From Lytechinus pictus (Eukaryota): DNA of 64,000 nucleotides. The stretch spans positions 13,144,001 to 13,208,000 of the forward strand of contig NC_087251.1 in the NCBI RefSeq assembly GCF_037042905.1. Reading direction: 5' to 3'. Below the pieces are notes generated by a model. The model was not told the DNA's origin. It worked only from the letters and a program-made list of their open reading frames with translations, and made no database searches. Below, piece by piece: positions 1 through 64,000 of the stretch; positions within the stretch are counted from its first letter, which is position 1; each line of letters begins with the position of its first letter. Both the position numbers and the translations under genes were made by a program.

Positions 1-583
1 ATAGTGGGTTATAGAGTGAATAATATGATTTATGTACTACTTATTCGGAAGGTGTCTCACTACATACCAATAACACCATGCAGTGTTGGAATAGAATGTA
101 CGATCATACTGTTTCAAATTTATAGTTATAAGTACATTTTTTTTTCTTTTTTTTTAAAATTCATTCTAAATTTGTGATAAATTAATAAAGGGTCTTAATT
201 GCCAAACCACTCATTTTACAATGACAACATCATTTTTAAGAAGCTATTCAACATGATTGCTGATATCTTTAACAGTAATTGTAGAGTTTGTGCTGAATCT
301 ATTATTATCTTTCCTCAGAATGATAAAATTCAGCCCCATTGCTTAGCTACAGTTTACTGTTATGGTAGCTTTACCAACAATTACAATTACTATGGAAACA
401 GGCTCAACATTTATTTAAAATTATGGTTTCTATGGAAGTTACCAATGATGGCAAAGTGTTCTTTGATATTTGGTGCAATGGATGTCGTGATAAAGGCCTA
501 TAGGGTGATGCTATGATCTTTATTTTAAATTATTATTAACACTTCTTCCTTTTCTATTCCCCTTCCTATCATGATCCATGCAG

Positions 584-748
584 TCAAACAATGTGGCAGG
601 AGGTGCAATAAAATACCATAAGAACGTGTACAACCCTGTCCCTCCGTGTCCACCAGCGAGAGATGTACCTGTAGAAGTAGCTGAAATTAGGTTACAAAAT
701 GGCGCCGGAAAACATGATGTTAACATCAACATGGAAGCCAGAGTATAG
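584..748 (+). CDS. Probable terminal coding exon of an upstream gene that starts outside the window (..SNNVAGGAIKYHKNVYNPVPPCPPARDVPVEVAEIRLQNGAGKHDVNINMEARV*)
   Basis: A pyrimidine tract (541-570) and CAG acceptor at 581-583 are followed by a 55-codon open frame ending TAG at 746-748. Composition is more GC-rich than the flanks, and a long AT-rich UTR-like region follows. No family recognised. Confidence 0.5.
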   Translation, partial: SNNVAGGAIKYHKNVYNPVPPCPPARDVPVEVAEIRLQNGAGKHDVNINMEARV

Positions 749-3700
749 AACATGGAGGACCAAGTGTCTTCTGACCGTTCCTGAAAAATGCTAAGAAATG
801 CTAACAATCGCGAATGGTCCCCAGAACTAAACAAGAACAATTTGTATTCGTGAAACTCTTGCCATAGTTGTACATTGTGGACCTAAACGCTGCAGTTCAT
901 CTCATTTGGAAGAAGTTTTTGTGTTTTCATTTTGTGGACATGGAAGATGAATTTGAAATACCAAGGAGAGAAACTCTTGTGTATACATATAAGACTAAGC
1001 TGTGACATGAAGTCTAGGTGATATAAAAAAAAACCCATGAGTGAATAACATGTTATTTGGTGCCATGCACCGATAGACACCAGTGTACGGATTAAAGTTA
1101 ACTATTGTGCTCCAGTTATTTGGGTGTATATCTGGGCATTTTATACTCATCATTGTGGCAAGCAATTCCTTTAGAAGAAATTACTCTGGGACAGAAGCAA
1201 CACTGCCGCACTATCGCCACCTTTTTAAATGATAAACTTTTTTGCCGCATGAAAAACATGATGGACTAGAACATTCATTCTACCTTTATTCCAAACTATT
1301 TACATCAACTTCAACAGATTATTTCATGGATATCCTTGATTGACTTTGGAACCAGTTCTATACAATATTATTATTGTTAAGTGATTACAACAACTGCTGC
1401 CCTTAGACCAAAGTGTGTGCCCAAAGACCAAAGGACAGAAAAGAGTTGATTACAATAAATGTAAAAAACAAAAACAAAAAACTATGAGACCAGGGGCAAT
1501 CACCCTTTATGATATTTCAGGTGATAAAAACAAATACAAAAGGAGAAAACAAGGTAAAAGGAATCGAGAGGAGTCTTGAAAAGACAATACTGTGTCATGC
1601 CCTATTGTTTCATTCAGGGTATAAAATGAAGTCACCTGAAAAGTCATCAATACCCTGACGTCATTCCTCTCTATGTCATAATGATGTTCTTGAACATTAA
1701 TATGTCAATATTTTCTTAGTATTATTCATATCTGAAAGTTGACAAGTCAGCATCATTAACAGATTTGATGAACAAATTCAATTTCATGTATTTTTCTTTT
1801 CAACTCATACCAAACTCGAACTCAATCGATGTAATACATCATAGTATGTCCAGCATAACTTATATGATTATATCATGCATTTATCATTTCATATATTACT
1901 AATAACTAAGATGGACGATGAATTTTGCTAATAAGATTATATTTATTGCTTTTGATTATGAAAATTATTCTTGCCAACATTCCGTTTCAAACCCTATTCT
2001 AGCTAATCATCTTAAGGAAGGGGAGTCTATTCCTATGCCCTCTTTATCCCCCTTTTCAAGATCAGTGACGAAAACATACAGTTTATAATTTTGTTGGTGT
2101 GTTATATGAATTTTCATTATTATTATTATTTAAGATATCAATATGCTAATGATTCTTCAAAATTCGATTGAGATTTCTTCTTGAGCCAATAATTTGTATT
2201 TCAACTTTGTTGAAAGAGTTTAAACTTTGCAATATTTAAATAAACAGATGGCATCATACCTTTCATTTCCAACCATTATAAAGTATCTGTTGGATCAATG
2301 AAGATAGAAAAAAAAAATCCGCATTTTTGATATTTTGATACGAAAAGGTATGTAGATTTTCAGTTAAAACATTTCCAAGTTTGTTTTAGTCATTCATATG
2401 AATATCCAGAGCTAACTAAAATAACATTTAACAATTTCCTTGATTTTAAATACAAACCTAGTTGATTTTTGGTGGAGAGCTGTCAAACTCTGCATAAAAG
2501 CTATTCAAACGTAGTAAATATGTAGTAAAATATGTGCCTAAATCATAAATTCCTTGTAATTAATGACTGTTTTGTGTCAATTTGTGAACGTATGTACTGC
2601 TGTTGAATAAATCCAATACTATAGAGAGTATCACATAAAATAATAATTTTGTTACATATGATCTGGCCAGAATACAAAGGTTTTACTTGTGGATACGACT
2701 CAATACTTTGGATTGTTCATATAATAATGCTGATGAATGATATCAATAAAAATTAAACACTTATGGGCATTAAATATAGCCGCAAGAAATGCTTGAACGA
2801 AATATCAGTTGTAAAATTTAATGTTTACGTTTTAATGTGTCGCAAATTTAGAAGATAAAATGCACTTGCAAAAAAAGTATTGATATCAAAAGCATGCACA
2901 AAGTTTTAATGAGTCTTGTTTGTAAATTCGAATGATGATAAGTGAGATTGTGATTTTCTGCAAAGTTCTTTTTTATTTTGTTCAACTTAAGTAAATGTTA
3001 ATTGGAGCTGGAGCTTGTACAATAATATTTTGCTTTTTTCTTGGAAAAAACGAAATGTGCAATTCACAAGTTGTAATTTTTATACAACGCTACTATTTTA
3101 TATTGTTCTCATCTAAAATATGTAATTTATCGATGTGCGTTTGTCTTATTTGTAAATGATTTAATCTGTTAGCATTTTAAATACTATTTTGCAAATTAGG
3201 AGCATAATTGGTGGGGTTTCGTGGTGTAGCCCCATATAAAATTATCAAAGTGATACAAAAACAGTTGATAAATGAATTTCACATTCTAATTTTGATATTG
3301 TTTTGTCAGCCAAAAGAAAATGAAGATAAAATCTCACAAAATAATGTATTCTTTATTCATATTGCATTTTGTATTCCCGCACCACCCTTAATGCCCAGTT
3401 GAATAAAAGTTGTCACTATTTTCTTGCTATGTGTAGAAATAAGACCTGCAAATGAACTTATACGAAGAATGATATGTACAAATTGTATTTAATTATGAGA
3501 TCTTCCAATTATGAAGTTTACACGTTAATCTGTATATTTGGGTACCTGTCCGAAATGATTTGAATAAATTCTGTTTTATACGAAATAAAGTGTAATATGT
3601 TTTGTCTATGTAATTATTGGTTTTGTTTAGTTTTAGATGATACAAGAAGCTTAAGTCTCGGATTTCATGTAATTTGATTTTTCACAAATCCCATTTCCAT

Positions 3701-4264
3701 TCAAAGTCGATCGAATGATATCTTAGAGAAAGTGATGTATGAATATATTTCTTTTTTTCGGTGAGACATAAACAAAAGGAAGACGAAGAGAAGAATGAAG
3801 ATGAAGAAGAAGAAAAAAAGAAAGAAAAATAAGAAAGAGGAAAGGGGAAAAAAGGAGAAGAAGAAAAAAGAAGAAGAAGAAAACAGAACAAGACGTAGAA
3901 GAAGAGGAATAAAATAAAAGAGAAAGAGGAGAAGAAGGAAATAGGCGCATAGTTACGTTATTTCTTGAATAAGCTTCAAAATCATTTTAAAAAGGTGGTG
4001 TCGAGAGCGGACATTTTCACAGTAAAAAAAAAAACACTTGCTCAAGCCCTTCACTCTAACAACAAATTAATTAAACTTTTTAAAAATTGTTTGATTTTCA
4101 AACAACTTGTTTTAATACGTAAACAACTTCTTTAAAACTTTAAACAATAGTTGTTAGAGTGACAAGCTTAAACAATGTGACTCAAATTTGTAACAGCATG
4201 TTTTCCATTTCTCAAAATTGCATAGCCCATACAAGTCTCCTCCTTTATAAATTAATACTAACCA

Positions 4265-4362
4265 GATAATAATAATAATGAGGATGATGATGATGATAAT
4301 AATATTAATGATAATAATAATAGTAATAATGATGATGATGATGATAATAATAATAATAATAA
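4265..4362. repeat. (ATA/ATG)n microsatellite
   Basis: Direct trinucleotide run; it explains the poly-I/poly-M ORFs. Confidence 0.9.
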
Positions 4363-4369
4363 AAGCCTT

Positions 4370-5900
4370 CGCCAATGGGGGGGGGGGGGGCGAAATTTTT
4401 TCAGCCATATTTTCCCCGATCGGCCGCTCTAAGTTGATTTTTGTTTGTTTATTTGAAGGGGTTGTCCTAATAGTCATTTCTAAGCTTTATTCTTATAAAT
4501 CAACATAAATATATGATAATCTTATATACCTTATTTAAATAGTGCGAGCGCGAAGCGCGAGCTATTTTTTTTTTTTAAATTTAAAGTATTTTTTTCAATA
4601 AAATTAAACATTCTGGGCGGCAATGCTGTGATCATAAACCAGATGTGTATCTAATTAAATCATTACTGCGAGCGCGAAGCGCGAGCAGAAATTTTTAATA
4701 TACTTTTTGATCTGATAAAAAAAAGGATCTGTTAACGGCTGCTTGCAGTTAGCCATGGAGACCTTACATATTTCAACAATCAAACAATGCGAGCGCGAAG
4801 CGCGAGCTGAAAATGTTGACATTTTTACCTAAAGAATGGAAATCCTGAGCACTTTTTGTAATCGTGATAAGGATAAGTATATAACTAAACAATTGATGCG
4901 AGCGCGAAGCGCCAGCGGAAAAATTCGAGATTTATACCTAAATATGGGACACTCTATTAATGTTTTGTAAATCATGTAAATGATGAATAATTGGAAATTT
5001 TTCTACATAAATAATGCGAGCGCAAGCGCGAGCAGAAAATATATTTGATATATTGGATAATGATAAAGAACAAGCTGCGTATCTAAATAAAAATGCGCGA
5101 TCTAGAATCTGGGCATTCTAAATACCCTTTTTATTATGAAAATCAATAAAGCGAGAGCGAAGCGCGAGCTAAAAATATTTGATATTCCGATCTGAAAAAG
5201 GGTCAATTTAAGCTCTGTATTTCATGTACTTTGTAGGAAACTTCTGAGGTGGATATGGATCAGTTAAAAAAGCTTTCAATATTATTACTTTGAATTTTGA
5301 CATAGGACTGGGACATTCTAAGAACATTGTGTCATCATATGAAAATGATGACTATCTTTCTATTCCCCTTCCTAAGTGCGAGATGGAACTTGTCGATATT
5401 CCATTCTGAAAAAGGGACAGTTTGATTATTAAATGAATATCTTATTTATCTATCAAATAAGCCTAATGAGAGCGCGAAATCTGTTAATATTATGGCTTGA
5501 AAACTGGAAATTTAAAGCACTTTTGTAAATATGAATAAGATGCATGAGTTAATATATTTTAAACAATCAATACGAGCGCAAATCGCAAGCCGAAATTTTG
5601 AAAAACTGTTATGAAATTTGGATTTGAAGTAGTTTGTTAAAAAATTAGTATTGAGATATACATAACTCACCAAAATTTTATATAGTGTTATGACAAGAAT
5701 TTTTTAAAAACTTTTTTACAAAGTCATCCCCTCATCTTATTTTATCCACTCGTCTTCCTCCTCTTATCGTTCCCCTTCTTTTTCTCCTCTCTTTTTCCCT
5801 TCTTTTTCTTTTTTTCTTTCTTTCCCCCTTTCTTTCTTTTAGTCCGCCAATAAGGGGGGGGGGGCAGGCCCCTCGGGCCCGGCCCCCTGGATCCGCCTAT
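4370..5900. repeat. Interspersed repeat/non-autonomous element with an internal ~120-bp tandem array anchored by GCGAGCGCGAAGCGCGAGC
   Basis: Motif copies at ~4544, 4668, 4789, 4898, 5016 and 5151, with degenerate copies at ~5378, 5468 and 5573. G-run ends (4376-4390; 5854-5899 ...CTGGATCCGCC). Confidence 0.7.
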
Positions 5901-6518
5901 ATGGAATAAGAGAAGAAGAAGAAGAAGAAGGTGATGATACAATTATTATAAAGGACTTTGACGAAAATGAAAGACTGGTTCTGTAGTGCGGGGTCATCTT
6001 CCACCGATTTGATACTAGTAGTTTCATAAAAAAAGGTAGGCATATAAATGTTTGATTCCCTCTTTCTACACATTCAGATAAAGTAGGAATATCACTTACC
6101 ATCAGAAGTTTCTCCAAAAAGAAGATTACTGAGCCTATATTTCTTACCATCACTCATAATAAAAAGTATAAACGTAACTTGGGTTCTCGCTCTTCTCTCT
6201 CCCCCTCTCTCTTTGGTTCTTTCCCCCTCTCTCTTTTCCTCTTTCTCTCTCATTATTTTAGTCGGCTGGAAAACACCGTTCAGTCGTGAAGACTTCATAT
6301 TCAATGCCGTACCATGGCGCCACCTCATGGGCAATGCCATAGAATATAACGTTACATTAAAGCAAATTTTGTTACTTTTTTATACAGCTGTTTTAAATTT
6401 ATGTTTATGAAACCCTGTTTCATTACAATTTATGTTTAATAATAATTTAATTTCTGTCAATTTAATTTGGGATTTTCTACTCCTTCAAATTAACGTGATA
6501 TAGGTCTACCCCCGGGGG

Positions 6519-6682
6519 TCCGTTTCATAAAGCTGTTCGTAAGTTAAGAGCAACTTTAAGAGTGACTGGTGATCATTTTTACGCTCTAAACCATCGCCAA
6601 TGAATCTACCATTTACCACAAGAAAGGATCACCAGTCGTTCTTAAAGTCGCTCTTAACTTACGAACATCTTTATGAAACACC
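6519..6682. mobile_element. Short palindromic MITE
   Basis: Long inverted arms GTTTCATAAAGCTGTTCGTAAGTTAAGAGC...GCTCTTAACTTACGAACATCTTTATGAAAC. A degenerate relative lies at ~38013-38180. Confidence 0.8.
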
Positions 6683-8851
6683 TACCCGTTAAGGTTAATG
6701 CCCAAAACATTTTAGATTAAAAACTCAAACTAATCTACAATCTATACGACTCAAACTATATTTTTCTCACGAGAAAATGATTGTCATTAAGAAATTGTTT
6801 GAAAGTTAGGCATATTAATATTCATCAACTAAAAATTCATGTTTTGATGCATTGAGATGGTGCACATATTCCCCACGTTTTCGTAAAATGAAGTAAATGT
6901 ACATCGGTCCATTCCCCTGCAGATGGTGAAAGGAAATATGAGCTGTTCAGATCAAATAGACATGTCTTATAGTGTAGAGAGAAATAGATAAGTAACTAAA
7001 CAAACAAATGAAGGGAGCTAAACGTTTTAAGGACTCATTTGCATTCGATATATTTATACCAATAGAATATTTGATGATCATAGGTAGGCCTATGGATGAA
7101 AAACTTACTAGTGTTGATTTCAGATGCAGAAGATAGTTTTGAGTGTTATATTTTAGAATATGAAAGTAAAGGACTGAGAAACTCGTAAGAATAACAGAAA
7201 ATGGGATTATATTGTAAATGGGGAATGAAGGTTAATTGTCATTGCAGATAGAACAGATTGACAAATAATCATCTAAAAGAAGACTGACAAAAAGGATGAC
7301 AGAAAGTGCAAGTGAGAATAGAGAAGTGTGGACATCGAGAGATCATAAACATTGTTATCTAAATGATTACCTATGAAAATGAATCCTCAGAACTATGGAA
7401 TATTATTTCCCTCTCAAACTTGCCGAAGAAAATTATGTTTCTGTCAATGAATGAATAAAAATCTAATAAATATCTAGTTTCAAGAAAGTCTCGAATTGAA
7501 AAAGTGTGAACCCCGGAATGAGGGTGGAGGTTAAGTGATCAAGTTGAATTTGAATGTTTAGTGATCAAATTGACTGATATTTTGCCTAAAAGTTTCAGCA
7601 GGGAAAACCCCCTCCCGTGATGATCAGTTTATCAGAAATTGGATCTCATAAAAGAGAGCTCAAGTTGCCTCTTCATCCCTGTTACGTCCTATATGAAATA
7701 AGCCGTTTTTTATATTTAGAATATTAAGAGTCTAAAAATAGTCATATCTCTTTGAGCCCCTTTATTACTATTAGGTTGAATGGACATTAATAGTGACATG
7801 TATTTCTCTTGTATCATTAAGATTATTTTGATTTTTGGGGTCATTTTTGTTAAATGGGAACTGACTTGGATTAAAAAACATGAATGCAGTGACTGAGGCA
7901 ATATTGCGAAGTAAAGTATTAGCCGGGAGTAGTGGAAGTGTCAAACCAAAATAAATCCGAAACACGAATGGGCGAAAACGTTTCCTCGTTCCTTTTTGCA
8001 CCCCTCGAAATCTTAGCACAGACTTCAATGGGAATTGTTTACACAGCTTTGGTAACCATAGCGCACTGTATACAAGTGCAGGGGTGCACTCCGACACACA
8101 TGCGGAGCGAACAAGCGCGCATCAACGCGACCACGAATACGGCTTGTATACATCATCAAAGTGTTTAGAAACTTTCTGCTGAAATCGCCAAAGGGACTAT
8201 ACATCGATAGGGCGTAAGAAAATTGATTCGCAGTCTCTTCTGAAGGAGTTGATCCAAGATTATAAAGACATATTGATTAAATCCGAAGTGTTAGAAAGGA
8301 GACTTCTTCAGATGGATGATTTTTTACGTCAATGTTTTTGAAAATCGAAGCTGGACATTGAGTAGAAGACTTCGACTACCAGTGGCAGCAGCTGTGGGGG
8401 CAATACCCAGTTTCTTTGGAAGTTTTCAACATGCTTACCGTTGCACCTGCCGTGAAGTCAATGCGTCGAACGAGAACGATTGAATTTCACTCTCCTGCAG
8501 CCCCATGTATAGTGTTGGATATTGAATAACCTTGGAATACATTTTGGGAATTCATTTTGTCTATATCAGTTTACTTTTGGAAATCAAGCGCTTTCAATTA
8601 TTGTAAGCCTAATGTTAAAAAAAAAAAAAAACAGAGCAGAGGATTAAATTGTTTTCGTTATCAGGACCAGATCATTGCACTCGTACTTCGTAGATCAGTA
8701 TGGAATCTGAAATTGTATGTGTGTTAACAAATTAATTGTTAATTTATGTTGATTCTTGATCGAACATAAGTATAACAACATTTCACAAGGTTGCTGTTTT
8801 TGATTGACAAAGTAAATTTAATTGCTGCCAGCTAGAGACTGATTTGACAAG

Positions 8852-11800
8852 ATGTCAACTGGCGCTGGAAGCAGTTTTCGTGCGGCCAACAATGTCCTAC
8901 AGAAGAAATGGAATCAGAGGACATATCAGATGCATGTAGCAAAGGTAAGTTGACTAAAAAAGGGTAGAATATGATTTCAGGGAAAATAGATTTCCAATCT
9001 TATTTATACATCTGTTGCTTTGTTGGTACAATACATCATCGCCTTGTTAAGTAACGAATATGTAAATGTTCAGATACATGCATGTACTTCACCCTTCAAA
9101 TCAGCAAGAGATGGAAATGAAAAAAAATAATGCTACAACATAAAAATGTGGACTAATTTGGGTTTTACTTTAAAAACATTTACATGTAAGACTGACTTTG
9201 CTATTGCATCAATGGAGTCGAATTACATGAAAATATTTTTTAATGTTGATCTGCAAAATTCTGCTTATATACTGTAAGATATTTCTGTTTATCAATCCTT
9301 TTCCCCAGGATAATTTGCCTTCTGAGAGTGTAGCAGGTATAAGTGTAGATGTATTGTGAAATTGTTAAGGTGTGTCAAATTGAAAGGTGTTTTTCTTGTA
9401 CTTATCTTGCCATGTCAAAGTCGATAATGTAGATACAAAAATGTAAAATCTTTAAACAAATGTAGGCCTACCTCAATCTTTAGAGACTTTATCTATTTTT
9501 AGAGAAATATCAACCAAAATATAATTAGTGACTGATTCAAATTTTTTAAAACAACAGCCAAAATCTAAATTAAAAATGAATATTTGTTGATGGATATTAT
9601 GCACACGCTTGCCTTTGCCTGAAATATATTTCAGGCTGTACTAATATTTTGTACAGTTCTTGACTGGAATTCACTATTACTGTACTTGTACAGTATGCAT
9701 TCACCTATTTTGATGGGAAAGAGTATGTGACATCACCATGGTTCCCTTATCACTTTCCGTAACGACTTGGGAATTTCATATTCATAATTCCATTAATTCA
9801 CCAGAAGACTTTGTCAGAGCTGCGTATTGCTGATCCAGAGTTTAATCAATCATGATTTAATTTTAGGGTAACACACATTTTCCATAGATCCTAGCCCAAT
9901 CTCATAACGGGGCTCAGTTGGTCAGCTAATTTGGGTTTCATCAAGGATTACATTGGGCACTATAAGGAAGCAATTTGTAAAGTTACAGTGGAAAATTCAC
10001 TGTTCATGTGCACCTCTGACTTGTTTGTGGGTCAAATTTCAAAGCTTAAGAATTTTTTTTTATAAGCGTAAGGTCAGTAGCATTTACAGTACAGCCCAGG
10101 GATCCATGTCATACAGGGGGGAGGGGGTACACTTTCAAACATACAAGTACTTGTCCCCATATCCTTGAATAAGAGAATTTTACAAAATTGCAAAATGTAG
10201 TGATGGTGCTTAATATATTTCTCGTCCATTAGAGTATATCCCTCTTGTAGACTATTGTTGTTAGCGATGGACTTCCAATGATGATCATCAAATAAATGGA
10301 CATCAAATAATTTCACAATAAATTTTCACCTGCTGCAACCCAATACCAAATGGACATAAAATAATTTTAAATGAATGCAATGGAGTGGATGTATTGTGGG
10401 GAAAGCATCGTATATTGTTGCTGACAATGTTATTCATATAAAAATTTGCCTAGTTCATTTAATGCTTGGCATCACTTTTCATCTTTTATTATTTTTATTC
10501 CTTTACCCACACACCAAATTAACTTGGTGAAGAGAAGAATAAAACTGTTTCATGCTTCTTGTCCCCGAGTCTCCAAAGAGATCATTCATACAAATGTATA
10601 TATGTGGCCACAGTGGCCTTGTTTTTTTAAATCTGTTTCATATGAGCAGCTTCATTATACACTATATTATTGAGATCTGGTAGAACTGATATTTATAATG
10701 ATCAGTTTGGAGTTAATTAATTCTTTACCTTCTGGAACTGGGTGGTCCCTGTTCAAAGTCAATGGGAATCACAGAATTCAGAAGTCAACAGGCTCATCAT
10801 CAATCACTATCAGATACAATCAATCTGGAAATAAATAAGCAAAGACTTCATGGCAGTCCTCCACCAAATGTAGTCCGATTATGAATGCAGCTGTTTTCAA
10901 TTTCATTGACACTGAATCAGATAATATATTAAAAATCAATGCTAAAATCAATAGGACATTAGTGGGAGGTATACATATATCTGCCGAGTGAAACCCAGAA
11001 CTATGTTAACTCTTTATATTTGTATATTAGTAATATGTACATGTACAAGTAGGCTATCTGACTTCTTGTACCTTCCGTAAATTGGTAAATGCCCCCCAAA
11101 CAAAGATATATTCTGAAATAAGTTGCATCAAGAGTACGGAGGAATCTGAAGAAATAACACCAATAGTATCAAATTTTGAAATTAAAATTTAAGAAAGCCA
11201 TTTACTTTTGAGTTTTTGTCATGGAATGTTTCATTTTTTAGTACTTTATTGTAAAAGATCATTAGTTTTCACCTTTTTTTAAAGAGCTGTTGATGTCATA
11301 ATTAGCTTAATTTACAATTTACCTTTTAATATGAATTATTGAAAGATATATATTTTTTTTGGTTCAAAGGATATAAATCATGGTGAGACTTACATGTAAT
11401 GATTAAACTTGCTATTTCATATCCAAACTGTTGTATGTAACTTACTCTGATTAGAAAGAGAGATTATTTACATACATGAAGATCACAGCAAAAAAAGGGA
11501 AATCATTAGATGTTTAACATATTTCACATGATGCCTCTAGTGAGCACAAAATCAATAGTACCATATGGCATTACATGTATATGATTGATATACTGACAAC
11601 TTGGTCCTTGCAAAAAGCTTCTTGTGTGCACTTTGTCCTGTAGAAATGATTATACTTGACTTTGAAAAATGAGGTGGATGGAATAGTTTTGCTGCAGCTA
11701 TCGTTGCTTGGAAACATGGACAATGGAGTTGATTTTTAGTATCGGACAGTCATTTGTGTGAAATTTGTTTTTATATTGCATTACATGTATGATTACATGT

Positions 11801-14800
11801 ATGTTGAAAAAAAAACCCAGAAAAGTTAACACACCAATAAATTTTCATAAGATAGAAAATATTCAAAGGTTCATGAACAATACTCTCTTTGGGTTAAAAA
11901 AAGTACTCTGTGGTGGGGGGGGGGGGGGGGGGGTAGGGAAGGCCCCTTGGGATGCTGAGCGCTTTCATAATGGAATACATGTACATATTATATGTATGGT
12001 CATCTGTGAGCTACAGACTTGTGTAGATGACATATTGTACACTGCATTGTAACTTTGTAAGTTAATGTGGGTGTGAAAATATATGAATAGAGCTTCGATT
12101 TGATAAAACACCATCTTAATCTAATTTGAATTAATCAAATAGTCTTTAATCATTCTTAACAAAAGGCTGAGCATGTGCAATTTCCTTTGTAATTCCTGTA
12201 TTGTGGTATAATAATTTTTTGTTCATGCTGGTAATTAAGGATTTTTAATCACATCACTTGCAATTTACATACTGTATATTAAGTGAAAGTAGACAGCACA
12301 TTTAAAGAGTGAAATAAGATTAAACACAAGAAATAATCCTTATTTGATATTTTTCTCAGTGGTGCCACTGGATTTTGTTTATATGTGTGTGTGGGGTGCA
12401 GATAGGGTGGTAGGAATGTATAAAGGGGTACTCCACAGGCTGAAAATAATGTGTCTTGAACAGATAGAGAAAAATCAGCCGAACACAACTCTGAAAAAAT
12501 CAAAAAAATCGGACAAGAAATTTTAACGAAGTTATGACATTTTGAAGATTTGCATTATTATTGTGAAATGGTTCTATACATGTCTTCATGAATATTCAAT
12601 GAGCAAACTGATAATGTTATATCCCCACATGTATTTTATCATGTAAAATCATATTCATTTAAATTTTGACCTCGAAGAACTAAAAAAGAATCGCATTGAC
12701 AGCTGATTTAATGCATTATATACAGATATTCATCGCTGTACTTTTTTTATTTCAACAGAGACGTATCATGTAACACATACGTGTATGAAAATATGAAATA
12801 ATTGTGATTTCATGAATAATATAAGAAAAAGGAAAGTGTGGATGTGCATGAAACTGTTTTCACAAAATATTGCTAAAATTAAAAATTCAATAACTTTGTT
12901 ATTTGCTATAAGATCATTTTGAGGAAATTTTTATTCCTTTAACTGAATTTTACTCTATTAATTTAGATATACGTGTAATTATTTTTAGCCCCTGGTACTC
13001 CTATACATGTAGTCTTTGAATTCAAGAAAAATACAGGTATCATGAAAAGTTTAGTGTTGGCTTGGATTTTTTAAAGGATGAATGGAGATGTGGCAAGGGT
13101 AGGAGCCTATTGGTATTGCCAAAATTTGCAAAACACCCTCCAAAACCAGATGAATCTGTTGATTCAGATTAAATCAAAAGAATTGATATTGGGAGGAATT
13201 ATTTACTAATTACCTCTTTGAGACTTTAATATCTGATTCCATGATATCTCATGTACAATTGCATAGGAAGATAATCTATGAATTTGCTTTTAAAGCCAAT
13301 ATTAAAATATTAAAACCTAACCATAATTCTATATGCCTATAGTGGAGCGTTGTGGCCCAGTGGATTAGTCTTCGGACTTTGAAACAGAGGGTCGTGGGTT
13401 CGAATCCCAGCCATGGCGCAATTTCCTTCAGCAAGAAACTGATCCACAGTGTGCTGCACTCAACCCAGGTGAGGTAAATGGGTACCGGTAGGAAGTAATT
13501 CCTTAAGAAGCTGTGTGCGCTGTGAACGCCTAGCTTAGCCTGGTAAAATAGGAGCGCCTTGAGCACCTAACAAGGTGGATATGTGCGCAATATAAATACC
13601 CTATATTATATCTGACAGGGAATTAACAGTCATAGCAGGATAAATTATCAGGTCTGACCATAGACATAGTATTTGCAAATATTTTATGGGAAATAATACA
13701 CTTTTTAATCTTTTGTACATTCAAAAGAACCATTTGGTCTGAATTGAAAAAGTGTTTTCCTGTAACCTGAACCAATATATACAGGTACTGTATACATCCC
13801 TTACACTCAAACCACTTTCTGTTTCTGAGCATTGCATATGAGGCTCTCAGGTTGCCTAGCAACAGTGACTTGTTGATTTCACTTCGACACTTATGAATAA
13901 TTCTATCAAAATAATGACAAGAAGAAACCATCAAAGTCTGAAACGTGGTTACACATTTTTATTGAAGAATTTTATTGTTATGGGAAATAGGTCAAGAATA
14001 TGGTGAGTCGTTTGTAATTACATGATTAATATTCTCTTAAGGTACATTTGTGGTATACATGTAGGCCTACTGTATGTTCTGAAGGAAAAGTATTTACTTT
14101 AGTGATTCAACCTTTAAAAGGAATAAATAGATACTGTTTAGTTGACCAATTAGCATTACATGTATACGGTACAGTGTATTCATTATTAGAATAAGAAATG
14201 ACATAAAATGAACAGGAACTTTGTCTGTCATTTACACTGTAATGTCTATTTCTTCTTTGTTTATTTTTGTTATAAGAGTTTTGTTATAAGAATGGTACAG
14301 TTTTAGGATATGAAGTGAAATTAAAAAACAATGTGTGATCTGTTTGTATTAGTTCTGATAATAATTTTGTTTTACATGGGAGGGGGAATCAGTTGGATAT
14401 ACAGTACAACATATCAAAGGTTGTAAAACATATTTTAATCACCAAAGTTTCAATTGTTTATGAATATGTTTATGCATGCTATTTACTTGAGTTCACTTTT
14501 CTTCCACTACATGTACATGTAATTGATGAGTCTAGATATTTTGTGCCTTTGAATTATTTTCTCAGAGTTTAATGACATTATTGATGTATCTTTTCTTTTC
14601 TTTTCCCCCAGAAAAATGGCATGAGGACCAAGATCGATGCCACCTCTCCCAAGGTCTTCCCCCATCTACAGGTTAACATGAAGAAGTTGCAGGTATTGGT
14701 TTCTTTCTTTTATAATAGTTGAGATCAGAAAAAATGACATTGAGAAAGGCTGAATCTTCAATATTGCAATGTAAGATTGTAAATTTATTATTTTGGTTGA

Positions 14801-17800
14801 GTTCACTATGGATACATGTAGCTTTGGAGCTGCTGAAACAGATAATTTTCAAGGTTCAAGACCCCTCACTTTGCTTTCATAGTGATTTCCTTGAAACAAT
14901 CATATGCTATGAATGTTAATTAAACCTCAGTTTTAAAGAAACAAAGCATTTCAACCTGGCTATCTCGGTGACACCCGTGTAATTCATGTATTTGCTCAGT
15001 GAAAAGCTACATGTATTGGTCCGTTCTGAGATTTCAGTACTGGTTTGTTATAAATTTGAATGGATTACTTATGAGCTCTCTATAGAAAAAATTGATTGTG
15101 CATTTATTATCCAATATTTATCCTTTTTCCTTCATAGCAGGTACATTATAGTTCTCCAGGTAATAATTATTTTAATAGGGATTTGTTGCAATGAATCGAA
15201 TGGTAAAGTATGTAGAAAGTTTCTCCTTCTCTTTCTCTTTCCTATAAAAGGTGAACCTTTATTTTGATTATTTTTTATATATTTATTTTCAGGCTGAAGA
15301 AGAGAAGCAAGCCCAGATTGATCATGAGAATCGCATCTTATTAGCAAAGCTGACAAACATCATCAGATCTGGTGGCCAAATTGATAACTGGAATTTTGAA
15401 TATGAAGCCCAACCCAAAACGTGAGTTTTTCATATTAAAGATTGATAATGATAATTGAAGTTGATAAAAATCAACAGGATGAAGTTATTATCATTTGAAG
15501 CAGCATATTCTATATTTTTGTATTAATAAATATGCCCCTTTATACATTTTGTACATTTTTTGTGACTTAAGACTAGTGCTTGATTTATACATGTATATTT
15601 TTAAGCAAAATATTCATGTTCTGTAAAATTAAATTTTAGGACAAAATGACTATGAAAGAATTGATATATGATGAGAGAAAGAAATGATTATCAATATCAT
15701 ATGAAGAATATAGATATGATTTGCTACAATTTTAGAACAGTTACATAAAGTTATGTATATTAGCATTTATTATTTATTTTAGTATTTTTTGTTTGTTTAC
15801 AGGTTACATGCTCCATATAAGAACAGAGAACAGGAGAGAATAGATCGAGAAAATGCTTTATTACTTAAACGTCTCAATAATGTCAAACCTCAAGTTAATT
15901 TTGACAAGATGGTGAGTTTTAATATTAGGTTTCAAGATTTCAGAATATATTTCATTTCCAACAAATACTATAAATAACACGCTTTGAATTAAACCACAAT
16001 CAATAATACTTTTGTTAACTAGTCAGTTGTAAAATGAGCAATAGTAATGCAATTGTTTGTCTGTTTGTGCTGTTCTATTGTGGACAGTATATTTTTTTAA
16101 ATTCAATTGAAGTTATAATGAAATTCTAATGTTCATAAATGGGAAACAATTTTTCTGTGCACATGTGTGAAATTAACAGTGTTTATTAAACCATGAGATT
16201 ATGCAGTCATAGTTTTGATGATATGGTAGGTAGTGCTTCCAACCTTTATATTTTGAGCAATGAGACGTCACAGTTGAGATTTAAGTCACAACTCAATAAA
16301 TTTCCAGTTTTCCTTTTTTACCTAGAGGTATTAATGTAGCAAATAAGCCCATGAACCAGCATCATTTTGGGGGGTCATTTTTGGCTTATATTGGTACCAA
16401 AGTCACTATTTGCAGAGTTTGGTGAAAATGGCATGGATTTCATTTTAACTCTGGAATATCCTTAACTGGCTGTCAATTGCAAATAAATTAATATCCCAAC
16501 ACCTGTCATAAGTCTTGCAATTATTTGCAACTTTGCTATTGATGACTTGTTCCCTTCTTGCAACAAGAAAAAAAAATTATTAAGGAAATTAAATTGATCT
16601 ATGAATTGGGAAATTTGTAATTGATATTTACAATTGATTGTTAATAGTTTCCTTGCCACACCCCTGTAAACTAGTACCATGAGAAAAAAAAATCATACCA
16701 ACGAAATGATTTGCTTGTTGCTTATCAAGTTTGAAGTTTGATTAGTGAAAGTGTCAATTTTAGAAATGTACAATTCTCCAGTCTGATCTTCAAGTTGGAT
16801 GTACATGTAGTGGCATCCGCCTGTAATTTGAGCTATATATGGGGAAGTCAAATTGATGCAGGTGTTCAAGGTTTAAGCCCTGATCGCATCTCACAAATGG
16901 TGACATTACAAGTCTTTCCAATGTGAATCGGATTAATATACATTTGTTAAATCTCCATGTTCTTCTCATCCACCCCTATCACTGTCAGGAGGACGACTAC
17001 CTCATGCATAACTACTTCCTAGCTCAGAAGGCCCAGGCCACAAAGAACTATGAGGTGGACCTCAGAGGCGTTGATGAACCTGATAAATTTGTCTTCTATG
17101 CTAAGGACAGGCATGCCAACAAAGAGGTGAGCTTAATTATCATTTAATTATCAAGGCATGAAGGAATATAATAAAACAATTTTTTGCAAAGCCAGTAGAG
17201 GGTCAGCTTGCAACAGTGGTCCCCCTGGGTGACAAAGAGTATTCTTCTTTTCTTATCTAATCCATGTTGCAATGTACCATAAAATGGAGTAGTACATGTA
17301 AATATTATTCTGTGATTATTTACATTTTGGTCTTAGCTTTTTACCTGTAATATGATGATTTACTGTTGTTGACAAAACAAAATAAAGATTCATACGTTCA
17401 TCTATCCATCCATCCATTCATTCATTATTAGTGCAGGTGTGATATCTGTAAATCAATATTTAAAAGCTCACTATTTAATAGTTGGAACGTGATATTGATT
17501 ATTTATTTTGTATGTTTCAGAAAACTTTTGTTGATGGTGAAATTGAAGAGACGATAGAGGAGCCAGTGGAAGGAGAAGTCAGAGAATTAACATCAGCCAA
17601 AGTGGTAAGTCACAAGATTTGAATGACAGTTCAATCAATACCAAGGTTAAATCAATATGTGCTGCATTCTTAGAAACAATAGACAATGCAGAAAAATTTT
17701 CAGCTTATCTTCAGAAATACTCTACAATGAATCATATTTACAGCAGTTTAATGGGTCACTCTATCCAAACTTTCTTATATAGCTTTCTGTTTAATTATTG

Positions 17801-18167
17801 TAAATGTGATACAAGAATTGATTTGTAATTGTCGTCTTTGTTTCTTTCTTTGAATTTATGTTGTTAATATCAGAACCTGTGATAATCCATAGAATAATAA
17901 GGTAAATGATGGAAAAAAATAATTGCTAAATGTATGGATATAGAGATAATTGAATGAACGATATGAATGATGGATGAATGAATTAATTCACTACACATTA
18001 ATGCTCCCCTCCTCCCTCTACACTTAGTTTGTTTAATTTATTATGATACTTTGACCCTTGACTTTGAAATTTCAATTGCCTCTGCTGGCTCCCCCATATT
18101 CTCTGTAATGTTTGATAAATATCGTTGAATGTAGACTACAATTTTTTTTACTGAGAATATAAAATAA

Positions 18168-18198
<31 letters not shown>

Positions 18199-21100
18199 AA
18201 ATAGATATCATATGAATAATAATAAATGAATGAAATACATATTTTTCATTTAGGGTGTTTCAAAGAGATTAGCAACAAGACAGCAACTCAAGAGAAGATC
18301 CACAAAACTTCCTTTGATTGGACCAGAGAGGAAAAAAGCTGAGGAGAAGAAAAAGGTGAGATATTGCTTTTAAGATGTTAATATAATATTTTCAATTCCA
18401 CAAAAACTTGTCATCATTGAATTAACAATGAATTGACAATAATTAATTTGCAGAGCTTTTTTAACAATAGGTGTATAAGAACAACTTCTGTACAACAATT
18501 TATAATATATTGATGTCATTACATTTTGTTTGCAAGTCTGAACAAAATTATTATTATAAATACACTGAAGAAACTTAATGGAGCAGAGAGTAAATTACCA
18601 TTGGTTTCAATAGATAAAGAAAATTAAGAATAGCATGTTGATATTGAAAGTGAATTGCCTTTTGTTGCCCTTATCCATATATTTATTCCTCCTGTGAGTG
18701 GTACTTACACTCAGAATTTAATCCATTTACATGGCATTGCTGCAGTTTTAAAACCTATAAATGCCACTTGGTTATATTGTCTGTTCGTTCTGAGAGCTCC
18801 AAGGGAAATATGGTGTATATTTATTGGGAAGGTCGTTTGTCTTTTATCGGCCACATACAATTTAATATGTGTACTTTACATTTTATTACCAGTGTTTCTT
18901 GATCCTTTTATTTTTGTAGAAAGACTCGGTGGTGAAGATTGCAACATATAACCAAAAGGAGGAAGCTGCCAAACTCTTCAAAGCAACCAAGGGAATGGGT
19001 AAGAATATCAACCAAGTAACAGATATTCTGACGAAATATGGACTTGGATGATAAGAATAATAATCATATTATCATTAATGAATAGATTGTTAGCTTACTG
19101 TGTAGTAACTAGTATTTAAGTAATAAACTTTGGTAACTCCAGACTTAATAACAAGAAATCAAGCACTGAGTGTCTTTCTTGGAAGTGTGATTTTGAAGGA
19201 ATGTATTGATTATTTGTTCTTTTCACTTTTGTAATTGTTTGAAAAAGAACATATTAAATCTCTGTAAATTTATTTTGATATCTTAGAGTTAAGAAGAAAT
19301 TTTAAAAGTTTCAACGAAGCCTTATGTTTCCGCAGGGGTGATGGGAGTGTGCTTCAGTCTATTTCTGCAATTATGATTGATAGATAAGACAATATTCTTT
19401 TGTCTGTATTCTGCAGGTAATCCGGAACAGATCTTGGTTCAGACATTAGCCAAACGTCAGTATCAACAGCGACAAGACACCATGAAGAAGTTTGAAGAAA
19501 ATTACGGTCTGGTAAGTGGAGTTTGTACGTGTTCACACAGCTCTATTTCCCTCTCTTTATTCTTATCCCCATGATAGTAGTATGAATGATGATGGTGAAA
19601 GTGATGATGTTGGTAATGATGGTGGATGTGATATATATGGTGATTGTCATGGTGATGGTAATATAGTGGTAATGAAAGTGATGATAATGGTAATAATGCT
19701 GGTTGTGGTTAGGGGTGGTTCTATAATTTACCAGAAGGTGGTACTCATTGAAAAACAAAGATAAAATAACAACAATGAAATATAAAGATTATCCTTTTTT
19801 ATAGGGAACACTTTCCCTTAACAAAATTGACAAGCAAAATATGGAAAGAAAAAAAGTCATAAAAAGTGGGCTTGTGCCCCCTCCCATGGATGGTTTCTGA
19901 AGAATATATGTTTTGAGATTTGAGGTTATTCTGGAATTTGTTATTCTATATTCCTGCATATGCAAGTGGAAAGTGTTGTGAAATTGAGAAGTATGTATAC
20001 GGTACTTATCAATCGCTTCCGAATTTAAAATGCTTGAGGCTGTTCACCATCATTGAAATAAGTGATGTTTTTTATGTTTGCAGACCTTGGAGGAAGAGTT
20101 GAAGAATAACCTGAATGCAGAGTATGATGATATCGTTGAAGCCCTCCTAATGACCAGAGAAGAATTGGATGCCATGACGATACGAAGAGCTCTCAAGGTA
20201 CATTGAATAAAAAATGATTTGTCACATTGAAAGATGATTTTCTAGAAAGCAGAATACATTCACATCTTTAACGACTTATTGTATAAAAGGACTACATGTC
20301 CATAAAGACCAGTTTGTTTCCCTCGATTAGTATTAAAACATGTCTTATAGGAGCCTCTTCATAGCAACCATTCTCTTAAAATTCATTATATTAATGTCTT
20401 GATCCCTTGAGCAGTCTTTACATGCAAGTTTTACTGAGAAAAATTGTGTTTATCTTTATATATGAAATTTTCATATGAAAACAATTTAGTTTACATGATA
20501 TTATGCAATTTCTAATAAAATATTAGAAAGTGTGTCCTGTGATAGGAACTCTCAAGATTTAGGTCAAAACATTTGTTCAATGAAATCAAATTTGAAATTA
20601 CCTCCTGTTTCTATTTTGTTCAACAGGGTGATGATTCATTGGTCGAACCTATTATTGAGGTACTCTGCACAAGAAGTAATTCTGTAAGTAGATTATGATG
20701 GTGGGGATGACAATGATGATAATGACAATGATGATTATGATAATGATGCTGGTAATGATGGTATTGACAATGATGATGATGAAAATTATTATTATGATGA
20801 TGATGGTGGTGGTGAGTTAGCATTAGTGATAGTAATGATGCTGCTGCTGCTGATGATATTACCAATTGTCATCATGATGATTATGATAGCCATGTTGTCT
20901 GTGAGGATGAAAATAATAATGGTTGCAATGGTGGTAGCGATCTAGACTATTTTAGTGAAGGTTGTTTTAGGAACCAGTCATTTCAGTAGATATTAATCCC
21001 ACCGCTGCCACCAAATCATGATTATGTAATGACAATTCGAAATTTCATTCTTAATAGTCACTCTTTATCAACACATTTTAAGATTTCAACACTGTGCCAA

Positions 21101-24100
21101 CAAGAGTCATTGTATAATGATTATGATAGCTGGATTTATTTAGCACTCTTGGCGTGAGGATACAAAGTGCTGCTATTATTACCACAGCTTTAGCGTGAGC
21201 TACCATCACCGGTGCTCAGTGCATTCAAGGAAATAATCCTGCCAGGTACCATTTCACCTCACCTAGGTGACACTGATAGGTGGCGCTACAACACCTACAT
21301 TTCTTAAAATGTTTATTTTTTTTACATGTAGTTGAAGTGGCAGTTTTCCATGTTCAATATTTTGACAATGTTTGAGAATTAATGGTAATTATGATAATTT
21401 AAATGATATTGGTATGGTGGTTTTCTATTTATGCAGGCTATTGGTTTAATTAGAGAAGCGTACAAGAAGTTGTATGGTGTCACCTTAGAAGATGACATTA
21501 CAGCAGAAATAAAAGGCAAACTCAAGAACTTATTTTTGGTTCTTTCAAAGGTAAGTAAAACCCAAAATTGAATTGTACCCAAGAAATAATTGAACAAAAA
21601 TCAAAAGAGATACTGACAGGACTATTGTAATACCAGTTCATCATGATCTATGCAAATGATCTATAAGAATCATAATTAAATAAATGAGAAATTTATATAC
21701 TCAGTAGTCATGATAATTAACTTGACATGATAAATATGACTTTGTGAAGCATACATCAAAGTAAATGGAAAATATCATTGGTTGGTAGACATTTTTTCTA
21801 TGTACATATGAATATGAAAATATTTATGAATTTACATAGTTAATCAGTTCTTAAGAAAATTAGATTATGATTTTATTTTCATGAAACTCCAGCTGTAAAT
21901 ATTGCCCTGATTTATATATTAGAACATGTTTTTCCTATTTTTCTTCTTGGTGTAATTTTATTACATGTTTATGCAATTGAATGCCTTAATAGTATTCATT
22001 TTAACCATCCTCCCATAGGGTGTTAGAGTAGAGAATGTTGATGTGGACGAGGAGGCTGCTGTACGAGACGCTGAGGCGCTCCGGGATGCGGGAGATGAAA
22101 GATGGACACCCAGGAGTGAGAAGATGTCTGAACTTCTCCAATCATCCAGTCTACTTCATTTTAGGGAGGTTCTCTTGCAGTATAATAAAGTAAGTGAATA
22201 GTCCTTGCACTGATTTAATAATGATTCTTCTTCATGGAGTTTACAGAGCTTGGTTGATATTCCGAAAATCAGATTGTCTTTTACCTGAATATATATTGTT
22301 GAAATTATTTTTATATTGACAGATTTGAAAGCTTACTTTTGATTTATTGAAGTGATTAAAATTGCTCCCACAGACCAGCATGCAAGTCAAAGTTAAACAA
22401 TGTTAAGTTAATAGTTTACCTCATTTCTGATCACTATGATGATTAAGATAACAGAAAGTCATTTTCAGAATACCAGCCCTGGTATTCAATGAATTTATTG
22501 GTACATCGATGTGTGTTTCTTCAGAACCTCCAATAAAATGAAAGTTAATAGAATTAATCAGTTTGTTAGATATGTAGTTCATTATAATAATAATAATAAT
22601 ATAGAGTATTTCTAAAGCGCCAAATCCACATTGATTATGTGCTCAAGGCGCTGAAATATACTTGGTATATCATTATTACCCCGGCTGTAGCTGAGCGGCC
22701 ATATAGGCGCTAAAGCATTCAAGGAATAAATTATGGGATGGCTGTATTTACCTTTTTTACTCAGATATTTTTTTTAATGAATTAGCAAGTAATTAAAGTA
22801 TAATTTCCTGTAAAATGGCAAAATGTGTCATTTACATATTAGCATAGTTATTAACCAGTCATATTTCTCCCAGCATGGTCAGTATTTTCTGTAAAATTTG
22901 CTTGAAGAAGAAATAGGTACATCATGCAAAGACATTGGAAACTCATTTTCTGTTTATATGGCAGTTGTTTCGTTTTGTCATAGCAAGTATTTATTGCTCT
23001 TTCTCTCTCAGTCCACTTCATTGTATTTAGTGTATCCTGCTCACTCATTCAGATTTTTCCCAGATACTCACCTCTTCCACTTACCTTTTCAATGTCAGAC
23101 TTAAAAAAAATCCTTTAATGTTTGATTCTATAGAACCTCTTTTTAGACTAAGAAATATTCTTACATATTTCAAACTCAAATGACCACTAAATTTGTGTAT
23201 CTGTGAGGTATTGTCATAATCATGAATGATTGTGTGTGTTTGTTTATCTGATAATTAAGTTAATTGATTGATTTTTTTTTTCAAATGACTGTGCTTGACT
23301 AATAAGTGATAGGCAACACACTGTTTCCTCCTCAGAGTTATAATAGCATGGTCTTCTAAATAGATGTTTTAGCATATCTATATTGATTATCAAACAAATA
23401 TGATTTCCCAAAAGAGTATAAAGTAAATCATTTCTACTTTTAATGGGCACATTAACCCTTACCAACTTGTGATTAATCCGCTCAGTTTTGAGGGAAACTG
23501 GTTGTTTCTTATATGAAGAAAATGTATTTGATCTAACATATACCCATTATTTTTGTTTTAAATCTACAGCTAACCAACTCAAATCTGGTAAAAGAATTAG
23601 AAAAGTCACTCTTTGGAGATTTTAAAGATGCAATGCTCTGTCTAGGTAAGTTTCTGAGAACCTATTCACAAATGATTTGGGTTTAGCTAGCTTTATAAAA
23701 AATCATTCCCACATTTTTAGCTAATCATTTATCCTCTGCAAATCATGTTTCATTAGTTCTCGTTAGCAGTATTAACATATTCATGTAGAATTGATTAGGC
23801 TTATTTAGAAAGTATTGAAAAGTTGAAAGATACATGTGTGGTAGTGAAAAGATTAAGGATAGATCACTTTCCATATGCTAAAATGCTTGGCTCATCCTTG
23901 ACTTAAGGAGAATTATACACCAGGCCCATCTTGTACAAAGATATATTGGATACCGTACATTTATTCAGGTATGAGCATTGTTTAGATAAATTTGCCAAAG
24001 AAGATGACACATGCTATGTTTATGTAATGTGTCAATATTTCAAATAAGATATATATATCATATGACCTTTTTTGTCACAGTGAAATGTATGAATAGCAAT

Positions 24101-26330
24101 ACTCAATTCCTTGCTGAACGTATTCATGCATCACTGACTGGAGAAGCAGATGACATGACACTCATTAGAATCATCATCACCCGATCAGAGGTAGGCTTGC
24201 ATCATATATGATTTGCTATATTGTCATTTAATGACTATAGTATTACATGTAACAGCAATCGAAATTACCCTGAATTGCAATTGATCATGAACTACAAGAG
24301 TGCGAATATTTCCATTGACCAAACTGAAAATGAGACAAAAAAGCACCAGCCTGTAGAAAAGAGAAGAGCATGCCTACTTCCCTTTGTCTCTTTCTCTCAC
24401 TCTCATGTTATCTTTTTATATGACTTCCATGTTGACTCATCTTGGGGTCAAAATGTTGCCCTGTGATTATATAATTGTACACCATAATTCAGAATATAAT
24501 ACCCCAGATGGAATATTTTCCCCATGTGTTGATTAATTCCCTTGTGCTATTTTATAGCTTGATTTTCAGTACATCAGGTGGACACGGATTTAAAGAATGC
24601 TTTATAAACAGACCCCGATGGATGCAATTTATGGTGTTAATGGCAGCCCATAGTTAGAGAAAATGATACTGATTTTTATAAATTTCTTTTCATTGTGCAG
24701 CTTGACCTTCCATACATCAGGCGGAGTTACAAGAAGCTATATCAGCAGACCCTGATGGAAGCAATTGAACAGAAGTGCAAAGCCTCCTTCAAGATGGCCC
24801 TGGTCCAGATGGTCCAGGTCCATGGAGCATTCCAAAAACAAGACCAAGTAAGCTCTATTCTCTCTACCAGTATAAGAAGTGATTTTCGACATATATATGC
24901 CCAAACTCCATGGTATATTTTAACACCTAAAAGTGTGGGTCTCTCATAACACTGACTGGTGTTCTTATAAACACTTTTGACCTGATGCAGTATGTGGCCT
25001 CATTTATTTCAAGAAAAAACAATATTTACTAGACTTCATTAATTTAAATGTCCTTTTTTTTTAATTAAAGATAACAAGTGTTGTAACCCCAGCAATGCTA
25101 CATTACTTTATTCTTATTCTGTTTAATGCAGAAATGTGATTATAGAACTTGATCCAAAGCTATTTGAAATTTAAATCATTTTAGACTAAAGAAGAGGAGC
25201 CAGGAGGATCTGACTCACAAGAAGCTGAAAAGCAGGCTGGTGGACCTCCTAAACCTTCCCAGCAGAGGCCCTTGAAGCACCCTACACCTAACACCGGTGC
25301 CAAGGTACCTGCCAGTAACCCCCTGGTGAAGAGTACCCTAAAGAGCAATGACGCCAGAAAGGGTACTCCAGGATCTCCAAACAGATCAGCAGGAGCAAAG
25401 TCTAAACAGGTAATTAATTAGTCTATTAAAAAGGTATTTTTTCTAAACCTGTAGTGAATAAAACTTTTTACTTTCCTGCAAATAGACAGGTGGATGTGAA
25501 AAAATACTAATTAATCTTCTTTCATGAAAATATCAAATTGTAATTCTATTATTCATACTCCTTAAATACCATTCCATAATAATTATTGTGAAGGTTACTA
25601 CATGATTGGTATATGAAAGCTTTTTATTTCATTTAAATTGATGATTTTCTGTATCAGATTATTACAAAAATTAACCTTGTGAGCTTAATATTGAAGCTGT
25701 CTAGTTCCATCTCTTTTAAATCATAATCATGATAAACATAAAATATTCCCTCTTTTTCTTTAGACTACCAACTCTCCTGGAAATTCTGGAAAGTCCAGAC
25801 AAGCTCCTGGAACCAAGACTGGAGTAGGGGCGTCGGCCATCAGCAGGAAAACCACCACACCCCCACGAAAGGCGACTCCACCCAAACCAGCCCAACCCTC
25901 AAAAGAAACCTCAAAAGCACAACCACCGACCAAGAAGAAGGTGGAGGAGAAATCAACTACTGAAAAGGAAGATCAAGCCAAGATGGATGAAGAGAAGGAA
26001 GAGAAGAAGATGGAGGAAAAGAAAATGGAGAAGGATAAGGAGGCCCAAGGAGAGGCATCTGCAGAGAAAGAGACTCCTGAGAATGAAGAGGGTGAGAAGG
26101 ATGAAGATGAAAGTGATAACAAAGATGGGATGGAGAAAGAGGAAAAAACGGAGGAGAAGTCCGAAGCAGAGATGAAGTCTCTGAGTGGTACAGAACCAAC
26201 ATCGGAGGACATGTCAGCAGAGAGTGAAGTGAAAGAAGAGGTGAAGGAGGAAGAAGGTAAAGTGGAAGAATATGGAAAGGAGATTGAGATGAAACCCAAC
26301 GAGGATCAAGAGCAAGGAACTTTATCATGA
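8852..26330 (+). CDS. CFAP97/Hemingway(KIAA1430)-domain + annexin fusion protein, ~829 aa, 18 coding exons
   Basis: Exons: 8852-8944, 14612-14692, 15293-15420, 15803-15911, 16989-17126, 17521-17604, 18254-18355, 18920-18998, 19417-19511, 20084-20197, 20627-20683, 21437-21550, 22019-22189, 23570-23645, 24081-24190, 24701-24847, 25185-25409, 25764-26330. All are GT-AG with compatible phases, giving a 2490-nt ORF. The N-terminus (NNVLQKKWNQRTYQMHVAK..IDATSPKVFPHLQVNMKKLQAEEEKQAQIDHENRILLAKLTNIIRSGGQIDNWN..EQERIDRENALLLKRL) matches CFAP97D-type proteins. Exons 8-16 encode four annexin repeats (EAAKLFKATKGMG; IIEVLCTRSN; DAEALRDAG; FLAERIH..DDMTLIRIIITRSELDL). Confidence 0.85.
12421..13004. mobile_element. 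Degenerate non-autonomous DNA transposon (TAAAGG-type termini), related to the 62244-62849 element
   Basis: Starts TAAAGGGGTACTCC and ends in an imperfect inverted copy (GGTACTCCTA). Internal blocks (AAGTTATGACATTTT, AAACTGATAATG) are shared with 62244-62849. Confidence 0.55.
13344..13610 (+). mobile_element. tRNA-derived SINE
   Basis: A-box TGGCCCAGTGG, B-box GGTTCGAATCC (13397-13407), body ...CCCAGGTGAGGTAAATGGGTACCGG..., 3' GCGCCTTGAGCACC...TATTAT tail. Second copy at 31224-31496. Confidence 0.85.
20695..20885. repeat. (GAT/GGT)n low-complexity microsatellite in intron
   Basis: Imperfect trinucleotide run; similar runs at ~19570-19720 and ~45415-45605. Confidence 0.85.
21140..21270 (-). 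mobile_element. SINE 3' fragment, minus strand
   Basis: Reverse complement of the SINE body (GGTACCATTTCACCTCACCTAGG; TTCAAGGAAATAATCCTGCC). Another fragment at ~22590-22730. Confidence 0.65.
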
Positions 26331-28068
26331 TGAGCTGCATAAAGAATTGGAAATTATTTATTAAAAAAAACTATGGAAAGCCATCACAGCCATAATTCAC
26401 CATCTAGAATATATGTGTTGCTGAGTGACGTAACTTTCAGAGAGGTGTATTGCTCCTGAAATGACAAACTATGTAACTCAAAATTGAAATATTCAAGAAA
26501 GTTACAAAGCATTGATGCCATAACACCAGAAATAACGAGTTGTTTCTTTGGGGTGATGTTGTAGCTTCATTTTGTAAGATAGAGAGAGAGACCTTAGACA
26601 GTATATATCTTTTGGTGTTCAGTTGGTCATCTGTTTCTTCACAATAAATAAGTGATTTTGAGATAAGAGGTCTATTAACCCAAGCAATACTATGCCTTAT
26701 CAATTCAACCAATCAGCATGCTTTGGGTTTTTTTTTTTTTTTTTACAAAGTGCCATTACATCTGCCTTTGATTGACAAAATATTACCTATCTAGCCTTTC
26801 TTAGTTCGGATTGATATTTGAATATCATAATACAGTATAAAAACCTCAAACAATTGCTGATTCTTGGACAAGAATCTGTGTTCAGGTTAACAATATCCTT
26901 GTATGTTTAACCTAAATGATAGATATGATTATCCATATCCTCCTGTTTTGAGTAATTGTGTTGTAAAGATGTATACAATGCACAGATATTAATCCGTCAG
27001 ATATATATCTTACAAGTGATTCTAGTTATTATGTTGTGATTTTACTTATTCACTCAAAGAAAATATGTTTATATCTTTCTCTTACTCTTACTCTCTCTCT
27101 TTCCCTCCTTCATTCATTATGGGTAGTGCAAATAGATACCTTTCTGAATTTTGTTAGATGCATATATTTTTTAATTTTTCACATATTCATCTTGACCATC
27201 TCCATAGAGTTATGATGTTTATATATATTGCTTTCTGTTCTATGAATGCATATTTGTTGTTATTTTGTGCATTATGACAAATTAATTTTCTAAAGACAAT
27301 ATATCCATTATTGGATTTAGTAAAAAAATAACAGATCTTGAAAATAATAACAGAGGGATTCCAAAATTAATTTTCTTGTAGAGGCATGTCTCAATTTAAA
27401 AATAAAAATGCCTCGCCTGGATCCAAGCAGCAGCTTGTCATTGTTCAAAACTCACCTACACCCGACATCTGGATTTATTTTTAATACATGAAATTTAGAG
27501 TGTAGACTTTCAACCTGTCTTCATCATTGGATATCAATAAAAGAGATTTAAAGCCTTTAGGCCTATATATTCAGAATCTTTTTTTTTTATGTCACAAATA
27601 GATACATTTTAAAGATAGTATTTGATTTGGGATCTTGAATAATACAACTTGTAATCCGTATGTAATTCTTGATAAAGTTAAGCTTTATCTAGAAATTCTG
27701 TATGATTGTCATACAAGTCGTCAATATGATTCAAGTGTCCTTAACTCATGAAATACAAAGTATTTTTATGATCTGCCAGAAATGTGATTTTTATTTGTAA
27801 AAACTGTTGATATGGAGTATACACTGTCATGTATCACTATGTTAAACTGTGATGCAAATTTATATTTTGTACATGAAAATTTACACATGCACCAATTTGA
27901 AATTGATGATATATTTTTATTGCCTTATACACTCATCATGATCATGGCCATTTTTCAAATTATTTCAAATCAAATCTAATTTGATAATGTATGTTATGCT
28001 TTGATCACAATTTTGTAATGTTGTATCATACTACATGAACTTTGAATTTTAACTTATTGTACTTTGTA

Positions 28069-28087
28069 AATAAACAACATGAATAAA
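28069..28087 (+). terminator. Candidate polyadenylation signals of the CFAP97-annexin gene
   Basis: Two AATAAA (28069, 28082) at the end of a ~1.7-kb AT-rich UTR-like stretch. Other AATAAA occur earlier, so the assignment is uncertain. Confidence 0.35.
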
Positions 28088-28665
28088 AAAAATGTTAGTG
28101 TTTCATTGATGATGAGCTAGTTGCATGACAACTAAAACAGCAAATATTTATATGAAAAGTGTGAAAGAGTCAGAGAGAGAGAGAGAGAGGGGGGGGGGGA
28201 GAGAAACAACATGTGGACTATCTACCAAGTACAGTATATAAGTACATAAATATGTATGTATATGTACATGTATACTTTTTTTTAGAATGTACATGTATAC
28301 TTGGTAGATAGTCCACATGTTTGATCAATATCAATAAAAATATGGTAGAAACTTTCATGCTTATATATTCTTTTATTACTTTGTTTTATTCTATAAATTA
28401 GAGAAGGGGGGGATAGGTAGTGAGGTTTATAGAGGAAGGGTGCAGATGAATGCATAGAGAAAAATCTAGAAAGACAGAAGGACATCGACAGGGGGGGGGG
28501 GCTACAGCTAGAGAAGAAAACTAGAGGGAAATGGCTAATTGAGAAAGAGACGGACACTAACAGAGAGAGACGGGTCTATAAGGCAGCATGTATAATAGGC
28601 CTGTACGAGTCAAGGTGGTAAAAAGGGTCATTTAAAATATGCTTATTCTCAGTAATGAATTATGG

Positions 28666-29293
28666 CAGGGCCCTGGGAATGATTTTTTTACTAGGGGTGT
28701 CGATGTAAATTTGAAAAAAAAGTTATATAACAAAACGAAGGTCATTTTGTCGCACAGAAATTTGACAAGGAAAAAAATAAAAACAAAAAGGGTTTTCACT
28801 ACAAATTAAATGAAAAACATAAATTATTCCTTCTTTTTCTTTAGACTACCAATTCTCCTGGAAAGATCATCTAGGTCCAGAGAATTTGAAAAGCAATTAA
28901 AAAAAAGAAAAAATAAAGGCTTCTCGACAACATGAAGGTCATTTTGTCCAAGAGAAATTTGACAAGCAAAAAAAAAAAAAAAAGGGGGCCGGGGGCTCAC
29001 TACTAATTATTTTTCCACACCTACCAGAATTCCTGGGGAGTGTTTCATCAACATTTTCATCCGACAAGTTGTCAGATCTGACATCTTTCTCTGATGTTGA
29101 TTGGCTGAGAGGTACTGTTACTATGGTAACTGTCGGATAAAATGGGACTTGTCGGATAAAACGTCCGACAAGTACTTTCATGAAACGCCCTCCCGGGGGT
29201 GCTTCCTACATGTATGGAGAATAAAACACCCAGCACCCCTTACGAAAATCTTGGGGGTGCTTCACCCCCGCACCCCCGCTTCCCAGGGCCATG
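28666..29293. mobile_element. Non-autonomous hAT-like element with 8-bp TSD, containing a nested MITE and a captured gene fragment
   Basis: TIRs CAGGGCCCTGGGAA / TTCCCAGGGCCATG. Identical 8-bp flanks AATTATGG at 28658-28665 and 29294-29301. Internal repeats GAAGGTCATTTTGTC..AGAAATTTGACAAG. Confidence 0.85.
29032..29197. mobile_element. Nested MITE (GTGTTTCAT...ATGAAAC termini)
   Basis: Inverted ends GGGGAGTGTTTCAT / ATGAAACGCCCTCCC and internal CCGACAAGT/ACTTGTCGG repeats. Termini resemble the 6519 MITE. Confidence 0.75.
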
Positions 29294-29589
29294 AATTATG
29301 GGCACACTATACCACAGGGTATCCTAATTTGTAGATAAATCCCGAATAAATATACTAGGTCTGAACCCGGGGGCATGAAAGGATCAGACAGACCACTTGA
29401 CCTCGACTCACAGTAATCAGTAGTGTCTCCCTCTTTTGGGCAAAGCTTTATAATTATAGTGCTCCCCTCGCATAAAATGTCTTCCGGGATTCTGCTTGCA
29501 TTTGGGAGTGAGAAGCAGACGCGAAAATCAGTCGTTGAAAACATCATTAATTCTTCGTCTTACCTCTAACTTGTTAAATCTAAAAGAAG

Positions 29590-32500
29590 ATGTCTTCTTT
29601 AAAAGAATTTGCTGTAAGTTGACCTTTTGATGAAGTAAAAAGTATAATATTTGTCTTGCATTTCTAGGTTCGAGTTCCGAACAGTGAAGTCTGTCAGTGT
29701 GACGTTTTTTTGTTGTTTGTAATCAATATGATTGAAATGAATAAGGTACCGTCGTATCTAATGAATGAAACAGTGACAGTGAGTTTGGTGATCCAGTCAG
29801 TGGACTGTATCATGGTAACTAATAGCATAAGACTATAGGCCTAACTAATTACTAATCGAGTCAGAATTAGAATGCCCAAACACTCCAAACTTAGTTAACA
29901 ACAATTTGGGAGTAATTTAATTTTGGCTTAATTGTTTAGGGAACCTCTTGTCCATTTGTACGCAAGCACTTGTGAAGACAGTTGTGTACCATACCACTAT
30001 TCACTAACAAGTATTGCGAGGTTCCATGCACTACGATTCGTGTCTACGCAGTGGATTTTTTAGTTGTCGGTTAACATTGCTTCATAACAGTTTAACACAA
30101 ATAATGTGAGCCGAAACTCATTCCGTTGGCGTTACTCACCAGGGCTTTTTCTGGTGAAAAGTGTTCCATTTTCAATTTTAAAATAAAAAAGAGCAAAATT
30201 GCTTACCTCGGCCTGGAAAGTGGCTTCGCGTGTCTCTTCGACGGAAATAAAAGGAAGGTCGTTGGTGGCGCTAGTACAATTCACAACCTTAATTCAGCTT
30301 GGCGGCATTTTTTAGACTAGATTCTTGATTCATTGTATATGCGCAATTCCAATGATTGTTTGATAAAATAGAGACACCAATATTCAATAAATGCAATAAC
30401 TTATAAAACATACTTTTTATATTATTTTGCTGACGATAATACTTTTTGGAAAATATTCAAAGCGACAATTAAACAAAAAATATAGAAAATTCTATGTACC
30501 TTGAATGAAGCCCCGCAAGTGCTACCATTCGTTTGTCATTAACGTTCTACCAAAGTCTTTACAGTAAAAAGATTGGACACTTTGCCGACTTACTTTGTGT
30601 AACGCTTTGCATCGATTTACGTGTAAAATAGTTTTTGTGCTTAGTCTTTCCCTTGTAGTGTCTTTGATATGAAGATAAATCGTGCGACCTCTTTAGCTCA
30701 TTAGACGCAAATTTGGGAAATCGCAAGCTCGCTCCGTATTTTGTCAACGAGAAGAAAATTATACTCTTAAATGACGCTATTTGAGGGATATTCATCATAT
30801 TAGGGGGAATTGACTTTACATCGTTTGGTAAGTTTCGTAGGAGGACTTGATTCTGTAAATCCTCTTATGAAATTTGCGGGAGTTTGTTGCAATTTTGCAT
30901 GCGCCGTGCCTTCAATTTTCCTGTACACGGCGGCAGTAATGCACCCATGGGTGGTTGTGTACAAGTGAATAATAATGTTCTTAATCGATCGCTAGAGGGT
31001 ATTCATTTGTCTCGCAATCTACTATGGTCAACAAATTTGTGATCACTCTCGCAAAAAGTGTTCACTAGCTTTCTAGGAAATTTGTGATCACTCTCGCAAA
31101 AAGTGTTCACTAGCTTACAAGTTCACGAGCTTTCGAGTGCCGCTGCAACTCTTTATCAAGTGAAGAAAATTATCTTACTAACCTTCCCAAAATGTGGCCA
31201 AGTTAATGTGCAGTTTATGCAGTGGGCACGTCATGGTCTAGTGGTTCTGACTCTCACCTTTCAAACAGAAGTTTGTGGGTTCGAATCGTAGCCATGACGT
31301 GTTTTCCTTCAGCAAGAAATTTATCCACACTGTGCTGCACACGGCCCAGGTGAGGTTAATGGGTACCGGCAAGAAGTAATTCCTCAAAAAGCTGTGCGCA
31401 CCAGAATCAGTAGACTAGCTTAGCCGGGGTAATATAGGAGTGCCTTGAGCACCTAGCAAGGTGGATATGTGCGCTATACAAATCCTATATTATTATGTCT
31501 AAAATAAGGATACAAGATTCTGCTTCCTTATTTTGTAGCTTGGTACAAGAGTCTATTATACCCCCAAACTGGCCAACTTGATCTATAAACTTCTCTGAGA
31601 TAATAAAACATTTCTGAAAGAGAAAAAAATTACTCAGAAGGTCAAAAAACAAAAATTCCTTTCTAATTTCACCAGGCTTGTTGCACACGTGTTGTCTGTA
31701 ATATGGTGGATGGCTGTTGATAATGACAATAAATTGAGGGCAGTATTGCAGAAATTTATTTAAAGATGTTAAAGAAAATTACAATGTTTCAACTTACCCC
31801 GCGTTCCAACTAACCCCGGTCTCCCCTACTGTCCATAAGGTACACTCTTGCTTGGGTCAGGAAAAGGTGACGTCACTATAAAAATTAAGATTCAATGCAT
31901 TGCATGCTCTTAGTAAATGCAGACGCGCAGGGCTAACCGGATAAATGCACATTACCATTAATCGATATTCTCCCCAATCATTTAACACAGGGTTTACCCT
32001 CCAAAAATAAAAAGTTATATTGTACAACTTTTTGAAATGAGATCACGTGGCACCAATCTAGCCAATCACAGCTCGTATTTTACTACCATTATTTATCTAT
32101 ATAATGCAGTAGCAGCCAAATAGCTAATGTTCAGAGCTTAAACACTGGTGTCTTCACTCTCGTGCCTTAGAAGTTTTAGTATTCAGGGCCAGCTCATCTC
32201 TATCATCTTAAGACTACTGGCCTTTGGAGAGTAAAAGAAAAAATTCAAATACAACCTTACTTTCCATTTAGCCTGGTAGATGTTCTCGTCAAGAAGATAT
32301 CAGTCAGATCGCTATAAACATGCCTGGAAAAGTTATAGTTCTGAGATTGAGATAAAGTGTGTGCAGGTGACCCACTACCATGAATGTTTATATACCTATG
32401 TCCTTAAAGGGGCTTTCACAATCGCTCTTGCGATCGTTTGCGGTCATTTGGTCACAATATATGTTGCACACAATCGCAACGGTTGTAAGCAGTCGCACCA

Positions 32501-35500
32501 CCAATTGTGAAAGGGGCTTAAGCCATTCAGCTTGTGTCAAATTTTACACTACCCGTATAAAATACATTACATCCTAAAAATATTTTTATGACCAAAAATC
32601 ATCTCATGTCATGCCTGTATGATTTTCATAATAAAAGCACAATTTTATTTTCATCATTCATTTAGAATACATTTAAAGCCCCTGGTTGAAATACAGATTT
32701 GAATAATAAAAATTTGAATATAAAATATTGCAAACTGATCCAGTACATGTAGATCATACAAAATCGATTGAACTTGGTACAGACCTTCAACTTAACATTT
32801 TGGGGCACCAAGGTCAAAATTTTTTTTACAAAGAAGGCATCAAAGTACATACACACACATAAAAGATTTATAAATAAAAATTTAAATACAATATTTTCAC
32901 AAATGTCTTACCCTAGGTTCAGGTGTACATTATAATAAATGAAAAAAAAAATACTGTTGGCTTTGCTCAGCATAAGCTCACCAGGTTACATCTTTCCTGC
33001 AACAGTGAGTGATTGATAATAATTCTGATGAAGGTTAAAAATGACTCCAGTGATTCAAGCCTTCTAGAATGATGATGAACTCCTGCTGTTCTAGCTCCTC
33101 TTTTGAACTTCCATTTCCTGTGGTTGCCCACCCCTTCCCCATTCACTTTCCTGTGCTTCTCGGGGTGCTGTTTACACATGTGGGGGTGGGTGAAAGTGAT
33201 TTTCAAAGTTTCACCTGATAGTTCTCCAAGTTGTGCATGCTCTGTCCATGAGCCATTATTAAGTTAAAGAGATTGTTTGGGTTTAAAACAAATATTATAC
33301 AATTGGTGTAGTATGCATGTTGTATACCATGGATATGTGTGAATAAAACTGGTTGTAGGAGGCATTGCATGTGTTTTTCATGTCGTCCTATCTGTCTTTC
33401 TGGTTTTAGTTCTTCTGAACACTAGAACTATTTGACTGATCAACTTCAGACTTGACTTATTTATTCATTCAGGGATGACAATGATCTGATAAGATATGGA
33501 GTTACATTTTCAATAGTCATGAATATAATTTAATGTCAGAACTATATTGATGAACAGATGAACAAATTGTACATACAGTCAAGTTATCATAGTTGGTTGA
33601 TTGAAAAGATAAAGCTGCAGCTGTTCTCTGCTTCATTCTTAATTGGATGGGAAGTTTGATACATATACCTAATAGGATGAGGATTAGGAATTGAATTCCC
33701 CCAAATCTGGGGTAATAATGGAGATGAACCATATTATTTATATGGCAATTTACGGGATGAATATTACTTGACATGTGTAAAAAAAAAAAGAAGAAGAAAG
33801 AAGTAGATTTTTGGCAAACCTTCATTCCCATGATATAATTATGTTGTTTAATTTTTAATTTTTCCACTTTTATTACTGACCAATTTGTATCAGATTGGAA
33901 TTCACCTTTAAAAGACCAAGTTCAAACTAGAGAGATTAGTCATGACATTGTCTTGCATGTTTAGTGACTGACAGCCGAGCCCAAGGTCAACACTCGTCTT
34001 ACTCATGATCAATGCAAAGTCTGTGGTGATCACTCGCTCATACCGGATGTTCTGAGAGGAAGAGATTGAAAGAGAGAGACAGGGAGACACACCTAAAGAA
34101 ATAGAGAGATTAAGATAAAGGATGAGGGGGGGGGGGGAATGTTGCAATATACAAAGCACAAAAAAGATGAGACAACTGCGAGCATGTGCGTCAGTATTTT
34201 ATATGCGGACCAAACCAACATATTTTGAGGTTTATCATTGCTGCTTGCCAGTCCACAAAGTTTTTAGGGACAAGTTTCAATATTCAGATCTTGTTGGCAG
34301 CTGAGTCTTATAATATTTTTTGGTGAATACATTCTATCGGTATCAATCCAGTACATTACATACATGTACTTTATTCCACCATGGCTCAGTCAAGGATTAA
34401 CAGTGTAAAAAGTTACAAAGTTATGGGAGGCTTGGGAAATATGACTGACCTCACTTCTTTTGTGGTAAGTTATGCTGTGACAGTGTAAAATCTCAATCTA
34501 TCCTTTTTTTTCATCCTGGAAGTATCAACGGTCATTTTATGATCACCTATGATTCCCAGGATTGTTTCGAAAATTATTTTTTTCTTCAATACTTTACTTT
34601 ATACTTATGTATCTTTTTTTTACAATGGAAGTTTATTTTACTTAATTCATAGTCATATTCGTAGTGTAAAAATAACTTTTAAATAGTTTTATTCTCAAAG
34701 AATTTTCACATATTATTACCTCCAGCTTCTTTAGGCATCAGTGGCACTTCATAATCTTAATTCCAGTTTTCATTTTGGTGGATATTTTTTAAAGGTCACT
34801 TCCAACTTGAGTCTTTTATGCAGTTGATTGAAAATTGAACTCAGAATTCCAGCTATACATGTATGTACTGTCATCATAATTGCAGATTTTAAGGTCAGAC
34901 AGAAATCAAGATATTCATGTAATGTTAGAAAATTCATGTACATATCTCAATAGCATACTACCATGTGGTAAAAAAAAGTGTATACACATGTGTTACGGGC
35001 TGACTGCATCAGCATAGGCACCTGCTCTTCCAGCTTTGTGCTCTCAGGCACAGTGTATGTATAGTACAGCGAATCTTGTTTATTTTTCACTTTTTAAAAA
35101 AACTTCCCTTTTGTTTTAAATTTTCAGATAAACATACACTAGACAGTGATACACTGTACCTTGTCAAAGCAAGATTTATGCTTTTGATGATGTTCAATCC
35201 TATTAAATTGTAATTCTGTCAGTCAGTTTTCTTTTTACTTTTCTGGAAACATAAAAGATAACACCACACTCTCTTTAAGGTTTTTGTCTCACCTGCATAG
35301 CAGAGTGAGACTATAGGCGCCGCTTTTCCGACGGCAGCGGCAGCGTCAACACCAAATCTTAACCGAAGGTTAAGTTTTTGAAATGACAGCATAACTTAGA
35401 AAGTATATGGACCTAGTTCATGAAACTTGGCCATAAGGTTAATCAAGTATTACTGAACATCCTGTGGAAGTTTCAGGTCACATGATTAAGGTCAACGGTC

Positions 35501-38500
35501 ATTTAGGGTCAATGAACTTTGGCCAAATTGGTGGTATTTGTTGAATTACCATCATAACTTTGAAAGTATATTTGTCTAGTTCATAAAACTTGGACATAAG
35601 GTTAATCAAGTATTACTGAACATCCTGCATGAGTTTCACGTCACATGACCGAGATCAAAGGTCATTTAGGGTCAATGAACTTTGGCCAAATTGGGGGTAT
35701 CTGTTGAATTACCATCATAACTTTGAAAATATATTGGTCTAGTTCATAAAACTTGGACATAAGAGTTGTCAAGTATCACTAAACATCTCATGCAAGTTTC
35801 AGGTCACATTAGCAAAGTCAAAGGTCTTTTAAGGTCATTGAACTTTGGCCATTTTATAGGCAATTATTAGATTGCTGTCATAACTTTCAAAGTTTATAGA
35901 TATAGTGTATAAAATGTGGATATAGGGGTAATCAAGTATCACTGACAAGTTTTAGGTCACATGATCAAGGTCCAATGTCAATGAACGTAGTATTGTATCA
36001 TTATATGAATGGTGTTTTTTGTGAATAATTATTTAAATGGTGTTTTACAAAGTCAGCACTGCTGCTATACTGAATCGCGTGATGCAGGTGAGACCGCCAG
36101 AGGCATTCCACTTGTTTAAATTCTAATCTGTTTACAAATTTTTCGCCATTACTCCTATTTGTTTAAGATCGGTATGCTCGATCTGTAATGAAAATCACAA
36201 GTCAGAAAAAATTGGAACCAGTGAGATTCGAACCTGCCATCTACTGCTTTCCGTTTGTTCTGTTCTTCATTTACAGAAGTCTGATTTTGACCCTGAGCAG
36301 CACGTGGAGCAGCTTGCCTGGCGTGTTTTAGGAGGGGACACCAGGGATGGTCCAGGCAGCTTTGATCCTAAGAAGATGCTCAATGCATTTGTGTGTACCA
36401 TTGAGGAGCTGAAGCTAAGCTCTGCCAGGGTAGAGGAGAAGATCACAAAGCTGGAACATGGTATGAAGACTGAGATGAAGCAGCATGCTAAACGTATCTC
36501 ACAGCTTCAGGATCATAATAAGGTAAGAGGAGGTGGTAGGAGAGGTTGCTCAGTATAGTGATTATATTGAAATATAATATTCAACAATGTTGGGTCTGAC
36601 AATATTGACTCTATGATATATCACCTTACATGATTTTTAAAAATGAGGTTAGGACATGTATTTGACTAGAAATCTGCTGTTGAATGCTGTGATTTTCAGG
36701 TAGGGTCATAAATGGTATAATGCCCAGGATCCCAGTCTAACCTTGGGTCCAAGCGAAAAAGTCACAAACTTGAGGAATTTTCCCTCTGTACGTTTGCACC
36801 TGTAACCCTTAGATGAAGAAAAAAAAACCATGAACATTGTTTAACATTTTTGGCTGATTGAGGGATGATAGGAAGATAGAAAGATTGATTTTTTCCCATT
36901 GTGGTTAATTTCAGGCCCCTGCTTCTATTTGATGTCAGCATTTCTATGATTATCCGTACCTCTCAATACCTGGCAATCCAATATTCTGATAGTAAAATCC
37001 TTCTTTCATACTCTACACCCATACATCTCTTTGTAATCTCTTTCTCGGCATACACAGCTAGCCTTCCTAAATTTTCAAGAGCTGGATGAGCGTATCAACA
37101 GTGTAGCAACCAAGGTGGTTCATCTAGGAGACCAGTTAGAGGGTGTGAACACACCCAGGTCAAGGGCAGAGGAAGCACTCAAGCTCATCCAATATTTTGC
37201 AGATTTCATGGATGATTTTGGACCAACTGCTGATATCTTCAATGATCCAGAAAAGGTAAATACAGCATTTACTATAACTCTTTCTCCATACAAACTTGCA
37301 AATTTCGAACTTTGAAACATATTTTATATGATTTTCTATTCATTTTAGGTACATAAACTTCAGCAAGAAAAAAAGAAAGAAAAATACTGTTGCCAATTTG
37401 AAGAGTTAATGTTGATCAAATAACTCTTCAAATTGTCCATTGTCCTTAATGGGCTAAAATGTCAAACAAATATTTATTAATCATCAGTTTATTTTTTAAA
37501 ATTTCTGTTGAGGCTAAAAATGTGATGTCATACATAACTTATATAGCGCTTTACAAAACATATGTTCAAAGCGCTTTATGATGAACAACTAATAATAATA
37601 ATGAAATTACATTGAACAGCACTTTAAAATGTATCTACGGGGACTGGTGTCATGATAGCATTGTCCTTAAAAATCATCTTTTTTATTTTTGGAATTTCCG
37701 TGTTTTTCTCTTTTTGTAGTACCAAGAAGCTGCTGATGTAATACAGAAGCTACAACTGATTGCCCAAGAATTACCACAAGATCAGTAAGTTCAAGGCCTG
37801 TTAACACAAAAATCTACAATCAGTTGCACATTTGACATAAATTTTGATTGGTTAAAAAAGTGTATGTTAGAATTAAATGCAGAGGCAATTTTTAATTAAT
37901 TAATACTTTCAGATTACCCATGGCACTGTGACACAAAGTTGATTTTATGATTAAATGCATTAATTGTAATCAATTGTACAAATGGAGCACTAAACTTTGT
38001 ATTATCAGATCCAGGTGAGTGTTCCATAAAGATGTTTGTAAAGTTATGCACAACTTTACATGACTGGAACATGTTGTTAGGTGCTACCTCAGATATATAA
38101 GGATTTAAACTTTAGAAGAAAATGGTCTCTAGTCATGTATTAAGTCAATTGTAATTTATGGACAGCTTTATGAAACACCGATCAGGTCACATTTTATCTG
38201 TGCTTACTGTAGCAAGAAGGATTCTGCATATAGTTGAACTACTGGAGTGCATGCTGGGAAGACTGATCAATCTCATAATTTCCTTATACAACATAAATAA
38301 ATAATATATATTAAATATTTCAGTAAGATTTTTCACTTTATATACGTAGTATATGCATTTGGGGAAAGGGTAATTTTTCCTGAACAGGTATTTTTTCCTT
38401 CTGTTATTACAGATTATGTTCCAATTTGAATCCAGTTGTAAGTACAAGGGCTATTTTTTCCCCCTTTTTTTTTTGGGGGGGGGGGGTAAATCGACTTAAG

Positions 38501-41500
38501 CCAACATGCTTTTTTTTTCCTAATTTAACTCTGATATGTGTTGGTAACTGCACCTAATCCTCACAAATTTTTCGGCATTTCTCTTCTCCAGATTTGATAA
38601 GCCAAAGAAAAAGATTCAAGGTGAGTGAAGATTAGATTCATATCTTTGCATCCTGTATATGGGCCATTCTTGGTCTCATGTATAGCTTAACATTTTACAA
38701 ATCTTGATTTTAAGTAATTCAAAGGTTATATAATATTAACGTGTTTAGTCAGCTATCATTTTGAAATATTTTTTGCTGTCTCCAATATGCAGGTTCAAGG
38801 TCAGAGGTAAAAAAGTGGTAAAAAATGTGTGTGACTTCAAACAAAAGCATGCTTTCGAAAGTTTAATTTAATTTAATTTCATTTTGAAATTCCTGTAAAT
38901 TTCTAAATGAAATTAAACTTTCAAACTCATCATAATTAATTATGAATCTCTAAAATTTTTTATTTATAACTAATTAAAGTCACAATTTGTCATAATTTCT
39001 GTCACACACAAGACCATTTATGTATCAATAAACCTGGATGTGTTCTTAAATTTACAAGCAGCTTTATAAATGACTGAATTATGAAGTGCCAAAATCTAAG
39101 CCAAAGTTTCTTCTGATGTTTAACCAGAGATATTTGTACTTCCATTAATTTGATTTAAATTTTAGCAATTAGCATAATTTGAACTAAAATCTATGTTAGC
39201 AACTGTTTTCAACTTCAGCCATTCATTGAAAGTATAAATGATTCAGATGATATTCTAGTCTCTATAAGGTTTTTCCCATAAGTGTGAAAAATCTCTTTCA
39301 GTCAGTTTGAATTTCATGTTCAGTCTGATATCAACAGAAGGCAGTATAAACAAAGCTTTTCTATGCATCTTCATCTAAAGAAATAAAGATTTACAATTGA
39401 ATTTTCAAAAGAACACAGTGGTAGCCTTAACCTAAAGATAACAGGCCAAAAGTATGAACTTATATAGTAATAATAGCAAGACCATTTAAAACTCAAAATA
39501 TGATATATGATTATGAAAACTCAGAATTATAGTAATATACTGACAATTATTTCTTGGCAAAAGTTACAAGCGATATGAAATAAGTTTTGAGAAGAGTTTA
39601 GAAAGTCTGTTGAGAGGGAGCCTGATAAAAATGCAAAGGAAGTGAATTCTGGAGTAGAGTAGGGGCGGGAAATTTATGGAACCTTTGCTCTCCTGTACAG
39701 ATAAATTTTCACATTCTTTATCTCAAATGTGAGCAATCACAAATGAAATGATTAGAATAATTGAAAATATAATAAAAGATAATGTGTTAAAAATCGATGC
39801 AGACCATTTAAAGTCCAGTATATTGTGCCTCCAGAATAATAATAAAAAATGAACTAAAACAAGCTAATTATATTCTTTAAATTGGCAATGCAGTGAAAAA
39901 AATAAAATAAGCATTTGGAAATTCATTACTGTCTTCTTCCTACAGAGAAATATAATCAGATAGAGGAGGATCTAATCCAAGATTTCAGACATTACTTCCA
40001 AGAAGCTGACATTGAGAGAATGAAAGAATTAGCAAGTATTCTCATTCATTTTAAGGTGAGATTTAAAACATTAGCCATTAGTTTAATGTCCATTTTCCAC
40101 ATATTGTATTTTTCCCATTTAAGTCATATTTTAGGTTGAAATGATTTTTGAGTTGCCTTTCCTTTAACCTGGGCAGAGTTCATTTTGTTGCATTAAGATA
40201 TTTAAATTTTTGTCAGATATGCATGCTATCATGTGTACATTCATGCATCTTAATACCTTCATCTGACTTATTTTTCTTTCAATGCAGGGTTACAATCGAT
40301 GTGTGGATGCTTTCATTGAGGAAAGTCAGATGGTAAATATCATTTATTGCCGGGATAGTTACTGTATTTATTTTATAATGTATTGCTGAACTAATAAATA
40401 ATTCAGCTTTATTTTCAAATTGCAAAGAAAATAAAAATCATCATATTTTATTTTCCATTTCCATTTTTTTCCACAGATAGTTTAGAATACTCTTTTTTGC
40501 ATTAGATTATCAAAGTAAATAAAAAATGGCAGTTTCTTGAAATTATACCGGAAAAATTATATGTATTTCACATGTATTTATTACTTTCTTAATTTTTGAT
40601 AATCATTAAGAAAGAATAATTATATTTTAATTTTTCCTTTCAATTTATTAGAACTGTTTCATTCTTCAAGACGTATGTGAAGATCTGCTTCCACTGTGCA
40701 AGAAGGTGAGAAATGCAATTTAATTAAGAATATAAAGTGTTACTCTTTATAGTTTAGAGTAGTAATTTATTTTTCTTGCTAGTGTTGGATTGAAAGAAAA
40801 CATGTAGCTTGTAGTGAACTGTGGTATTGTGCATTACATGTGGATTAATTTTAACTTTAAGATATTCAGTAACTTTCATACCATGTATCTTACCTGCGTA
40901 AACGAAGTGAGACTATCTGATGGTTGTGTTATCAACACCAAATCCTAACCAAGGTTAAGTTTTTTAAAATGCAATCATAGCTTTGAAAATATCAGATTAT
41001 ATATCATGAAATTTGGACTTAAACATAAATGCCAGTTGTGGTAATGAATTCAAATTCCAATAAATTATCCATCTGTTTTGATTAGTGAAAAAAAAAATTG
41101 TGCGAAGTGATTCTGGAAGAAATTGCATCACTGCGGAGAAATTTAAAAACAAAATGTGATGTCCTTTGGAAGAAAAAAAAGTAGTATACCCAATCCATGA
41201 TGTACTTGCTATTTGAATAAAAAGTGATTAACATAACATAATATTTCCTTTTTTATTTAAAAATTCTTCACAGGTTAATGCCTTAATTCATGATGTATTC
41301 AGTAGTCCTGAGAGCGTGATGGGGAGGTTTGTGGTTAACCTTTATGAAGATAAGTTACAGGTGAGATATGATCCCTCTTCAATAAGTGAGAAGATGAATG
41401 GAATGTCATGAGGGTGTAAAAGTAAAAAGCTGATGATTGTAATCTGAGCAGTAGTAGAATTGTTTCTGTTTTTGCTTGTTTGTATACATCTGAGTTTGAT

Positions 41501-44500
41501 CATTTATTTTTATATAATTCTGTCCTTATTTATTTATTCATTTATTTATTTATTTATTCATGCATATTCACAATGTGCAATGTAAAAGAATACAGAGATA
41601 ATATATAAATATATATATAAAACAAGTAAATAATGAACATACAAAGGTGTTGCAACATAAGCTAAAAGCTTGATTGGTTGCAGCACCTTTAAACTGGTTT
41701 TGCATCCATGAAAAAAAAAATGTAAGAATAAGGAAGAGAGGAAAGAAAGAGAAAAATATAAAAGTGATAGACTACCAAGATATAACAATTAGCAAGTTTC
41801 AAGTTGTTATGAATATATGGTAATAGTAATTCAACAAAGTTGAATTACAGAAGGTTCAGGAATGAGCATCATTTTATCACATCTTAAAGTGGGAACTTTT
41901 GCTAATTGTAAATAGCACTGTATTAGAATTCTTTTTAAATTAGGCCAAAACATATCTTATTGTATTGAGAGAGAAGATTTTCTTCATGAAATGGAAATAT
42001 TAGATGGTCTTTATTTTTTAGATTTTGTTGATAAAAAGGATCATGCTGTCATAACATAATTTTTGATATATTTTAGAATAGTTGATTGTCATTTTATCCT
42101 TGTAGACACATGTGAAGGGCAAACTAGCTGACAAGAATGATTTAGAACACTATCTAAAAAACCTGCAACATTTGTATGTGAGGTAAGTATTATTAAATCC
42201 ATTTTCCTTTACTTCCCTTCATGTCAGACTCAATCCAGAAGATGAATACTTTAAAATTGATTGCTTGTTTCATTTTGCTTATTATTAAATAATTCTAAGT
42301 GATCTATGTGATTATTGCCTATTTCAATATTAAAAAAAAACTTTTCTTAAAATACAATATATTTACCATTCACAAGCACACCTTGCGTAAGGCTTCCACG
42401 AATCTCACTGTGGCAAAAATTGTTCCCATGAAACATTTTCAACTCAAGCCGACAATGAAACTACAGAAATCACTGACATTAGTCCTTGTCATCTACCTGT
42501 GCATGACCTAAGCCTATCATAATACTAATCCTAGCATCATGACTATCACAAGATTGGAACGATTGTTGAAGGAGGTCGTAGGTCACTGGATTAAGAAATT
42601 TCTCTTGTGAATGTGAGTATGCTTATCAGCTCTTACACCTCTTCCTCTTCCTGTTACCTCCCACGAATAGCACGGTCATGTATGTTATACCTCCAAAACG
42701 AGCAAACTCAGCCAACTTTGTAATGCATTTTTCCAGATTTGTTTGTGGAAAAGACCTTCCATAATTAAAGATTCTCCTCATGTTTCCTCTACAGGACAGA
42801 TAGGCTAACAAGTGCCCTGGCTGAATACCGTCTAGGATCCGATGCCCATCTCCTCAGCCGTCTGACTAAGAAGATCTTTGGAGCATACCTTAACAAGTAC
42901 AATGTCGCAGAGACCAAACATCTCAAAGAAAAGATGGCAGAACATCTTGATATGTATTATAAGGGTCTTGGTCACACCAAGAAAGGTCCACAGCCTGTTG
43001 ACAGGTGAGTTTGATCCAAGGGTTGTGCTACATTAGAGGGGGGGGGGGGTACCAACCACCCAAGATAGAAGATGGCAGAACACTTTGATATGGATTATAA
43101 GGGGCTTGGTGATAATGATATCAAGAAGGGCCCACATCCAGTTGACAGGCAAGTTGGATCTTTGTGGGGTTTTGGGTTATTGTTGCTATTCCAAGCAGTG
43201 GTTTAATGTGTCTGTCCATACAGTAAACTTCACTGGAGACAAAAACAAGTTGCTCTGAACAGAGTAATAAATTGATATGAAAGCAGTCATATCTTCTGTT
43301 TAATCTTCACTTGTAAAAGGAGATAGATTCAGATAAAAAATGATATAGTAGCCATGATTACTTATTGTTTCCAAACAATGAAAAATGTAATACTCCCAAA
43401 ATCTTACCCTGAAATTTGTTAAATTCAAATTTAAGTAAGACCAATTTACTTATGCACTTCTTCAGATTTCAAGACCTTCAGAACAAGATCAGGACCAAGG
43501 CTCCACTGAACATCGTAGGAGCAGCTCCAGTGGCGGACTACAAAGGAGAGACTTTCCTATCACAAGAATTGGCCCTGAATCTCCTCTATGAAGCCAAAAT
43601 GAGCTTTACTAGATGTCAACTGGTAAATGATACTCTCTATGAAATATTTGTATGAAATTTTGATTTCATTTTTAGTGGTCGAGGCCATATTTCTTTGGAA
43701 TCTTTGTTGAAGTTTGGCAGATTTGTTCATATAGGTCATTTTTGTCTCGCCTGCATAGCAGAGCGAGACTATAGGCGCCGCTTTTCCGACGGCGACGGCG
43801 GCGGCGTCAACATCAAATCTTAACCTAAGGATAAGTTTTTGAAATGACATCATAAGTTAGAAAGTATATGGACCTAGTTCATGAAACTTGGACATAAGGT
43901 TAATCAAGTATTACTAAACATCCTGCCTGAGTTTCAGGTCACATGACCAAGGTCAAAGGTCATTTAGGGTCAATGAACTTAGACCATGTTGGGAAAATTA
44001 TTTTCAAAATCTTAACCGAAGGTTAAGTTTTTGAAATGACATCATAACTTAGAAAGTATATGGACCTAGTTCATGAAACTTGGGCATAAGATTAATCAAG
44101 TATAAGTGAACACCCTGCTCAAGTTTCAGGTCACGTGACCAAGGTCAAAGGTCATTTAGGGTCAATGAACTTTGGCCAAGTTGGGGGTATTTGTTGAATT
44201 ACCATCATAACTTTGAAAATTTATGGATTTAGTTCATGAAACTTAGACATTAGGTTAATCAAGTATCACTGAATATCCTGTGCGAGTTTCAGGTCACATG
44301 ACCATGGTCAAAGGTCATTAAAGGTCAATGAACTTTGGCCGTGTTGGGGGTATATGTTAAATTACCATCATAACTCTGAAGTTTATGGATCTAGTTCATA
44401 AAACTTGGGATATAAGAGTAATCAAGCATCACTGAACATCCCCTGTGAGTTTCAGGTCACAAAACCAAGTCAAAGGTCAGTTAAGGTCAATAAACTTAGG

Positions 44501-47500
44501 CCATGTTGGGGTAATTGTTGAAGTGCCATCATAACTTTGAAAGTTTATGGATAGAGTGAATGAAATGTGGACATGGGTGTAGTTGACAGTCTTAAGTCTC
44601 TGTTCAAATGTCATTTATGGTCAATGAACGTGGTATTATGTCATTATATGAATGATGTTTTTGTGAATGATTATTTTATAGTAGTTTTCAAAGTTAGCAC
44701 TGCTGCTATATTAAATTGCGTAATGCAGGCGAGACTGCCAGAGGCGTTCCACTTGTTATTTTTAGTCACCACATTTCTCTGAATAAAGATAAGATTTTCT
44801 TGGATTAGGTATTTTCTGAAATGGCAATAATTGCTTGCTAGATTTCAGTTCTCCTCATTTCACTTTGAGATTGTTTTGATTGAAAAGTTTGGGTGCAATC
44901 TGGTCTGTTATGAGGTTAAGTCACCCGTCACCCTTGTGTATTGTTTGGACTTCCTCGGAATCCAGTGTAATGGCAATTAGTTTCTCAATTGCATTTTGTT
45001 TTCTGCAGCTGTCAAACCAATCCAACCTTGCCAAGAATGCCTATGATATATTCTGTATCCTGATTGACTTCATGTGCAATGAGCACATTGACTATGCCCT
45101 GGAGCTTGGTCTGACGGGAGTACCAATGGGTGAACCTCGAGCCCCTCCTGCAAGCTACTTCTTTGAGATTGTCTGCCAGGCCAATGCCATCTTCCATCTT
45201 CTAGAAAAGCAGTTCAGTGACATCTTGGTTCCTCTCATTAGGTGAGTGCTGTGGACTTTTAAAAATAAACTTTCCTGCAATGTGTGGCATATTGATTTCT
45301 AATGATTTAAATAAAAATGTAAATTTATTCCAAGAAGTGGTGAACATGTATTTGAATAAATATGATGAAATTAAAAGTTGTAGCAATTAAAAAAAAGGAA
45401 TTTGGTAACAGTCATTGTCATCATCATCATCGTCATAATTTGTTGCACCGTAATTATAGTCGTATATAATTTCAGTTATCACCACCCTCATCGTCTTATT
45501 TTTCTCTTTCTCTTCCTCCTCCTATTTCGTCCTTATATACATCATCTCCACTGTCATTATCATCACCATCGTCATCATCATCATCATCACAATCATCATC
45601 ATTCCACAATGACAACTTTGTCTCAAGAATTAACATTTTGTAAGATAATTATGTGATGTCACACTTTCTTTCTATTCTACAGTTCCACTGAGCAGCACAC
45701 AGAGTGTGTAGCAAAGAAGAAAACTTTGATGGAGCAAATGGAAGGGAAGCTAGAAATAGGAGTGGACAGGTCAGTACTGTGGCAATCATTACTTAACCCT
45801 TTAACTACTCAAGTATGTCATTCCTATCTTCATATAGTAATGTGTGTATTTTTATCTTGATGTTTGATATATATTTTCCAGAGCTGTCACTCTTGTTGTA
45901 TTTTAATTCTTAGGTTATTAAATGCCATCTGTGGATGGCTCAAGCACCTGCTATCAACTGAGCAGAAGAAGACTGACTTTAGACCCGAGGCAGAGGCTGG
46001 GATGATGACACCATTCTCTCCAGTAAGTCAAACATATCCTGTTTGTTCCAATCAATCAGCATTTAATATCATGGCAATAAACAACAATAAATTGTGGAGT
46101 CTAAGGGCCAAATGCATAGATTAGCTCTGGGAAGTTTTATATAGCTGTTTGTGTATTTACAAATACTTGGCTAAGGAACCGCTTTTGTATGAAAAGCCAA
46201 AACGTGTTTCTCAATCATTTCTACATGTATAAGGTAAGGTTGATATGTGCAGATGTTAATCACTATTCATAATCAGAGGGTTCATTGTAAAATGAAGTAT
46301 TTGCCACAATCATTTGCCACATAATCTAAATTATTACTGATACAGTCTTTCTTTGTTGGATTATTGGGAAATTTTGAGTTATATTGTAGCAGTTCAAAGC
46401 CTAGTTATTTGTAAAGTTTTGATGTTCATAATTTCCAAAAATGTATTGCCTCTGATATATTTCACACTGACATGTAAACAGATTGTTGATGGACAATGAA
46501 TACTTATACTTCTCCATATATTCTTTTAAGGCTATATCGTAATGCCATAAAGTGGTATTGATATGAAAGATTGAATATTTATTGTTGTTATTGTTATACT
46601 CGTAGGCTTGTGCTAAAGTGATTTCCTACATGGAAAAGCAGGTTGAAACCATCAAGAGATGCATGGATGGCAAGAACATCAACTCAACATTGGCAGAGCT
46701 TGGTATACGATTCCATAGAGTTGTCTATGATCATCTTCAACAATTCTCCTATAACTCAATGGGTATGTTGTCAACAATGATCTCTAGAAAAGTAAGGGAT
46801 GTTTGCTCATGATATCCAATAATATTTGCCTTTGTTTGCTTTGGTGTTTTCTTGATGTCAAATACATTTTTTTGTTCCGCATATTTCAATTGTTTTATTG
46901 CACTTTGTATAACGTTTCAATTTTTTATACAATTTATGCAGTGTTCATTTAGATGATATTAGTGTATGTGTTGGTATTAAGAAATTGAAATAAATCTTTA
47001 AACACTTTCTCTATGAGCATGATTTGCTTTAATCTGCATTAAGATCTGTTTAAAGATCACTAAAGGTTTTGGATAAAGTTCCATTTTTATTTCAAAAGCC
47101 AATTCTGTATTTGGTAGTGTTCTATAATCATATCACATCTTTTTTCTCTGTGGTTATTAAATTCTAATACATTTGATTTCTTCTAATACAGGTGCAATGC
47201 TAGTAATCTGTGATGTCAATGAATACAGAAGACTAGTCAAGAATTTCAAGGTAAATGTTACTATAATATGCAAAGAAATAGGCTGAGAATAAAACAAAAA
47301 GAATCAGTTGTAAGAACAAGAGAATAATAATTTATCCTATTATTTGAATATGAGAGCCATTTTAAGTGAGATTGTTATTTGTATATTTTTTCTGAAGATT
47401 TTGAATGGTATTTTACTTTGTCCCTTTCCCCATTCTTCTATCCGTGAATTTTTCTTCAATATTTCTGATCTTTTTCATTTTTTTTAGATGATTTTAAGTC

Positions 47501-48748
47501 GCGCATGCTTTCATTTTTATGATAATAATGTGACCTTGAATTTCATTACTCTCAAAGGTCCCAGTGGTTAACACACTGTTTGAGATGCTCCATGCCCTGT
47601 GTAACCTGTTAGTCGTAGCTCCAGAGAATCTTAGACAAGTCATCACAGGAGAACAGCTGGTAAGAAATGTATGAAGATATTAGGAAAGTCAAAGTTGATT
47701 AGTCCAATTCAATTAAAGTTTAACACCAGTAATAGAATATATCTTGAACTATTGTGTCCATAAAATGCTTCCCAACCTTGACTTTATGGCCCGAATTCAC
47801 AAAGTTGGTTTATAAAACCATCGGTTGAATCCATGGTTTATGTAGATTTTTTATATAAATTACGCTTATTTACCACGTATATTAAAAAAAGTCCAATGCT
47901 GATGTGCATTTTTGTCACAGTGCACCAACTTGGTGCCTGTTGCATGGTTAAATACGCTATTTTATTCATGAGTCCACTGTTTGAAGAGTGGATGCATTAA
48001 TTCAAAACAGTGGACTCATGAATAAAATAGCGTGGATAACCACGGCAACAGGCGTCAATTTGGCACACTGTGACAAAAGCGCACATCAGCATTGGACTTT
48101 TTTTTTTATATACGGCAGTAAATAAGCGTAATTTATACAGGAAACCTGCATAAACCATGGGTTCAACCAATGGTTTTAAAAACCATCTTTGTGAATTCGG
48201 GCCAATGAGTTTGTAAAGAGCATAATGAGGTACTGCATTCTAAGAACAAGGACATTTGTTCATATTCAGTTGATCTTGCAGTTCATCTTTCTTTATTTGA
48301 ATTGCGGCCCAAATTGAAGTAATTGGTCAGATGAGATTATGAAAAACGTATGACTGTATCCTCTGACTTCTTTTAAAGGGGAATAGATCCCTGTGGTCTA
48401 TAGATCTTATAAGAGACAAATTAACTATGCTCTAGGGAGAGGGGTTAGGGTGTATAATTTTCATATTGGGGAGGTGGAGGAATGAATCTAATAATCATTT
48501 CAATAGATACACCTATATTAATGGATAGATATTCTGTCAGTTTGACTACTGATTAGAATATGTAAATGATTATCTGCTTTTTTGATGAATGTTAATATGT
48601 TTGACAAAATTGAAAAATAAGTAATCCTTTCTTATACCTGCACCTCTTTCTTTTCTTCCAGGCTGGATTAGACAAGTCAGTGGTTATGTCTTTTGTCCAA
48701 TTGAGATCTGACTTCAAGACAGCAAAGATTGCCCAGCTCCTGAGATAG
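29590..48748 (+). CDS. EXOC5: Exocyst complex component 5 (Sec10), ~711 aa, 19 coding exons
   Basis: Exons: 29590-29613 (least certain), 36277-36522, 37058-37255, 37720-37784, 38592-38620, 39946-40055, 40288-40332, 40652-40705, 41274-41360, 42106-42182, 42795-43004, 43466-43622, 45009-45241, 45683-45769, 45914-46022, 46606-46762, 47192-47250, 47558-47659, 48662-48748. Phases are consistent (2136 nt). Diagnostic motifs: FQELDERINSVATKVVHLGDQLEGVNTPR, EQKKTDFRPE, MDGKN..ELGIRFHR, GAMLVICDVNEYR, LHALCNLLVVAPENL, FVQLRSDFK. Confidence 0.95.
31033..31116. repeat. Perfect 39-bp direct repeat, two copies, 45-bp period
   Basis: AAATTTGTGATCACTCTCGCAAAAAGTGTTCACTAGCTT at 31033-31071 and 31078-31116. 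Confidence 0.9.
31224..31496 (+). mobile_element. tRNA-derived SINE (same family as 13344)
   Basis: A-box TGGTCTAGTGG, B-box GGTTCGAATC, and the same body and tail as 13344-13610. Confidence 0.85.
31868..32105 (+). promoter_or_regulatory. Promoter-like motif cluster in EXOC5 intron 1 (CRE, TATA, E-box, 2x CCAAT)
   Basis: TGACGTCA 31868-31875, TATAAAA 31877-31883, CACGTG 32044-32049, CCAAT at 32053 and 32062, TATATAA ~32098. Motif matches only. Confidence 0.35.
32404..32521. mobile_element. Small MITE-like foldback
   Basis: TTAAAGGGGCTTTCACAAT ... ATTGTGAAAGGGGCTTAA; imperfect inverted ends with TTAA on both sides. Confidence 0.5.
34381..34464 (+). CDS. EXOC5: Candidate alternative first coding exon of EXOC5 (MAQSRINSVKSYKVMGGLGNMTDLTSFV)
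   Basis: Strong Kozak CCACCATGG, 28 open codons, consensus donor GTG|GTAAGT, phase 0 matching exon 36277. Confidence 0.5.
35281..36116 (+). mobile_element. Non-autonomous Helentron/HINE (DINE-1/Tsp-like) element with internal tandem repeats
   Basis: T-rich insertion site; 5' subTIR/hairpin GTCTCACCTGCAT..GTGAGAC; (GGC)n; ~120-bp internal repeats; 3' ATGCAGGTGAGAC...CACTTGTT. Second copy at 43739-44757 and a fragment at ~40885-41020. Confidence 0.75.
43739..44757 (+). mobile_element. Non-autonomous Helentron/HINE-like element, second copy
   Basis: GTCTCGCCTGCAT..GCGAGAC 5' end, internal tandem repeats (CATAACTTTGAAAG..GGTCAAAGGTCA..), 3' ATGCAGGCGAGAC..CACTTGTT. Confidence 0.78.
47787..48204. 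mobile_element. Foldback MITE, ~200-bp inverted arms
   Basis: TGGCCCGAATTCACAAAG...CTTTGTGAATTCGGGCCA; the arms pair almost to the centre (GAGTCCACTGTTT / AAACAGTGGACTC). Confidence 0.9.
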
Positions 48749-49127
48749 CAACATCCTTGATGACTATGACATAGATTATACCTGACTGCTTCTTCTGAGC
48801 TTCAGCATTCTCTTTAGCATTTCCTAAAGAGCTCAGCGCCTGAGATAGCAACATTCTTGATGACAACAGCATTTATTTTGGCAAGTTTCTTTAGATCTTC
48901 AGGGTACTCTCTATGCTTTCCTGAAGAACCCTGCTCCTGAGATATCACCATCATTGATGACTATAATGTGGACTGTACCAGGCTTCATCTGAGCACCAGC
49001 ATTCTCTGAAGTCTTTCCTGAAGAACCCATCGCCGAGATAGCAACATTCTAGATGACAGTAACAAGATTATAGCTGTCTTATTCTCCTGAGCTTGTGTGC
49101 ATTCTCAGTAGCCTTTCCTGAAGAACA
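48737..49127 (+). repeat. Four diverged ~96-100-bp tandem units starting at the EXOC5 stop codon; fifth copy at ~50033-50118
   Basis: CTGAGATAGCAACAT..TGATGAC..CAGCATTCTC..TTTCCTGAAGAAC units start at 48740, 48840, 48937 and 49033. Confidence 0.85.
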
Positions 49128-49234
49128 ATTTGTATTAACTAGGTCTACAAGCAGTTAGTCTACTTCTCAGATAGTCTTATACCATAGAGCTAAATCTATT
49201 TGAGATAATCTTTGTAGATTTGCATGGTGGAGTT

Positions 49235-49634
49235 TATAACGAGGAGAAGGTTTACGGTTCACCATGTGTAATATGAAGAAGAGAAGGAAATACAGGCAGA
49301 AAGATTGAAATAGAAAGACGAGAAAGGATGAAATGAGGAGAGAGTACCCCGCGCTCGTTTAACATCCTTCACTCCCGAAGACGGACAGTCAACCTGCCCG
49401 AATCGTTGAGTAACCTCTCTTCACTTCATCCTGCTACTACTCAAACCATCGCTACTCAAGCTATATTCAGCTCATCTCATCTGGTTTACAGTCCTTTTCA
49501 GGACTTTACTCACTTTCAAGAAAAGAATACTTCTATTTTCCTCTTTTCATCCTATCTCGTCTTTCCATTTCGATCTTTCTGCCTGTATTTCCTTCCCTTC
49601 TTCATGGTGAACCGTAAACCTTCTCCACGTTATA
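49235..49634. mobile_element. MITE with ~100-bp TIRs and TA flanks
   Basis: TATAACGAGGAGAAGGTTTACGGTTCACCATG..GAAGGAAATACAGGCAGAAAGA pairs with TCTTTCTGCCTGTATTTCCTTC..CATGGTGAACCGTAAACCTTCTCCACGTTATA. Confidence 0.85.
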
Positions 49635-52090
49635 TCCATTTGGTTTTATAATGTCAATTTGGTCTAGTTGCTGTTTAGTCCAATACCCACTTAATCTCAT
49701 TCCCATTAGGCCTTTATGCCCAGTTGGTCTACTTTCCTCTGTGTCTTCCTATTATTATTTTTTTTTACTTTGTCAGATTAATTTTTTTCATAAACAGTTC
49801 ATACAAGCATATAGACATTGCGGTTTTAGGCCAGTGGATGTAGGATGAAATGTGTATACATTATCTTAACTGGAAATTGGACAAAATGGTAAGTGGGCTA
49901 AATGGCCATTAGCCAAATGTTTATGAGACAAACTGGCCACAGACACAGCAGGATTAGACCATGGGAGATGAAAGCAGATGGAAAATAGAAGAAGCAGGTT
50001 TGAACCATGGGGAAAGTTACCTTAAGAATTCATCTCCTGAGATAGTAAAATCTTTGATGACATAGTTTATACCTGGCTTCTTCTGATCTTCAGCATGCTC
50101 TGTAACCTTTCTTGAAGATGTTGATGACACAAAGACTTGCAGGACATGTGTCGTCATGTTAATTGTCTTCAGGATGTGATCAGATATAGCCACAGACTGC
50201 ATATGAAATATATTTATTAACACAAGTATTAACCTGAAAAATTCAAATTGTCCTGTGAAAACCATATGCACTATCAACATGTTATTTCATCTTTTTGGAT
50301 GAAGACAAACTAGCGTTGTGCTAATAAAATTAAGTTCTTTAATAAATGTGAGTCAATGTTCATCATGCTTTAGATCATTGTTTGTTTCAAAAGTCATATA
50401 AATGAAAAAAGGTTGAATAGTGTATTACCTTTTATACAAATTGAAAATATGTACACCTTTGTCGAACATATGTGGAATTATGGAATCATTCTGCCATTTG
50501 CAATTTTTTTCGTCATTCCATTTAGATAATTGTGATAACATTTAAGAACTGTGTTGTTGAAGTTTGTAATCAAAAGAAAATTAAATTGTAACAGATCTTG
50601 GTGTGTTTCACCCAGATTTGAGAGTGATTACAATTCATATTTGAATTCACAATTACTCAAGGTAAGCAATGCATTGCTGTATTGGACAGATTATGAGATT
50701 ATGAGATGGGTCTACTAATTAAAAATGAGATTAATATTGAATATCACAGGGATGTTGGAAACTTATGTACGACTTCTATCTAGACTTCATTCTTTGTGAA
50801 ACACCTCCCTGATCAAAATTTTTGTTGAAATCTAAGAACATATTCAGGATAAAACTATGGAGTGATTAACGATACAGTGATGCTTAATAGATTAATATAA
50901 GAATTAATGATTCATATAGCGAAAAATGTCGGTCTTGAACAAAATTCCATAGTATATCCCTTTGATCCACTATGTGCAAAGATAATATTTACTCATTGAA
51001 GGTCAGTTGTGTTCCCTTCCACTTTATATACAAGGTTTGTGCCATAATCTATGCAAAATAGGAACTAGGCAGAGTTACTCAAACTAAGAATTATTGATGA
51101 TTTATCATAAATTAATCACAAATACAATATATGTGACCTATCATTCATCAGATGATTCCTAATCCTGACATGAGTGAGTAAAAACAATTTGAAGTAAGGA
51201 TACAAAAATGTCATTTGGAAGATTTTTTAAGAAAATCATGTCTAAACAGTTTAATATCTTCTTTTAATTCAAACGAAGAAAATGGTTAAGAAATAACACA
51301 TTCTGTTTAAGAATAGTGCTTGAATTTCAATACTTTTATTGAATGAGGATGTTTTACAGGCGAGCTGTCAGACTTTCACATTGTTTGGTTTTTGTTATTG
51401 ATCAGCCATACTTGAAGTCTTTTGTTAACAGTACAATAACCTATGACAGGGAATCCATTTCACATTTGTTGATGAAATTGAGGAAATACAAGCAGTATCT
51501 TAGAGAAAAGAACTGTTTTTTCTTGACCTTTTCTTTGATTTAGGTATCAAATAAAAGGGCAGATATCAACAATTTTAAACATGAGGCTTTTTTTAAAATC
51601 CAGATACCAGTTGTCATCTGACTTTTTGGTATTTTTTCTTCATATTGTTTTTACTCATTTGTGTGCGAATGAGAAATCATCTAAGTTATACTTATACTAT
51701 ATAAAAGAGGAGACTCGTCATTTGTGTAAGTAATAACAGGTCATCAAAATTTGTGGTTTTATTTTCCTGGGATGCAATGTATATCTATAAGATCATTAAC
51801 TTAAGTTTGCTATGTTTCTTAATCTACCCATACATGTGTATCCATGATGATATGGATTATATCACTCAAAAGAAAAACATAAATTTACATCAAGAAATTT
51901 AATCTTAAATTGACCAGTTGGGAGGGGTCAATTATTCTCCCCCCCAAAAAAAAAATGTGACCATACAAGTATTTACAAATTTTTGACCACACCACTTTAC
52001 TTTCAAGTCTTACACATTGCATGCATCTTTGGGTGTGTTTTGGACTGGTATGATCTCAATGTTGATTATAGTTGAACCCCCCTCTTCCTT

Positions 52091-53763
52091 TTTTAGCTCA
52101 AAGGGCCAGATGAGCTTATGCCGTGGCGTGGCGTCCGTCGACAATTTCAAAATGCTTCTTCTTCGCCATTTCAAGTCCGATTTCAATTCTGTTTGCTTTA
52201 TATGATAGCACTAGGTGGGGGATTCAAAACTTCTTCACAGAATTTTGAAACTCATTAAATATGCTAATTATGCACGTTTTTCAAAATTCACAAAAAACTT
52301 GTTCTTTATTTGTTGACCGATTTTGAATTTTTTGCTTCCATCTGGTAGAGCTTCATGAGGTTCACCAAACTTCTACACAGAATTTTGAAATTTTGACTAG
52401 AACAATTTTTATGCTAATTTATGCAAAATTAATTCATGCATATTTTTAAAAATTCATATAAAATGCTTCTTTATTTGTTGACCAATTTTGATTTTTTTTC
52501 CCATCTGGTAGAGCTTCATGAGGTTCACCAATTTTCTACACAGAATTTTTTTATTTGGAGTAGAAAATAATGCTAATTTATGTGAAATTCATAAATCACA
52601 GAAAATGCCTCTTTATTTGTTGACTGAATTTCAAAATGCTTCTTCTTCATCATTTCAAGTCTGATTTCAATTCTGTTTGCTTTATATGATAGCATTAGGT
52701 GGGGGATTCAAAACTTCTACACAGAATTTTGAAACTTATGAAATACGATAATTTATGCGTATTTTTAAAAATTCACATAAAATGCTTTTTCTTCTTTAAT
52801 TGTTGACCGATTTTGATTTTTTTTCTTCCATCTGGTAGAACTTCATGAGGTTCACCAAACTTGTACACAGAATTTTGAAATTTTTAGTCGAAAATTTTTA
52901 ATACTAATTTATGCAAGATTTATTCATAAATCACAGAAAATGCCTCTTATTTATTTGTTGACCAATTTTGAATTTTTTTCTTCCATCTGGTAGAGCTGCA
53001 TGAGGTTCACCAAAGTTAAACACAAAATTTTGTCTAGAAAATTATTTATGCTAATTTATGCAAAATTTATTCATAAATCACAAAATATGTTTTTTCTTCT
53101 TCATTTGTTGATCAATTTCAATTTTGTTTGCTTTATATGATAGCTCGAGGTGGTGATACAAAATTTCAACACAGAATTTTGAAACTCATTAAATATGCTA
53201 ATTTATTCATATATTTAAAAAACTCACAAAAATACTTATTTATTTGTTGATTGACTTTTATTATTTTTGTTTCATCTGAGAGCTACATGAGGTTCACCAA
53301 GGTTCTACAAAGAGTTTAGAAATTTTGACTTGAAAATTATTTATGTTTAATTTATATGAAATTTATTCATAGATCACAAAAAATGCTTAGATGTATGTCA
53401 TTTCTTCATCAATTTCAATTCTATATCCTCAATTTATGTCACCAATATAATTCACTAGTGTCAACTGGGCTGAAATTAAAATGACGAAGAAGAAGCATTT
53501 TAAAATTCAGTCAACAAATAAAGAATAGGCTTTATTTGTCGATTGATTTTGATTATTTTTGTTCCATCTGAGAGCTACATGAGGTTCACCATGGTTCTAC
53601 ACAGAGTTATAGATCACAAAAAATGCTTCTGTCATTTCAATTCTATATCCTCAATTTATGTCTCCAATATAATTCACTACATTGTCAACTGGGCTGAAAT
53701 TAAAATTGTGTTAAATTTTGTTGCGAGATGCCGGATGAGCTCCACATCATTGATGTGCTAGTT
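52091..53763 (+). mobile_element. Second Helentron/HINE-like family with a long internal tandem array
   Basis: 5' TTTTAGCTCA..TGAGCT hairpin followed by CGTGGCGTCCGTCG; many copies of CATCTGGTAGAGCTTCATGAGGTTCACCAA..ACACAGAATTTTG; 3' ATGAGCTC plus hairpin CACATCA-T-TGATGTG plus CTAGTT. Confidence 0.78.
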
Positions 53764-55822
53764 TCTTTTACTTCTTTCAATGTATTTTTATTAAAAATGT
53801 ACCATATGAATCGATGTACATTGTATAAACCCCCTTCCCATTTTATAAAATTTTCCCATATTCCTATTCAATTTCCTTTTCACTTTTAAAGAGGCAAATT
53901 TCTGAATGCTATAATTGCATATTTATTTACCATTTGATATTTACAGTTTTCTACATGATTATGATTACGAACTTTATTTTTTGTAATTCTTGGTTCATTG
54001 CCAAATACAATGGATGGTATTCTTATAGTATTACATTATTAGTTAACCATACATGTAGATTAGCTTTGACCACACTGTCATAGAGTACATTATTTCAATC
54101 TAGCTGTGGAAAAGAGCCAAAGTTACCTGTACAATGACATAAGAAGGTAAAAATGGTATTTAAGTATAGCAGGTTCAATGGATTCTTTGGTATGATACAA
54201 GTTTATCTATGCCATGGGTTTTTAATATCAAAGATAAAACATAAGTCTATACTTGAATATGGCTTAACTTTTGAGAATATCACCCATTATAATTGTTTTT
54301 GAGATTTTCATTTGTAATATTTCTATACTAAATAGCAGGAATATCTTTAATTCAAGTTTGCATGAATGTCTCATGTACATGTACTTATAATTTGTGTATT
54401 GTAAAAAGATAGAGCAAAGTGCAATATTAAAATGAAGAAACTTAAGAAATGTTTCCAGTTCATCATCTTTGTAATTTTCCTTTGGAAATCAGTTAAAATA
54501 TCATATATCCTCTTTTATGACTAATTTAGGTGAAAATATTGGTTTTAATTTAAAGAATTTTTATTTTATTCTATAGGCCAAATAAGTTGGACTGAATTTT
54601 CATGCGTATGATGTAATATATAGGAACAAAGGAAGCATTGACACAATGTAAAATCAATTGAATAAAATTGTTTATGTCCATTTAATAGTATAAATTCATT
54701 CACAAAATACAAATTTGTTTGTATAGAACAATCCATATCCTGACTGACAGGAACACAAAAAATGTGCTCAAACAAAAATGATAGTTTGGTGCAAATTTTA
54801 TGTTGAGCCTCAAAGAAGAATAATCTTTGGAGTGATAATATAATAGCCAAAAAGCGCTCCATCCAATTTAAATAGCTAATTGAATGGCTAAAAATCTTGG
54901 TTTTTTTTACACTTTCAATATTAATCTCCTGACAAGAGGCAAGTTTGAAACCCTATATAGAGATACTTCCTAGATACTAGTATTGAATTTGTCAGACTCA
55001 TCAACTTTCACATGAATATGACACCATTTCCCTCTTACACTGTTCATAATATACATGTTCCATTTATCACTTCACATGATGAAATCCATTATCTCACTTT
55101 GTCTAGAAAGAGCCTGTAGCAAGCATATAGTAGGACAGCTAATCAGTTAATTTAGCTTTGCCCCAGAGATGAAAGTATAACAAGCCTCTAAAAACAAAGG
55201 TTACCTAAATATAATATCAATCAAGACTTGAGTCATACCCAAATTAAAAACAAAAATACATTGAAAATAAAGGGCTGATGCACAGAACTGTAATAAGGTC
55301 AATCATAATATCTCGAATCCCAAATTGTTGGTGTCAATGAACAATGTTAATGGTTTAAATTTTATGAAATCGAATACACCAAGCATTAGGCTATATCCAA
55401 CGAGTTGGCACTACCTTACAGATGAAAGGGGGGGGGGGTGCTCTACCTTTGCAGGGTGGGAGAAACACCTACAGGGATTACTTGCCCCACCCCCTCAATG
55501 TTCAAGGTAAGCTCAGTGACCTAACAAGGATTACTTTTTATTTATTTTTTATTTAGAGCTCAAATTTAAGGCAACAAAATGCCCATAGACTCTCTAGTGC
55601 CATCACTATAAACACTTGTGCGAGTTTCCATATTTCTATATTAAGAGCTACATGTAGATGCCCCCACTCATGCAGAGGTAAAATGAATACCAGTAACCTG
55701 CGTTATGAAATCTTTAAAAAAACATGATTATATACTATCACTGTTATTCCAACTATTCAAAGTGGATTTTCCAGTTTTCATGAATTGTCCAAGATAAAAG
55801 TATCCTCCAAAATATTTAAGTA

Positions 55823-57031
55823 TCATTTTGATGGTTCATCTTCCTTGGGTGCATCGAGTAACGCTGATCTGATTCCGACTTTCTTTAGTTCATCAATCAA
55901 GTCACCTGTCTGATGCATCTGAATCATGATGTCACATCCTCCTACAAACTCACCATCCAAATAAATCTGAGGGATTGTCGGCCATTCTGAGTATTCCTTG
56001 ATACCTGTGTGGTTGAACAATTAGATGATATATTTTTTAGCAGATTTATATCCAATTGTAAAAATCTAATGAAAAAAAAAATATTTGGCCAAGTCTCCAG
56101 TAATTTAATTCCTGTTCCTCATTTTTCAAAAAATTCCCTATCCCAATACAAAAGACCAATTTTCCTTTTCACATTTTCTTGTAATGACTGGATTTTAGAG
56201 GCCAACAGTATTATCAGGTTATGATCGATTCAACCAAAATATAACTGCATGTGCATGTATGACTGAGTAATATCAATTTGATCAATCTGTCTTTATCGAT
56301 CAACGTTTTACTTTTTTTTTAATTTATGTGAGCTAATGACTGATGAGTTGCAAGTTAAATTAAGTTTAATGAAGAGATTGCCAAATGTCAATGTATCTAT
56401 ACGAGAATTAAAAACTTTCTAAAAATCTTTATATTGGTATTCATTAAAACTTGAATATGTAACAAAGATCTAACTACCGTAAATAATGTAACGTTCAGTC
56501 TTGTAGAAAATAAAAATATTCAAACTCAACATACTCAAAGCAAAACATGTTACGGAAAAACAGTGACGACAAAATGGGGAAAAGGGGGAAGCAACTATTT
56601 GCCTAGACCAAAAGCTTCGGTCTCTGTTATGTTGGTTGTTCAGCTGAACTCCGTTGGCTTCACTCACCGAGGAGAAATAAAAAAAAAAAAAAAAGTTAAA
56701 AAACTCCTCGAAACAGACGGCTGCCAGCTGTCTACTATTTGCCATGTTAAATACCTTGCCGCAGGTCATCATCCTCTAAGATGTTATGACTTTCATAGCT
56801 GTCCACTCCATGCATCCTCAAGATCTGTACAACAGCATTGCTGAATCCACACTGCGGCTGCTCTGGAACACCCTTCATAAACACGACCACCTTATTCCCC
56901 TGAACTAGCCCGTCGATCCGCTCTTTCAGCTCCGATGAAAGCAATCGTAGCTGGCAGAGTGAAAGACCGGTCGCCTGGAAACTACGAAAAAGCCTCGAAG
57001 ACGGCCGAATAATTTGAGTAAACAGCGACAT
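55823..57031 (-). CDS. GLRX5: Monothiol glutaredoxin 5, mitochondrial (152 aa, 2 exons)
   Basis: Exons 57031-56755 and 56004-55823 (phase-1 intron, GT-AG). Arg/Ser/Leu-rich presequence, VVVFMKG..PQCGFS active site, [29 protein letters not shown]. Confidence 0.97.
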
Positions 57032-57440
57032 GATCTTTTTCTATGATTAAAGCTGGTGATGTAATTATGAAAATATGAACTAATGAAGCAAAAGAGACAG
57101 AATTTATGACGAAGTGGAGATTATGAAAAATTACGCAATTTCTGAGGCATGTAAAAACTAGTCTTTTTATTTACGTAGGTATCGTGGAAATGTGATTTTA
57201 AAAATTATTTCATACCTCATTAATCGTTATCTTATCATGATTATTTTTTTCTATTTTTTAAATTAAGCTTACAATTTAAACACTCGGATACTAATTTGAA
57301 ATACTTTCAGACTTGGCTTATCAATAAAAAATGTACGAGAAAAATTTAGAAATGACTACAAAAAGACTATTGTAAACGTTCCGGCAGATAATGTTCTGCA
57401 ATTTTTTTACGTCAGAAAAGGTGGTAACTTTCTTGTAAAA
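57032..57440. promoter_or_regulatory. Bidirectional promoter region shared by GLRX5 and OPA3
   Basis: Divergent start codons only 409 bp apart. Confidence 0.7.
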
Positions 57441-59882
57441 ATGGTTTTCCCGATAATAAAACTTGGAACTCTTGCAGTGAAGCAGATCAGCAAACCCATG
57501 TCCAAAGCGATTCGAAATATGGCTAGGAATAGTCCATTTATGAGGAAATATGTGTGCATGCCTCCTGCCCAGTGTAAGTAATAATATCATCAGACATCAA
57601 TATCAGTATATGGGACTGTGATAAACTAAAGCCCAGAATGGAATTGCTTATTGCCGATATGGCGATAATGCAACGCAATGTGATTGAGACTGAGAGATCT
57701 ATTATTTGATTGTTTGAGGGCGTGGCTCTACACAACATAGAGAGAGAGGGGGGAGTTTAATTTTTAAGGTTTGATACATATTTTGATTGAAATGGAGTGA
57801 TTGAACACGTCATTGAAATTTGAATTGACTTCAAATTTCAATGACGTGTTCAATCACTTCATTTCAATTAAAATGTATACTACTTACTAGGCCTAATACA
57901 AAAAAAATGCTTTAGTATACTAATGCTAACCTCGCACTAGTGTGAGTGAAAATATGACTGTATCAAACCTTGAAAATTAAACTTCCCCCTCTCTTTCTAT
58001 GTTAAGTAGAGCCACGCCCTCAAACAATCAAATAATAATAGATTGCCTTTGGTTTTGACTTTTTGGCAATTGAGTTTTGGGATCACAGAACGGAAATCTG
58101 TTTGAATAAGACTTTGATCTAACCCTTTAGTGTACGTGCACTTAGGGTCTACATCCACTCACACGTATTGCGAGGTTAGTATTAGTATACTAACCTCGCA
58201 CCACGAACCGCGTTTGGCAGTGGATTTCTAACTAGTGGGTCGCGCGTGCTGGGATCTCACTTCTTGGGTCCACAACACACGACTTCTTTGGCTTGATTTT
58301 TCTGTGCGTGGCGGCATGTGATGAACCCTTGGGTGGGTCTACATCCACCTTAGGCCAAGTGTGTCCTGGATGTAATACTGGATATTGTGATCTGAAGAAA
58401 AAAAAACCCCTTTGACTGACTTAGGACTTCCATTGTAGGTGATTATTTGACTGGAGCAGAGTCTATCCAGAGTCGTCTGCTGTATGTCAGTGGATCGTAT
58501 TAATTGCCAAAGTAACACTTTTCATAAATTCAATTTACAAACAAAATTTTCTCATGAATTCATCAAACTTCCACCATCAGTACACATATACCTACAAAAA
58601 ATAAAGATATAATATTTTACGCCAAGATCAGTATCTTTTCTTTTTTTAAAGATATCAGCTTCTGATCCCACCCCTCTTTGCATGTGATTTTTGGTCATTA
58701 GCTTTGGAAGGATATTGGAAACTTTTAAGCATATTGAAACTATTTCCTGATGCGTAAATGCGCAGGTTACGGTTAGTATGGCAAGTTCTCCCAAGTCTGC
58801 GCAGTCCCCCTTGTCTGCGCACACGCGTATCTGCGCGATTCGAGTAAAAGAAGATACGCAACGAGCACGAACTTTTCACATGCAATACATAGACAGGTAT
58901 TCATAAAAACATCTGACTCAAAATGGTGGAAAAATAATGAATTTAGGGCATTTCATGTGACGGCCTCAAAATGCAGCCTTTCTCATCAAAATCCCCGAAT
59001 TGTGTGCGAAGTGAATGAGTGCGCAGACATGGGGTATCATTTTTTATCAATCTGAAAATGACTGCCCGAGGTTTTTTCAAGAAATTCCTATATTTTCTTT
59101 CATTTTTTAATGAGAAATTTGGTACACTTACTCTTAATAATATAAGGAACATTATTAAATGAAAGATTTTGTGAAATAAGAAGAAATTCATGTTAAATTT
59201 TAACTCAAACTGTTAGGTGCGCAGACTTGGGGCCCACCATAATACTAGTTTTGTTTAATTTATATTCAACATTTGTTACGAAATTTCATTGATTTGTCTG
59301 TATTATCGATTATATTGAATATGTACTGTTACTTTGATTATATTTTGAAAAAATTGTTGAACGGAAATAAATAAATCTAAATCTAAATCTACTACAGTCA
59401 CTAACTATACTTGTGCTGAGTTCATTACATGTTCCTTTGTAAAGGACTTGTCAGGTGTCTTTTTTTTTTTATGTTGATCATGTCGATGGTTTTGAATTGC
59501 AGTGTCATGAACTTTTATTTCAACCCATGTTCCGATCTTATCAACAGTTTACCATTGGTTGGATGTGAACCTGAGAATGCGAATTCTTGGTCTGGGAAAA
59601 GCAACTGAAGTGAAACCTTTAAGCAATGAAGCAGCTGTAGAACTAGGGGCAGAGATCATCAGTGAAAGTTTTCTTTTTTCTGTAGCAACAGGAACAATCG
59701 CATTTGAATATTGGAGATCATCGAAAAAAGAAGAAAAACATGAATCCCAACAAAGCTTGGATATAAAGAAACTACAATCGCAGGTTCAAGAGCTTGGACT
59801 CCTCATTGAAGAACAAGATGCAAAGTTACGTGAATTCAATAGATTATTAGTGGAATATGCACCCTCTTCAAAGAAAAAATGA
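57441..59882 (+). CDS. OPA3: Optic atrophy 3 protein homologue (155 aa, 2 exons)
   Basis: Exons 57441-57573 and 59548-59882 (phase 1). MVFPIIKLGTLAVKQISKPM..YVCMPPAQFYHWLDVNLRMRILG..KPLSNEAAVELGAEIISE..EYWR, followed by a C-terminal coiled coil. Confidence 0.95.
57701..58200. repeat. Nested/interleaved inverted repeats in the OPA3 intron
   Basis: Outer arms 57701-57778/57960-58036; inner hairpin 57777-57878; a further pair at 57915-57949/58156-58191; palindrome 58169-58200. Confidence 0.8.
58780..59240. mobile_element. DNA-transposon-like repeat fragment
   Basis: Repeated inverted motifs CCCAAGTCTGCGCA / TGCGCAGAC(T/A)TGGGG; boundaries uncertain. Confidence 0.45.
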
Positions 59883-60828
59883 ATATAGTTGTAGTTTTTT
59901 TTATATTTGTATAAAAAATAATTTATATAATGAATAAAGGTAATTAAGTAATAAATGAATATTATTTGGTGCTTGTTTTGTACCTATGTGTGCAAGCTTT
60001 CAATTTGAGATTGATCTACAATAAGGGGGTTATGGATTTGTGATTTATCTCATATTTCTTAGCCCTGTTTGAAGAAGTAAACAGCAATATACTCTGTAGT
60101 TTGAAAAGTCGTTGGAAAGGTTGTTGATTTTCTCCTATGTTGTTATCACTTATTCAGGGCTTAAACTAATCCTAGGTCATGGCTTTGGATGCCCTGCTGG
60201 CTAGCCTTGATACCCTGTCTTAAAGATTTATTTAGCCCTTTTTTATTCTTTCCAATTTCTGCTGAAATATAGAAATGTGCCCTAAGGAATATTGGCCTTG
60301 CCCTGAAAACATAGAAATTTAAAGCTTGATTATCGGAAATGAATTGCAATATTCTGACAATGTGAGCAACAATTTTTGTTTTGTTTTTTCTCCTTTTTAA
60401 TTTAATTTTGTGTGATTATATTTGTTCTCCTTTGATAACAAAATTGAATTGATAATCTGCTTTTCAGTATAGGCCTACATGTATCTCTTAACAGCAAAGA
60501 AATGTTAAATATTTAGGGCTGAATTGAAGGATCAGCAAGTTTGAAATAGAGCTTATCGATTTAAAGTGGTTACATGACATTTTCTCCATTGACAATACTC
60601 TTGTTGAAAACCTGCAGTTTGAGGCAAATATAGAATCTATCCCAAACACAACCTCGACGCTAATAATTATAAACCTCCCACTATTTTTAATCATGTCATA
60701 ACTAATGCTAACCAACTTTCTTCAGAAAATCAATGCAAGAGCCATTGATAGCAGTTTTTGATTACTAATTATAGTGTAATTGGAAATATGTTATGCAATG
60801 TGAGACAATCATAGAGTTATATAACACC

Positions 60829-61391
60829 CCCGGGGGGCCACTTCCATTGACGAGTGGATACCATGCGCGACCATGTGGTCTCAAAAAGCACCCTAAACAC
60901 GTATTTTCCATATTCTGAAAATGCACCCCTTAACAAGTATTGGCATTTGAAACCCTACCCTTCACAAGTAATGGAAACAAAATGATACTATTATAGCAAG
61001 TATTCCCTGAAATGAACCCCTAAACAAGTACAGTGATATTTTATTGTTATGTCACGGGTCCGTCGGTCGTCGGTTTTACCTTTACACACCGGTTTAGTAC
61101 AGCCCCACCTTCCACACCTCTTGCAAATCGGACTCTAAACACGTAGTGTTGGGGCAAAAAGGACATCTTTTATAAAACATTTTAATTTTGTTTTATCATC
61201 CTCGCAAATTTGACCTTAAACACGTAGCTCTCCTATCGAAATAGATACCCTTTTTTCATTATTTTTTGTGTTTTTGACACCCTTATCACGTTACGTACGT
61301 ATCGTGCCCTATCTTGAAAAAGACATCCTTTTTACGTGTTTTATTGGTCGCGCATGGTATCCACTCGTCAATGTAAGTGGCCCCCCCTGGG
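60829..61391. mobile_element. MITE with ~45-bp TIRs and 8-bp TSD (hAT/P-like)
   Basis: CCCGGGGGGCCACTTCCATTGACGAGTGGATACCATGCGCGACCA / TGGTCGCGCATGGTATCCACTCGTCAATGTAAGTGGCCCCCCCTGGG. TSD ATAACACC at 60821-60828 and 61392-61399. Confidence 0.92.
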
Positions 61392-61656
61392 ATAACACCA
61401 CACACACAAATCTGTAATTGTCTTGAACATGACAGATTATTAAATAAATACATGTAGTTTGTTGAATTACATACAAATTTAGTGTTTTTTACTGGTTTTA
61501 CCCATCTGCATAAAATATGAAAATATGAATGTACATGCGATAGCGTTAACAACGTACCGGTACTTAATTTAGTCAGAATATATGTGTTCAATATTGCAAT
61601 GATCTAGAATATTTCAGGAGGTGATGGTACAGTATACAAATAATAATTGTTTATGA

Positions 61657-61776
61657 GTGCAATGGACAAAATACTTCATGAGGTGAAAGATGAAATGATC
61701 CATTCAACGAGGCGTAGCCGAGTTGAATGGGTCATTATTTCATCTTTCACCGAATGAAGTATTCTGTCCATTGCAC
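61657..61776. repeat. 120-bp imperfect palindrome (repeat-derived hairpin)
   Basis: GTGCAATGGACAAAATACTTCAT..GGTGAAAGATGAAAT..CCATTCAAC / GTTGAATGG..ATTTCATCTTTCACC..ATGAAGTATTCTGTCCATTGCAC. Confidence 0.85.
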
Positions 61777-62243
61777 GAATGAAAAAAACATTATTTGGTT
61801 TATATGACACCTAAAAATTTGATTTTTTTTTTTTCATAATAAAATTTATGAATTTCGATGCAAAACATGCTCATGCAGTGCGAGTTCGGTCTGATGATTG
61901 ATACGTCATTATCAAATCATAATGCAAAAAGGGTGCATTTACCAACATAAATTTAACATTCTTTCAAATATTATACAATACTGGCATCTAATAGAATGTG
62001 TATGAAAAATATATATCCCTATGTATTAAATATTTGAACTCCTTTGGCAGTTATCTGTTATTCTTGAAGGTGTTGTTAAACCTTCATTTAAAAGATAAAT
62101 GTGATGTAAACTACTTCATTTCTTTCTGAGATTATGTGTATGGTCTTGGTTTAATCACCCTGTCATTTTGCGTTGGTTGCAGAACAATTATATTTTCAAA
62201 TCTGCCATCTGATTGTTTATATCCTACTCCTTAAAATTTCATA

Positions 62244-62849
62244 TTCAAAGACAAGTCCACCCCAATAAAAAGTTTATTTGAATAAAAAGAGAAAAATCCA
62301 AAAAGCATATCACTGAAAATATCATCCAAATCTGATGTAAGATAAGAAAGTTATGATATTATTTAGTTTGACTTAATTTCACAAAATAGTTACATGCACG
62401 TTCTGGTCTATATGCAAATAAGGGAACTGATGACACCACTCACTATTTCTTTTGTATTTTATTATATGAAATATGGAATATTCTAATTTTCTCATTGTCC
62501 TGTGAAATAAGAGTTTCATTCCTCCCTGAACATGTGGAATTACAATTGTTTTAACATTTTATGGTTCGGTCAAGTTGGTCCTTATTGTAAGATATGTAGA
62601 ATTTGAAATATTGTATAATTCGAACAATAAAAAACAAAAGAAATAGTGACTGAGGGACATCATCAACTCTCTCATTTGCATGCCACTGAGTTGTGCATAT
62701 AACTGTTTTGTGAAAAATTAGCAAAATACTAAAATACCACAACTTTCTTATTTTACATCTGATTTAGATAAAATTTTTAGCGTTATGTTTATTTGATTTT
62801 TCTGTTTCTATTTAAATCAACATTTTTCAGGGGTGGATTTGACCTTTAA
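62244..62849. mobile_element. Non-autonomous DNA transposon with TTAA-type ends (Kolobok-like)
   Basis: TTCAAAGACAAGTCCACCC ... GGGTGGATTTGACCTTTAA, plus subterminal inverted blocks (AAGAAAGTTATG / ACAACTTTCTT). Confidence 0.65.
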
Positions 62850-64000
62850 ATTTTAGAATTCAGAAGGTTAATAATTTCAGTTTCATGGCTTTCTTTCAGT
62901 AATCATGGGCATCTTCCCATCCCCACCACCCCTGAAAATCAAATAAAATGAAACCTCAAGTTTGCAGACGTCCCATTGAAAGATGTATTAATTATGTAAA
63001 CATGTTTTTGTGAGTTGCAACCAGTTTTGTGCAACCATCCCCAGATAATAATTAATGTGTTGTGTTCCACCAATGCTGAGCATGTTCCTCTGTAGCAGCA
63101 GGTTTCACAAAAGTATTATGATCTATTCAAAAGATGTAGCAGAATGTGAAAGTGATAATATGACATGATCCATTACTTACTGGAGATGCAAAGAAATTAG
63201 ATACTTATATTTTTGTAAAAAAACAAACTGCATGAAAAGAAGTTGTCTTTACATTGCTACCATGTTTTATTTTCACAAATACTTCCGATATATTCATAAT
63301 TGATAAGTATATTGGACTGGAAGTTTTCTAGAAAAAAAATGTATGCAGCATATGTGCATGAAAATAAAACAGCTAGGCTTTTTGAATGCATGATTTATTG
63401 TGTAACATCAATATTTCTGACACTGTACCTCATTGCATTGTGATGAGAAGTAATGATTCAAAAGAATGCTTTGAAAGTTTGTGATGGTGATGTGTGTGTG
63501 TGTGTGGGGATGGATTCCATGTATGTATTTGGGGGAAGGGCATGCATGTAAGGGATGGATTTTATCATGTACAAGAGCAGGGCTCCCAGCTTTTCAAGAA
63601 AACCAAATTCCCTGATAATTATTTAAACCCATTCCAAGTTTTGCATCTTTTCTATTAAAGTTGTTACAGTGAATTACATGTCTTTTCAGTATAAAAATAA
63701 TGTATAACTAATTAGTACCACCATATCAAGTCATTCAATGGATGTTGCTTTGGTATACAACAAAATATAATAGAGTGTGACTGACTACCGTGCTTTCGAC
63801 TTTTTGGGCTGATCAAAATTCCCTGATTTTCCCTCATTTAAGGCATTTTCCCTGATTTTTAGTACTTGACACATTGCTAATCAGATCATAGCTACGATAT
63901 TAAGTGAAGATTCCTCCAATTTTATTAACAAAATGTAATTACACTTTAAATCACATCACACAATATGATATTTTTTTCATATAAAATGCTATTTTACAAA

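What the first reader, a model, noticed from the sequence alone, without database searches (positions are those of the whole stretch)
8852..26330. CFAP97/Hemingway-annexin fusion gene: candidate axoneme-to-membrane tether
Seen: one uninterrupted 18-exon ORF in which exons 1-5 encode a CFAP97D-type (KIAA1430/Hemingway) domain, exons 6-7 an acidic then basic linker, and exons 8-16 four annexin repeats. There is no stop codon or separate annexin start between them, and all joining introns are phase-compatible. Established: Hemingway/CFAP97-domain proteins act in motile cilia and sperm flagella; annexin cores bind membranes; Giardia alpha-giardins are annexins associated with flagella. I know of no described protein combining these two domains. 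Inference: the protein could anchor on doublet microtubules through the CFAP97 domain and contact the ciliary/flagellar membrane through the annexin core.
Basis: partly seen in the sequence, partly recalled or inferred. Interest (0 to 1): 0.92.

Follow-up and report, generated by a model that had tools for sequence, protein, structure and literature searches.

The report
Conserved CFAP97D–annexin fusion gene of cilia
This sea-urchin gene really does join a protein segment known to sit on the outside of ciliary microtubule doublets to an annexin, in one transcript; the same join is found from corals to acorn worms, nobody has studied it, and the urchin annexin has lost its usual calcium sites.

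Summary
Window 8852-26330 (+) carries one 18-exon GT-AG gene. Its 829-aa product is identical to Lytechinus pictus RefSeq XP_054758870.2, misnamed 'neurofilament medium polypeptide-like'. Pfam finds Hmw_CFAP97 (aa 28-125, 70 bits) and four annexin repeats (154 bits).

RNA contigs of the same species cross exons 3-10 in one piece. A sister species gives 18-40 junction reads per intron, with no step at the CFAP97/annexin boundary. It is one transcript.

The architecture is not private. It occurs in all five echinoderm classes, hemichordates, annelids, a brachiopod and two cnidarians. The CFAP97-adjacent annexin tetrads of bilaterians form one clade (100/100). So it is ancient and conserved, already in databases under wrong names, and uncharacterised in the literature searched.

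The N-terminal part is homologous (E 1e-18 to 1e-12) to CFAP97-type chains built into sperm doublet-microtubule structures. There, CFAP97D1 belongs to a module outside the A-tubule seam.

The sea-urchin sperm doublet model holds a stand-alone paralogue, not this protein.

Best reading: a doublet-surface anchor carrying an annexin-fold module. Membrane tethering is possible; Ca2+-bridged binding is unlikely.

The parts
8852..8944 (+). Exon 1 (aa 1-31): start codon and N-terminal part of the CFAP97D-type region
   Evidence: ATG follows an in-frame stop; GT donor. Part of the model identical to XP_054758870.2. Junction to exon 2 not seen in reads.
14612..14692 (+). Exon 2 (aa 32-58): first part of the Pfam Hmw_CFAP97 domain (the 'KIDATSPKVFPHLQVNMKKLQ' stretch)
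   Evidence: Found because the loose 5' end of an RNA contig at 15290 matches 14660-14689 exactly. AG/GT sites, phase 0.
15293..15420 (+). Exon 3 (aa 59-101): CFAP97 core motif IDHENRILLAKL
   Evidence: RNA contigs X1/X2 and 18 junction reads for 15420>15803. Pfam.
15803..15911 (+). Exon 4 (aa 101-137): second CFAP97 motif RIDRENALLLKRL
   Evidence: Junctions 15420>15803 and 15911>16989 in contigs, plus 23 reads.
16989..17126 (+). Exon 5 (aa 138-183): C-terminal extension of the CFAP97D region, aligned with PDB CFAP97 chains up to aa 167
   Evidence: E138, D139, Y141, H144, Y146 and K156 are invariant across Ambulacraria.
17521..17604 (+). Exon 6 (aa 184-211): acidic linker, net charge -6
   Evidence: Junctions 17126>17521 (29 reads) and 17604>18254 (28 reads), plus contigs. 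Charge. pLDDT about 30.
18254..18355 (+). Exon 7 (aa 212-245): basic linker, net +10, with the conserved motif KLPLIGxERKK
   Evidence: Junction 18355>18920 (23 reads) plus contigs. P231, G234, R237, K239 and K245 are invariant. P and KK are kept as far as cnidarians. pLDDT 82 for aa 231-240.
18920..18998 (+). Exon 8 (aa 246-272): start of annexin repeat 1, AB loop KGMGN
19417..19511 (+). Exon 9 (aa 272-303): annexin repeat 1
   Evidence: Junctions 18998>19417 (40 reads) and 19511>20084 (21 reads).
20084..20197 (+). Exon 10 (aa 304-341): end of repeat 1 (cap position is N, not E/D) and start of repeat 2
20627..20683 (+). Exon 11 (aa 342-360): repeat 2 AB loop, KGDDSLVE
   Evidence: Junction 20197>20627 (30 reads). 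The loose end at 20684 equals the start of exon 12.
21437..21550 (+). Exon 12 (aa 361-398): second half of repeat 2
   Evidence: Pfam annexin on the exon alone, E 6.9e-9.
22019..22189 (+). Exon 13 (aa 399-455): inter-repeat linker and first half of repeat 3 (loop RWTPRSE, with invariant R426 and W427)
   Evidence: This exon alone retrieved the S. purpuratus and Nematostella fusion proteins..
23570..23645 (+). Exon 14 (aa 456-481): second half of repeat 3
24081..24190 (+). Exon 15 (aa 481-517): first half of repeat 4, loop LTGEADD
24701..24847 (+). Exon 16 (aa 518-566): second half of repeat 4 and the conserved 'VHG' extension. An in-frame weaker donor lies at 24817.
   Evidence: Pfam annexin on the exon, E 8.9e-6. 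Using the donor at 24847 (GTAAGC) makes the protein identical to the RefSeq model.
25185..25409 (+). Exon 17 (aa 567-641): basic P/S/T/K-rich tail with the conserved motif KPLxRPxPN..A.VPA.NPLxKS
   Evidence: P595, L596, P599, N611 and P612 are invariant in 13 ambulacrarian orthologues. The motif is also seen in annelids. Exon-sized share of words in RNA-like runs.
25764..26330 (+). Exon 18 (aa 642-829 plus stop): low-complexity tail. Together with exon 17 it is basic up to about aa 700 (aa 567-700 net +18), then Glu/Lys-rich and acidic (aa 701-829 net -30). This is the source of the 'neurofilament' and 'DNA ligase 1' misnomers.
   Evidence: No Pfam hit. pLDDT about 30.

Best explanation
SHOWN. 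One Lytechinus pictus gene is transcribed and spliced as a single mRNA. Its 829-aa protein has four parts:
(i) a CFAP97D-type helical region (aa ~11-167);
(ii) a ~60-aa disordered acidic-then-basic linker ending in a conserved KLPLIGxERKK motif;
(iii) one annexin tetrad (aa ~253-558) in which all four type II Ca2+ sites are degenerate;
(iv) a tail with one conserved short motif followed by low-complexity sequence.
The same fusion is conserved in echinoderms, hemichordates, annelids, a brachiopod and cnidarians, so it predates the bilaterians.

INFERRED. The N-terminal region lies along the outer surface of axonemal doublet microtubules, as its solved homologues do. Mammalian CFAP97D1 belongs to a module outside the A-tubule seam, on the peripheral side of the doublet, and holds globular partners (TSSK6, EFCAB3) there. 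In this protein the globular partner is attached covalently. The annexin-fold module is therefore displayed on a flexible leash in the space between doublet and ciliary membrane, probably in epithelial or larval cilia rather than sperm.

In urchins the module most likely acts as a Ca2+-independent structural or adaptor module. It could contact the membrane through the invariant Arg-Trp loop of repeat 3 or the basic tail, but not by the classical Ca2+ bridge. In cnidarians and spiralians, further tetrads with canonical sites could provide genuine Ca2+-dependent membrane binding. That would make a doublet-to-membrane link the likely ancestral role.
For: - Gene model and identity to XP_054758870.2.
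- Domains.
- One transcript. Single contigs with 0 mismatches span exons 3-10. Junction reads per intron run 18, 23, 29, 28, 23, 40, 21, 30, with no step at the domain boundary. The stranded run X21 puts the RNA on the + strand.
- Conservation of the fusion, with both Pfam domains in every listed orthologue.
- Bilaterian CFAP97-adjacent tetrads form one clade at 100/100, and all fusion-protein tetrads form one clade at 100/99 against four outgroup tetrads.
- Homology to doublet-bound chains: (8snb_4T E 1.3e-18; 9v10_Aa CFAP97D1 9.6e-13; 8otz_Z 9.5e-12).
- Position of the CFAP97D1 module outside the seam, at the doublet/outer-dense-fibre junction, and its loss together with TSSK6: PMC13066092. 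CFAP97D1 listed among external sperm MAPs: PMC11779644.
- Degenerate Ca2+ sites. Zero GxGT-38-D/E sites in every echinoderm orthologue, against 3 of 4 in insect annexin controls, 2-3 in spiralian second tetrads and 1 per tetrad in cnidarians.
- Conserved linker and tail motifs, and the invariant R426-W427.
- Fold confidence: annexin core pLDDT about 90, CFAP97 helices 70-85, linkers about 30.
Against: - No localisation, proteomic or binding data for this protein.
- The solved sea-urchin sperm doublet (8snb) carries a 231-aa stand-alone paralogue, whose L. pictus orthologue lies on contig C2. It holds no chain matching the annexin part. So this protein is not a resolved sperm-doublet component.
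- The fused CFAP97D region is the most diverged of the three urchin CFAP97D-type genes (e.g. TLHAPYKNRE where the paralogues have SLNR..R), and it may bind elsewhere.
- The mapping of SPU_019139 and of the Nematostella models to this gene family could not be made.
- Tissue of the RNA runs is hidden by coding.
- The tree has only four outgroup tetrads.
Confidence: 0.55

Rival explanations
1. The CFAP97 domain anchors on the doublet, and the annexin core binds the ciliary or flagellar membrane in the classical annexin way through Ca2+-bridged acidic phospholipid. The protein is then a Ca2+-responsive axoneme-to-membrane tether in sperm flagella and motile cilia.
For: - Fusion and transcript are real.
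- The homologue's site is on the peripheral face of the doublet (PMC13066092).
- A roughly 60-aa disordered linker could span the gap (the distance is my inference).
- The Trp of the repeat-3 loop is invariant.
- Cnidarian and spiralian family members keep canonical sites in some tetrads.
Against: - 0 of 4 canonical type II sites in all echinoderm orthologues. The loops read KGMGN, KGDDS, RWTPRS and TGEADD, with caps N, E, S and K.
- This protein is not present in the sea-urchin sperm doublet model.
- No expression or lipid-binding data.
Confidence: 0.2
2. The protein is microtubule- or centriole-associated but not axonemal. It might act at basal bodies, the transition zone or the ring centriole, or on cytoplasmic microtubules, as proposed for Drosophila Hemingway and for CFAP97 itself. 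The annexin module would then serve vesicle or membrane docking during ciliogenesis rather than act along the shaft.
For: - The PF13879 family also includes non-shaft proteins (my knowledge of Hemingway/CFAP97; not tested here).
- The fused domain is diverged from the paralogue resolved on the doublet.
- The long low-complexity tail is typical of scaffold proteins.
Against: - Homology extends over the whole region that aligns with doublet-bound chains, aa 11-167.
- The stand-alone CFAP97D-type relatives with solved structures are all in very large assemblies, judging by chain ids such as 4T, 4R and 3r. That these are axonemes is my inference.
Confidence: 0.15
3. Annotation or assembly artefact: two neighbouring genes (a CFAP97D1-like gene and an annexin gene) wrongly read as one, as older S. 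purpuratus annotations had it.
For: Older S. purpuratus models split the locus into a 183-aa 'C17orf105 homolog', a 383-aa annexin and a 385-aa 'DNA ligase 1'. The rRNA-depleted run X21 shows some reads in the intron after exon 5 (17210-17410, depth about 1.9).
Against: - Single RNA contigs and 23-29 junction reads bridge every exon from 3 to 11, with equal counts on both sides of the boundary.
- The 183-aa model ends in two residues read from the intron.
- The fusion is predicted independently in more than 20 species of at least five phyla.
- No cluster of read starts appears before exon 8 (table 6).
Confidence: 0.02

Closest known systems
CFAP97D1 (C17orf105) of mammalian sperm, and the stand-alone 231-aa 'CFAP97' chain of the sea-urchin sperm doublet (PDB 9v10_Aa, 8otz_Z, 8snb_4T)
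   Same: PF13879 domain over the full profile. The alignment runs over about 125-155 residues, including both (I/V)xxEN..LL.(K/R)(L/I/M) motifs and the DNWN turn. These are small helical proteins bound to the outside of doublet microtubules. CFAP97D1 holds globular partners at the A-tubule seam (PMC13066092).
   Different: Those proteins are 160-230 aa and end after the domain. Here the domain is followed by a linker, an annexin tetrad and a 260-aa tail. The genome also has two stand-alone CFAP97D-type genes (contigs C2 and C16) and CFAP97 proper (C20). One-to-one orthology with D1 or D2 was not resolved.
Annexins with one or several tetrads (best solved matches: annexin A6, A3, Hydra annexin XII, A4, A5)
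   Same: Four PF00191 repeats, about 30% identity over roughly 300 residues, E 1e-44 to 1e-85. Confident annexin-core fold prediction. Cnidarian and spiralian family members are multi-tetrad, like A6.
   Different: The N-terminal 'head' is a whole CFAP97D domain rather than a short regulatory peptide. All four type II Ca2+ sites are degenerate in echinoderms. There is a long C-terminal tail after repeat 4, whereas ordinary annexins end there.
Annexins with degenerate Ca2+ sites (vertebrate ANXA9, ANXA10) - recalled from memory, not tested
   Same: Annexin fold retained while the GxGT/acidic-cap sites are lost. This implies Ca2+-independent roles.
   Different: Those are stand-alone cytosolic annexins with no microtubule-binding domain. 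No sequence comparison was made here.
   Same: Annexin-fold proteins associated with flagella or microtubule cytoskeleton, some with atypical Ca2+ sites.
   Different: They carry no CFAP97 domain. The association is non-covalent and lineage-specific. No homology beyond the annexin fold is implied.
Drosophila Hemingway (founder of PF13879)
   Same: Same Pfam family. Required for motile cilia and sperm flagella (my knowledge; the family name is given).
   Different: No annexin part, a much larger unrelated remainder, and no fusion found in insects: the insect hits are plain annexins B9/B11.

Membership tests
Hemingway/CFAP97 family (PF13879) | Match to the Pfam profile above the curated cut-off, over most of its length | tested here: met
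   P0007: 70.2 bits against a cut-off of 25.6, aa 28-125, profile 1-99 of 100. The 17-exon draft lacking exon 2 gave 51.3 bits.
Hemingway/CFAP97 family (PF13879) | Sequence homology to members whose binding to doublet microtubules is seen in solved structures | tested here: met
   8snb_4T E 1.3e-18 (aa 11-167); 9v10_Aa 9.6e-13; 8otz_Z 9.5e-12; 9e2g_4R 1.7e-9; 9e78_3r 3.8e-7.
Hemingway/CFAP97 family (PF13879) | Localisation to the axoneme or cilium and a motility or assembly phenotype | not testable with these tools
   Only an indirect expression lead (PMC4300403).
CFAP97D1 orthologue (C17orf105) | Closest relationship to vertebrate CFAP97D1 rather than to D2 or other paralogues | tested here: inconclusive
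   An old S. purpuratus model of exons 1-5 was named 'C17orf105 homolog'. However, the best solved match is the urchin stand-alone paralogue (70.7 bits), ahead of mouse CFAP97D1 (51.6 bits).
Annexin superfamily (PF00191) | Four consecutive annexin repeats forming one core | tested here: met
   4 stretches, 154.5 bits. Full-length alignment to annexin A6, A3, XII and A5. Core pLDDT about 90.
Annexin superfamily (PF00191) | Type II Ca2+ site: GxGT in the AB loop plus an acidic residue 38 positions on | tested here: not met
   0 of 4 in L. pictus and in all echinoderm orthologues. Controls: insect annexins 3 of 4, the Priapulus multi-annexin 5 sites. Residue-level view. This feature defines classical function, not fold membership.
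Annexin superfamily (PF00191) | Ca2+-dependent binding to acidic phospholipid membranes | not testable with these tools
   Needs a liposome assay. The sequence argues against the classical mode in urchins.
CFAP97D-annexin fusion family (proposed here) | PF13879 at the N-terminus followed by a linker with the LP.(I/L)(G/D)...KK motif and at least one annexin tetrad on one polypeptide | tested here: met
   Present in P0002, P0007-9, P0011-20, P0023, P0024, P0032-34, P0019 and P0005. Bilaterian first tetrads are monophyletic at 100/100.

The most novel reading that the evidence does not exclude
The fusion is a 'Rosetta stone' for the filamentous microtubule-to-membrane bridges seen along motile cilia. 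The ancestral metazoan protein would have used a CFAP97D anchor at the outward-facing A-tubule seam and canonical annexin tetrads to clamp the ciliary membrane to each doublet in a Ca2+-sensitive, periodic way. Ambulacrarians kept a Ca2+-independent version. Lineages without the fusion, vertebrates included, would achieve the same link by non-covalent CFAP97D-partner complexes, which predicts an undiscovered CFAP97D-annexin or CFAP97D-membrane-adaptor interaction.
Probability: 0.15. Interest if true: 0.85.

Novelty: new variant of a known kind. Interest (0 to 1): 0.6.

Why it matters
Both halves are well-known families, but their conserved covalent union has not been described in the literature searched. 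It is hidden in databases under misleading automatic names: 'neurofilament medium polypeptide-like', 'DNA ligase 1', 'myosin-9-like', 'annexin A7/A13/A6-like'.

The N-terminal half is homologous to proteins now seen by cryo-EM on the outside of ciliary doublets, on the side that faces the periphery. The fusion therefore gives a concrete, testable candidate for what occupies the doublet-to-membrane space in invertebrate cilia. It also offers an evolutionary series running from Ca2+-competent multi-tetrad forms in cnidarians and spiralians to a Ca2+-site-less single tetrad in echinoderms.

L. pictus is a genetically tractable urchin, so knock-outs, tagging and cryo-ET of embryonic cilia are practical. 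If the protein turns out not to be ciliary, the finding reduces to a correctly re-annotated, oddly built annexin.

Tried and rejected
A search for a missing exon between 15912 and 17022 gave nothing credible. The real acceptor is at 16989 (confirmed by reads).
- The 17-exon draft lacked exon 2. It was found through the RNA contig's loose end.
- The donor at 24817 is in frame but weak (GTCCAT). I rejected it for 24847, which reproduces the RefSeq protein.
- The artefact reading (two genes) was rejected; see the rivals.
- The protein-atlas search gave no usable hit.
- The Cell 2023 paper that describes 8snb and 8otz is not held. That 8snb is the sea-urchin sperm doublet therefore rests on my memory, plus the near-identity of its chain 4T to peptides encoded at L. 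pictus contig C2.
- I could not map SPU_019139/Sp-Anxa7, or the Nematostella models 96324, 96179, 34056 and 240545, to this gene family. There is no supplement text and no other paper. That expression evidence stays a lead.
- Word-indexed protein searches scored only 8000 candidates each. Failure to find the fusion in molluscs, arthropods, cephalochordates or vertebrates is therefore not evidence of absence.
- No complex prediction was run. The claim is binding to a microtubule lattice, which the tool cannot represent.
- No second read laying was possible, so exons 1-2 and 12-18 lack direct junction evidence.

Full report
**1. What is in the sequence**

The region is AT-rich animal DNA (GC about 0.33) with short exons. 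Reading the three + frames and the splice sites, I built a chain of GT-AG exons from the ATG at 8852 to the stop ending at 26330.

Two errors in my first drafts were corrected by data:
- The acceptor of exon 5 is at 16989, not 17023.
- An 81-nt exon at 14612-14692 was missing. It came to light because the unaligned 5' end of an RNA contig laid at 15290 is an exact copy of 14660-14689.

With the stronger donor at 24847, the 18-exon model gives 829 aa. This is identical to database protein P0007 = XP_054758870.2, 'neurofilament medium polypeptide-like [Lytechinus pictus]'. The window is therefore L. pictus (G000 contig C7, 812 Mb assembly).

**2. Domains**

- Pfam on P0007 gives Hmw_CFAP97 at aa 28-125 (70.2 bits, cut-off 25.6, whole profile) and annexin in four stretches (154.5 bits). 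Single exons also hit annexin.
- A tetrad HMM places the core at aa 253-558.
- Exon 6 is acidic (net -6) and exon 7 basic (net +10).
- The tail is first basic and P/S/T-rich (net +18, aa 567-700), then Glu/Lys-rich (net -30). The tail explains the automatic names.
- AlphaFold2 on an alignment of 13 orthologues gives pLDDT about 90 for the annexin core, 70-85 for the CFAP97 helices (H12-36, H48-83, H104-127, H134-158) and about 30 for linker and tail. The exception is aa 231-240, at 82.

**3. One transcript or two?**

I laid four runs on 15200-21200.

- In two RNA-like contig sets of the same species (X1, X2; no mismatches), a single contig runs exon 3 > 4 > 5 > 6 > 7 > 8 > 9 > 10, with the joints exactly at my splice sites. 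It continues on both sides. The 5' loose end is exon 2, and the loose end after 20683 is the start of exon 12.
- In raw reads of the sister species (X24), the eight introns have 18, 23, 29, 28, 23, 40, 21 and 30 junction reads. There is no jump between the CFAP97 exons and the annexin exons, and no pile of read starts before exon 8.
- The stranded L. pictus run X21 has its first mates on the - strand, which fits an RNA from the + strand.
- The same run has a few reads in the intron after exon 5. I read this as pre-mRNA, or possibly a minor short form.
- For the tail, the only evidence is a word share of 0.59 of 24650-26650 in RNA-like runs, against 0.63 expected if exons 16-18 plus 3' UTR are present without introns. 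Identity to the RefSeq model and conservation add to this.

Older S. purpuratus annotations cut the locus in three: a 183-aa 'C17orf105 homolog', a 383-aa annexin and a 385-aa 'DNA ligase 1'. The 183-aa piece simply reads two codons into intron 5.

**4. Relatives**

Exon 13 alone, searched against 1.84 billion representatives, found only six proteins. Among them were an 817-aa S. purpuratus protein and a 1969-aa Nematostella protein, and both carry PF13879 plus annexin repeats. Three word-indexed searches then found the same two-domain architecture in:
- echinoids: Lytechinus variegatus, S. purpuratus and two Diadema species;
- a brittle star (Amphiura), a sea cucumber (Apostichopus), a sea star (Asterias) and two crinoids (Antedon, Anneissia);
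- three hemichordates (Ptychodera, Saccoglossus, Glandiceps);
- two siboglinid annelids (Ridgeia, Lamellibrachia) and the brachiopod Lingula;
- the coral Acropora, plus two unnamed assemblies.

Ambulacrarians have one tetrad plus a tail. Spiralians have two tetrads, and cnidarians two to five.

In a maximum-likelihood tree of 29 tetrads, the CFAP97-adjacent tetrads of Ambulacraria and Spiralia form one clade (100/100). All tetrads from fusion proteins form a clade (100/99) against two insect annexins and a Priapulus multi-annexin. The outgroup sampling is thin. The fusion is therefore old: at least bilaterian, and probably cnidarian-bilaterian.

None of the library's papers mentions the combination.

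**5. The CFAP97 half**

Against the PDB, aa 11-167 match a 231-aa 'cilia- and flagella-associated protein 97' chain of 8snb (E 1.3e-18), CFAP97D1 of 9v10 and 8otz (about 1e-12), and two further entries.

The 8snb chain is a different gene. Peptides almost identical to it are encoded at L. pictus contig C2. A third CFAP97D-type gene sits on C16, and CFAP97 proper on C20. The C16 gene shares the intron positions of exons 1-3 of the fusion gene.

From the literature: CFAP97D1 is one of the sperm-specific external microtubule-associated proteins (PMC11779644). It belongs to a TSSK6-CFAP97D1-EFCAB3 module that lies outside the A-tubule seam, at the junction of doublet and outer dense fibre, and it is lost as a unit in Tssk6 knock-outs (PMC13066092). 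The outer dense fibres lie peripheral to the doublets. In a cilium without them, that face looks at the membrane; this last step is my inference.

**6. The annexin half**

The core aligns end to end with annexins A6, A3, XII, A4 and A5, but the Ca2+ sites are gone:

| Repeat | AB loop | Cap residue |
|---|---|---|
| 1 | KGMGN | N |
| 2 | KGDDS | E |
| 3 | RWTPRS | S |
| 4 | TGEADD | K |

A pattern scan for GxGT-38-D/E gives:
- 0 sites in every echinoderm orthologue;
- at most 1 in hemichordates (GIGT in repeat 2);
- 0 in the first tetrad of spiralians, but 2-3 in their second tetrad;
- about 1 per tetrad in cnidarians;
- 3 of 4 in insect annexins used as controls.

What is conserved instead:
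- Arg-Trp in the repeat-3 loop. The Trp aligns with the W of the 'kWGTDE' loop of annexin A6; that the equivalent Trp in annexin A5 inserts into membranes is from my memory.
- The linker motif KLPLIGxERKK.
- 'VHG' after repeat 4.
- The tail motif KPLxRPxPN..A.VPA.NPLxKS.

**7. Reading**

What is shown is the gene, the transcript, the two domains, the loss of the Ca2+ sites and the deep conservation.

What I infer is a doublet-surface anchor that carries an annexin-fold module on a leash. I expect it in epithelial or larval cilia rather than sperm, because the solved sperm doublet holds the stand-alone paralogue and no annexin chain.

The expression lead fits this. [quoted passage not shown] I could not tie those identifiers to this gene.

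A Ca2+-bridged membrane contact is unlikely in urchins. It is more plausible for the canonical distal tetrads of cnidarian and spiralian members.

**8. Verdict**

A real, correctly read and ancient fusion. It is present in databases but misnamed and unstudied: a new variant of known kinds, of moderate-to-high interest, and directly testable in a tractable urchin.

Noticed in passing
window 28809-28864: A 55-bp copy (51/55 identical) of the end of intron 17 plus the first 22 bases of exon 18 (25728-25783) lies 2.5 kb downstream of the gene. Whether it is ever used as an acceptor is unknown.
   Followed up: partly
window 17127-17410: The rRNA-depleted L. pictus run X21 has reads in the intron after exon 5 (depth about 1.9, against 3.9 on the exon), and three reads carry a TTTC insertion at 17248. 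Read-through would give a 189-aa CFAP97D-only product, like the obsolete S. purpuratus model XP_003728165.1. It could be pre-mRNA or a minor short isoform.
   Followed up: no
window 16406-16606 and 21029-21200: Two intronic stretches have very high RNA depth with many mismatches and loose ends in all four runs. This is typical of dispersed repeats transcribed elsewhere, not of exons of this gene.
   Followed up: no
window 44880-45245 (+): An open exon encodes part of an exocyst Sec10/EXOC5 helical bundle (PF07393, E 1.8e-12, profile 356-437). The next gene downstream is therefore probably EXOC5. I take the adjacency to a cilium-related gene as coincidental.
   Followed up: partly
G000 C2:16213774-16216941 (L001); C16:24377592-24381320 (L003/L004); C20:10865732-10869019 (L002): Three further PF13879 loci. 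C2 encodes the orthologue of the chain built into the sea-urchin sperm doublet (8snb_4T). C16 is a second stand-alone CFAP97D-type gene with an acidic tail and the same intron positions as exons 1-3 of the fusion gene. C20 has a 415-aa open exon typical of CFAP97 proper.
   Followed up: partly
P0010 (994 aa, MetaClust); window 1-748: An old predicted protein joins EGF-type domains to the C-terminal half of this annexin (aa 382-825 of the model, 62% identical). It probably merged the upstream EGF-repeat gene noted in s1-294519 with this gene in another urchin, which hints at conserved gene order.
   Followed up: no
window 20690-20945: Intron 11 holds a trinucleotide (ATG/ATC-type) microsatellite. 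It gives long Asp/His/Met-rich open frames on both strands and is not coding.
   Followed up: no
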